64,000 nucleotides of DNA from Nemertoderma westbladi (lineage: Eukaryota > Animalia > Xenacoelomorpha): positions 1,719 to 65,718 of the forward strand of contig JAUCBJ010002660.1 of assembly GCA_032718475.1 (NCBI GenBank), written 5' to 3'. The notes beneath the pieces were generated by a model. The model was not told the DNA's origin, did not search any database, and worked only from the letters and a program-made list of their open reading frames with translations. Shown here piece by piece: positions 1-64,000 of the stretch; position 1 is the stretch's first letter, and every line of letters begins with the position of its first letter. The position numbers were made by a program, and so were the translations under genes.

Positions 1-1504
1 CCTTTCTCGTGTACCGGTACCAGTTTAGAGACCCCGCAGACCCTCACGCCGGCCCTGTTGGTTACATCAATGAACTGCCCTTCTGACTAGGAGGTCGTTC
101 ATAAATTGGAATATCTGCTCTTTGAAAGAACACGACAGATTCAACTCTTTCATTTCCTTGATCAGTTTGCGTCATCTTGGGTCGCAGTTGATGATTTTTG
201 GGATGTTAATGAAGTTCTATATACTCGGCAGAGTAACTTATCGTTCAATGTCAATGTGGAGACCTCAGTGATTCTTTGGGTGAAGCGTTCAGATGAAGCT
301 GAACCAAAGTCCCTGATCCTGATCTATCTTCTTTCAGTAATCTCGTATTTTCTTGTTATTAGTCGAGAATTACATTGTTATTACGTTTTGAAAATGCGTA
401 ACAAGTACTTGTGGATTTCATAAATTTATGTAACTTTTATTGATAGTTATATTTTGTGTATCTCTTTGAATCAAAAAATTTACGTTCTTTATTTTTATAA
501 TCTGAAGTGGACCCAAATATAGCAACCTTCTTGTGCTGTTTGTAATATTGGTAATTAATGGTTAATTTTTGTGTTTTATATGTGCCACTTGACCATGTGT
601 GTTGTATATATGTTAAACAATTCTATTTTTCTTTTATCGTCCCGACATATGTGCTAGATATGATTTGTTACAACGGCCAGCCTGTATTTTTGTTATGTAT
701 TTATTGCTCTTTTTGGTCGCAATAAATAGGAGCGGTATGAAAATATCTGCCTATCCGTCCACTTTCTACTGTATCTTAGGTGACAAATGTCCGATACCGG
801 TATTGCAGTGTAAGGCTTGGCCTTCGTTAAAGCACTATCTGACTTTGTTTGTTCAGTACAGCAATACTGTGGTAGGTAGTACACTACCGGTGTTTCAGTA
901 TTTTGTAATATTGTTGTTATTGATGTCGGGAGGAACTAGTCCTTTGTTAACGTGTTCACGGGTAAATTGCAGTGCAAGGCTTGGCCTTCGTTAAAGCACT
1001 CTGTAAATTGCAGTCTATCGTTGATAATCTGATAATAACTGACTGACTGAATAGTGAATAAAGCCTAGCTTATCATTGATCTTTGGTTTGTTATTTACGT
1101 TTTTCCCCTTCCGCCAATTAGCCAATAACGTGACGACGTTGGCGGAGTGTTTATTGAAGTGCTCGGTTACCTGGTTACAGTCTCGGTTTTGAGGTGCATT
1201 TTTGCTCTGTCCCCGTTCTCTCTACGAGTTAGCGGAAGCCAGACACCTTTTTCTGTTGTTTATTTGTATCCTCAGCTCTTGTGTCTGAACAGTTACCGAC
1301 CATACTTTCGGAATTAGTAGATACAGACATTTTTTCTTCAGGCAGTCAGGTAAGAGGTAAGTTCCAAATCAGACAGCCAGAACCCGTGAGTTTAACGGAA
1401 CCTTCCATTTTGGGTTAGCCAAATCCCGATTTAAAGGGAGAGTCTTTCGTCTCTCCCCCGAGTTTGTGTTTCCTGCGGATCAAACCCAGGTGGCCATTCT
1501 TATA

Positions 1505-3936
1505 CGACGAGACAGTGCCAGTGACTTGAGAAAGTGTGAGACAATTGGGGTTACTATTCCCAATTTGTACACAGTGTTACAACTCAGAAAACGCAGGGCT
1601 TCCAGAGTTATTTAACTATATTCGAATATATTACGTCGTAGTGTGTTTTTAGGCTATAAGCGGCGTTTTTTCATGTTACTACCTACAGAACCAGTTAAAA
1701 GGTTATAACTTTCGAGGAGACAGTGCCAGTGACTTGAGAAAGTGTGAGACAATTGGGGTTACTATTCCCAATTTGTACACAGTGTTACAACTCAGAAAAC
1801 ACAGGGCTTCCAGAGTTATTTAACTATATTCGAATATATTACGTCGTAGTGTGTTTTTAGGCTATAAGCGGCGTTTTTTCATGTTACTTCCTACAGAACC
1901 AGTTAAAAGGTTATAACTTTCGACGAGACAGTGCCAGTGACTTGAGAAAGTGTGAGACAATTGGGGTTACTATTACCAATTTGTACACAGTGTTACAACT
2001 CAGAAAACACAGGGCTTCCAGAGTTATTTAACTATATTCGAATATAATACGTCGTAGTGTGTTTTTAGGCTATAAGCGGCGTTTTTTCATGTTACTTCCT
2101 GCAGAACCAGTTAAAAGGTTATAACTTTCGACGAGACAGTGCCAGTGACTTGAGAAAGTGTGAGACAATTGGGGTTACTATTCCCAATTTGTACACAGTG
2201 TTACAACTCAGAAAACACAGGGCTTCCAGAGTTATTTAACTATATTCGAATATATTACGTCGTAGTGTGTTTTTAGGCTATAAGCGGCGTTTTTTCATGT
2301 TACTTCCTACAGAACCAGTTAAAAGGTTATAACTTTCGACGAGACAGTGCCAGTGACTTGAGAAAGTGAGAGACAATTGGGGTTACTATTCCCAATTTGT
2401 ACACAGTGTTACAACTCAGAAAACGCAGGGCTTCCAGAGTTATTTAACTATATTCGAATATATTACGTCGTAGTGTGTTTTTAGGCTATAAGCGGCGTTT
2501 TTTCATGTTACTACCTACAGAACCAGTTAAAAGGTTATAACTTTCGACGAGACAGTGCCAGTGACTTGAGAAAGTGTGAGACAATTGGGGTTACTATTCC
2601 CAATTTGTACACAGTGTTACAACTCAGAAAACGCAGGGCTTCCAGAGTTATTTAACTATATTCGAATATAATACGTCGTAGTGTGTTTTTAGGCTATAAG
2701 CGGCGTTTTTTCATGTTACTTCCTGCAGAACCAGTTAAAAGGTTATAACTTTCGACGAGACAGTGCCAGTGACTTGAGAAAGTGTGAGACAATTGGGGTT
2801 ACTATTCCCAATTTGTACACAGTGTTACAACTCAGAAAACGCAGGGCTTCCAGAGTTATTTAACTATATTCGAATATATTACGTCGTAGTGTGTTTTTAG
2901 GCTATAAGCGGCGTTTTTTCATGTTACTACCTACAGAACCAGTTAAAAGGTTATAACTTTCGACGAGACAGTGCCATTGACTTGAGAAAGTGTGAGACAA
3001 TTGGGGTTACTATTCCCAATTTGTACACAGTGTTACAACTCAGAAAACGCAGGGCTTCCAGAGTTATTTAACTATATTCGAATATATTACGTCGTAGTGT
3101 GTTTTTAGGCTATAAGCGGCGTTTTTTCATGTTACTACCTACAGAACCAGTTAAAAGGTTATAACTTTCGAGGAGACAGTGCCAGTGACTTGAGAAAGTG
3201 TGAGACAATTGGGGTTACTATTCCCAATTTGTACACAGTGTTACAACTCAGAAAACACAGGGCTTCCAGAGTTATTTAACTATATTCGAATATAATACGT
3301 CGTAGTGTGTTTTTAGGCTATAAGCGGCGTTTTTTCATGTTACTTCCTACAGAACCAGTTAAAAGGTTATAACTTTCGACGAGACAGTGCCAGTGACTTG
3401 AGAAAGTGTGAGACAATTGGGGTTACTATTCCCAATTTGTACACAGTGTTACAACTCAGAAAACGCAGGGCTTCCAGAGTTATTTAACTATATTCGAATA
3501 TATTACGTCGTAGTGTGTTTTTAGGCTATAAGCGGCGTTTTTTCATGTTACTACCTACAGAACCAGTTAAAAGGTTATAACTTTCGAGGAGACAGTGCCA
3601 GTGACTTGAGAAAGTGTGAGACAATTGGGGTTACTATTCCCAATTTGTACACAGTGTTACAACTCAGAAAACACAGGGCTTCCAGAGTTATTTAACTATA
3701 TTCGAATATATTACGTCGTAGTGTGTTTTTAGGCTATAAGCGGCGTTTTTTCATGTTACTTCCTACAGAACCAGTTAAAAGGTTATAACTTTCGACGAGA
3801 CAGTGCCAGTGACTTGAGAAAGTGTGAGACAATTGGGGTTACTATTACCAATTTGTACACAGTGTTACAACTCAGAAAACACAGGGCTTCCAGAGTTATT
3901 TAACTATATTCGAATATAATACGTCGTAGTGTGTTT
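1505..3936. repeat. 208-bp tandem satellite, ~11.7 near-identical copies
   Basis: Unit start cga(c/g)gagacagtgcca recurs at 1505, 1713, 1921... (period 208), with only a few recurring SNP variants. Confidence 0.97.
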
Positions 3937-4638
3937 TATAGTGTATATGTTATATATATATATATTTTTTTTTTTATTATATATATAGACATAAGTGTTC
4001 TAGAACATCAATGGTGTTGGTATGGTATGTGATATAGTTAAGTTTGAACACATTATAAAGAAATCATGGCCTGGTCAACTAAAGTACAAAAGAATAGTTT
4101 TATCATAACTGTTAGAATAACAGCGAAATCCTATCAAATAAAATACATTTAATGTTTAAAGGTAAAGGGAATATTACTAAAATGGTATTAGTCAGCCCTC
4201 TCTTTTAGATCAAATTTCATATCTCTAAAAAAATAGCAGGAAATTCTTTAATACACAATTCTAGAGATATGGAGATTAAATAATGAGGTTATTACAACTG
4301 GGTGTGTTGGGCAAATTGAGGAAATGCAAGTTCTCATTGGGTTTTACTGACAGGTGAGATGAGACTCTCAGCTTAATAATGTAATACTTTAACTTATTAA
4401 TTAACGTGTTTCCAGCGTAATTAATTACATTTAAATCTAACATAAATTACATAAGATAGCTTATGTCAAACCTCAAACGTGAACAATTAATTGAAACCCC
4501 AAACAAAAAGGCAATAGAAAAATCTACAAATTGGGAATCAAATTTAGTATAATATACAAAAAATTAATTATACACTACCTTATACATAAAGGTACCTCTG
4601 TAACGATATTTAATCATAGTAAATTCACCAGTAAACAG

Positions 4639-6004
4639 TAGTGTTGAGAACTGAATCAATTTTAACTAATTTCAGTTACAGTTACAGTTTCAGTATTCAA
4701 AGTTTTGCATTTCAGTTACAGTTACAGTTTCAGTATTACAAAGTGTAACATTTCAGTTACAGTTACAGTTTCAGTATTACAAAGTGTAACGTTTCAGTTA
4801 CAGTTACAGTTTCAGTATTACAAAATTGAGCATTTCAGTTTCAGTTTCAGTTTTGATCGCGATAAAATTTCTGTTACAGTTTCAGTTATAGTTTCAATAT
4901 ATTATCCCACATAGTAAGCAGTCATTGAAATAATTTCAGTCTCATTGGGGCGGGGTACAGTGCAGTCATTCACCCAATGAGCAAGGATGTCATTACGTTA
5001 CGTTACGGTATCTTTTCAGAAATAGCGTAGCTCAATATTTTTCCGTAACGTAAACCGTAACGTAATAGCTTTTTCAATACCGTAACGTAATATTACTGTA
5101 TATTTTTACCGTAAACCGTAACGTAATAGCGTAATATTTTTTTTCGCTACTTTTTTTTATTGTTTTGGTTATAAAGGGCATGCTTCTGAAACCTGCTCAT
5201 CATTTTCCGTAATTTATAATTTGTTGTAGTAAGCATATATTTGTAGTTTTGATTAGACTCACCTCGTTAAGCTACTCCTTTCACTTTTTAAGTTTAATTG
5301 TAATTTTGTAATTTATAATGGTAAACTTGATAAAAATTTAATTTCCAGTGTACCTCTAGTGTGATATCCCCTGTGATATTAATATTACCAGTAACATTAA
5401 TAATTTATAATGTAAATTATATATCCGTTATATCCCTCTACCGACCATTACCATTAACTATATTTTTGTTTATCTAATTACATTTAATATGCGATATTTA
5501 GGAAGCAAAGAGTGCTGATAAGGCTGATATGTAGTCTAATAGTTGAGATAGATAAACCTCTGACTAATTATAAATACAGTATATGCTAGGCTAGATCTTC
5601 GTTCATTACTCGATAAATCACAGTTGAGATAAGTGTGCAATGGGTCTTTGGGCCACTTGACAACTATCAAGGTTCAAAACGATAATAATAAATAAAAATA
5701 CAAAAATGTTTTAAAAATGATACCCATATCGACCACTGTTATTAATTTATTAAACTATTACAATACTGTTTCAAGTGCTCATTCATGTTAGTTGTGTGGT
5801 TGAGAACTGAATCGATTTTTAGTAATTTCAGTTTCAGTTACAGTTACAGTATTCAAATTTCCTAATTACAGTTTCAGTTACAGTTACAGTATTCAAAATT
5901 CGTAATTACAGTTACAGTTATAGTTACAGTATCAAAAAAAACATCAAAACCATTCAGTTACAGTTGCAGTTACAGTATAATTACAGTTACAGTTCTCAAC
6001 ACTA
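4639..6004. mobile_element. Non-autonomous hAT-like DNA transposon (15-bp TIR, 8-bp TSD)
   Basis: TIRs tagtgttgagaactg (4639-4653) and cagttctcaacacta (5990-6004); identical 8-mer gtaaacag at 4631-4638 and 6005-6012; cagtta/cagttt subterminal arrays at both ends; no transposase ORF. Confidence 0.85.
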
Positions 6005-6305
6005 GTAAACAGTTTAGTGAGGAATGTAGTACTTAACTACTTATCTACATAGTTAGAAGTCAATATTTGTGTTGATCCACTTACGGGAAAATTGTGCAGC
6101 GCGAGGGAAGGTAAATAAAAATAATTTATTTTTAAATCAATTAGATAAATAAATAATTAAACTCTATATATTAATAATAAATTGTCAATAATTACATTTA
6201 GGGGGCAAAGTAATTAATGTTATATTGAGTACAGATTGCAAAATGGGGTGGGGGGGGGGGGGGGTGATACAAAACAATGACATCGAATAGTGATAAATAA
6301 ACAAA

Positions 6306-8653
6306 TAGATGCACCCGGGTGTCTCAGGGTGTTGCACTGCGACCCACCCACTGGGTGCACCCCGGGTGTCTCAAGGTGTTGCACTGTGACCCACCCACTG
6401 GGTGCACCCCGGGTGTCTCAGGGTGTTGCACTGTGACCCACCCACTGGGTGCACCCCGGATGTCTCAGGGTGTTGCACTGTGACCCACCCACTGGGTGCA
6501 CCCCGGGTGTCTCAGTGTGTTGCACTGCGACCCACGCACTGGGTGCACCCCGGGTGTCTCAGGGTGTTGCACTGTGACCCACGCACTGGGTGCACCCCGG
6601 GTGTCTCAGGGTGTTGCACTGTGACCCACCCACTGGGTGCACCCCGGGTGTCTCAGGGTGTTGCACTGCGACCCACGCACTGGGTGCACCCCGGGTGTCT
6701 CAGGGTGTTGCACTGTGATCCACCCACTGGGTGCACCACGGGTGTCTCAGGGTGTTGCACTGCGACCCACGCACTGGGTGCACCCCGGGTGTCTCAGGGT
6801 GTTGCACTGTGACCCACCCACTAGATGCACCCCGGGTGTTTCAGGGTGTTGCACTGTGACCCACGCACTGGGTGCACCCCGGGTGTCTCAGGATGTTGCA
6901 CTGTGACCCACGCACTGGGTGCACCCCGGGTGTCTCAGGGAGTTGCACTGTGACCCACGCACTGGGTGCACCCCGTATGTCTCAGGGTGTTGCACTGCGA
7001 CCCACGCACTGGGTGCACCCCGGGTGTCTCAGGGTGTTGCACTGTGACCCACGCACTGGGTGCACCCCGGGTGTCTCAGGGTGTTGCACTGTGACCCACG
7101 CACTGGGTGCACCCCGGGTGTCTCAGGGTGTTGCACTGTGACCCACGCACTGGGTGCACCCCGGGTGTCTCAGGGTGTTGCACTGTGACCCACGCACTGG
7201 GTGCACCACGGGTGTCTCAGGGTGTTGCACTGCGACCCACGCACTGGGTGCACCCCGGGTGTCTCAGGGTGTTGCACTGTGACCCACCCACTAGATGCAC
7301 CCCGGGTGTCTCAGGGTGTTGCACTGTGACCCACGCACTGGTTGCACCCCGGGTGTCTCAGGATGTTGCACTGTGACCCACGCACTGGGTGCACCCCGGG
7401 TGTCTCAGGGTGTTGCACTGTGACCCACGCACTGGGTGCACCCCGGGTGTCTCAGGGTGTTGCACTGCGACCCACGCACTGGGTGCACCCCGGGTGTCTC
7501 AGGGTGTTGCACTGTGACCCACGCACTGGGTGCACCCCGGGTGTCTCAGGGTGTTGCACTGTGACCCACCCACTGGGTGCACCCCGGGTGTGTCAGGGTG
7601 TTGCACTGCGACCCACGCACTGGGTGCACCCCGGGTGTCTCAGGGTGTTGCACTGTGACCCACCCACTGGGTGCACCACGGGTGTCTCAGGGTGTTGCAC
7701 TGCGACCCACGCACTGGGTGCACCCCGGGTGTCTCAGGGTGTTGCACTGTGACCCACCCACTAGATGCACCCCGGGTGTCTCAGGGTGTTGCACTGTGAC
7801 CCACGCACTGGGTGCACCCCGGGTGTCTCAGGATGTTGCACTGTGACCCACGCACTGGGTGCACCCCGGGTGTCTCAGGATGTTGCACTGTGACCCACGC
7901 ACTGGGTGCACCCCGGGTGTCTCAGGGTGTTGCACTGTGACCCACGCACTGGGTGCACCCCGGGTGTCTCAGGGTGTTGCACTGCGACCCACGCACTGGG
8001 TGCACCCCGGGTGTCTCAGGGTGTTGCACTGCGACCCACGCACTGGGTGCACCCCGGGTGTTGCACTGTGACCCACCCACTAGATGCACCCCGGGTGTCT
8101 CAGGGTGTTGCACTGTGACCCACGCACTGGTTGCACCCCGGGTGTCTCAGGATGTTGCACTGTGACCCACGCACTGGGTGCACCCCGGGTGTCTCAGGGT
8201 GTTGCACTGCGACCCACGCACTGGGTGCACCCCGGGTGTCTCAGGGTGTTGCACTGTGACCCACGCACTGGGTGCACCCCGGGTGTCTCAGGGTGTTGCA
8301 CTGTGACCCACGCACTGGGTGCACCCCGGGTGTCTCAGGGTGTTGCACTGTGACCCACGCACTGGGTGCACCCCGGGTGTCTCAGGGTGTTGCACTGCGA
8401 CCCACGCACTGGGTGCGCCCCGGGTGTCTCAGGGTGTTGCACTGCGACCCACGCACTGGGTGCGCCCCGGGTGTCTCAGGGTGTTGCACTGTGACCCACG
8501 CACTGGGTGCACCCCGGGTGTCTCAGGGTGTTGCACTGTGACCCACGCACTGGGTGCACCCCGGGTGTCTCAGGGTGTTGCACTGTGACCCACGCACTGG
8601 GTGCACCCCGGGTGTCTCAGGGTGTTGCACTGTGACCCACGCACTGGGTGCAC
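6306..8653. repeat. 47-bp GC-rich minisatellite (~50 copies) with 10-mer (470-bp) higher-order structure
   Basis: Unit gggtgcaccccgggtgtctcagggtgttgcactgtgacccacgcact; variant ctagatgcacc at 6821, 7291, 7761 (spacing 470). Confidence 0.97.
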
Positions 8654-9751
8654 AACAAACACAATCAAATAACTATATTAATACCATGTGAAAGAATAAT
8701 AAATGTTCTAAAAACTAAAATAATAGTTACTGAACAATTAAATTACAGTGAATAATGTTGTTCCAAAAAGTGATGGAATAAAGACCTGAATCCAGACTGG
8801 ATCTAATTCTACGACGACCAACGGGGTTAGGGGTCGATGCGTTCTCTAAGTTCTATTGGTGGTGGACCTCAATAAAGTACAAGATTGTGCAAAACTCGGT
8901 CGAAAGATAATTAATCATGTTTTAAGGAGGTTAGAAGAAAGTCAGCATACTGATGTTTGTAATTATATTAATTAATTAATTAATGTCACATTATAACTCA
9001 AGTTGATATAATTTAAATCTGAATATTAATTTTAATTATTTTAATTGCAATAATTAATTAATTGAACGGGACAATTATTGTAGATTTTCCAAAACAACAT
9101 ATTCAATGAATTATGTTTATATATAACGTTATATAACGTTAACCGCGGGGCCAATTAGACAGACAATATTAATTATTAATTAATTGACCTTTGGCGCCCT
9201 CTGCCTAACTATTTACATTCTTGTGTGTAAATTATATAGCACTTAGAGCGTGCTGATTTTATTACACAAACGAACGTATTGAGTGATGTAAAATAAATAT
9301 AAGAGGATAAAATAACACTGCAAAGTACTTTATGCAACAAGTATGTAAACATTACGATAGGATTACCGATCCGCATATTAATAACAGTACCGGTAATGTG
9401 TATTGATTAGATTATTTTTGTTGGAATTTCTCAAATTGTACTAAAAGGCATTAATTAATATCGCATTAAATGGACCTAATATTTTTGTGGAGTAGCCTGC
9501 ACCGGTACGGTCTGCTAGTTGCGGTTTCCCTACCAATGTTCATGTATATGCTGCGAAACACCTCGCTGTTAATAAACTAACGATAACGACCTTAAGAAAT
9601 ATATAATTTTTGTAATAAAATATATTATTATATTAGATTAGTGTTGTGTATCTGTGGAGAACGGATTATTATTAATTTAATTAATTGTAGTGTACTTATT
9701 CAAGTGATTCCGATAACTCATTGATACTGCATCATAAGGATAGGATCGGCA

Positions 9752-12304
9752 TTAGGTAGAGTTAGCTAGACGCGGAATTACATCGTCTACCGAACTGCTA
9801 CTGAGACGATCGTCTACGACTTCACCATCGTCTGTGTCCGTTACCTTACTGTCCACCACCGTGTCCACCACGGTGTCCGCTACCTTACTGCTGTCTATTA
9901 GCGGACCGTTAGCCAGCTGTACAGCTGGGAAGGTTTCCGGAGTGGAGTTGGGCTGGAGGACAGGAGAATGCGTCGGTACTGGGTCCGGAGTGGAGTTGGG
10001 CTGGAGGACAGGAGAATGCGTCGGTACTGGGTCCGGAGTGGAGTTGGGCTGGAGGACAGGAGAATGCGTCGGTACTGGGTCCGGAGTGGAGTTGGGCTGG
10101 AGGACAGGAGAATGGGTCGGTACTGGGTCCGGAGTGGAGTTGGGCTGGAGGACAGGAGAATGCGTCGGTACTGGGTCCGGAGTGGAGTTGGGCTGGAGGA
10201 CAGGAGAATGGGTCGGTACTGGGTCCGGAGTGGAGTTGGGCTGGAGTACAGGAGAATGCGTCGGTACTGGGTCCGGAGTGGAGTTGGGCTGGAGGACAGG
10301 AGAATGCGTCGGTACTGGGTCCGGAGTGGAGTTGGGCTGGAGGACAGGAGAATGCGTCGGTACTGGGTCCGGAGTGGAGTTGGGCTGGAGGACAGGAGAA
10401 TGCGTCGGTACTGGGTCCGGAGTGGAGTTGGGCTGGAGGACAGGAGAATGAGTCGGTACTGGGTCCGGAGTGGAGTTGGGCTGGAGGACAGGAGAATGCG
10501 TCGGTACTGGGTCCGGAGTGGAGTTGGGCGGGAGGACAGGAGAATGCGTCGGTATTGGGTCAGAATTGGTTGAATCAAGGCAAGTTGGTGAATCAGAAGA
10601 GTTGGAAGAGGAAGTTGTAGACGACGGCTCAACCGCGGTTGAACTGTCTCCACTTCCGAGATTGTTTGACTCAGACGCCCCTAGCGGAGACTGCTGAACT
10701 GAGGCCTCGTCGACGCCGCTAGGGGAGGTCAACTCGAGGTTGACGCCCCCTATCGGGTAGAGCCCGCCGCCCGGAGGGGGGAGGGGGAACTCGGGGGAGG
10801 TCGGGGAGACCAGGTTGTTAGCTAGCAACGTAGGGCCCCCTACGGGGTGTAGGGGCAGGTTCCCCGGGTCCAACCTCATCTGATCTGCGGCCTTCCTCCT
10901 GGCCTCCTGCTCGCTAACAATCTCGGTGTTCCGCCGACAGTACAACCCGATCTGTTTGTACAGACTCTCGTACATGTCGCGGTAACCGGCGAGCGACTCC
11001 CTCCGTGTGGTCCGGTCCACGTCGAGTCGCGTCAGCGAGTAGTTGTACTTGTGGGCCAACGACAGGGCCATCAGACCGGCCACTTTGAGGCAGTTCTCCC
11101 TGAGGTCTATGCGGACCACCTTGTTGTTGTCGGCGAGGTACTCGGCGATGGCGATGGCCCCGAGGTCTGTGATCTTGGTCGCCACCAGCCCGAGTCTCAG
11201 GATGTTCATGTTGCGTAGGAGACTCATTTTGAGGATGAGGACGCCCTCGTTCCCGATGTTGTTGTGTCCGAGGTTTAGCGTCTCGAGCGTGGCGTTAACC
11301 TCCAATGTCTCCGCGAGATGGGCCATCCCGATGTGGGTGACGAGGTTGTTCCACAACACGAGAGTGGCGAGGCCGTGCCCGAAGCACTGCTCCTTGAGGC
11401 CCTCGCTGACGTGGTACAAGCCGACGTCCTGAATGTGGTTGTTACGGAGGTCCAAGAGGATCAGTTTAGTGTTGCATCGCAACATGTTGCCGATGTGCAG
11501 TGCGTCAGAAGGGATCAGTCGGTTGTCCGCTAAGTATAACTCCGCCAGGGTGAAGTTATTCTTGAGCGCGGCCATTAGGATGAGGATGTTACGCCCGGAT
11601 AGATTGCAGTTCTCAAGATGAAGTATCTGCAGATTGGATCCGAGTTTAAGCGCGCGACTCAGCAATGTGGTGGCCTGCTCGGAAAGCGGGTTGTTTCTCG
11701 CGTCTAGTGAGTCCAAACAGTGACATTTCCGCAGCATATTGGAGCAGGCGAGCCACGACCTGGCAAACATACGGGGGTTGCTTGCGATGTTGAGTTTAAT
11801 AGTCGTTTCGTAGAATTCTAACATCTCGAACAACGCGATCGCGTTCTCGTCTTCTAAGCCGGAATTATCCATCTCCAAGTAATTGAGACGAACGCGACGG
11901 AATATTTCCTCCAGAGCCTCCACGCTTTTTACATCGAGTTTCTCCCCTTTGAGACTGAGTCCCGGTATCCGTTTACTGAAGTCGCTCGTGTGCTCCAACT
12001 GGGCGACCACCTTGGCAACCGGTTTCACTTTCCATTCCTCGCAGACCGACTTGTAGGCCGCGGTTACCTCCGCCGCCGACGTGCATTCCGACGCCGGCCA
12101 CGCAGACCGCGGGTGAGAGTAACCACTGACGATCGCGTCTGCCTCCGGGAATGTTACCGTTTTCTTTCGTTTACCTCCGGTTTCCTTGGCTTCCGAAGAA
12201 ATATTATCACCGGTATTCTCCTCCATTTTGGTTTCCCCTGTTTGGGGTACCGGTACCGGTATTGTTTCGCAAATTATATTATTTCCAGCTGTTGCTAAAT
12301 CCAT
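9752..12304 (-). CDS. PPP1R37: Protein phosphatase 1 regulatory subunit 37-like LRR protein (850 aa, uninterrupted ORF)
   Basis: ATG-started ORF; N-terminal RVxF-type PP1 docking motif (RKKTVTFP); ribonuclease-inhibitor-like LRRs (LEEIFRRV, LFEMLEFYE, LDLRNNHIQDVGL, LVLWNN, IDLRENCLKVAGLMALSLA) recalled as typical of PPP1R37/LRRC68; low-complexity S/P-rich tail. Confidence 0.88.
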   Translation of the reverse strand: MDLATAGNNIICETIPVPVPQTGETKMEENTGDNISSEAKETGGKRKKTVTFPEADAIVSGYSHPRSAWPASECTSAAEVTAAYKSVCEEWKVKPVAKVVAQLEHTSDFSKRIPGLSLKGEKLDVKSVEALEEIFRRVRLNYLEMDNSGLEDENAIALFEMLEFYETTIKLNIASNPRMFARSWLACSNMLRKCHCLDSLDARNNPLSEQATTLLSRALKLGSNLQILHLENCNLSGRNILILMAALKNNFTLAELYLADNRLIPSDALHIGNMLRCNTKLILLDLRNNHIQDVGLYHVSEGLKEQCFGHGLATLVLWNNLVTHIGMAHLAETLEVNATLETLNLGHNNIGNEGVLILKMSLLRNMNILRLGLVATKITDLGAIAIAEYLADNNKVVRIDLRENCLKVAGLMALSLAHKYNYSLTRLDVDRTTRRESLAGYRDMYESLYKQIGLYCRRNTEIVSEQEARRKAADQMRLDPGNLPLHPVGGPTLLANNLVSPTSPEFPLPPPGGGLYPIGGVNLELTSPSGVDEASVQQSPLGASESNNLGSGDSSTAVEPSSTTSSSNSSDSPTCLDSTNSDPIPTHSPVLPPNSTPDPVPTHSPVLQPNSTPDPVPTHSPVLQPNSTPDPVPTHSPVLQPNSTPDPVPTHSPVLQPNSTPDPVPTHSPVLQPNSTPDPVPTHSPVLQPNSTPDPVPTHSPVLQPNSTPDPVPTHSPVLQPNSTPDPVPTHSPVLQPNSTPDPVPTHSPVLQPNSTPDPVPTHSPVLQPNSTPDPVPTHSPVLQPNSTPETFPAVQLANGPLIDSSKVADTVVDTVVDSKVTDTDDGEVVDDRLSSSSVDDVIPRLANST
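9937..10560 (-). repeat. Coding 48-bp tandem repeat (~13 x PNSTPDPVPTHSPVLQ) in the PPP1R37-like C-terminus
   Basis: ccggagtggagttgggc recurs every 48 bp from 9937 to 10513, in frame with no stops. Confidence 0.95.
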
Positions 12305-12682
12305 TTAGGATCCTACTTAAATTTATAAAATTATATGATGAGAGCATTTGTAAAATCTGAAAATTGCATATCTTCCATCATCAATCAAGCAATCAGACTT
12401 TCAGAATCTGAACTGAACTAAGCCCTATCAGTATAATTATTTTATTTTTATGTGAATTCCGCATGTACGGCAGTACGGTACGGTACTAAAGTTTGTAACA
12501 CAACAGTGAAGTATTTTATTTATTTATTTATCTATTTGTAGGCCTATGTTTACTCTATTGACTGCTTGATGAGGATGCCAATGGCAGAATGGCATACCAA
12601 ATAATATACCATGACCCGTAATATAATGTCATGTTCTGATGACATGGACGTCGAACGTTTAAGCAAGATACTAAATTGTATG

Positions 12683-13270
12683 GTAGCTAGTGTTTTTGTT
12701 TTAGGTAGGTTTAGCTAGTAATTTCGACACTGGTTCCGACATCCTACTTCCCTCTATAATTATTTTGTAGTAGCTAGTTCTTATTACTATTTGTATAGAA
12801 AATGATCCAGAACATGTTACCGTAGCTATTAATTTTTTTAAAAAGTTATGTTCTAGAACAAATATTTTTTGTTCTAGAACATTTTTTATAAAAAAATCTG
12901 GATTCTATTTAAAACGCATGGAATCATTCTAAAACGTGTTTAAAATCAATAAAAAAATTGTGAAAAAAAAATATTGTAAATAAAATTTTTTGAAAAAAAT
13001 TTTGAATTTTTTTTTTGATTTTAAGCACGTTGTAAAACGATTTCATGCGTTTTATAATAGAATCTATATTTTTTTCTAAAAAATGTTCTAGAACCAAAAA
13101 CATTCGTTCTAGAACTGCTTTTTTCTTAAAATGAATAGCTAACATGTTCTGGAACATTTTCTATACAAATAGTAATAAAAACTACCTACTACAAAATATT
13201 TATAGAGGGAAGTAGGATGTCGGAACCAGTGTTGAAATTACTAGCTAAACCTACCTAAAACACTAGCTAC
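12683..13270. mobile_element. Foldback/MITE-like element with ~140-bp terminal inverted repeats
   Basis: gtagctagtg...ttaggtaggtttagctagtaatttc...cactggttccgacatcctacttccctctataa...ccagaacatgtta (12683-12820) is the reverse complement of ~13140-13270; AT-rich core; no TSD seen. Confidence 0.75.
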
Positions 13271-13339
13271 ACCCAGCCACCGGCTATGAAAAGGGCCCGA
13301 TTCCCTCAGTTTTCTGGTAGGTGCTAAAATGAATAACGA

Positions 13340-14302
13340 TCAACAATGACCAACACCGAGCAACAAATGAGCAACAATGAGCAACAACGAGTAACAATGA
13401 CCAACAACGAGCAACAACGAGCAACAGTGAGCAACAATGACAAACATTGAGCAACAACGAGCAACAAAGAGCAACAATGAGCAACAACGAGCAACAATTA
13501 CCAACACCGAGCAACAATTGAGCAACAACGAGTAACCATAACCAACAATGAGCTACATCGAGCAAAAATGAGCAACAACGAGCAACAAAGAGCAACATTG
13601 AGTAACAACGAGCAGTAATGAAGTACAACAACGAGCAACAATTAGCAACAACGAGCAACAATGACCAACAACGAGCAGTAATGAAGTACAACAACGAGCA
13701 ATAGTGAGCAACAACGAGCAACAACGAGCAACAGTGAGCAACAACGAGCAACAAAGAGCAACAGTGAGCAACAATGACAAACATTGAGCAACAACGAGCA
13801 ACAAAGAGCAACAATGAGCAACAACGAGCAACAAAGAGCAACAATGAGCAACAACGAGCAACAATTACCAACACCGAGCAACAATTGAGCAACAACGAGT
13901 AACCATAACCAACAATGAGCTACATCGAGCAAAAATGAGCAACAACGAGCAACAAAGAGCAACATTGAGTAACAACGAGCAGTAATGAAGTACAACAACG
14001 AGCAACAATTAGCAACAACGAGCAACAATGACCAACAACGAGCAGTAATGAAGTACAACAACGAGCAATAGTGAGCAACAACGAGCCACAATGACCAACA
14101 ATAAACAACAGCGAGAAACAATGAGCAACAAAGAGCAAAAATAAAGTAAAACAACGAGCAACAATGAGCAACAACGAGCAAGAATGAGCGCAACAACAAG
14201 CAATAATGAGCGCAACAACGAGCAACAATGAGCAACAAAGAGCAATAATGAGCAACAACGAGCAAGAAAGAGCAATAATAAAGTACAACAACGAGCAACA
14301 AT
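13340..14302. repeat. Degenerate ~10-bp minisatellite (agcaacaacg) with a ~367-bp block duplication
   Basis: Period-10 A/C-rich array; marker agctacatcg at 13551 and 13918. Confidence 0.92.
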
Positions 14303-14687
14303 GAATGGTTGAATAATTGGTTGCCTGGTAACGTCATCATGGTTACCATTCCATGAATATAAAGTCGATTATTAGTTACATATTTGCCCGTAAAATTTTT
14401 AGAAATATTCGAGCTTGCTACTGTATAACCATGTGACCAGTTTTCCAAAACCTAGTCCTCCAAAATCAAACTCAGTCTACTTTGCCTTGTAGTGCAGTCC
14501 TTCATTATTTACATGTTCAGTTCACCATCACACTTTAACTAACTAATTCAAAAAACCAATTATATTTCTTGGAATTATTTACCAAAGTCGTTGAATCAAT
14601 TCATTGACTCTTTCTATGGGAACTCCTTTGGGTTGAGCCAGTGGACGTGGGATACCCACAGTGGCATTGCGCTTCAATAAGTTGACT

Positions 14688-15603
14688 CCACACAGCCACA
14701 TATCCTTCCCACAGCCACATATCCTCCCCACACAGCCACATATCCTCTCCACACAGCCACATATCCTCCCCACACAGCCACATATCCTCCCCACACAGCC
14801 ACATATCTTCCCCACTGTCACATATCCTCCCCACACAGCCACATATCTTCCCCAGTCACATATCTTCCCCACACAGCCACATATCCTCCCACACAGCCAC
14901 ATATCCTCCCCACACAGCCACATATCTTCCCCACAGTCACATATTTTCCCCACACTGCCACATATCTTCCCCACACAGCCACATATCCTCCCCACACAAC
15001 CACATCCTCCCCACACAGCCACATATCCTCCCCACACAGCCACATATCTTCCCCACAGTCACATCCTCCCCACACAGCCACATATCCTCTCCACACAGCC
15101 ACATATCCTCCCCACACAGCCACATATCCTCTCCACACAGCCACATATCCTCCCCACACAGCCACATATCCTCCCCACACAGCCAAATATCTTCCCCACA
15201 GTCACATATCCTCCCCACACAGCCACATATCTTCCCCACAGTCACATATCTTCCCCACACAGCCACATATCCTCCCACACAGCCACATATCCTCCCCACA
15301 CAGCCACATATCTTCCCCACAGTCACATATCTTCCCCACACTGCCACATATCTTCCCCACACAGCCACATATCCTCCCCACACAGCCACATCCTCCCCAC
15401 ACAGCCACATATCCTCCCCACACAGCCACATATCTTCCCCACAGTCACATCCTCCCCATACAGCCACATATCTTCCCCACAGCCACATATCCTCCCCACA
15501 CAGCCACAAATCCTCTCTACACAACCACATATCCTCCCCACACAGCCACTATCCTCCCCACAGCCACATATCCTCCACACAGCCACAAATCCTCCCCACA
15601 GCC
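14688..15603. repeat. ~21-bp minisatellite (ccacacagccacatatcctcc)
   Basis: Tandem 19-21-bp units; overlapping ORFs are translations of the repeat. Confidence 0.95.
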
Positions 15604-16624
15604 CACCGTCACCTGAACTAAAACACGACCTCCGATATCCTCATCCAAGTTGAAGCCGTAAAACGTGTCTTCCAGTTCCATTGGCTTTGTATATTCCTAA
15701 TCGACTGAATTGAGATTCTATAGAGTCCGTAATAAGTATAAAATCTTTCCTAGTGTATTTTGCCCACATGTAAATGCGAACAAACTGAAATTCCCGCCAA
15801 TATCTAAGCATAAGTAATAGGAAATAACACTATTATATTATAAGCTTTTCTAAGGAAAAACACCCTACCTTTAAAATGTAAGGTAAACTGAATAAAAGTG
15901 TTACTAAGGCAAAATACCCTATGTATGTACCAGATTTTAGATGTAGGGTATATATTGCCTTTAAATGACAGGGCTGAGGATCAAGCAGAGGGTGTTTTAA
16001 ACTCGCAAAAAATGACTTTCTTGCATATAAACCATGGTATTTCTTGGTTTCATTTGAAAGATTAAATTAGGATCCTTAAATTAGGCCGGTCTGTACAATA
16101 AAAACAATTGCAAAAATTTTGAGATCTAGGGCATTCTGCGGCAGTATAGACTGTGACTAATTTTCGTCTAGATTGTGTCTAGCCAGATTTTTACGGTAGA
16201 TTTTTGTATATTATTTTTGGATTATTTTTCAAAATTACGAGGCTTACTTTGGTCCCTAACGGACCCAAAGCACCCCTCACCCGGTTTCTCTTTTTCCTCT
16301 TCCAAGAGGTATTTCATTGGTGTTACGCTCAGTACATTATTTTTACCAAAAGTAAGACAATAATACCTGGAAAATAGAAATCACTGTGTTTTTGAACTAT
16401 AGTGGAAAGGCTATTAAGTCCGTAAAGTCCAAACCATTCATTGTGTTTGTGTGTTTATGCGTTTCTATGCGTGTGTTTATGCGAGCTATTTTGAGGCAGT
16501 CATTATCACAGAGAAACCAAAACAATAATCGAGTTGTGTTCGCACTTGGAAAACTTTTATAGATATATTTTAAAGCCGTTTAGGAGCTTGCCGTGTCTTG
16601 GGCACGAGACATCGTTTACAAGTA

Positions 16625-17427
16625 CACCATGTCCTGGAATATAGTGTCGTAATTCAGTGACACGCCCCCCCCCCCCCCCCCCCCCCCTAATTTTTCTACA
16701 AATCTTAATGTGATAGCATGAAATTTGAAACAGAGATAGTTTCACCTCCCGACCACTGACTGGGTGAGCCAGAATTATTAATTTTGCTTTCAATCTTTAG
16801 CTACAAGCGTATGAAAAAGGTGTCTCCGGTGATATTTCACCAGTTACACTCCAGTTATTCTTCAACCTTAGAGTGATTTGTTGGTACTGAAGGAAAGCTG
16901 GCCATGTGAGGATTCCAAATATGTAACATAATCTGAATTTGGTTGGGAAACTAGCCGAGATATGAGCGTTCAAAAGTTGCATGGTTTTGCATCTGCATGA
17001 GGCTATTTTATTCTATTAAATAAAAATACCATATTCTAGAACATTTTGTTTATTTATGAATAGCTCCGTAATAGTATAATTAAAGAGGTATTCGAATGCC
17101 CATATCTCAGGTGTTTCCCAACCAAATTCAAATATTTTTACATATTTGGAATCCTTGCATGGGCAACTTTCTATTGGCACCATCAAATCATTATAATGTT
17201 GAAAAATGATGGCACTGTGACCTGTGAAATATCACCGGAGACACCTTTTTCAAATACTTGTAGCTAAAGATAGAAAGCAAAAATAAAAATTCTGGCTCAC
17301 CCACGGAGGAGGAGGGAGGTGAAACTATCTGTTTCAAATTTCAGGCAATCTCATTAAGATTTGTAGAAAATTTTGGGGGGAGGGGGCCATGTACCTGAAT
17401 AACGACACTATATTCCAGGACATGGTG
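16625..17427. mobile_element. Long-TIR MITE with TA TSD (Tc1/mariner-like, tentative)
   Basis: ta|caccatgtcctggaatatagtgtcgt ... acgacactatattccaggacatggtg|ta; imperfect ~340-bp inverted arms (16625-16973 vs 17091-17427); a piece of the same TIR recurs at ~22087-22105. Confidence 0.8.
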
Positions 17428-18280
17428 TAGTAAAGGTAGTACGATTGTATTCCATGGCTTAAGATTCGAGGTCGAGGTTGTTAAAAACATGGAGTGCACA
17501 ATATAGAATCATTAATTTCAAGTTTCAAATGGGCTACATTCAAGTTATAGCCCACTCGAATAAACGCCCCCTTCCTCTTGTTTAAAAACAACTAGGAAAT
17601 AAGCTGCTAATCCTATGTTATGACAATACCTATAATAAGTTTGGTGTATGTAGGCAGCCGATATGTTATTGATTTACGTAAAGGTATAAAAATAAATCAG
17701 TATTGGAGACAGGAGTGGGGGGGGGGGGGGGGCTTAACGCTAATCCCATCTCGGTTAATTAATCAATGTTCAATTATCAATTAAGAGATAGAAATGAGCA
17801 GGTTACAGTGGTATGTTATTCTAACCAAAACAATAAACGAAAGTCAATAGTTATTTTTGAGAGTAATCGGCTGTGATTTGCGCCGATTTTCCCCTGTAAT
17901 GTGTTGTCTCCAGCTGATATTTAGGTCTCCCCTTAGTAGTCTTGTGTCAGTTATCACGTCTCAACCCCCATCCCCGCGTATAAAAGTAAAATCGGTATAC
18001 AATAAATACACAATACATATAATATTTTATCAAAGTTAATAACAAACACAAATTAATTTTAAATAAAATATACTTTATTCCAAAATGTATCACATTAAAC
18101 CAATACCATTACAGGTATAATGTGTGTCTACGCGTCTAATCTTAATTAACTGATGACTATGCCAAACAAATAAACATTGTTCAGTTATTTACTATCCAAC
18201 CATTCCAAACACAATTAATTCATTATCCTTATGATATTTCCACAACAAGTGCCCTGGTAGTACATGGGCCAAGAATCCCA

Positions 18281-18919
18281 TTTTGGTAACCACCTGTAAC
18301 TTATATTTTTGGGAAGACCTATTCAATCTTCTGGCCATTCATTTAGATATGATAACAAATCTGAATCGGAGTTGACTTGGTGTTATCACCGGTTGTCATG
18401 GAAATGCTAAAATAACAAACAGGCTGTAGTAGTCAAGAACTCAATATAAATTCTTCGCGTCTTCTGACAAAGATAGCTACTGGTCTTACAATTCTAAATG
18501 TGTCATAAAATTCTAGAACAATATCATTATTTAAAAACAAGTGCCACATTTTATTTAATATTGTTTTTATTTTTTAAACTTGTTTTGTTATAACGGTAAT
18601 ATTGATATATATTATAATGATGAAAAAGAAAAATATTTCACACATGGGTATATCTTTGGAACCATATTATATCACCGTTTTTTGACACATTTTATGACAC
18701 ATTTAGAATTGTAAGACCAGTAGCTATCTTTGTCAGAAGACGCGAATAATTTATATTGAGTTCTTGACTACTACAGCCTGTTTGTTATTTTAGCATTTCC
18801 ATGACAACCGGTGATAACACCAAGTCAACTCCGATTCAGATTTGTTATCATATCAAAATGAATGGCCAGAAGATTGAATAGGTCTTCCCAAAAATATAAG
18901 TTACAGGTGATTACCAAAA
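18281..18919. repeat. Near-perfect 230-bp inverted repeat (foldback) with ~180-bp spacer
   Basis: 18281-18510 is the reverse complement of 18690-18919, with 3 mismatches found by eye. Confidence 0.92.
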
Positions 18920-19313
18920 AGTATTCCCTATGCTGGCTGACCTATAGCTAGTTTCCATGGGTGCGGTCTCGTAATGTTACAATTTTGGAATAAAATTATA
19001 TTATCATACTGATTGATTTACCTGTGCTTATCCTCGTATCTTGATTAGTACTCAATCACTATGTTCGTCCATTTAACAAACCATCAGCACAATGTAAAGT
19101 GTTACTTGATACACAATATTGTTAGTAAGTTTACCTATTTATTACAATAAGAATTAAGAAACATGTATAAAATAATTATAATATAAGAAGAAAAAAACAG
19201 GTAATGATTATGGAACTGCATTGCTATTTGCTATTTCATCAGTTTAATTATTAGATGTAGGTAAATCCGGCTTTACTAAGCTCGTAAAAAACATTTAGTA
19301 GATGCAGAAATAA

Positions 19314-20174
19314 TTAAAGCGTCTTAATTCCACCGCAGAAACGTTCGGCAATAGTGTAGACAATTCCATCGGACGGCAATGGCGACCTAATAAAAGGGGA
19401 CAACCACACGAGCTGCCAGCGAGAACCAAACATCTCCTCAATATTTAACCTCCAGCCCAAGTTATAAACGCGAATACAGTCGCGGCGTTCCTTGGCTGTC
19501 TGGCCATCCCGTAACTGCGGTAGTTGGATAGCCAACAGATATACGCAGAATAAAATAGTTAGCAGAACGAGGAGATTGGTGAATCCGAGCAGGAGGTTAC
19601 TGCCGGAAGCAAGACCGAACATCCAGGATAACAGAGGTAGAAGCATAGTGAACACAGTGCGAACGGAGAACCCACCCATATCCCCCCAAACGTAGTCCCA
19701 GTGTAGTACACTGGCGTAGATTGCGGCTATCAGCGTGTATATTAATAGCATCATAAAGTATCTGTGATTGTTGAGTCCGATGCAGCAACCGGAGAATAAA
19801 CAGTGGTGGTCGCGTCGCACGATGCATACGTTACAGGATATGCAATGGTACGAGCGCGGCGGTCCGTTCTCCTGACAGTAGTAGCAGTAATGCCATCCAG
19901 GTTTCAGTACAAAAGGTAAGGCTAAGTGTTTAGTAGTGACATCAGTCGCGATTACTTTGTAGAAGTTCCCTAGGATGTTGAATAAAATGAAACCTGCTGC
20001 TCCTATGTGCAGGTACACAATGTACTGGTACTCGCTATTGGGGTAAATTGAGGGCAATACAAATTTGATTTCGAAAAACGCGACTGAGAAAACTCCGCAT
20101 ATAAATGTTAAGAACCCAAGTCTATCGCTCACTTGTCGACTCTGCATGAAGAAAAATAAGTTGGTTGATTTCAT
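19314..20174 (-). CDS. ZDHHC24: DHHC palmitoyltransferase, ZDHHC24-like (uninterrupted ORF)
   Basis: DHHC cysteine-rich domain WHYCYYCQENGPPRSYHCISCNVCIVRRDHHCLFSGCCIGLNNHRYF, flanking hydrophobic helices, GQT..E, YNLGW..N and WLSPF..SPLPSDG motifs. First ATG is at 20174 (the track start at 20189 is TTG). Subfamily assignment is from memory. Confidence 0.85.
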   Translation of the reverse strand: MKSTNLFFFMQSRQVSDRLGFLTFICGVFSVAFFEIKFVLPSIYPNSEYQYIVYLHIGAAGFILFNILGNFYKVIATDVTTKHLALPFVLKPGWHYCYYCQENGPPRSYHCISCNVCIVRRDHHCLFSGCCIGLNNHRYFMMLLIYTLIAAIYASVLHWDYVWGDMGGFSVRTVFTMLLPLLSWMFGLASGSNLLLGFTNLLVLLTILFCVYLLAIQLPQLRDGQTAKERRDCIRVYNLGWRLNIEEMFGSRWQLVWLSPFIRSPLPSDGIVYTIAERFCGGIKTL

Positions 20175-20963
20175 CTCTCTGCTTCTCAAGCTCTCACCTC
20201 ACAGTCTGACAGTATCCTATCAGGTTACCGGTAATGCGGTATGCGGTAGGCAGTAGGATAACACAGTAACAGTTTCTAGAGATATAGCTGATATGTATGT
20301 ATGTATGTATGTTTAATATTGACGAACTGAAAACAAAAATAAATACCAAAAGCACAGTTCTGACTAGAGGGTCGTCCAATAGAAAATATATAATTACAAT
20401 ACAGTAAATAATAATGGCGCCTAGGAACAAAGAAATATACAACATGCAATATAAATATAATATAAATAGGTCTTAATTCAAATCACTGCAAATTAATGTC
20501 AATGGATTAACGAAAAATAAATATTTACATATACTATGATTCAATGGTAGTAAACTGGCCACTAGTTACGGCATACAGCATACAGCACCAGCCAGAATAG
20601 AACACGTTCGTTAGGCCTTCGCGCAGCACGAGGCCCAGTTATGAGATACAAATTGAAATTGAGCGACTGTATCACAAAATCAGTATTTGAGAAATTCACC
20701 CACACCACCAATCAATCAAAGAAAGGGGGGCAGGGCAGTACGTACGAAAGGGAAGTAGTTTTTACACGTAAATTACTCAATGTCGATTTTTTGCAGTAAA
20801 ATGGTGTCATTTTGACCGTTTTATGTAGTTTATGTAGTCTGATTAGAGAACGGTTTTATGTTTTTATTTTTTATCTCTCAAATGTAAATATAATGGCCCC
20901 TATAAGTGCCGTGCGCCTAGGTGTTCATTCCCCTCTTCTAATTACTTTTTATTTATAACATAT

Positions 20964-23562
20964 GTCATGACCTACTTAGATACGACCCGCCAAGCTGCTG
21001 CAAAGCCCCTAAATTTAGTGGGCCAGTTATTTCTCTTATATAGTACCCCTGAAAGCTGAAACAATAGGTCTAGCGCGTTGAAAGTACTTGTCCCTACTGT
21101 AACTAAAATTATGTCCTCTTTCAGATGAGACAAATAAAAAGTTAATAGCTCCAGTAGTATTAGAGATATGAGGAGTTCCTGGCACCCATACCATTTCGGA
21201 ACCTTTCGGAATTGATAAAATTACACAAAATACATCACCCTACAAAGACTTTGGTATAACCATGAAACCATACTATTCTTTTTTGGTTTGTTGAATTCAT
21301 TATTAGTAATTAATACGTAAGTATTAGTAAGATTAGAAGCAAAATTTTTTCATTTTTTTATCAATATATACTAAAAGAGCACCAAAATTGTAAGTAGCAC
21401 TTCTTTCAAACGTGGTAAATTGGCCATACAGTTTGGCTACTGAGGTTTTAGAATGTGCTGATTTCATTGGGAAGGTTTATTCCTCTACATCAAACATATC
21501 GAAGAGTTGTGTAATATAACAACATAGGCATGTTGTTATATTAGTTATTAGTCAGCTATTTGTGCCCCTGGAGCGCGAAAAAACAAGTAGTGGAAATATG
21601 ATAATGAAAAGTCACCACAAAATCAAATTGATTTTATGACCATATAGGTTCTTTGGGATGCTGATCACGAATATGACACTGAAAAATATCGTACCTTGTT
21701 GATTACGGCTTTTTTTTAGATACTTGCCAATGTAAGGCACGAAAAATCCCACCAGACAAACACGAAAAACGATAGTTGCATTACCACGAATTATTTTTAA
21801 CGCGTTGTATCGTGATTAGCGACCTTGAAAACCAGTTTAGTTTCAGAATTACCAAACCAAAGGCAAAATTTAACAGTTTCAAATTTTTGCTACTTGTACT
21901 TTTCGTTTTGGAGCACCAAAATGGCACCAAAATTGGGTTTGCACATACCAGAAATATTTATAACTACTTTCATCGCGATCAGCTACCTCGAAAACCCGTA
22001 ATATGAATCTCTTGTTGCATATCAAACACATAAACACCCAGTAGAAGAATAGAGTAAAATAAAGTATCACTTCCTCAAATCATTAAACGACACTATATTC
22101 CAGGATAGTTAATTTATAATAATTCCCTTAAATAATATCAGTTCCTCATTAGATTGAAGTCGTATATTATTAATTTATCTCAGCATATCTATTATGTATC
22201 AATTACCTTTGTCTATTAAATCCAAGACAGTAAGAACGAACACTGTTAAGGTGGCCCCGCATATTGTCTTATTTGAGATCCTCCGAAAGGGCCAATATGT
22301 CTTCGGGTATTCAGATAGGAGTCCCGGTGGTTTAGGCAGAAGAATACACCTAGCATGATGATTCTTAAAAGAATAACCGTACCCTCCAACCCCAAGTCAA
22401 GCAGTAGCTTCATCTCTAGATCAAATAAAGAACTAATTTTACTCTCCTTCATGAATTTCGATATACGATGGACGGTATATTCTTTTTACTGGCGGTCTCC
22501 GAGGAATTTGAGGCATTTATAGCACAATGAAGTCGGAACCTACTCCGGCATTACGGGTTTACTGAATATATCGCCCGTCGAAATGTACAAATGTTAGTGG
22601 TAGGCCCTGGCTGCCTGGTGTCATCTGATCTATAAAAAAAGCCCTGACTAGTCGAACTAAGTGCCACTGTAGACCGAGCGAGCGAGCGTCATCCATCTGT
22701 CTATACACACAGCACTTTCCAACTATAACTGCTACGGCCTCCCCTCCATACAGATTCAGATACTATGTCCAGATTAGATTAGGCCCCCGTGCCCGTGGCT
22801 ACCAGCCCGTGTAGAGAGAGGTGATAATAAATGGTCAAATAAATACAGGTAATCAGGTAATGTAATAATGATAAGGCATTGATGCCTAACACAGTAACAG
22901 CATAATGCAGTCAGCACTATCAGCAGTAATGTAATGCCTAATGCAGTAGTGCAGTGCAATGCAAATACCACATACTGAATAATTCACTACATTACCGCAC
23001 CAGTACCAGAGTACTGCAGTACTGAATTAGAAGTGCACTGGCTGGCACTTAGAATTTTCGACTGAAACATTGGCCATTTTTCTAAATACCACAATTTTAT
23101 AAACCTTGCCAATGAAATCAGCACATTCTAAAACCTCAGTAGCCAAACTATAAGGCCAAATTACCACATTTGGCTATTTGAAAATTTCTAGCTACTTGTA
23201 ATTTTGGTGCTCTTTTAGTGTCTATTATAAAATAAACAATGAAGATTTTATTCTAATTTCGCTTTCGATTACTAATAATTAATTCGACTAACCAAAAAAA
23301 GCATAATATGGTTTAATGGTGATACCAAAGTCTTCAAGGGTAATGCTTGTATTTTGAGTAATTTGATCAATTCCGAAAACTACTGGAGCTATTACATTTT
23401 TATTTGTCTCGTATGAAAGAGGACATAATTTTAGTTAGGGACACCTACAATCGACGCGCTAGACGTATTGTTTCAGGGGTTGTATCTAAGATAAATAACT
23501 GGCCCACTAAATTTTGGGGCTTTGCAGCAGCTTGGCGGGTCGTATCTATAGTAGGTCATGAC
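20964..23562. repeat. Pair of ~500-bp diverged inverted repeats enclosing ~1.6 kb (possible foldback transposon)
   Basis: gtcatgacctac..tagatacgacccgccaagctgctgcaaagcccc...(20964-~21480) matches the reverse complement of ~23097-23562; no TSD found. Confidence 0.7.
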
Positions 23563-25099
23563 GCATCGTATGCCGATGTAGTAATATGGGTATTGAAATA
23601 ATAATACATTAATGTACGCTCTTAAAGCTGCAGCGAAAAAATGTAGCTAATTTCCTAGGTGGGATAAATATTTCTCCATTTGACGCAACACCACCGCGGC
23701 CGCTATGAGGGAGGTGAATACCGCGGCCGCTCCTAAAGCCGCAGGCCATCGCTAACTATATAGGTTAACTTGGGATTCTGGGGGACTTTTCGATGAAGGA
23801 ACTGACCAATTTTTTTATTTTCGCACCAGGGGTGCGGCTCGGAATTCTAAGATATTAGCAACTCTAACATTAACAAATCTATCCCCTCGACAGACACGGC
23901 GGACAAAAAACCGTCATTTTTTCGACTTTTTTAAAATTTTTTTGAAAGGCGCTCTACAGTGGCTCGAAAAAACCCTAGGTTATTGCTTAGCCGACGCCGG
24001 GATACGATAGAAGGGATTAATTGGTGAATTCGTTTTTTTTTTCAAAAAAGATTACCACGCCTTTTTCCCGAAATTGTCCGTCAAAGTTGAAAAAACGGAC
24101 AAAATGACTTTGCAGGATCCGCTATAACTCGGCTAATATTAATCGTACGGGGACGAAAGTAACGCCGTTGTAAAGGGGAAGAGTGCTACTACCTTCGTAT
24201 CGAATGGGGGTAAGATATTTATTAAAATTTCGGGTGGAAAAAGGGGCCGTAAATTTGTACGTTTTTGTCCGTCTTTTTTGGAACACTTATTTCCGAAATG
24301 TTTAATTCGACAACCCGGGTAGGAATCCACTAATTCTTTTATGAAACTCGTAGAAGACCATTGGGGCTACGTTCCTATCGAATGGGGGTACAAAAAATAT
24401 GTCGGCAATAGGGGCCAAAAAGGGCCCGAATTTGTAAAGTAGTTTTTATCGAATATTTTTTTATTTTTAACTTTAGTTGGTTAAGGTACATTCTATGCGG
24501 TCAATATCGATACGGGGAATTCAAATATGCTATCGGTTTTGCTCCAAGGATGATATTAAAGAAATGAGGGCCAAAATTATAATTTCGCGCTTCAAACTTG
24601 CTTCGCGGGAAATCGTCTAGCTCGAAAACTACTTAACTTACGGGAGATTTGTTTACACAGACTTATATTGCGTTAAATTATCTATCTAACAGCGTTAATT
24701 ACAGCGCCGGAGGTATTATAAAACTGGAGCGGCAGACGATCGTGTGAAATATAATATTTATAAAAAGGGACGAAAAAAATTTTTTTTTTAACAAATCGCT
24801 ACTCCATTATAATTTAGCGTATAGCGCCAAAAATACCTGTAAAAAGTGTCAAATTAACTCCGCTATCTTTTATCTTAACATATATAATTAAAATTACGAA
24901 TTTTAAGGGTCGAAAAATATCGCGTTATTTTGGCCCTTTTTTTAATTTTTTTGGGGCCAAAAATATCCCCTTCTCAAAAGATTAAGAAAAAAATTACGGC
25001 AAAGAATATACCAATTTTATTGAATTTGGACCACCAGAACCGAAGTTAGAGCGATTTTAGTGAAAAAATAAAAGTAATTTTTTTGCAAAAAATTAAGAA

Positions 25100-25173
25100 T
25101 GGTCAATATTGGATTTCGAACCCGCGAACTTAGGTTTCATTAACGTTATTGATAACCACTAGACTATGTGATC
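25100..25173 (-). pseudogene. Degenerate tRNA-derived sequence (possible SINE head or tRNA pseudogene)
   Basis: Minus strand cacaTAGTCTAGTGGTTA (A-box-like) ... GGGTTCGAAATCC (B-box-like) at tRNA-like spacing; acceptor and anticodon stems pair poorly. Confidence 0.4.
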
Positions 25174-25549
25174 AAGTGAATTTGAAATTTTCGAGTGACT
25201 ATTTTAAAACATCAATAACTTCGGTTCTACTGGGCCGTTTGATCTGAAACTTTTTTCATTGGATAGAGGATAGATTGTAGTGTGTGAAATAGGATAAAAC
25301 TTGGGAAAAGACTTATGTGCACTTTGTGCAAAATGCACTTAAATAGTGAACATTTTTTCGATATTTCAAACACTATTATTTCCAGTTCTATTCATCGTAG
25401 AATGTTATTTTTTGGATTAAAATATAGTTTGGAATGATTTCTAACTATAATCGTAACATTTTATATCTTTATATTATATCTGTATATAGATTAACTCTGC
25501 CATTAAAAAATTCTTCAATCGTATTAGTGAACCACGATCACCCCCTATA

Positions 25550-26056
25550 ACTACAGTACCCAAACGGAGTGTTTTGATCTGCCTTCCTTTTACCGGCCAC
25601 CACGGCGCGCTTGTAAAGAAACGTCTGTTACGCCTTTTCCGACAGAGTCTTTCTCACTTGGATTTAAAAGTTGTCTTCCAAACCAGCTGTAGGCTATCCT
25701 CCCTTTTCCCGTACAAGGATCAGATTCCTGAACACATACGGTCGGGTGTTGTGTACCATTATAATTGTGGAAGCTGCGATGCTTCTTACGTTGGACGCAC
25801 TGTACGCCACCTGGCTAAACGTGTTGAGGAACACACTGGCTTTTTGTACAACTCCGGAAAATTCTCCCGTCCAAAAAATTCTTCTATCTTTGAACACTCC
25901 TCCACCGCCGATCATCCCACGTTAAAAGAAAATTTCAGCATCTTATCAACATCCCGTAACTTGCGCGAACTTCTCATTAAAGAGACTTTATTCATTAGGA
26001 AACTTCGCCCCAGTCTAAATGACCAAACCACTTCCACTTTCCTTTCCCTACTGTAG
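25550..26056 (+). mobile_element. Penelope-like element 3' fragment (GIY-YIG endonuclease domain)
   Basis: LPFTG...KDQIP...SGVVYHYNCGSCDASYVGRTVRHLAKRVEEH...IFEH....H...NFSIL...IKETLFIRKLRPSLN is the typical PLE GIY-YIG C-terminus; RT absent. Confidence 0.88.
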
Positions 26057-27904
26057 TTCCTTGATATACTATATCAAGAATATGTATTATATCTTTATAT
26101 CTATTTATTTATATTTTTATGTCTATAAAGTGACTTAAAATGTCCATGAATATGGTCCAAAATCGCAAATATCGAGATTTATTAAATTGGATTTTTGACA
26201 CTTTTAGCGACTGACACTTGATCATATACAATCGTAGATCGGTAGAGGATAAACATAAGTTTGTTAAATAAGAGCCACCATTACGATCTGCTAAAGTGCA
26301 CTTGTACAAATAAGTGTGCAAAAGTGCAAATTTTTAAATAAGGTCAAATTATATAGTATTGGGTTCTTTTCTTTGCAGATACTTTATTTTCATATTAATA
26401 TGTTGTTTAGACCTTACTGAGCGCATTAGGGGATATGCGTACAAATAACCGGCCCTTATGAGGCTTCGATTGGGTAAATTAATAAAACATAAGGTTGTAT
26501 AGTATAATATTCTAAAAACCAGTGTGATATGCACTTTAAATAATAAATAGAGATCAAATAACAAATGGACCACACAATTAAAAACTCGCACAATTTTGTA
26601 CTTATTATATCGCTTCAAATTAATTCAACAGTGGATATTTGTGGGAAGGGGGAAGTTACAGTGTGCATTCGGGGGAAGTTTGGTGAACTGCATTTATGCA
26701 GTGAATCCAAACTTCCCCCTTTGATATATCATATACTTAAGACATGCTAGGGTGACGGGGAAATATTTGTTACTGTCACACTTTGCTTCCATTTATCCTA
26801 TCCTTTATTATTACCCCAGTCAGATAAGAGATAATAAATCAGTAAAAACCAAACTAAACTGTCTTTCATGCAAACAAATTTCTAACTAAAGACGGGTGAA
26901 TGACCATGACCATGGAAATAATTTTAAATATAATCGTATATCAACTATTTGGGGAGGCTTCCAAACCCGAAAACAACTATTTCGTTACATATAATATAGT
27001 AAATAACGTTGTATGTTCTTCTTCCTCTCATAATAAAATATAAATGAAATATCTCAGATCGCTATGCCCTGTAACATTTCACAACCAAAACATTTAAGTG
27101 TGAAAAGTGTAGGCCTACCACACACCGCCCAAACAACCGCAAACGCATAGCCAACAAATTTAACAAAAGGTTACATACATGTTGGGTTCATGACGAGATG
27201 AGTGAAAATTGATCGCGTAATATAAAGTAAAAAATTAAGAGACGGGCTGGCTCTCCTCCACTTTCTTACCCAATGGATATGTTGTTGTAATAATCTAATA
27301 TTGGGGCGGCTTTCTCTCGGATACATAAAAAATAATAATATTATTTTTAAGAACATTAATTTTACTACTTTGCAAAAATTCAATTAAAAAATAACCAGAC
27401 AAATATATTGCGGAATAAACTATTTGAGATATAAGCCTACAACAGCCATGCCCGGATAGTATTTATGTTATTATATCTGTCATTTACCTGAGATAGCAAT
27501 ACATGCAGCGTATATGGTGGGAGTTAAAGAATGCTGTCTGGGCTGCATTATCAATACTGATGCCTATTACAAGCTATTTTATCATGTTTATACTAGAAAT
27601 TAGGTCAGGTCAGGTATTCTAGGGCATTGATCAAGAAAACTTTCCACCTCCATGCAGCATAAAGGAGGTGCCACCTGTAGTTGCATAGACCCTCTTCTCT
27701 TACTAGGGCAAATCTGGTCCTGTAACTAGGACCCCCTTCGTTCTGGGATAAGGACGCCCTTGGTCCTGGATAAAGGACCCATATACTTGGCTGCAGGGGT
27801 ATATAGCCTGGCCAGGCAGATGGTGATCTACCAATGGCTGGTCAGGAGTAGAGTGTTCTCATGTCCACTCTGAGGACACTTCACTGCGACCTGCACAGAC
27901 TATG

Positions 27905-28850
27905 TCCATCAGACTATGTTCTACGCATGTCCTTAGATCATCATAATGATGATGGGGTGATGATAACTCCACCTACTGGCTCCAGAAGTCGAGGAAATCC
28001 TGCCAAGTACCTAACTGATCTAGACTTTGCTGATGACTTAGGAGTACACTCAGAATCATTAGAGGGAGCCCAACGGCTCCTCAGCTCATTAGAACATGCT
28101 GCTTCTAGTGTTGGTCTTTTTATTAACTCCAGAAAGACCAAAATTTTGACAGTTAACTTTGAAAGTCCTCAGCAAGTCTCTGATCGGATGAGCATAAGCT
28201 CAAAGGATGGTATGCTTGAGCATGTTGACGACTTCTGTTACCTGGGATCATGGATCCGGAAGTCAGGTGAGGACCTTCGAATATGTAAGGGAAAGGCATG
28301 GACAACCTTGAATAGGCTTTCCAGGATTTGGAAGTCACCGAGAATTAATCGGAAACTTAAGGTCCGATTATTTAGAGCAGCAGTAGTTCCAGTACTCCTC
28401 TATGGGAGTCCATGCTGGGCTCTAACTGCTGAGGACACCAAATCTCTGGATGGCACATTCACAAGAATGCTACGCCGGGTTCATTGTGTCAAGTACAATG
28501 CACACCTCTCCAACCAGACACTATATAACATTGGAGGTGTCTCATTGGTTCCCCCAAGCTTGACACTAGAACAAAATCGCCTCCGCTTTGCAGGACATTG
28601 CTTTTGCCGTGAGGACCAGCCAGTGCATAATTTTGTACTTTGGCAGCCTCATGGAGTGAATAAGCATTGTGGACAGCCCATGACTTTCTTGAGACGCATC
28701 TTAAAGGACACTGGCCTTGAAGATGCGGATGATCTAGCAAATGTCATGGGTGATAGGGAGTTGTGGCGGTGCAATTTTGTTGACAAGCCGGCACAGCATT
28801 CTTAAAAATGCAGCTGCAATGCAGCATGCCGATCCTAGTAGTAGTAGTGG
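27905..28850 (+). mobile_element. 5'-truncated RTE-like LINE (RT C-terminal half and 3' end)
   Basis: LTDLDFADDL, GLFINSRKTK, FCYLGS, KVRLFRA.V.PVLLYG, RLRFAGHC motifs; ends in (tag)n tail at ~28836-28848. Confidence 0.88.
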
Positions 28851-30924
28851 TGATGGGGTTATTGTAGCTCGGATTTATAAGGTACGTTCTATTTAGAGTC
28901 TTCAAGTCAGGAGTAAGGGTAACATAAAGGTTAATTTTATGGTCTCAAGGTCTCTTCTGAGATTTACTGTTTATGTTAATTAATGGGATATGTTGTTCAC
29001 TATAAGATAAACAATTCACCAGGTTTAATTATGATTGATCTGACAGGTCATAAACATGTCTAATTATATCATAATATACTAGACTGAAAATCAACAAATA
29101 GATTAGAAAGACTTAATTGGTTTTACATCCTGCAAAATAAATAATAAGTAACATAACCTAAATAAAATATAAGATATCGGTGATGCATAACTCACAGTTT
29201 ATCTGCCGTCCTTGTATGCCTCGTGTAATCGGTGTGAGTGTGGGTCAATAGTCATCCGTGCGTACAACAGTGGTGGTCAACGTATGCGCGTCCTCTGACC
29301 CAAGACCATAATGACCATACCCGGGCCAGGAAGGTGGTGTGTACTCGCGTACCGCCGGCACCCCCACCATGCACGTATACTGAGCGGCCCCGAGGCTGAC
29401 CTCTCAGTATTCGGTTCGGATTATACGAATTCTGTCGCCGCCGCCGTAACGAGCATATATCACACAGACTCCAAGAAACATATGGGATTGGAAGATGCAA
29501 ACCAAGAATGACTTGCATCAACCAAACAAACTGTTTCCCGTCTAATGTGATAGACACTCGACACTACTCGTATAAGCAGACAAATCACAATCACAAATTG
29601 TGCGATGTGTGAAATGTTATCCCGATCCGCAACCTGGGAAACGGCCCCAAAGAGCAGTTTACTCTGCTAAGGGAGTCCTTACTAACGGTCTTTTAATAAT
29701 TATTGTAGGCCTAGTGTTTCAATTTCAAGCTTGACGGATTTAAGTGTTGTCAATTTTATTATATTATTCAAAAATATTAACACTTCTAGTACTGTATATG
29801 TTAAAACTAATTCAGATCTACTGTACTGAACTGAGTGTGTGGCTGATCAACTATGTTCTACAGTACAGTACAGTACTAAAAGTGTAGCAGCCGAAAGGCA
29901 AGGCCAATAAGACAAAATTCATTTCCATTGACCACTTAATTAGACATTCCTTGTTATGTAGTTATATAGCTGCAATATTATACCACATTTTATGCATTAC
30001 TACAGTAGTACTACTTACTGTAGGCCTACAGTTGTACACTACTCCGTATTATTAGAATTTAGTTCCAGATGTGTCGGAGTTAGTAATTATACTCGAAATA
30101 ATGCAGGAATGGCCTCGGATAGATTTAATACTATCGATAACGAACCAATAAACATACAGTTACTGTACTACAGTACATTACATAGTAATAGTAATTAGTA
30201 AGCCTTCCAATATTAAATTGACTTCCACTTTTGCAAAGTTGTCCATATGTTGTTCATAGCGTATATTTAATAATTATTTTTGATAATGCACTGGACTGAA
30301 TACTGCATATACACGTCAAGTGACCCTACATTATTGTGGTCTATTTTTATATTTTGTAACTGTGCTAAATAAACTACTGTATAGATAAAGTAAAGGCAAA
30401 GTACTGTGGGGCGAGCCGCGAATGTAAGCGAGCTTACAGTAGCATACTGTAGCTGTCGCGTCCAATTTTAAAAGTTAATAACTTGGCCAATCCTCGATGA
30501 AATCTAACCAAACTTGGTACACCATGTAGTCTGGCGAAAGTTTAGAAATTTTCCAAGTTGATTTTCGTGTGGGGTGTGGCCTTCGAGAAAGTAAGATAAA
30601 AGCAGTTAATTAGTTAATTAAGTTGATTACTGTAAAAGAACATAATTTTTCTGCTTGCCCTTTAATGGAAATTAGTTATTTCTAGTATCCATTATAGTTT
30701 TTAATTAGTTCAAGTGATTTACCGGTACTTTAAGAATTGTGTTTTTAATTGTTCTAAACGTAATTATGAGTTATTAAAATGCCCCGTCTCTCCACCCTAT
30801 ATGCTTCCAGCTCCCCCATTCCATTGCGTGCTTGCTATTGCCTAGCTGTGAAGTGAACCAGTCCAACCAGTCCCACCTCACCACTACTCAAGCAATAAAG
30901 GGCTTTAGTACATCTATATGACAG

Positions 30925-31200
30925 GCTACTACTACGATCGGCATGCTGCATTGCAGCTGCATTATATATATATTAATAACAATATTCGCAAAATTGCACC
31001 GCCACAACTCCCTATCACCCATGACATTTGCTAGATCATCCGCATCTTCAAGGCCAGTGTCCTTTAAGATGCGTCTCATGAAAGTCATGGGCTGTCCACC
31101 ATGCTTATTCGCTCCATGAGGCTGCCAAAGTACACGATTATGCACTGGCTGGTCCTCACGGCGAAAGCAATGTCCTGCAAAGCGGAGGCAGTTCCGTTCA
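30925..31200 (-). mobile_element. Short 3' fragment of the same RTE-like LINE family
   Basis: LRFAGHCFRREDQPVHN..WQPHG...GDRELWRCNF is nearly identical to 28580-28780; same (tag)n tail. Confidence 0.88.
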
Positions 31201-31514
31201 AGGTACCGTCCGGGGGTGGGGGGGGGGGGGGGGGGGGGACCAGCCCTCATCGGCATGGATATATTTAATATGGTGTGGCACAGTGGCATACACAAAACTG
31301 TAACACTGTGCCTAGGTAGGACTAATTCAAAAAGTGGGAGACCCTAATGGAAAACCTCCAATGTTGTATAATGTCCATTGTACTTGACACAATGGACCCG
31401 GCGCATCATTTTTGTGAAAGTGCATCCAGAGATTTGGTATCCTCTTCAGTTAGAGCCCAGCATGAACTCACATATAAGAATACTAGTACTACTTCTGCCA
31501 TAAATAATCAAACC

Positions 31515-34500
31515 AACCGTATTGCGGTGCAGGCCTACCGTACTATTCGACTGATCGTAATATATAATCTCTGACAAATATTATTCACTTTCGGGAAATA
31601 TTAACAGTTCCTTTAGGACGCTCTAAATATGTAAACAGAGTTATGACTTAAACTAGACACAATGGGATGGCTATAGATTCACGTATATGGCGCATTCTTT
31701 AGGAGATGCTTTGTTATCAGTCACAATCATACACAATACTGCACAATGCTGCACACCGATCTGCCGACCTTCACTAATTTTAGTCACATATAAAGAGAAC
31801 AACAACCAATACATGTAGTGCCTATGAAATAGAATTAGATTCACTTCAGAACCACTTTAATGTAAGTCGCAATCGTTATATGTAACCGGTCTCTCTTACC
31901 TTCAGTATATCAAGAAGATTGAGGGTTTTGTAATTATTTATCGGTATTCCAAATATAATAATATTCCATCAACTGATATAATGAATAACCGACAGTAAAT
32001 AGCAGTACAAAGGTTAAGGTATGAATGGTTATGATATGTTATGATTAGATATGTGAGTAATGATAACAGATATACGTTCTATAATTAAGCCTACTAATGT
32101 TGGGCTAAAGACTGAAAAACACAGAGATTCCAAAGCCGGTCTTCTAGGCTCAGGAAAAAAGGTAAACATTGACCCATAATGCATTGCGCGATTTCCCGGA
32201 GGTTTCTGTACAAAAAGCAGGAGAATCGCTCTGATTGGTTGACCGAACAAAGAAACAACAGAGAACAAGGAAAAAGCTACACGTGTACAGATCAGCTGTT
32301 AGCTGTCGTCATAGTAACTACACTGTTTCAAGAGGATTTAGCGTATTGCGACATAGAATTGCTAGTTATGTCCGCTAAAGTACACATACAGAAGAAATGG
32401 TTTTTTATGTCCACTAAAACACCAGTACAGTAAGGATACGGCCTTTTATGCCTGTTAAACCAACTACAGAGTACTTTACGGGGAAAATAACCGGCTAATT
32501 CCGCAAAAGCTTTTACACCGCTCCCAGAAAATGGGATTTAAGTCAACAAAATATAAAAAATCACAGTTTCTAAAATATAAAAATACTCTAAACAGTTAGT
32601 CTTTCTTACGCAGACGGCGTTTACGCAGTTTTTTGAGGCTAGCAAGAGTCCTTTTCTCTTTGGGGCGAGCCACTTTACTAGGAGGGCTGTAACTCCTGGG
32701 TGAAGGGTGCAATACAATTGCATCAGAAGGTTTAGGATTACGATCGGTGTATCCGCCGGTCGAGGTACCTGGTTGATCGATATCAACTTCAGTGGAGCGA
32801 GGTCTAACGGCCTTTAGGGCGCGTCTTAAGACAGCAGCTCCTACGGGTCCTTGACGGGTCGTCTGGACAATAGCGGTAGGTGGACCGTGAGTGGTGAGAA
32901 ACTTCCTCGGTTTAATGGTTCTTTCCAGCTCGCGTTCTCGGGCTCGATATTCGTAGGGCCGTCGAGATACTTCCTGTAACTCAGGGTGTGAGTTGATAAA
33001 TAAATCGCCATACTCAGGGTCTTGACGGATGAAATTGATCAAATGGTATGAAGTAATATCGTTAGGATTGACGTAATAAGGGTGATCTTTGATCCCATAA
33101 AACGAGTCCGGTAAAGGTCTAGCGCGTATGTTAACATCGTGTACCATGCGACGGACAAGATCCGCTCTATTGTCCGGAGGTTCAACGAGTATACCATCGA
33201 CACGAGCGGCTTCGATGGGCGGACGTTGCAACATGGGAGCGTCAGCGATAAGATCTCGAGATCTTAGGTTGATATCAACCGGTTGAGGCTGTGCCGTGGC
33301 GAAGAGTTTGTCTCCGAAATGGGGAACCATCGAAGGATGGATAATGGTTTTAGAATAGAGATCTGTTATAAGAATTTGAGTTTCTGGCTGGGCTAAAGCT
33401 GCTTCTTCTCTCTCATCTAGCTCTATATGTCTCTCCTCGAGCTGATTTTCCTCCGCTTGTTGTTGCAAACGCTCATCTAGGAACTCTTGTAAAGAGTAGG
33501 TTCGTCCACGTTCGATGTCCTCCTCGAGATTTTGTATTTCTCTATCGAACTGGGGTAAAGCTAATTCTTTCACCGCTTGGACTTGTTGCTGCAATTTACG
33601 TTTCTCCAAACAATTGTAAGTTCCCTTTCCGATTTTCTGCCGAATAGCGTCTAACGAGTTTCGTACGACGCTCTCTTTGACTTCCGTAACAGGTTGTATC
33701 GAGGTGAAGCCGGGACGGTTGTATGGGTTAAACGGCGATATTAGATGACCGCGTCCTAATCCAGCTAGGTAGGGTTGGCGAATATCTAGTGAGCCCACTA
33801 CCGGAGTGCCACCGATCAACTGTTCGGGTAACACTAGATCTTTGAACAGTGAGTACAGTTCGGGAGGATCCGTGATACTATTAGGATCAAGAGTCTGAGG
33901 TCTAACTGAGGAATGAGGAGGTCTGACCGAGTATTCTGGAACTCTGATCATTGGTTTATTCAAGTATCGTTTGAGCCGAGCGACCGTAGGTGATACGTCG
34001 AACAGGTTTCGCTCGAAACTCCCATAAGTATATCGTGTAAAACTGTGTTTAGCGCAACGTCTCCGCGGATGTTTATGTCTTTCCGTTAGCTGATTGGGTC
34101 TAGGGCATTCGTCACAGTAATACCAAAGACGCACGTCCTGCAGGGGAAACGCGGGTGATCGTTCTCCAGTTTTACAATATTCCTCCATCTGTTCGAAGCT
34201 ATCTTGGACGACAGGTAGCGGTCGATCGGTGGTAAGATACATCATAGTGAAATAGAGTCGTTTGAGTTCTATCATAGGATCATGATGTATACCTTGAGGA
34301 TATCGAGTTTCTAGATTTTGTTGACTGGCAATATTGAGATATGTCTCTCTCAGGAATTCCAGATAATCGTTGAAGTCGCTGCGTTTATCCGGCTCTTCAA
34401 CGTCTTCTCTTTCGAGTCGGTTTCGAATAGAATTCTCGTGTTCTATTCTCGGTTTATCGTTCCGACTCCGCTGGGTATGATATTTAAATAAAACCATTTC

Positions 34501-35730
34501 CCTTTCGGTGTCTACATCGTCCGTATCGTGTAAATCGATAGGATGGCCAGTAGTTAAGAAGTCCATATACGTACCATTACGATGCGTATAGCGAGTGGTG
34601 AACTTTCTATAATCCAATTCACGCGTAAGTTGCTCTTGGGACATTGGCGGTTCGATATAACGGCCATCATCCTCCGTAGTAGTTGGACCAGCGTCGCCGC
34701 GTATCAAGCTATCGACAAACGCTTGTAAAGGTAGAGTATATCGCTCCCTGATACTAAGATCATCTTCAATCAACTCAGTCATATCTGCTATATGAGTTTA
34801 TCAATATTATAATGAGTTTATATATTAGGCTAGCGGGCGTCGCTGCCTACCCCTCTTTTGCCCCCGGACAGTGCAAGATCCTCAGCGCCGATGTACCGTC
34901 GTCGCTGTGCTTTCGCCAACGATGTAGCTACACAACGACAACGATAACCGGCACAAGTCACTCCACTGTCCGTCCCAAAGGCTTAGATGTACTTCAGGTT
35001 CTTTCTGGAGAGTTAGGGCTACTTTCACAATTGCGACTCGCTACTGTAAACACACTTTAGCAGTAACATTCACCTATAAACGCACAAATTCCACACAACT
35101 GTCACAAACTGTACACATTCGGGCCATTTGTCCGTTAGTCAGTGCCTTCCAGAATGTCACTTTATTATTAGGTATCCTTGGATACTAACAGTGCGCTATT
35201 TATTCCTTATGTTATTCAATGGGCAAGCTTTCTATTGTTCTTTTAACTCACTTCTAATTCTAGCGTGGTTGTTGCCATGGTGACATTATGGAAAGCTAGC
35301 GGTATAATTAGGGTAATTCTCATGCATACAGATCTGGGATGCTATTTAATAGTAATTCTTTAATGGTCAATATCCTCTCTATACATGATTTTATGAATTT
35401 TATCGGCTATTGACTATATATTGGAGATTCTCGCACACTAATGCACTTAATAGGGTGAATCTCCGCTCCCATGATCTATTAATTAAAGGAATTTTGGGAA
35501 TATTATAAATTGTATAAAAATGACAATTTATTAAATTCATTAAAAATATGAATTTAAATTTATTCCCGTAAATTTTATTATTTAATGTTAAATAGACACA
35601 ATTTTATTCCAGAACATGTCTGGGGACTGGGATCCTTGATTCTAGGAAATTTGTCTTTTTAAGAGTATCGGTAAGTGCTACGATATCTTAATCGACTAGA
35701 ATTTTAAAGGATCTAAAATTTGACAGAATT
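31515..35730 (-). mobile_element. 3' remnant of a sister BEL/Pao element: spacer, intact extra ORF, PPT and truncated 3' LTR (31515-32517)
   Basis: Colinear with 36436-39785 of the full element; lacks the terminal ~170 bp of the LTR and all of gag-pol. Confidence 0.88.
32596..34782 (-). CDS. 728-aa extra ORF of the BEL/Pao family; function unknown
   Basis: ATG-to-stop non-repetitive ORF ending ~80 bp before the 3' LTR; many synonymous differences from the decayed copy; Cys/His cluster, Q/E-rich helical stretch, basic C-terminus KKLRKRRLRKKD; no hydrophobic signal or TM segment visible. Confidence 0.8.
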   Translation of the reverse strand: MTELIEDDLSIRERYTLPLQAFVDSLIRGDAGPTTTEDDGRYIEPPMSQEQLTRELDYRKFTTRYTHRNGTYMDFLTTGHPIDLHDTDDVDTEREMVLFKYHTQRSRNDKPRIEHENSIRNRLEREDVEEPDKRSDFNDYLEFLRETYLNIASQQNLETRYPQGIHHDPMIELKRLYFTMMYLTTDRPLPVVQDSFEQMEEYCKTGERSPAFPLQDVRLWYYCDECPRPNQLTERHKHPRRRCAKHSFTRYTYGSFERNLFDVSPTVARLKRYLNKPMIRVPEYSVRPPHSSVRPQTLDPNSITDPPELYSLFKDLVLPEQLIGGTPVVGSLDIRQPYLAGLGRGHLISPFNPYNRPGFTSIQPVTEVKESVVRNSLDAIRQKIGKGTYNCLEKRKLQQQVQAVKELALPQFDREIQNLEEDIERGRTYSLQEFLDERLQQQAEENQLEERHIELDEREEAALAQPETQILITDLYSKTIIHPSMVPHFGDKLFATAQPQPVDINLRSRDLIADAPMLQRPPIEAARVDGILVEPPDNRADLVRRMVHDVNIRARPLPDSFYGIKDHPYYVNPNDITSYHLINFIRQDPEYGDLFINSHPELQEVSRRPYEYRARERELERTIKPRKFLTTHGPPTAIVQTTRQGPVGAAVLRRALKAVRPRSTEVDIDQPGTSTGGYTDRNPKPSDAIVLHPSPRSYSPPSKVARPKEKRTLASLKKLRKRRLRKKD

Positions 35731-35943
35731 TGACAGGTTCTGTTTTATTCTATGGGACTTCAAAATCCAGGACAGACAGTGTGATGTGTGTGTCATAACT
35801 AACTTTCTCACTTTCTTTGGTGCATTAGCTATAACTACTGTATAATATATATAACTACTGTATACTTATCTTGTTTTTACCGGTAATGTTTAATTATGCA
35901 GATTTATTTTAACCTTATTTGATGTCAATTACACAATTTCAAT

Positions 35944-36114
35944 TTCACCTGACTTTCTGATCCATGATCCCAAGTGGCAGAAGTTATCCGCGTGCTCAAG
36001 CAAGACGTCCTTAGTGCTTATGCCCTTACGATCAGACATTTCTTGAGGGCTGTCTATGTTGACTGTCATGATTTTAGTCTTCTTGGAATTGACAAAAAGA
36101 CCAACACTAGAAGC
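35944..36114 (-). mobile_element. Diverged internal fragment of the RTE-like LINE
   Basis: Reverse complement matches 28099-28270 (tgcttctagtgttggtctttt...gggatcatggatc.g.aagtcaggtga). Confidence 0.75.
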
Positions 36115-36264
36115 AACCTGTTATATATATGACAGGCAGCAGTAAGGAGCCAGACTAAGAAAGCTTGCTTATTGTTTATCTCGCAAAATTTGATTTGATT
36201 ATAATATTTATTAATACTTTACAGCAATAATGTTGTTTATCCCCAATTTACATAATATACCCAC

Positions 36265-37432
36265 TGTTCGCGCTTTCAGACCTTTAGCAGTTTAACCTGC
36301 CAAATTTGGATGTCTTCTAGATTGTAAATCGACTTTAGCCTATGACGAGTATTTGATACACTACATTAGCCGAAGCCAGTCTATGCGCGACCATTCACCC
36401 GCTGGATATACCCGGGAGACTGGATTCGGAAGCCTAACCTTATTGCGGTGTAGGCCTACTGTATTATTCGACTGATCGTAATATATAATCTCTGACAAAT
36501 ATTATTCACTTTCGGGAAATATTAACAGTTCCTTTAGGACGTGGCGCTCTAAATATGTGAACAGAGTTATGACTTACACTAGACACAACGGGATGGCTAT
36601 GGATTCACGTATATAGCGCATTCTTTAGGAGATGCTTTGTTATCAATCACAATCATGCACACTACTGCACAATGCTGCACACCGATCTGCCGACCTTCAC
36701 TAATTTAGTCACATATAAAGAGAACAACGACCGATGCATGTAGTGCCTATGAAATAGCATTAGATTCACTTCAAAACCACTTTAATGTAAGTCGCAATCG
36801 TTATATGTAACCGGTCTCTCTTACCTTCAGTATATCAAGAAGATTGAGGGTTTTATGATTAATTTATCGATATTATCCAATATAATAATATTCCATCAAC
36901 TGATATAATTAATGACCGACAGTAAATAGCAGTAAAAAATGCGGTGTTTGTAGTTGACAATATGATTAGGTGAGTGGATAACAGATATACGTTTCTATGA
37001 TTAAGCCTACTAATGTTGGGCTAAAGCCTGAAACCACAGAGATTCCAAAGCCGGTCTTCTGGGCTCAGGAAAAAAGGTAAACATTGACCCATAATGCATT
37101 GCGCGATTTCCCGGAGGTTTCTGTACAAAAAGCAGGAGAATCGCTCTGATTGGTTGACCGAACAAAGAAACAACAGAGAACAAGGAAAAAGCTACACGTG
37201 TACAGATCAGCTGTTAGCTGTCGTCATAGTAACTACACTGTTTCAAGAGGATTTAGCGTATTGCGACATAGAATTGCTAGTTATGTCCGCTAAAGTACAC
37301 ATACAGAAGAAATGGTTTTTTATGTCCACTAAAACACCAGTACAGTAAGGAAACGGCCCTTGATGTCCGTTAAAACACCTACAGAGTACTTTGCGGTAAA
37401 AATAACCAGCTAATTCCGCAAAAGCTTTTACA
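36265..37432 (-). repeat. 3' LTR of the BEL/Pao element
   Basis: tgttcgcgct...gcttttaca; ~10 substitutions versus 48542-49709 by eye. Confidence 0.95.
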
Positions 37433-37510
37433 CCGCTCCCAGAAAATGGGATTTAATTCTATAAAATATAAAAAATCACAGTTTCTAAAATATAGAAATA
37501 CTCTAAACAG

Positions 37511-38838
37511 TTAGTTTTTCTTGCGCGGACGGCGTTTACGCAGTTTTTTGAGGCTAGCAAGAGTCCTTTTCTCTTTGGAGCGAGCCACTTTACTAGGAGG
37601 GCTATAACCCTTGGGTAAAGGGTGCAATACAATTGCATCTGAAGGTTTAGGGTTACGGTCGATGTCTCGTCCATTTCGATATGCTTCTCCTCGAGCTGAT
37701 TTTCCTCCGCTTATCGTTGGATGCGTTCGTCCAAAACTCTTGCAGAGAATAGGGTCGTCCAAGTTCGATATCTTCTTAGAGATTCTGAATTTCCTGATCG
37801 AACCGAGATAAAGTTAATTCGTTTACCGCTTGGACTTGCTGCTGCAATTTACGTTTCTCCAAACAATCGTAGGTTCCTTTTCCGATCTTTTGTCGAATAG
37901 TGTCTAACGCGTTTCGTACAACTCTCTCCTCCGCCTCGGTGACAGGTTGTATCGGGTTAAACAGGGACGATGATACGGTTGAATGACGATATTAGATGTC
38001 CGCGTCCCAATCCGACTAGGTAAGATGGGCGAATATTTAGGGAGCCCACAACCGGAGTGCCACCGCCGTTCGGGTAACACTAGATCTTTGAACAGTGAGT
38101 ACAGTTCGGGAGGATCCGTGATACTATTAGGATCAAGAGTCTGAGGTCTAACTAGGGAATGAGGAGGTCTGACCCAGTATTCCGGAACTCTGATCATAGG
38201 TTTATTTAAGGATTGTTTGAATCGAGCGAGTGTAGGTGATACATCGAACAAGTTTCGCTCGAAACTCCCGTAAATATAGCGAGTAAAACCGTGTTTAAAG
38301 CAACGTCTCTACGGATGTTTATGTCTTTCCGTTTGTTGGTTGGGTCTTGGGCATTCATTGCAATAATACCAAAGACGCACGTCTTGTAAGGGAAACGCGG
38401 GTGATATTTATTCGGTTTTACAACGTTTCTCTCAAGAATTCCAAATATACGTTGGAGTTACTGCGTTTATCCGGTTCTTTAACGTCTTCTCTTTCGAGTC
38501 GATTTCGAATAGAATTTTCGCATTCGATTTTCAGTTTATCGTTCCGACTCCGCTGGGTAGGATATTTAAATAGTACCATTTCCCTTTCGGTGTCGACATC
38601 GTCCGTATCGTGTAAATTGATAGGATGACCAGTAGTTAAGAAGTCCATATACGTACCATTACGATGCGTACAGCGAGCGGTGAATTTTCTATAGTCCAAT
38701 TCACGCGTAAGTTGCTCCTGGGACATTGGCTGTAGTAGTTGGACCAGCGTCGCCGCGTATCAAGCTATCAACAAACGCTTGTAAAGGTAGAATATATCGC
38801 TCCCTGATACCAAGATCATCTTCTATCAACTCAGTCAT
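37511..38838 (-). pseudogene. Decayed copy of the 728-aa extra ORF
   Basis: Same ATG context (38838) and C-terminus (KKLRKRRPRKKN*, 37511); 1328 bp versus 2187 bp, with several deletions and frameshifts. Confidence 0.9.
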
Positions 38839-40291
38839 ATCTGCTATATGAGTTTATCAATATTATAATGAGTTTATATTTAGGCTAGCGGGCGTCGCTG
38901 CCTACCCCTCTCAGCCCCCGGACAGCGCAAGATCCTCAGCGCTGGTGTACTTTCGCCGATGTGCCTATCGCCAATGTCGTAGCTGCACAACGACCACAAC
39001 AACCAGCGCGAGTCACTCCACCGTCCGTCCCAAAGGCTTAGATTTACTTCAGGTTCTTACTGGAGAGTTAGGGCTACTTTCACAATTGCGACTCGCTACT
39101 GTAAACACACTTTAGTAGTAACATTCACCTATAAACGCACAAATTCCATACAACTGTCACAAATCGCACACATTCGGGCCATTTGTCCGATAGTCAGTGC
39201 CTTCCAGAATGCCACGTTATTATTGGGTATCCTGGGATACTAGCAGTGTGCTATTTATTCCTTATGCTATTCAATGGGCAAGCTTTATTGTTCTTTTAAC
39301 TCACTTCTAATTCTAGCGTGGTTGTTGCCATGGTGACATTATGGAAAGCTAGCGGTAGAATTAGGGTAATTCCCATGCATACAGATCTGGGATGCTATTT
39401 AATAGTAATTCTTTAATTGTCAATATTTCTCTTTATACATGATTTTATGAATTTTATCGGCTATTGACTATATATTGGAGATTCTCGCACACTAATACAC
39501 TTAATAGGGTGAATCTCCGCTCCCATGATCTATTAATTAATGGAATTTTGGGAATGTTATAAATTGCATAAAAATGACAATTTATCAAATTCATTAAAAG
39601 ATATGAATTTAAATTTATTCCCGTAAATTTTATTATTTAATATTAAAATAGACACAATTTTATTCCAGAACATATCTGGGGACTGGCATCCTTGATTCTA
39701 GGAAATTTGTCCTTTTAAGAGTATCGGTAAGTGCTACGATATCTTAATTGACTAGAATTTTAAAGGATCTAAATTTTGACAGATTTTAATTTATAGATTT
39801 TCTAGAGTTAACTTGTAAGTAGTTACTCTATTGTATCTGTTTGACAGATTTTATAAATATTAATAGTTAATATTTAAGATGGGCACCGGTTTATTCCAGA
39901 ACATGCCTGGGGACGTTAACCACTGATTCTAGAATTTTGTCTTTCAAGTATATCGGTGGGTGCCATGATATCTTAATCGACTAGAATTGCAGATGGTCAA
40001 AGGGTTTAACAGATTTATTTTGCGTTGTACGCTACTGTTAAAGTGACATCACGCTACTATATGTATTATTTAATTTCTCGCCGTTGCACTAAATATATAA
40101 TATATAAGTAATTAAGTAATAAACGCGTATATATATTGCACTAATCTACCAAATAATCGCTAAAATAACATTCTACTAAATAAAATTAAAGAATACGATT
40201 ATAATAAAATTACATAATAATACATACATAAATATAAAATAATAAAAAACAAATATAAAATAATATAGTCACACACCCACTCCAGACGCTG

Positions 40292-43200
40292 TTACGTTGG
40301 GGAGGCCCTAGATGTTTGTTGGATTAGGGAGGTGGTCGTGGGAAGAGTATCTTGCCTTCCATAGTTTCCGGACAGTTCTCGGTCTCTTTCCAGTAAACAT
40401 AAACGACCAACTGGGTGATTGAGCTGCTGCGTCTCGAAGACAATTCCAGGTTTCCTCTTCATCCTGGAATAGTGACGATAGAAACATCGCTTCAAATACA
40501 CGACGGCCTTACAAAGCCGATTCCAGGATCTATAGTGGTCCATCGCTCCTGGAAGGAGAGGTGACAGTCCCTGCGAGATGTCTGGTGTTCCTGATCTCCA
40601 GTCTCTCTCTCTGATCTCCACAACAGATCGGTTCGCAGTGGGGGAGTTTAGATCCACAGCGTCGTCCCTGGAAATGTGTAGTACAGACAGATCTATCACG
40701 GGTTTAAATAACCTTGATTTACTCGTCCGGGTTTTAGGTTTGACTTTCTCCGCTCCCTTGGCTTGTCTAATCTCAGCCGTGGTAAGATGGGGAGGCCATT
40801 CATCTTCTTTACTTAGGAAGTTGGGTCCACCTAACCAGTCTGGAGTATCTGTCAGTTCTTGAGGAGTTGCTCCTCTGGAAGCGATGTCGTCTAGATTAAT
40901 CATCTCGGGGCAATGTCTCCATTGATCTACATTGGAGTTAATATCGTCATTATCTGAGGAGTATGGTGTTCCCTCAGTTGGATCGTCTACCTCACTGCTC
41001 TCCACTTCCCATTCTCTTACTTGATATACCTGTTCTTTTGGTAACCTTTCTATGAGAGTTCTACGGGAATGGCCAGTAAAGTACCAACCCACTCTAGTTC
41101 TTCCCGCATAGGCTTGTAGTGGTTGCGGTTGAGCAGGCCGTTTCTCCAATGTCTCGAGCGCCTCATGCGCATTTTGACCGATGAGTATTTGCACTCCAGG
41201 GTAATCTGTGTTGAATCTAGGTATATCAAACTGCTGGGTGAAATCGTCCTCATCCCAGTTATAAGGTTCTACTTGGCTGGTAGCGAAGTTCTTTATCGCC
41301 ACCATTTTTACTGACCTTATGCTGTGTTCTCCTAGTTCATCCTGGGGGGTGGACAACGCACCTACATAATAATCCGCTATTACTGTAGATTTCCAAACCT
41401 GCATAATTCCTGACATGTTTAACTTAGTTCGGAACTTGGGTTGTCCAGCAAAGATGTCTTCGGCTAGTTCTTTGTCGATGAATGTTCCTGTGCTACCGGA
41501 GTCAAGAAGGGCGTTCACTATATAACTCCTTTCAGGTCCGTGGACCCTTAGCTGCACTACGGGAAATTCTCGGATTCCTACATAAGAAGTTGGTGCTTTC
41601 CAAGATGGTTGTCGGTCAGAAGTAGTTGGGGGGAACTCGCTGTCGGTGTCCTTTTTATACGTAAGTGCTCGATACACTGCGGTATTTATCAGGTAACAGG
41701 ATTCGTTTTCGTCGGAGAATTCGTCCGTATAGAATCCTTCCATCTCAGAACATTGGTCAGTGTCGTTCACATCACTGAATTGGACATGTAGTTCGGACTC
41801 ACTTACCTGACTCGGGCTGTTTCGTTCGAATTCCGTGTGCAACAAGATATGATGTTTTGCGCCGCACTTTGCACACCTTGCGTCGGAGTAACAGGTTCGC
41901 CATTGGTGTCCTCGTCTGAGGCAATTATAACACAACCGCTTATCCCACATGACTTCACGCCTATCCTTGAGTGATTTCTTGAGAAATTCATCACACACAC
42001 TTAAACGGTGGGGCCCGTCGCACAGCGCACATTTCGGTTTGATGTTACTTACCTTACTTTGGGTAACGTTGTGCACACTAGTTCTTTCCTCGGGCTTCCT
42101 TATATGAATTCTCTTAGGAGATGTAGGAGGAGTTTTTCTTACCTGTTCTCTCCTGTCATTGGTTCGAAACTTGAATTTACTTACGTCCTTAGGCGCTTTG
42201 TTGTCATAGTAAGATCTTTCAGTGTCTTTCCCGCTGTCTTCTTCTTGAGAAGCCTGGCTTTCGCCGTCGTCTGTATAACACACTGGTATTACCTTTCTCC
42301 TAGAAACGGGTTTCTCACTTACCTTATTTTCCGGTGTCTTCTCTCTGGACTGTTTTAGGAGCTGTAATTTCACTTCTCCATCTAAGAATGACATGAGATC
42401 AGCCATGGTAGGGTCTCGTCGTTGCTGTTCCATCATATATAACACTTTCTTATCCCAACGTGCACCTACTCCACCCTTCGGTAAAGTAGAGGCCACGGCT
42501 CCAATAACCATAGAACTCTGATATTCATGAGACTTACCTAACCAATCTAATTGTCTACAGATCTCCTGAATTTCATTGGAAAACTCTATAATCCCGCTGC
42601 TAATGAATTTTCGGGGCGCTACCAATTTTGCATACAAATACCTAGCTATGTTATTCCTATTACCATTCCTGATGTTTAGGGTATCCCAAACTTGTCTTAA
42701 TCCATCTGGATGTCCAATAAACTTTAACGCCATTAACTTGGGAGATCCTTCCAAGCACCTGATGAGGAATCTAAGTTTCTCTCCGTTTGATAGCACAGAG
42801 TTCTGTATGTTATCTTTGTAATATTCATTAAAAGGTAACCATTTCATCTCATCTCCATTGAACTTGACGATCTCTCCCACCTTTACCGCTTGACGGGCTT
42901 CGGTTCTAGCCATTTGACGCGTAAAACTTTCTTGGGCCATCGTGTTATTTAATATCGAGTTATCGGTATATAAATTTCTCGGATTATTATCAAGTCTATA
43001 TGGAATATCATTGTCAACAGGTTTATAATTACCCTTAATAGGGTTTACTATAGGAGTTTCCACTTCGCTAGCAGTATAGATGCGTGTAGGCTCCACACCT
43101 TGCGCATGAAATACTTCAGACCTAAGAGGTTGACACATTGTTACAGGGGGTGGTGGTATAACCTTTTGTGTATTTACTAATTTATCGCGTTCTAACGCGA

Positions 43201-45223
43201 TACTTTGCTGCACTTCTTGCAACTCTAACCTACTCTCTCTAATTGTTCCCTTTAACTGCTGCACAGTCCCCTCCATCTCCTGGACCTGCTGAGAGGAGCG
43301 AGAATGGTGTTCCCTCAGCTGCCCGAGCAGGAGACCCATCTCCCGTCGTCCCTCATCTACCCACTCGACCGCCGAAGCGGGAGGCGCCAACGTTGTAGCG
43401 GGCGGACGAGGGACAACGGGCGACAAATCATTAATATTTCGCTCGGAGTCCAGGACATGAACATTTTCAAGGGTGATTCTGTGGGGCACAGGTAGCTTAG
43501 TGCTGTGCAGGGGGAATTTAGAGGTAGGTTCAGGGAGTACAGGTGTCTCTATCACCGAAGGGGTGGCTTCGAGAACAGGCCCAATTATTTCAGGCTCATC
43601 TACTATAGTAGGGAGTCTTTCTATTTTAATAATTTGGTCTGTGGGTTCTGTACTACCTAAGTCTGTGCTAGCTAGTTGCCTTCTAACAGCTGGGGGCAAA
43701 TCAGGCAATTTCTGACGGTGGGACATTCTTCTACGCCTACTTAGACGAGATCTATTTCCTCCGCCTTCAGGATCGGTGGTATCGCCTTCATCAGAGGATG
43801 TAAATCCCTGTCGTTTGGGAGTAGATCGACTCATCATCTGCATTTGACTAGCTGTTAACTGTTTATTGAAATTGTCTTGCCTCTCTTGAAGATTTTCCAA
43901 CTCTAGTTGGGATGTCTCTTCAGATGCCCTACGTTCTGCTTCTGCCACTGCGATCTTTCTTTCCGCTTCTGCCGCTGCCGCTTTTGCCTCTCTTTCCGCT
44001 TCTGCCGCTGCCATTGCCGCTGCTGCTGTCTTTCTTTCCGCTTCTGCCGCTGCCATTGCCGCTGCTGCTGTCTTTCTGTCTTCTATACGTTTTTTCTTTA
44101 CTTGTTCTTCTTGAACCTTAGCGATGTGGATGCGTTCATCAAATTTAGCAAAAATTAGGGCGAAGTCCAGTCAGCCTTCTCCTCAACTCTTCATCACCTA
44201 CAAAGCGTTGATAGTCTGACAGATAGATGTCAATAGCATCCCTCTTATGCGGTTTCTCTGCTGTCGCTTCGCTTTCCACTTGGGAAAAGGTAGCGTCTGT
44301 TGATTCTCCATGGGTTGAGCGTTCAGCCAGCTGAGCTTTCCACTGGGCCGTTCCTTGAACATGGAGACTCACCCGCTGGAACCAAGTCTTTACAGCAACT
44401 TGCAACGACGTGTCTTGTCTTCTTTTTGAAGCTTCTTCAAAGGCTGATAAGATTAGTCTGATTCTTAGAATTCTTTCTCTAACTTGATAAAGCAGCTCTC
44501 CCTGCTCTTGAGGTCCTTGGGGTTGTCGAAACAGTTGTTCCTCTAATCGCTCCATAGAGCTGAAGAATCCCTGTACATATCCTGCTGCTGACCTCTTCCA
44601 CACAGCTGGATCAATGGTTTCTTTCATTACTCCCATCCTGTGTATGTCTTCCCAGGCAGCTTCCGATAAGTCAAACGGTAGTCCGGGTCCGGGGAAGTTC
44701 CATTGCGACTCGACAATAGACTTCAATTCTTCCCTTGTGTATCCCACATAACTATCCTTGGTCGATGCTTACTTCTCGCCCAATCAATCTGGTGTTCCTC
44801 CACCGCAATCAATACCCTAGTGAGTACGGCTGCAGGAAGGATGAGAAGGGGATCCGAATAAACCGTATCTGCCATCTTTGCTCCGCGCTCGGGTGTCAGC
44901 TCTACAGTATCCGAACTACTGGAGCTGTCGGTCCGCTGAGAAATAAGTTCTCGGCTAGGGGGTTGTTGCTGTTTGACAGCTGCTTCTTGATCCTGCTTGA
45001 CTTGAGCCCGAGTGCCTATGACAGACCTACGGCGCTTCACTAACTTCGCAAATTGCGAAATTGCTTCTACTAACCTAGGTTCTGACACAGCTACTGTAGG
45101 GGTTGCCTTTCTTACAGTAGGAGGGGTCTCAGACCTCGGTCTGGGATTCTCTATACTCCTATCTGAGAAACAGACTGTTGTTTCTAGGAGACTATCTGAC
45201 AGAGTTTGCCTTGTGTCAGCCAT
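40292..45223 (-). pseudogene. BEL/Pao gag-protease with pol remnants (two frameshifts in N-terminal gag; RT and most of RNase H/IN deleted)
   Basis: DUF1759-like FNGD..KW..F...LSNGEKLRFL..CLEG; three Zn knuckles (CALCDGPHRLSVC, CYNCLRRGHQWRTC, CAKCGAKHHILLH); protease ALLDSGSTGTFI; Pao RNase H end QWRHCP..IN..DIASRG...WLGGPNFL...EWP; IN tail HPVGRLCLLE. ORFs 44723-45223 and 44145-44747 overlap the next open frame near 44760 and 44160. Confidence 0.88.
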
Positions 45224-45781
45224 GTTTGATTGTACAGTTGAATGCCTACTGCTATATTACAGTTAAAGCAAGTCTAGTAATTCAGTATCACTGTTAGCCT
45301 AGTAATTAATTACCGATATCGTTACTCTATGTAACGTGATATATATACAATATATTAGAGTACCGGTATATACTTATAGTATATATAAGTATTATTACAG
45401 ACTAGGTTTGTCACAGAATACCAGTATATAATTTCAGCACAAATATATATAAATATATAATAGGCCTATCGTGAATACCGGTATACAGCTTACACTTATA
45501 ATATATATAAGTATAATTATAGACTAGAATTAATTACAGAATACCGGTATAATTTCAGCCTAAATTTATAAAAATAAATATAATAAGCCTATTGTAAATA
45601 CCGGTATGTCAATTATTTTAGAATAATTGAATTTCTGAAATTTAGGGGTTACTTAGTTACTTTACTTTACCTTATTACCGTTATTTAAGCAGTAGTCCAA
45701 CTGATATTAAGACCTAATTGTTGTATGACAGGCCTACTATTTTATAAATCGGTTTGAGTTGATTTATAATATATATACCCC

Positions 45782-46774
45782 TATTTATTTATTTATTTAT
45801 TTATTTATAATCTCGGACACAAACGATCCATTGTACATACAAGGCAGAACTAACTAAACTAAATTTGAGAAATACAGCACATTAAAGTAGAATTACACCA
45901 AATACGAAAATAAAGGAAATTTAACAATGTATTCCGAATACGATAATTACGTTAAACTTGGATCAAGCACCTTGTGCCACCGATCAATCAGAACAGAGTT
46001 CACTGAAAAATTAGTTATAATAGCACCAATTAGCGTATTACCTGAGTTATTTACTCTATTTAACAAGGAAAATATAGATTTGCGCATAATGGCCTTAAAG
46101 GTATTTACTCTATTATTAACAAAAATTGTGTCTGCATCGTCACTGCGGGAGTATTTAAACAACAGACGAAAACACATGTTATAGGCTACTTTCACTTGTC
46201 GCAAAGTTTGAACACGGAAAATAGACCACAAAGAGCTGCAATATAAACTGTAGCAATAAGTTTTGAACAAACATAGTTTAACACCAAGAGAACACCGAGA
46301 GAAATTTCTAACTAACAAATTACCTCGACAAAATAAAGAAGATTTAATTTTATTTATGTCTGCTTCATCAGAAAGGTCACAGCTTATAATGTGTCCCAAG
46401 TAAGAAACCTGCTTAACACAGTCTAACGGTTTTCCATTGAGATAGATGTCGCCTGCACGGTGAAAACGATAGGGCATAAAATACAAACAGTGTGATTTGA
46501 GTGGATTGAACAAAATATCAAATTTAGCGCCGTAACGCTCACATATCTTGACTAGTGCACGTAACCCAAAAATACTCGGCGACAGTAAACACAGGTCATC
46601 TGCGTAAAATAAGTGATTTAAAAGACTCTTTCAAACTTTACAACCAACATTAGATTTGTTGAGTTCTACACTTAAGTCATTCATATAAATGTTAAATAAG
46701 AGCGGGCTGAGCAAACTTCCTTGACGGACACCATTTGAAACCAAAAATGCACCGGAAGAAGCAGAACCCCAGCT
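45782..46774 (-). mobile_element. 5'-truncated LINE (RTE-X-like, tentative) nested in the BEL 5' leader
   Basis: VSNGVRQGSLLSPLLFNIYM...NHLFYADDLCLLSPS...FNPLKS...YLGH...CSLGVKLCLFKTYC; (aaat)n tail at 45782-45807; TSD tatacccc at 45774-45781 and 46775-46782. Confidence 0.88.
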
Positions 46775-47568
46775 TATACCCCAGCCCTATAATGGGTTTT
46801 GTCAATATTTGAAATAAATGTTATTATTTCTGGGAAGGAGTCACTACACAGAAGCTGTGCGCTCTCAGTGAAGTGCTACTTGTTGGACACTAAAACAAAT
46901 AATTATAATTTACCTAAGTTACTTATTACTACAAATTACGTACAATTCAGGGTGAGATTACAATCTCTAAATAAACACAAAAAAATTACACGTACGAATT
47001 TTTAGGGTAATTTTACAAGAAGTCTACAAACCAGCCTAACAAAGGGTTAGAATATCTGGTTATTACAAACAGACAGGATTCTACGGTATTTGAAAATAAC
47101 AAAGCAGTAGTAAATATACTGCGTTGTCCAGATAGGAAAAATACCACCATCTGACGACTTATAGCCGTATCGCTATATAAGTACTACATTATGTATCACG
47201 GAGTGTTCCTACCTAGAAGTTAATTACCGCGGTCTACCAGAACCAACGTGCCTATTAACCACTTTACAACACAAATATACTGGCTACACACTAATTACCC
47301 TCGGAAAGCACTGTATACTAAACCCTAAATTAGGCACAAGTACTTATGCAACAAATAATCAGCAGTTAGAAATACTTGTACAGCTAAAAGAACCACGGTA
47401 TCTGCTGGAGTGACCGGGGCACAAAATCACCAGTCTTTACCTACGCCAAGCAGCCCTGATGTAGTACCGGAGTTAATTTAACTATAACGGTATATAACAA
47501 GCACAATTACTGTAGGAATAAACTTGGGGATATGACTGTTGCGAATAATCGCATAAACTCTGAATAAT

Positions 47569-48140
47569 AAATATTGCGCTACGCGTACAGACTACTCAAA
47601 CAAAATACAGACCAAACGCTGGCAGACTACTATCAAGCCCAAACAAACTACAGTATATGCAGACTCCGAAATGGTTAGTTAGTATGCGTTCTAACCGAGT
47701 AGTACGACTTATTCTTTCGAGGGGGTTTACCTCACAGCACTGGAAGCCCCTACTTTCCTAACTAGTACTTTATCGGACATACACTCTACACACACCGCAA
47801 TCTCTTCCGACCTAACAACAGCCAGACAACAATCCAGCCTACAAATTATCTGAATAAGAAATATTACGCTACCCGTACAGACTGCACAAACAAAATACAG
47901 ACCAAACGCTGGCAGACTACTATCAAGCCTAAACATACTACAGTATATGCAAACTCCGAAATGGTTAGTTAGTATGCGTTCTAACCGAGTAGTATGACTT
48001 ATTCTTTCGAGGGGGTTTACCTCACAGCACTGGAAGCCCCTACTTTCCTAACTAGTACTTTTTCGGACATACGCTCTACACACACTACAATCTCTTCAGA
48101 CTTAACAACAGTCAGACAACAGTCCAGCCTACAAATTATC
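47569..48140. repeat. 290-bp tandem duplication in the BEL 5' leader
   Basis: caaaatacagaccaaacgctggcagac at 47601 and 47891. Confidence 0.9.
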
Positions 48141-48541
48141 CGTATAATCTGGGCAGGCTTACACGTCTTCTGCTCAATATTGGCCTACAAATAAATAAAA
48201 CTGACAGAAATAAGTAAAATCCCAATAAAAAACCAGGGCGGGCCCTCCCTGATTCAAAATTAAGGCCTACCGGTATATAATTATCAAATCGAATAATACT
48301 GCTGTACCTGTACTGCTGTAAGTACCGGTCCGGGTGGTTAGGTAGTCAGGCCTACTAGGTACCGGTCGACCGGTACTTCAGCTTTATTGCCTACTGCAAT
48401 ACAGAAGCAATAACCGTTATTGTTCTTACCAGAACAATATTAAACTGCATTTATTGCCTACACTGCAATCTGAAATCAATATCTGTTATTGTTCTTACCA
48501 GAACAATAGACAACTATATTTATTGAAGTTATATCTGTTAT

Positions 48542-49709
48542 TGTTCGCGCTTTCAGACCTTTAGCAGTTTAACCTGCCAAATTTGGATGTCTTCTAGATT
48601 GTAAATCGACTTTAGCCTATGACGAGTATTTGATACACTACATTAGCCGAAGCCAGTCTATGCGCGACCATTCACCCGCTGGATATACCCGGGAGACTGG
48701 ATTCGGAAGCCTAACCTTATTGCGGTGTAGGCCTACTGTATTATTCGACTGATTGTAATATATAATCTCTGACAAATATTATTCACTTTCGGGAAATATT
48801 AACAGTTCCTTTAGGACGTGGCGCTCTAAATATGTAAACAGAGTTATGACTTACACTAGACACAACGGGATGGCTATGGATTCACGTATATAGCGCATTC
48901 TTTAGGAGATGCTTTATTATCAATCACAATCATGCACACTACTGCACAATGCTGCACACCAATCTGCCGACCTTCACTAATTTAGTCACATATAAAGAGA
49001 ACAACGACCGATGCATGTAGTGCCTATGAAATAGCATTAGATTCACTTCAAAACCACTTTAATGTAAGTCGCAATCGTTATATGTAACCGGTCTCTCTTA
49101 CCTTCAGTATATCAAGAAGATTGAGGGTTTTATGATTAATTTATCGATATTATCCAATATAATAATATTCCATCAACTGATATAATTAATGACCGACAGT
49201 AAATAGCAGTAAAAAATGCGGTGTTTGTAGTTGACAATATGATTAGGTGAGTAGATAACAGATATACATTTCTATGATTAAGCCTACTAATGTTGGGCTA
49301 AAGCCTGAAACCACAGAGATTCCAAAGCCGGTCTTCTGGGCTCAGGAAAAAAGGTAAACATTGACCCATAATGCATTGCACGATTTCCCGGAGGTTTCTG
49401 TACAAAAAGCAGGAGAATCGCTCTGATTGGTTGACCGAACAAAGAAACAACAGAGAACAAGGAAAAAGCTACATGTGTACAGATCAGCTGTTAGCTGTCG
49501 TCATAGTAACTACACTGTTTCAAGAGGATTTAGCGTATTGCGACATAGAATTGCTAGTTATGTCCGCTAAAGTACACATACAGAAGAAATGGCTTTTTAT
49601 GTCCACTAAAACACCAGTACAGTAAGGAAACGGCCCTTGATGTCCGTTAAAACACCTACAGAGTACTTTGCGGTAAAAATAACCACCTAATTCCGCAAAA
49701 GCTTTTACA
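48542..49709 (-). repeat. 5' LTR of the BEL/Pao element
   Basis: Direct repeat of 36265-37432, same length, followed by TSD cccac. Confidence 0.95.
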
Positions 49710-50099
49710 CCCACCACCCATCTGACTGTTTGTAAAAGAGGGAAATTTAAAAAGTTGAAATCCGCTACAGCACTACCGGTACTGTAAATTGTTTGAATTG
49801 CAATGCAATGTGGGCTGATATTCAGATAGGGTGGGAAACTGGACGCAATAAAAATTCAACCCGTCTCCAGGGGAAATTGGACCCAAATAACTGTTGATTA
49901 CTCTCAAAGATATAACTGTAACCTGTTCTATTGTGTTTAGTTTATTGTTTTGGTTAAAATAACATGCCACTGTAACCTGCTCCTTTCCCTAAATTGAGAA
50001 TTTAACATTGAGGCGGGATATTAATTCGTCAAGGCGGGTTTTGCGTCGAGTTCCCCCCACCCCCCCCTGTCTCCTGATATTACTAGTGTGCAGTATATT

Positions 50100-50795
50100 A
50101 ACTCATTACAGCATTAATGCCCGAGTACGGACCCATCCCATCGTCACACCGAAGGGACGATACCACTCGGTAGTGCAGTAATGGGATCTGTGGTGGCAGT
50201 TTATTTACCACCACGCAGAGTATGAGGTTCGACTGTCAGACTGTGGTGCGAGAACTCCTTCACAGGAAACCACGAATGGAGAGAAGTTGCCACGCCGAGC
50301 TTAAACAGCGTCTGCATTCTGCGTAGAGATGCTACTTCTCTTCTTCGGCCGACTCTAAGACTGACATAGGGGAGCGAGCCACCACCACGTACGACCCGGC
50401 GTCAAGGTTCACAACCCGAATATCGATCAACGCCTGGGTCTGTGGGTTTTGTGCTCCCCGAATGCCAACGCCGCGCCGAAGACCTGCTGGAACGTCGACT
50501 CCCTCCTGCTCGCGACTACCAGCTCGAAGACAACGTTACGTGGTCGGTGGTCCGAACGCACGCACCGTGAGATCTCCACAACGTCCCGGAATTCGTTGTG
50601 CTGTTGACGTGGCCACCCTTTATACAGTTTAAACTGTGGTCCGCATCGACTCTGAATTCGTCGCTCCGGCTAGGCACCGAAGCCCAGGGCAGAAGGGTGA
50701 CCGTAGCAGATCGCTAGCCTGTCTCGGAATTCCTGCAGAGATAAATCCAGTCGGTGGGGTAGTAAAGGTAGATAGTAAAAGAGGTAGCCATTTAG
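50100..50795 (-). mobile_element. Degenerate CRE-like non-LTR retrotransposon 3' region (Zn knuckle and restriction-like endonuclease)
   Basis: Frameshifted minus-strand peptides in canonical order: WL.LL, EFRDRLAICYG, DHSLNCIKGG, HNEFRD, GIRG...QALIDIRVVNLDAGSY, ARRGNFSPFVVSCEG, WYRPFGVTMGWVR. Confidence 0.75.
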
Positions 50796-53700
50796 TAGGT
50801 CCTCCAATCCTCAGCTCCCCAATAGGCCCGGATGTAGGTCCATCTCTCCTCAGCTCCCCCAATAGGCCCGGATGTAGGTCCTCCTCTCATCAGCTCCCCA
50901 ATAGGCCCGTATGTAGGTCCTCCTCTCCTCAGCTCCCCAATAGGCCCGGATGTAGGTCCATCTCTCCTCAGCTCCCCCAATAGGCCCGGATGTAGGTCCT
51001 CCTCTCCTCAGCTCCCCCAATAGGCCCGTATGTAGGTCCTCCTCTCATCAGCTCCCCCAATAGGCCCGGATGTAGGTCCTCCTCTCCTCAGCTCTCCCAA
51101 TAGGCCCGGATGTAGGTCCTCCTCTCATCAGCTCCCCAATAGGCCCGGATGTAGGTCCATCTCTCATCAGCTCCCCCAATAGGCCCGGATGTAGGTCCTC
51201 CTCTCCTCAGCTCTCCCAATAGGCCCGGATGTAGGTCCTCCTCTCCTCAGCTCTCCCAATAGGCCCGGATGTAGGTCCTCCTCTCCTCAGCTCTCCCAAT
51301 AGGCCCGGATGTAGGTCCATCTCTCCTCAGCTCCCCCAATAGGCCCGGATGTAGGTCCTCCTCTCCTCAGCTCCCCCAATAGGCCCGGATGTAGGTCCTC
51401 CTCTCCTCAGCTCCCCCAATAGGCCCGGATGTAGGTCCTCCTCTCATCAGCTCCCCCAATAGGCCCGGATGTAGGTCCTCCTCTCCTCAGCTCCCCCAAT
51501 AGGCCCGTATGTAGGTCCATCTCTCCTCAGCTCCCCCAATAGGCCCGGATGTAGGTCCTCCTCTCCTCAGCTCCCCCAATAGGCCCGGATGTAGGTCCTC
51601 CTCTCCTCAGCTCTCCCAATAGGCCCGTATGTAGGTCCTCCTCTCCTCAGCTCCCCCAATAGGCCCGGATGTAGGTCCTCCTCTCCTCAGCTCTCCCAAT
51701 AGGCCCGGATGTAGGTCCTCCTCTCATCAGCTCCCCCAATAGGCCCGGATGTAGGTCCTCCTCTCCTCAGCTCCCCCAATAGGCCCGGATGTAGGTCCTC
51801 CTCTCCTCAGCTCCCCCAATAGGCCCGGATGTAGGTCCTCCTCTCATCAGCTCCCCCAATAGGCCCGGATGTAGGTCCTCCTCTCCTCAGCTCCCCCAAT
51901 AGGCCCGGATGTAGGTCCTCCTCTCCTCAGCTCCCCCAATAGGCCCGGATGTAGGTCCTCCTCTCCTCAGCTCTCCCAATAGGCCCGTATGTAGGTCCTC
52001 CTCTCCTCAGCTCCCCCAATAGGCCCGGATGTAGGTCCTCCTCTCCTCAGCTCTCCCAATAGGCCCGGATGTAGGTCCTCCTCTCATCAGCTCCCCCAAT
52101 AGGCCCGGATGTAGGTCCTCCTCTCATCAGCTCTCCCAATAGGCCCGGATGTAGGTCCTCCTCTCCTCAGCTCTCCCAATAGGCCCGGATGTAGGTCCTC
52201 CTCTCCTCAGCTCCCCCAATAGGCCCGGATGTAGGTCCTCCTCTCCTCAGCTCCCCCAATAGGCCCGGATGTAGGTCCTCCTCTCCTCAGCTCTCCCAAT
52301 AGGCCCGGATGTAGGTCCATCTCTCCTCAGCTCCCCCAATAGGCCCGTATGTAGGTCCTCCTCTCCTCAGCTCCCCCAATAGGCCCGGATGTAGGTCCAT
52401 CTCTCCTCAGCTCCCCCAATAGGCCCGTATGTAGGTCCTCCTCTCCTCAGCTCCCCCAATAGGCCCGGATGTAGGTCCTCCTCTCATCAGCTCTCCCAAT
52501 AGGCCCGGATGTAGGTCCATCTCTCCTCAGCTCCCCCAATAGGCCCGTATGTAGGTCCTCCTCTCCTCAGCTCCCCCAATAGGCCCGGATGTAGGTCCAT
52601 CTCTCCTCAGCTCCCCCAATAGGCCCGTATGTAGGTCCTCCTCTCCTCAGCTCCCCCAATAGGCCCGTATGTAGGTCCTCCTCTCCTCAGCTCCCCCAAT
52701 AGGCCCGGATGTAGGTCCATCTCTCCTCAGCTCCCCCAATAGGCCCGTATGTAGGTCCTCCTCTCCTCAGCTCCCCCAATAGGCCCGTATGTAGGTCCTC
52801 CTCTCCTCAGCTCCCCCAATAGGCCCGGATGTAGGTCCTCCTCTCATCAGCTCTCCCAATAGGCCCGGATGTAGGTCCTCCTCTCCTCAGCTCCCCCAAT
52901 AGGCCCGGATGTAGGTCCTCCTCTCATCAGCTCTCCCAATAGGCCCGTATGTAGGTCCATCTCTCCTCAGCTCCCCCAATAGGCCCGTATGTAGGTCCTC
53001 CTCTCCTCAGCTCCCCCAATAGGCCCGGATGTAGGTCCATCTCTCCTCAGCTCCCCCAATAGGCCCGTACGTAGGTCCTCCTCTCCTCAGCTCCCCCAAT
53101 AGGCCCGTATGTAGGTCCTCCTCTCCTCAGCTCCCCCAATAGGCCCGTATGTAGGTCCTCCTCTCCTCAGCTCTCCCAATAGGCCCGGATGTAGGTCCTC
53201 CTCTCCTCAGCTCCCCCAATAGGCCCGGATGTAGGTCCTCCTCTCCTCAGCTCCCCCAATAGGCCCGGATGTAGGTCCTCCTCTCCTCAGCTCCCCCAAT
53301 AGGCCCGGATGTAGGTCCTCCTCTCCTCAGCTCTCCCAATAGGCCCGGATGTAGGTCCTCCTCTCCTCAGCTCCCCCAATAGGCCCGGATGTAGGTCCTC
53401 CTCTCCTCAGCTCTCCCAATAGGCCCGGATGTAGGTCCTCCTCTCCTCAGCTCTCCCAATAGGCCCGGATGTAGGTCCTCCTCTCCTCAGCTCCCCCAAT
53501 AGGCCCGGATGTAGGTCCTCCTCTCCTCAGCTCTCCCAATAGGCCCGGATGTAGGTCCTCCTCTCCTCAGCTCCCCCAATAGGCCCGGATGTAGGTCCTC
53601 CTCTCCTCAGCTCCCCCAATAGGCCCGGATGTAGGTCCTCCTCTCCTCAGCTCCCCCAATAGGCCCGGATGTAGATCATCCTCTCCTCAGCTCCCCCAAT
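50795..53700. repeat. 40-bp minisatellite (~72 copies)
   Basis: Unit aataggcccggatgtaggtcctcctctcctcagctccccc; strict period 40 after the first few copies. Confidence 0.97.
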
Positions 53701-53780
53701 ACATCCACCAAGGAATAGATGGCCCGATACTATATTTATGTTGTGGCCCCAAAAACTCGTTCAGTCTCCTGCACAAACTC

Positions 53781-56700
53781 GTACTCCAACATCGCGACTG
53801 GGTCCCTCTGGGTGGTTCCCTCTTCGAGGTGGGTGGATGGGAGGATCCCAGAAGAAGTACTCCAACATCGCGACGGGTCCCTCTGGGTGGTTACCTCCTC
53901 GAGGTGGGTGGATGGGAGGATCCCAGAGGAAGTACTCCAACATCGCGACTGGGTCCCTCTGGGTGGTTCCCTCCTCGAGGTGGGTGGATAGGAGGATCCC
54001 AGAGGAAGTACTCCAACATCGCGACTGGGTCCCTCTGGGTGGTTCCCTCCTCGAGGTGGGTGGGAGGGAGGATCCCAGAAGAACTACTCCAACATCACGA
54101 CTGGTTCCCTCTGGGTGGTTCCCTCTCGAGGTTGGTGGGAGGGAGGATCCCAGAGGAAGTACTCCAACATCGCGACTGGGTCCCTCTGGGTGGTTCTCTC
54201 CTCGAGGTGGGTGGATGGGAGGATCCCAGAGGAAGTACTCCAACATCGCGACTGGGTCCCTCTGGGTGGTTCCCTCCTCGAGATGGGTGGATGGGAGGAT
54301 CCCAGAGGAAGTACTCCAACATCGCGATGGGTCCCTCTGGGTGGTTCCCTCCTCGAGGTGGGTGGGATGGAGGATCCCAGAGGAAGTACTCCAACATCGC
54401 GACTGGGTCCCTCTGGGTGGTTCCCTCCTCGAGGTGGGTGGGAGGGAGGATCCCAGAGGAACTACTCCAACATCGCGACTGGTTCCCTCTGGGTGGTTCC
54501 CTCCTCGAGGTTGGTGGGCGTGGGAGGGAGGATCCCAGAGGAAGTACTCCAACATCGCGACTGGGTCCCTCTGGGTGGTTCCCCCCTCGAGGTGGGTGGA
54601 TGGGAGGATCCCAGAGGAAGTACTCCAAAATCGCGACTGGTTCCCTCTGGGTGGTTCCCTCCTCGACGTGGTTGGGAGGGAGGATCCCAGAGGAAGTACT
54701 CCAACATCGCGACTGGTTCCCTCTGGGTGGTTCCCTCCTCGAGGTGGGTGGGACGGAGGATCCCAGAGGAAGTACTCCAACATCGCGACTGGTTCCCTCT
54801 GGGTGGTTCCCTCCTCGAGGTGGGTGGGAGGGAGGATCCCAGAGGAAGTACTCCAACATCGCGACTGGGTCCCTCTGGGTGTTTCCCTCCTCGACGTGGG
54901 TGGATGGGAGGATCCCAGAGGAAGTACTCCAACATCGCGACTGGGTCCCTCTGGGTGGTTCCCTCCTCGAGGTGGGTGGATGGGAGGATCCCAGACGAAG
55001 TACTCCAACATCGCGACGGGTCCCTCTGGGTGGTTCCCTCCTCGAGGTGGGTGGATGGGAGGATCCCAGAGGAAGTACTCCAACATCGCGACTGGGTCCC
55101 TCTGGGTGGTTCCCTCCTCGAGGTGGTTGGAAGGGAGGATCGCAGAGGAGTACTCCAACATCGCGACGGGTCCCTCTGGGTGGTTCCCTCCTCGAGGTGG
55201 GTGGATGGGAGGATCCCAGAGGAAGTACTCCAACACGCGACTGGGTCCCTCTGGGTGGTTCCCTCCTCGAGGTGGTTGGGAGGGAGGCTCCCAGAGGAAG
55301 TACTCCAACATCGCGACGGGTCCCTCTGGGTGGTTCCCTCCTCGAGGTGGGTGGGAGGGAGGATCCCAGAGGAAGTACTCCAACATCGCGACTGGGTCCC
55401 TCTGGGTGGTTCCCTCCTCGAGGTGGTTGGGAGGGAGGATCGCAGAGGAAGTACTCCGACATCGCGACGGTCCCTCTGGGTGGTTCCCTCCTCGAGGTGG
55501 GTGGATGGGAGGATCCCAGAGGAAGTACTCCAACATCGCGACTGGGTCCCTCTGGGTGGTTCCCTCCTCGAGGTAGGTGGATCCCAGAGGAAGTACTCCA
55601 ACATCGCGACTGGTTCCCTCTGGGTGGTTCCCTCCTCGAGGTGGGTGGGAGGGTGGATCCCAGAGGAAGTACTCCAACATCGCGATTGGGTCCCTCTGGG
55701 TGGTTCCCTCCTCGAGGTGGTTGGGAGGGAGGCTCCCAGAGGAAGTACTCCAACATCGCGACGGGTCCCTCTGGGTGGTTCCCTCGTCGAGGTGGGTGGG
55801 AGGGAGGATCCCAGAGGAAGTACTCCAACATCGCGACGGGTCCCTCTGGGTGGTTCCCTCCTCGAGGTGGGTGGATGGGAGGATCCCAGAGGAAGTACTC
55901 CAACATCGCGACTGGGTCCCTCTGGGTGGTTCCCTCCTCGAGGTGGTTGGGAGGGAGGATCGCAGAGGAGTACTCCAACATCGCGACGGGTCCCTCTGGG
56001 TGGTTCCCTCCTCGAGGTGGGTGGATGGGAGGATCCCAGAGGAAGTACTCCAACATCGCGACTGGGTCCCTCTGGATGGTTCCCTCCTCGAGGTGGTTGG
56101 GAGGGAGGCTCCCAGAGGAAGTACTCCAACATCGCGACGGGTCCCTCTGGGTGGTTCCCTCCTCGAGGTGGGTGGGAGGGAGGATCCCAGAGGAAGTACT
56201 CCAACATCGCGATTGGTTCCCTCTGGGTGGTTCCCTCCTCGAGGTGGTTGGGAGGGAGGATCCCAGAGGAAGTACTCCAACATCGCGACGGGTCCCTCTG
56301 GGTGGTTCCCTCCTCGAGGTGGGTGGATGGGAGGATCCCAGAGGAAGTACTCCAACATCGCGACTGGGTCCCTCTGGGTGGTTCCCTCATCGAGGTGGGT
56401 GAATGGGAGGATCCCAGAGGAAGTACTCCAACATCGCGACTGGGTCCCTCTGGGTGGTTCCCTCCTCGAGGTGGTTGGGAGGGAGGATCCCAGAGGAAGT
56501 ACTCCAACATCGCGACTGGGTCCCTCTGTGTGGTTCCCTCCTCGAGGTGGTTGGGAGGGAGGATCACAGTGGAAGTACTCCAACATCGCGACGGGTCCCT
56601 CTGGGTGGTTCCCTCCTCGAGGTGGGTGGATGGGAGGATCCCAGAGGAAGTACTCCAACATCGCGACGGGTCCCTCTGGGTGGTTCCCTCTTCGAGGTGG

Positions 56701-59700
56701 GTGGATGGGAGGATCCCAGAGGAAGTACTCCAACATCGCGACTGGGTCCCTCTGGGTGGTTCCCTCCTCGAGGTGGTTGGGAGGGAGGCTCCCAGAGGAA
56801 GTACTCCAACATCGCGACGGGTCCCTCTGGGTGGTTCCCTCCTCGAGGTGGGTGGGAGGGAGGATCCCAGAGGAAGTACTCCAACATCGCGACTGGGTCC
56901 CTCTGGGTGGTTCCCTCCTCGAGGTGGTTGGGAGGGAGGATCGCAGAGGAAGTACTCCGACATCGCGACGGTCCCTCTGGGTGGTTCCCTCCTCGAGGTG
57001 GGTGGATGGGAGGATCCCAGAGGAAGTACTCCAACATCGCGACTGGGTCCCTCTGGGTGGTTCCCTCCTCGAGGTAGGTGGATCCCAGAGGAAGTACTCC
57101 AACATCGCGACTGGTTCCCTCTGGGTGGTTCCCTCCTCGAGGTGGGTGGGAGGGTGGATCCCAGAGGAAGTACTCCAACATCGCGATTGGGTCCCTCTGG
57201 GTGTTTCCCTCCTCGAGGTGGTTGGGAGGGAGGCTCCCAGAGGAAGTACTCCAACATCGCGACGGGTCCCTCTGGGTGGTTCCCTCGTCGAGGTGGGTGG
57301 GAGGGAGGATCCCAGAGGAAGTAATCCAACATCGCGACGGGTCCCTCTGGGTGGTTCCCTCCTCGAGGTGGGTGGATGGGAGGATCCCAGAGGAAGTACT
57401 CCAACATCGCGACTGGGTCCCTCTGGGTGGTTCCCTCCTCGAGGTGGTTGGGAGGGAGGATCGCAGAGGAGTACTCCAACATCGCGACGGGTCCCTCTGG
57501 GTGGTTCCCTCCTCGAGGTGGGTGGATGGGAGGATCCCAGAGGAAGTACTCCAACATCGCGACTGGGTCCCTCTGGATGGTTCCCTCCTCGAGGTGGTTG
57601 GGAGGGAGGCTCCCAGAGGAAGTACTCCAACATCGCGACGGGTCCCTCTGGGTGGTTCCCTCCTCGAGGTGGGTGGGAGGGAGGATCCCAGAGGAAGTAC
57701 TCCAACATCGCGATTGGTTCCCTCTGGGTGGTTCCCTCCTCGAGGTGGTTGGGAGGGAGGATCCCAGAGGAAGTACTCCAACATCGCGACGGGTCCCTCT
57801 GGGTGGTTCCCTCCTCGAGGTGGGTGGATGGGAGGATCCCAGAGGAAGTACTCCAACATCGCGACTGGGTCCCTCTGGGTGGTTCCCTCCTCGAGGTGGG
57901 TGAATGGGAGGATCCCAGAGGAAGTACTCCAACATCGCGACTGGGTCCCTCTGGGTGGTTCCCTCCTCGAGGTGGTTGGGAGGGAGGATCCCAGAGGAAG
58001 TACTCCAACATCGCGACTGGGTCCCTCTGTGTGGTTCCCTCCTCGAGGTGGTTGGGAGGGAGGATCACAGTGGAAGTACTCCAACATCGCGACGGGTCCC
58101 TCTGGGTGGTTCCCTCTTCGAGGTGGGTGGATGGGAGGATCCCAGAGGAAGTACTCCAACATCGCGACTGGGTCCCTCTGGGTGGTTCCCTCCTCGAGGT
58201 GGTTGGGTGGGAGGATCCCAGAGGAAGTACTCCAACATCGCGACTGGTTCCCTCTGGGTGGTTCCCTCCTCGAGGTGGGTGGGAGGGAGGATCCCAGAGG
58301 AAGTACTCCAACATCGCGACTGGTTCCCTCTGGGTGGCTCCCTCCTCGAGGTGGGTGGGAGGGAGGATCCCAGAGAAAGTACTCCAACATCGCGACTGGT
58401 TCCCTCTGGGTGGTTCCCTCTTCGAGGTGGGTGGGAGGGAGGATCCCAGAGGAAGTACTCCAACATCGCGACGGGTCCCTCTGGGTGGTTCCCTCATCGA
58501 GGTGGGTGGTATGGAGGATCCCAGAGGAAGTACTCCAACATCGCGACTGGGTCCCTCTGGGTGGTTCCCTCCTCGAGGTGGGTGGGAGGGAGGATCCCAG
58601 AGGAAGTACTCCAACATCGCGACTGGGTCCCTCTGTGTGGTTCCCTCCTTGAGGTGGTTGGGAGGGAGGATCCCAGTGGAAGTACTCCAACATCGCGACG
58701 GGTCCCTCTGGGTGGTTCCCTCTTCGAGGTGGGTGGGAGGGAGGATCCCAGAGGAAGTACTCCAACATCGCGACGGGTCCCTCTGGGTGGTTCCCTCATC
58801 GAGGTGGGTGGGAGGGAGGATCCCAGAGAAAGTACTCCAACATCGCGACTGGTTCCCTCTGGGTGGTTCCCTCTTCGAGGTGGGTGGGAGGGAGGATCCC
58901 AGAGGAAGTACTCCAACATCGCGACGGGTCCCTCTGGGTGGTTCCCTCATCGAGGTGGGTGGTATGGAGGATCCCAGAGGAAGTACTCCAACATCGCGAC
59001 TGGTTCCCTCTGGGTGGTTCCCTCCTCGAGGTGGGTGGGAGGGAGGATCCCAGAGGAAGTACTCCAACATCGCGACTGGTTCCCTCTGGGTGGCTCCCTC
59101 CTCGAGGTGGGTGGGAGGGAGGATCCCAGAGAAAGTACTCCAACATCGCGACTGGTTCCCTCTGGGTGGTTCCCTCATCGAGGTGGGTGGGAGGGAGGAT
59201 CCCAGAGGAAGTACTCCAACATCGCGACGGGTCCCTCTGGGTGGTTCCCTCATCGAGGTGGGTGGTATGGAGGATCCCAGAGGAAGTACTCCAACATCGC
59301 GACTGGGTCCCTCTGGGTGGTTCCCTCCTCGAGGTGGGTGGGAGGGAGGATCCCAGAGGAAGTACTCCAACATCGCGACTGGGTCCCTCTGTGTGGTTCC
59401 CTCCTTGAGGTGGTTGGGAGGGAGGATCCCAGTGGAAGTACTCCAACATCGCGACGGGTCCCTCTGGGTGGTTCCCTCCTCGAGGTGGGTGGATGGGAGG
59501 ATCCCAGAGGAAGTACTCCAACATCGCGACTGGGTCCCTCTGGGTGGTTCCCTCCTCGAGGTGGTTGGGTGGGAGGATCCCAGAGGAAGTACTCCAACAT
59601 CGCGACTGGTTCCCTCTGGGTGGTTCCCTCCTCGGGGTGGGTGGGAGGGAGGATCCCAGAGGAAGTACTCCAACATCGCGACTGGTTCCCTCTGGGTGGT

Positions 59701-62700
59701 TCCCTCCTCGAGGTGGGTGGGAGGGAGGATCCCAGAGGAAGTACTCCAACATCGCGACTGGTTCCCTCTGGGTGGTTCCCTCCTCGAGGTGGGTGGGAGG
59801 GAGGATCCCAGAGGAAGTACTCCAACATCGCGACGGGTCCCTCTGGGTGGTTCCCTCCTCGAGGTGGGTGGGATGGAGGATCCCAGAGGAAGTACTCCAA
59901 CATCGCGACTGGGTCCCTCTGGGTGGTTCCCTCCTCGAGGTGTGTGGGAGGGAGGATCCCAGAGGAACTACTCCAACATCGCGACTGGTTCCCTCTGGGT
60001 GGTTCCCTCCTCTAGGTTGGTGGGAGGGAGGATCCCAGAGGAAGTACTCCAACATCGCGATTGGGTCCCTCTGGGTTGTTCCCCCCTCGAGGTGGGTGGA
60101 TGGGAGGATCCCAGAGGAAGTACTCCAACATCGCGACTGGTTCCCTCTGGGTGGTTCCCTCCTCGACGTGGTTGGGAGGGAGGATCCCAGAGGAAGTACT
60201 CCAACATCGCGACTGGTTCCCTCTGGGTGGTTCCCTCCTCGAGGTGGGTGGGAGGGAGGCTCCCAGAGGAAGTACTCCAACATCGCGACGGGTCCCTCTG
60301 GGTGGTTCCCTCCTCGAGGTGGGTGGGAGGGAGGATCCCAGAGGAAGTACTCCAACATCGCGATTGGTTCCCTCTGGGTGGTTCCCTCCTCGAGGTGGTT
60401 GGGAGGGAGGATCCCAGAGGAAGTACTCCAACATCGCGACTGGTTCCCTCTGGGTGGCTCCCTCCTCGAGGTGGGTGGGAGGGAGGATCCCAGAGAAAGT
60501 ACTCCAACATCGCGACTGGTTCCCTCTGGGTGGCTCCCTCCTCGAGGTGGGTGGGAGGGAGGATCCCAGAGGAAGTACTCCAACATCGCGACGGGTCCCT
60601 CTGGGTGGTTCCCTCATCGAGGTGGGTGGTATGGAGGATCCCAGAGGAAGTACTCCAACATCGCGACTGGGTCCCTCTGGGTGGTTCCCTCCTCGAGGTG
60701 GGTGGGAGGGAGGATCCCAGAGGAAGTACTCCAACATCGCGACTGGGTCCCTCTGTGTGGTTCCCTCCTTGAGGTGGTTGGGAGGGAGGATCCCAGTGGA
60801 AGTACTCCAACATCGCGACGGGTCCCTCTGGGTGGTTCCCTCCTCGAGGTGGGTGGATGGGAGGATCCCAGAGGAAGTACTCCAACATCGCGACTGGGTC
60901 CCTCTGGGTGGTTCCCTCCTCGAGGTGGTTGGGAGGGAGGATCGCAGAGGAGTACTCCAACATCGCGACGGGTCCCTCTGGGTGGTTCCCTCCTCGAGGT
61001 GGGTGGATGGGAGGATCCCAGAGGAAGTACTCCAACATCGCGACTGGGTCCCTCTGGATGGTTCCCTCCTCGAGGTGGTTGGGAGGGAGGCTCCCAGAGG
61101 AAGTACTCCAACATCGCGACGGGTCCCTCTGGGTGGTTCCCTCCTCGAGGTGGGTGGGAGGGAGGATCCCAGAGGAAGTACTCCAACATCGCGATTGGTT
61201 CCCTCTGGGTGGTTCCCTCCTCGAGGTGGTTGGGAGGGAGGATCCCAGAGGAAGTACTCCAACATCGCGACGGGTCCCTCTGGGTGGTTCCCTCCTCGAG
61301 GTGGGTGGATGGGAGGATCCCAGAGGAAGTACTCCAACATCGCGACTGGGTCCCTCTGGGTGGTTCCCTCCTCGAGGTGGGTGAATGGGAGGATCCCAGA
61401 GGAAGTACTCCAACATCGCGACTGGGTCCCTCTGGGTGGTTCCCTCCTCGAGGTGGTTGGGAGGGAGGATCCCAGAGGAAGTACTCCAACATCGCGACTG
61501 GGTCCCTCTGTGTGGTTCCCTCCTCGAGGTGGTTGGGAGGGAGGATCACAGTGGAAGTACTCCAACATCGCGACGGGTCCCTCTGGGTGGTTCCCTCTTC
61601 GAGGTGGGTGGATGGGAGGATCCCAGAGGAAGTACTCCAACATCCCGACTGGGTCCCTCTGGGTGGTTCCCTCCTCGAGGTGGTTGGGTGGGAGGATCCC
61701 AGAGGAAGTACTCCAACATCGCGACTGGTTCCCTCTGGGTGGTTCCCTCCTCGAGGTGGGTGGGAGGGAGGATCCCAGAGGAAGTACTCCAACATCGCGA
61801 CTGGTTCCCTCTGGGTGGCTCCCTCCTCGAGGTGGGTGGGAGGGAGGATCCCAGAGAAAGTACTCCAACATCGCGACTGGTTCCCTCTGGGTGGTTCCCT
61901 CTTCGAGGTGGGTGGGAGGGAGGATCCCAGAGGAAGTACTCCAACATCGCGACGGGTCCCTCTGGGTGGTTCCCTCATCGAGGTGGGTGGTATGGAGGAT
62001 CCCAGAGGAAGTACTCCAACATCGCGACTGGGTCCCTCTGGGTGGTTCCCTCCTCGAGGTGGGTGGGAGGGAGGATCCCAGAGGAAGTACTCCAACATCG
62101 CGACTGGGTCCCTCTGTGTGGTTCCCTCCTTGAGGTGGTTGGGAGGGAGGATCCCAGTGGAAGTACTCCAACATCGCGACGGGTCCCTCTGGGTGGTTCC
62201 CTCCTCGAGGTGGGTGGATGGGAGGATCCCAGAGGAAGTACTCCAACATCGCGACTGGGTCCCTCTGGGTGGTTCCCTCCTCGAGGTGGTTGGGTGGGAG
62301 GATCCCAGAGGAAGTACTCCAACATCGCGACTGGTTCCCTCTGGGTGGTTCCCTCCTCGGGGTGGGTGGGAGGGAGGATCCCAGAGGAAGTACTCCAACA
62401 TCGCGACTGGTTCCCTCTGGGTGGTTCCCTCCTCGAGGTGGGTGGGAGGGAGGATCCCAGAGGAAGTACTCCAACATCGCGACTGGTTCCCTCTGGGTGG
62501 TTCCCTCCTCGAGGTGGGTGGGAGGGAGGATCCCAGAGGAAGTACTCCAACATCGCGACGGGTCCCTCTGGGTGGTTCCCTCCTCGAGGTGGGTGGATGG
62601 GAGGATCCCAGAGGAAGTACTCCAACATCGCGACTGGGTCCCTCTGGGTGGTTCCCTCCTCGAGGTGGGTGGATGGGAGGATCCCAGAGGAAGTACTCCA

Positions 62701-64000
62701 ACATCGCGACTGGGTCCCTCTGTGTGGTTCCCTCCTCGAGGTGGTTGGGAGGGAGGATCCCAGAGGAAGTACTCCAACATCGCGACGGGTCCCTCTGGGT
62801 GGTTCCCTCCTCGAGGTGGGTGGATGGGAGGATCCCAGAGGAAGTACTCCAACATCGCGACTGGTTCCCTCTGGGTGGTTCCCTCCTCTAGGTTGGTGGG
62901 AGGGAGGATCCCAGAGGAAGTACTCCAACATCGCGATTGGGTCCCTCTGGGTTGTTCCCCCCTCGAGGTGGGTGGATGGGAGGATCCCAGAGGAAGTACT
63001 CCAACATCGCGACTGGTTCCCTCTGGGTGGTTCCCTCCTCGACGTGGTTGGGAGGGAGGATCCCAGAGGAAGTACTCCAACATCGCGACTGGTTCCCTCT
63101 GGGTGGTTCCCTCCTCGAGGTGGGTGGGAGGGAGGCTCCCAGAGGAAGTACTCCAACATCGCGACGGGTCCCTCTGGGTGGTTCCCTCCTCGAGGTGGGT
63201 GGGAGGGAGGATCCCAGAGGAAGTACTCCAACATCGCGATTGGTTCCCTCTGGGTGGTTCCCTCCTCGAGGTGGTTGGGAGGGAGGATCCCAGAGGAAGT
63301 ACTCCAACATCGCGACTGGTTCCCTCTGGGTGGCTCCCTCCTCGAGGTGGGTGGGAGGGAGGATCCCAGAGAAAGTACTCCAACATCGCGACTGGTTCCC
63401 TCTGGGTGGTTCCCTCCTCGAGGTGGGTGGGAGGGAGGATCCCAGAGGAAGTACTCCAACATCGCGACGGGTCCCTCTGGGTGGTTCCCTCATCGAGGTG
63501 GGTGGTATGGAGGATCCCAGAGGAAGTACTCCAACATCGCGACTGGGTCCCTCTGGGTGGTTCCCTCCTCGAGGTGGGTGGGAGGGAGGATCCCAGAGGA
63601 AGTACTCCAACATCGCGACTGGGTCCCTCTGTGTGGTTCCCTCCTTGAGGTGGTTGGGAGGGAGGATCCCAGTGGAAGTACTCCAACATCGCGACGGGTC
63701 CCTCTGGGTGGTTCCCTCCTCGAGGTGGGTGGATGGGAGGATCCCAGAGGAAGTACTCCAACATCGCGACTGGGTCCCTCTGGGTGGTTCCCTCCTCGAG
63801 GTGGTTGGGTGGGAGGATCCCAGAGGAAGTACTCCAACATCGCGACTGGTTCCCTCTGGGTGGTTCCCTCCTCGGGGTGGGTGGGAGGGAGGATCCCAGA
63901 GGAAGTACTCCAACATCGCGACTGGTTCCCTCTGGGTGGTTCCCTCCTCGAGGTGGGTGGGAGGGAGGATCCCAGAGGAAGTACTCCAACATCGCGACTG
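53781..64000. repeat. 75/76-bp GC-rich satellite (>130 copies, runs off the window) with kb-scale block duplications
   Basis: Unit gtactccaacatcgcgac(t)gggtccctctgggtggttccctcctcgaggtgggtggatgggaggatcccagaggaa; rare variants recur at offsets of 1501, 2876 and 3481 bp. Confidence 0.97.

What the first reader, a model, noticed from the sequence alone, without database searches (positions are those of the whole stretch)
32596..34782. BEL/Pao retrotransposon family with an unrecognised, non-Env third gene (728 aa) that appears to be under purifying selection
Seen: the ORF lies sense to gag-pol, between the pol stop and the PPT/3' LTR (the env slot). It is intact here and decayed at 37511-38838. 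In stretches compared by eye many differences are synonymous (Thr aca/act, Arg cga/cgc, Tyr tat/tac, Asp gac/gat, Gly ggc/ggt, Lys aag/aaa, Gln caa/cag). The protein is hydrophilic with no signal peptide or TM run. It has a Cys/His cluster (WYYCDECP...HKHPRRRCAKH), a coiled-coil-like segment (LEKRKLQQQVQAVKE...EENQLEERHIELDEREE) and an NLS-like tail. Known: extra BEL/Pao ORFs such as those of roo, Tas and Cer7/Cer13 are Env-like membrane glycoproteins. Inference: this is a different accessory gene, possibly nuclear (trans-activator, anti-silencing factor or nucleic-acid binder). I do not recognise a family.
Basis: partly seen in the sequence, partly recalled or inferred. Interest (0 to 1): 0.82.

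Follow-up and report, generated by a model that had tools for sequence, protein, structure and literature searches.

The report
Orphan accessory gene in enzyme-less retrotransposon
A jumping element of an animal genome carries a 728-residue gene with no detectable relative that is under purifying selection and is not an envelope gene; the one complete copy here lacks reverse transcriptase and integrase, and the protein is likely a nuclear helper that would act in trans on the element's RNA.

Summary
The ORF is real: 728 aa, minus strand, 34782-32596. Against the decayed copy (37511-38838), dN/dS is 0.20 (95% interval 0.14-0.28; shifted frames 0.92 and 0.99). In sequencing contigs, 19 of 22 listed ORF pieces are gap-free at 15% divergence, against 0 of 5 non-coding pieces. 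It has no signal peptide, membrane segment or detectable homologue (0 hits among 1.84 billion proteins). Two corrections. The intact copy is a 4.2-kb fragment inside a LINE with no pol beside it; the env-slot position comes from the second element (36265-49709). That element's BEL/Pao polyprotein has Gag and protease but lacks reverse transcriptase, most of RNase H and integrase. Integrase-less junctions recur in contigs under two organism labels, so the family is probably non-autonomous, like wheat RLG_Quinta. The second element inserted recently (LTRs 99.1% alike) with the gene probably already dead, so the protein is likely not needed in cis. Best guess: a nuclear RNA-export or expression factor working like Cer1 CERV (0.3); chromatin anti-silencing and particle-adaptor roles remain open. 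No RNA data or confident fold. New variant of a known kind; interest 0.58.

The parts
32596..34782 (-). ORF3, intact copy (728 aa, P0001): helical N-terminal part, Cys/His cluster at residues 223-246, Pro-rich 260-360, helical/coiled-coil-like 365-462, basic C-terminal tail
31515..35731 (-). Element copy 1: fragment of 0.95 kb spacer + ORF3 + purine tract + truncated 3' LTR (about 31515-32517); no gag or pol
30926..31509 (-). RTE-like LINE piece left of copy 1 (continues the piece at 35945-36125)
   Evidence: one contig joins 31509 to 35945 (table 5)
35945..36125 (-). RTE-like LINE piece right of copy 1
36265..37432 (-). 3' LTR of element copy 2 (1168 bp, TG...CA), followed by target-site copy GTGGG
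37511..38838 (-). ORF3, decayed copy (4 stops, 7 deletions); Cys/His residues of the cluster all kept
38839..40291 (-). 1.45-kb non-coding spacer between polyprotein stop and ORF3; holds a duplicated ~165-bp palindrome-rich unit (39624-39786, 39854-40016) and, just before the ATG, TATAAA at -40, TCAT at about -13 and ATATAGCAG ending at -3
40292..44170 (-). Main polyprotein frame (1292 codons): Gag DUF1759, Cys/His knuckles, aspartic protease (LLDSG at residue 888), short RNase H-end relic (1079-1130), C-terminal relic; no RT, no integrase
44145..45223 (-). N-terminal gag region, split over two further frames in this copy; first ATG at 45223 with ATATAGCAG 25 nt upstream (45249-45257)
45224..48541 (-). 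3.3-kb AT-rich leader, with a nested LINE fragment (about 45815-46778) and a 290-bp duplication (47559-48147); no TGG-type primer site directly after the LTR
48542..49709 (-). 5' LTR of element copy 2, 99.15% identical to the 3' LTR; preceded by target-site copy GTGGG

Best explanation
ORF3 is a protein-coding gene under purifying selection in the env slot of a BEL/Pao-derived LTR element whose complete copy here has Gag and protease but no reverse transcriptase or integrase, and its product is likely a soluble nuclear factor that would act in trans to get the element's long unspliced RNA exported and expressed, as CERV does for Cer1. Shown: the ORF, its constraint, its position, the absence of membrane features and of homologues, the missing RT and integrase. 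Inferred: (1) the family is non-autonomous and borrows RT and integrase from an autonomous BEL partner; (2) ORF3 is made from its own short or spliced transcript (TATA/initiator-like spacing and a splice-acceptor-like ATATAGCAG also found before gag); (3) the basic tail imports it into the nucleus, the Cys/His cluster binds zinc and nucleic acid, the helical segment oligomerises; (4) it works in trans, since copies with a dead ORF3 still inserted and multiplied; (5) its target is the RNA rather than DNA or the particle. Step 5 is the weakest.
For: dN/dS 0.20 with neutral shifted-frame controls; 19 of 22 listed ORF3 contig pieces gap-free at 14.9% divergence versus 0 of 5 non-coding pieces, p 0.0007; ORF3 pieces also in a run labelled as a second organism (X5). 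No hydrophobic segment. All six Cys/His of the cluster kept in copy 2 while neighbours change. Basic tail beyond 989 of 1000 shuffles. RT and integrase absent; one X5 contig bridges the integrase-less junction without gaps (40252-40548, 38 differences) and three further junction forms, all without room for an integrase, have single-contig depths 82-142 times a unique flank contig in X3. Copy 2 LTRs differ by 0.85%, which predicts about 6 substitutions in its ORF3 since insertion, against 4 stops and 7 deletions seen; similar large ORF3 deletions occur as joints in X1, X3 and X5. ATATAGCAG occurs 3 times in 64 kb (0.38 expected), each just before a gag or ORF3 start. CERV is a 517-aa nuclear accessory protein with a leucine zipper, candidate NLS and Cys-rich loop, needed for export of unspliced RNA (PMC10309623).
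Against: No sequence or fold link to CERV, Rev or any RNA-binding protein; both models are low confidence (mean pLDDT 41 and 36), so the parts list is only a resemblance. NES-like patterns number 5, the same as in shuffles (5.5). The ATATAGCAG motif was picked after seeing it, and two of its three matches are copies of one site; the same bases fit an internal TATA promoter equally well. The structured spacer (z -5.2) folds even better on the opposite strand (-133.6 versus -121.8 kcal/mol), so it is not shown to be an RNA element. One X4 contig has Tyr at the first Cys of the cluster, together with single-base gaps (table 7). Differences between the window's copies and the run majority are only weakly synonymous in ORF3 (9 of 18 listed, p 0.014) and not significantly so in the polyprotein (6 of 17, p 0.20). 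No listed contig bridges the RT-less junction (40934-41024), so family-wide loss of RT is weaker than loss of integrase. CERV lies near gag in an autonomous Ty3/gypsy-type element, not in the env slot (class of Cer1 recalled).
Confidence: 0.3

Rival explanations
1. ORF3 is a nuclear trans-activator or anti-silencing factor that binds the LTR or spacer DNA/chromatin and keeps the family (and perhaps its autonomous partner) transcribed.
For: Same anatomy: basic tail, Cys/His cluster, acidic helical segment at 417-468 (net -12). Works in trans. ORF3 alleles are far more diverged than their flanks (10-20% versus 1-9% per 200 nt; dS up to 0.82 in codons 330-460), as expected for old exchanged alleles in a conflict with the host. 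Palindromic spacer has no strand preference. Plant extra ORFs such as Grande GENE23 are nuclear and have their own promoter (PMC7264820).
Against: No DNA-binding or chromatin domain detected; no region with dN/dS near or above 1 in four segments tested (0.13-0.30).
Confidence: 0.27
2. ORF3 is a particle- or integration-stage adaptor: it joins Gag particles or the pre-integration complex and supplies nuclear import or recruits the borrowed RT/integrase, which would explain why an enzyme-less element keeps it.
For: Carrier lacks RT and integrase but keeps Gag-protease in one open frame of 1292 codons. Basic tail could serve import. Wheat RLG_Quinta likewise keeps GAG plus an unknown domain after losing RT and INT (PMC11302176).
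Against: A separate ORF 1.45 kb behind the stop is not fused to Gag, so it has no built-in route into particles; no similarity between ORF3 and the polyprotein or 11 BEL relatives (best E 0.37).
Confidence: 0.2
3. ORF3 is a captured cellular or viral gene (or a relic of an env-linked gene) whose constraint reflects a role for the host or an earlier role, not one in the element's present cycle.
For: BEL/Pao elements have captured viral genes in this slot (roo F-like, mosquito gB-like; PMC13524379 passages). Codon usage correlates poorly with the polyprotein (rho 0.20, p 0.12). Many copies lose parts of it.
Against: No donor found among 1.84 billion proteins, in viral or metagenome contigs, or in Pfam/PHROGs/NCBIfam/PDB. 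Constraint is spread over many diverged element copies, not one locus. GC3 equals that of the polyprotein (0.42 and 0.42). The codon test is weak: the polyprotein does not correlate with the host gene either.
Confidence: 0.15
4. ORF3 is an unrecognised Env or fusogen, perhaps completed by spliced exons.
For: Env position and sense orientation; splice-acceptor-like site before the ATG; two R-x-K/R-R motifs.
Against: No signal or membrane segment (max hydropathy 1.07), only 5 Cys and 1 sequon, basic C-terminus running to 77 nt before the LTR; no Env hit.
Confidence: 0.04

Closest known systems
RLG_Quinta (and RLG_Sabrina/WHAM) semi-autonomous wheat retrotransposons (PMC11302176, passages)
   Same: LTR element that lost RT and integrase, keeps GAG plus a domain of unknown function, and has coding alleles far more diverged than their flanks through recombination.
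   Different: Plant Ty3/gypsy rather than animal BEL/Pao; DUF1 is in the GAG ORF, whereas ORF3 is a separate 728-aa gene in the env slot; this element also keeps protease; its autonomous partner is not identified.
CERV of C. elegans Cer1 (PMC10309623, abstract and sections 9 and 15)
   Same: Large non-Env accessory protein of an animal LTR retrotransposon with no outside homologues; helical zipper, Cys-rich loop, basic NLS-like motif.
   Different: No sequence similarity found; CERV shares exons with gag, has a G-protein-like domain and lies in an autonomous element; its export function is shown, ORF3's is a guess.
Env-like third genes of Belpaoviridae: roo F-like, mosquito chuvirus gB-like (PMC8742986 whole text; PMC13524379 passages); Tas, Cer7, Cer13 (recalled)
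   Same: Third sense ORF between pol and the 3' LTR of a BEL/Pao element.
   Different: ORF3 lacks signal peptide, membrane anchor, Cys-rich ectodomain and any homology to them. From memory, Cer7 was also reported to carry an extra putative accessory ORF; a search for it found no paper, so this is unchecked and may limit novelty.
Additional ORFs of plant Retand/Grande elements, e.g. GENE23 (PMC7264820, parts 1-2 of 3)
   Same: Family-wide orphan ORF between pol and 3' LTR, conserved, nuclear in some cases, own promoter.
   Different: Those are mostly antisense and in plant Ty3/gypsy elements; sense ones there are env-like with membrane segments.

Membership tests
BEL/Pao (Belpaoviridae), autonomous | LTRs of 0.2-1.2 kb with target-site duplication | tested here: met
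   1168-bp LTRs, TG...CA, 5-bp GTGGG on both sides; size range from PMC8742986
BEL/Pao (Belpaoviridae), autonomous | BEL-type Gag (DUF1759) with Cys/His knuckles | tested here: met
   PF03564 E 4.3e-9; 11 of 11 homologues returned carry PF05380, 10 of 11 PF03564; knuckles seen
BEL/Pao (Belpaoviridae), autonomous | Aspartic protease | tested here: met
   LLDSG at residue 888 inside the stretch aligned to BEL polyproteins; Pfam only E 0.025
BEL/Pao (Belpaoviridae), autonomous | Reverse transcriptase and RNase H | tested here: not met
   Profile 689-1235 unmatched in six frames; only a 50-residue RNase H-end relic
BEL/Pao (Belpaoviridae), autonomous | Integrase | tested here: not met
   No match beyond profile position 1355 of 1817; no rve or DUF5641 hit
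BEL/Pao (Belpaoviridae), autonomous | tRNA primer-binding site after the 5' LTR | tested here: not met
   No TGG in the first 40 nt after the LTR; not compared with host tRNAs
BEL/Pao (Belpaoviridae), autonomous | Polypurine tract of about 10 nt before the 3' LTR | tested here: inconclusive
   8-nt GGGAGCGG with one pyrimidine, same in both copies
Env / viral fusion glycoprotein | Signal peptide and membrane anchor | tested here: not met
   Max 19-residue hydropathy 1.07, acidic N-terminus; SignalP/DeepTMHMM not available
Env / viral fusion glycoprotein | Cys-rich glycosylated ectodomain and homology to F, gB or Gc | tested here: not met
   5 Cys, 1 sequon; no hits; fold search uninformative
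Semi-autonomous GAG+unknown-domain elements (Quinta type) | RT and integrase absent family-wide | tested here: inconclusive
   Met in the one complete copy; integrase-less junctions in other copies and in a second organism label; RT-less junction not bridged by a listed contig
Semi-autonomous GAG+unknown-domain elements (Quinta type) | Gag kept intact under selection | tested here: inconclusive
   1292-codon open frame but N-terminal gag split over frames in this copy; 6 of 17 listed differences synonymous, p 0.20
Semi-autonomous GAG+unknown-domain elements (Quinta type) | LTR termini and primer site shared with an autonomous partner | not testable with these tools
   No genome held
CERV / Rev-like export factors | Sequence or fold homology to CERV | tested here: inconclusive
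   No hits in broad searches; CERV itself was not fetched for a pairwise test; models too poor
CERV / Rev-like export factors | Nuclear localisation, binding to unspliced RNA, requirement for export | not testable with these tools
   Only an NLS-like tail; needs experiments
CERV / Rev-like export factors | Expressed from a spliced subgenomic mRNA | not testable with these tools
   No RNA holder listed; acceptor-like motif only

The most novel reading that the evidence does not exclude
This is an old, high-copy animal BEL/Pao lineage that gave up reverse transcriptase and integrase but kept a new 728-aa protein family as its contribution to a two-element partnership: ORF3 licenses RNA export or lifts host silencing for both partners, while the autonomous element supplies the enzymes, and divergent ORF3 alleles are swapped between near-identical element bodies in an arms race with the host.
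Probability: 0.15. Interest if true: 0.82.

Novelty: new variant of a known kind. Interest (0 to 1): 0.58.

Why it matters
Third genes described for BEL/Pao elements in the papers read here are envelope-like. A constrained, soluble orphan in that slot would show that these elements also recruit regulatory accessory genes, as complex retroviruses and Cer1 do. Its presence in an element without RT or integrase makes testable whether non-autonomous animal retrotransposons pay their helpers with a trans-acting factor. Surveys that classify families by RT/RNase H (for example PMC6238403) would exclude such a family.

Tried and rejected
No whole genome is held, so no genome-wide tBLASTn or multi-copy dN/dS. 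Homology searches with ORF3, all empty: word-indexed search at near lengths (0 of 7990 candidates) and shorter lengths, residues 40-330 (0 of 230); 'longer' lengths not run; phmmer over 1.84 billion representatives (0 at E 0.001); exact look-up; Pfam (EAD2 E 0.026, below cut-off); PHROGs (0); NCBIfam (E 0.08); PDB sequences (2 at E about 1, one a NDE1 coiled coil); ESM Atlas (best 0.76 and 0.80, unnamed); metagenome and viral contigs (0 of 104 and 0 of 4 candidates confirmed). Single-sequence AlphaFold of the whole protein and of residues 39-330 gave pLDDT 41 and 36; the Foldseek matches (TM under 0.1) were rejected as meaningless and no PDB fold search was run. Dimer job for residues 360-468: no verdict. 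Rfam over 31400-49800: 0 matches at E 0.1. Three-copy fold of the 165-bp unit: 3 of 35 pairs with a change on both sides, too few sequences to count. Sequencing runs: no RNA holder listed; X5 is only guessed to be RNA and was not used for expression. Summed depths were not read as copy number; single-contig ratios (about 160 for an ORF3 contig, 260 for a protease contig) give only an order of magnitude. A processed-mRNA origin of copy 1 was considered and dropped: no poly(A) and no target duplication at its ends. Paper searches that found no description of a non-Env third gene or an RT-less family in BEL/Pao; the library lacks most subscription journals and Repbase, and no supplements were read. 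Earlier-findings look-ups by words and by ORF3 sequence were empty; the LTR look-up gave only unrelated phage notes.
Full report
Observation. A single open frame of 728 codons runs from ATG 34782 to stop 32596 on the minus strand. A second copy at 37511-38838 has 4 in-frame stops and 7 deletions totalling 859 nt. Over 437 aligned codons dN is 0.071 and dS 0.353, ratio 0.20 (bootstrap 0.14-0.28, Fisher p 2e-20); four sub-regions give 0.13-0.30; the same alignment read in the two shifted frames gives 0.92 and 0.99. Because one partner has been decaying, 0.20 probably understates the constraint (inference). An independent sign comes from public contigs laid on the stretch: of the 22 pieces listed inside the ORF, 19 have no gap although they differ by 14.9%, against 0 of 5 listed non-coding element pieces (p 0.0007). 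The tool listed only the longest of over 51,000 pieces, RTE and unique-flank rows were left out of this count, and some rows may be related. The 12 best-supported indels listed (of 124) all lie outside the ORF.

Anatomy. Self-comparison shows one complete element on the minus strand, 49709 to 36265, with 1168-bp LTRs 99.15% alike, TG...CA ends and a 5-bp target duplication. Inside are a 3.3-kb leader with a nested LINE piece, a gag region, a 1292-codon frame, a 1.45-kb spacer, the decayed ORF3, a short purine tract and the 3' LTR. The intact ORF3 belongs to a separate 4.2-kb fragment (31515-35731) that interrupts an RTE-like LINE and has no gag or pol. So the env-slot position is established from the decayed copy and carried over by homology; the link to the purine tract and LTR is direct in both.

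The carrier has no RT or integrase. The long frame matches DUF1759 (E 4e-9) and 11 full-length BEL/Pao polyproteins at 21-32% identity. A profile of those 11 matches positions 31-688, 1236-1288 and weakly 1324-1355 of 1817; the reverse transcriptase, most of RNase H and the integrase are missing from all six frames, yet the frame stays open across both gaps. This is probably not private to this copy: a contig from run X5 (second organism label) spans the integrase-less junction with no gap and 38 differences, and three other junction forms around 40420-40748, also without room for an integrase, are seen in X3 and variously X1, X4 and X5, with single-contig depths in X3 about 80-140 times a unique flank (rough, the tool warns depth is not copy number). 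No listed contig bridges the RT gap, so that loss is shown for this copy only.

ORF3 alleles are older than their surroundings. The two copies differ by 4.7% in the LTR and 5.6% in the spacer but by dS 0.16-0.82 in the ORF; per 200 nt the ORF body differs by 10-20% and the flanks by 1-9%. The simplest reading is exchange of diverged alleles by recombination, as described for RLG_Quinta GAG (PMC11302176, passages). Copy 2 inserted recently: its LTR divergence predicts about 6 substitutions in ORF3 since then, too few for 4 stops and 7 deletions, and similar large deletions appear as joints in X1, X3 and X5. The gene therefore is likely not needed in cis.

The protein. It is hydrophilic, with no membrane or signal segment, 5 Cys and 1 sequon, which excludes an ordinary Env. 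The Cys/His cluster and the basic tail each exceed chance modestly (18 and 11 of 1000 shuffles); all six cluster residues are kept in copy 2, though one gapped X4 contig changes the first Cys. Only helices at about 365-462 are modelled with confidence. No relative was found in any sequence, profile, embedding or contig search, and none in the BEL polyproteins. Upstream of the ATG lie TATAAA at -40 and TCAT near -13, a core-promoter-like spacing, and ATATAGCAG ending at -3; that nonamer occurs in the window only there, at the same place in copy 2, and 25 nt before the gag ATG. Either an internal promoter or a splice acceptor could give ORF3 its message; the motif was chosen after inspection and no RNA data could test it. 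The spacer holds a duplicated palindrome-rich unit that folds well (z -5.2) but equally on the other strand, with no Rfam match.

Mechanism. I commit to a CERV-like role: a nuclear protein that binds the element's long, intron-like RNA and licenses its export and expression in trans (0.30). The basis is analogy of parts with CERV (PMC10309623, abstract and sections 9 and 15), the long non-coding regions with acceptor-like sites, and action in trans. Rivals are a DNA/chromatin trans-activator or anti-silencer (0.27), a particle or integration adaptor (0.20), a captured gene with no role in the cycle (0.15) and a cryptic Env (0.04). That it is some soluble accessory factor of the element is much better supported (about 0.75-0.8) than any one mechanism.

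Comparison with what is known. The ICTV profile (PMC8742986, whole text) and passages of PMC3118150, PMC13524379 and PMC2774666 mention only env-like third genes for BEL/Pao; passages of PMC6238403, PMC8556966 and PMC8220671 report no such gene in mollusc or annelid families. Orphan extra ORFs are known in plant Ty3/gypsy elements (PMC7264820, parts 1-2 of 3), and GAG-plus-unknown-domain elements without RT and integrase in wheat. Nine further paper searches listed nothing that by title or abstract start describes this combination in BEL/Pao; subscription journals, Repbase entries and supplements were not seen, and I recall, unchecked, an extra accessory ORF reported for Cer7. The element is BEL/Pao-derived but fails membership as an autonomous belpaovirid; ORF3 fails membership as Env and is not shown to be a CERV.

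Verdict. Real, constrained, orphan, not Env; carried by a probably non-autonomous family. New variant of a known kind with a new protein family; interest 0.58. The host lineage was not determined beyond 'animal' (inferred from BEL/Pao range).

Noticed in passing
window 45815-46778: LINE fragment nested in the element's leader; contigs over it have 0-3 differences and about 11 times the depth of a unique flank, so a LINE-bearing derivative, or the LINE itself, multiplied recently.
   Followed up: partly
window 39510-40060 and 35569-35731: Duplicated ~165-bp palindrome-rich unit in the spacer; fold z -5.2 but no strand preference and no Rfam match. Possible cis-acting element.
   Followed up: partly
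window 48500-48541: No TGG-type primer-binding site follows the 5' LTR although the element inserted recently with a clean target duplication; how it is primed is unexplained.
   Followed up: no
window 19314-20198 (-): Intronless DHHC palmitoyltransferase ORF (PF01529, E 2.9e-27); host gene or retrocopy; exact sequence not in the protein collection.
   Followed up: partly
window 27852-28844 (+) and 30926-31509, 35945-36125 (-): Two RTE-like LINE copies in inverted orientation, 78-89% alike; the second is split by the ORF3 fragment.
   Followed up: partly
window 25490-26056 (+): 188-aa frame that looks like the GIY-YIG end of a Penelope-like element (resemblance recalled, not tested).
   Followed up: no
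window 1505-3947, 6306-8656, 9936-10569, 13332-15603, 50776 to about 63600: Tandem arrays with periods of about 208, 47/94, 96, mixed, 40 and 75-76 bp; the long ORFs over 53595-63648 arise from these repeats.
   Followed up: no
window 47559-48147: 290-bp tandem duplication (94% alike) in the element's leader.
   Followed up: no
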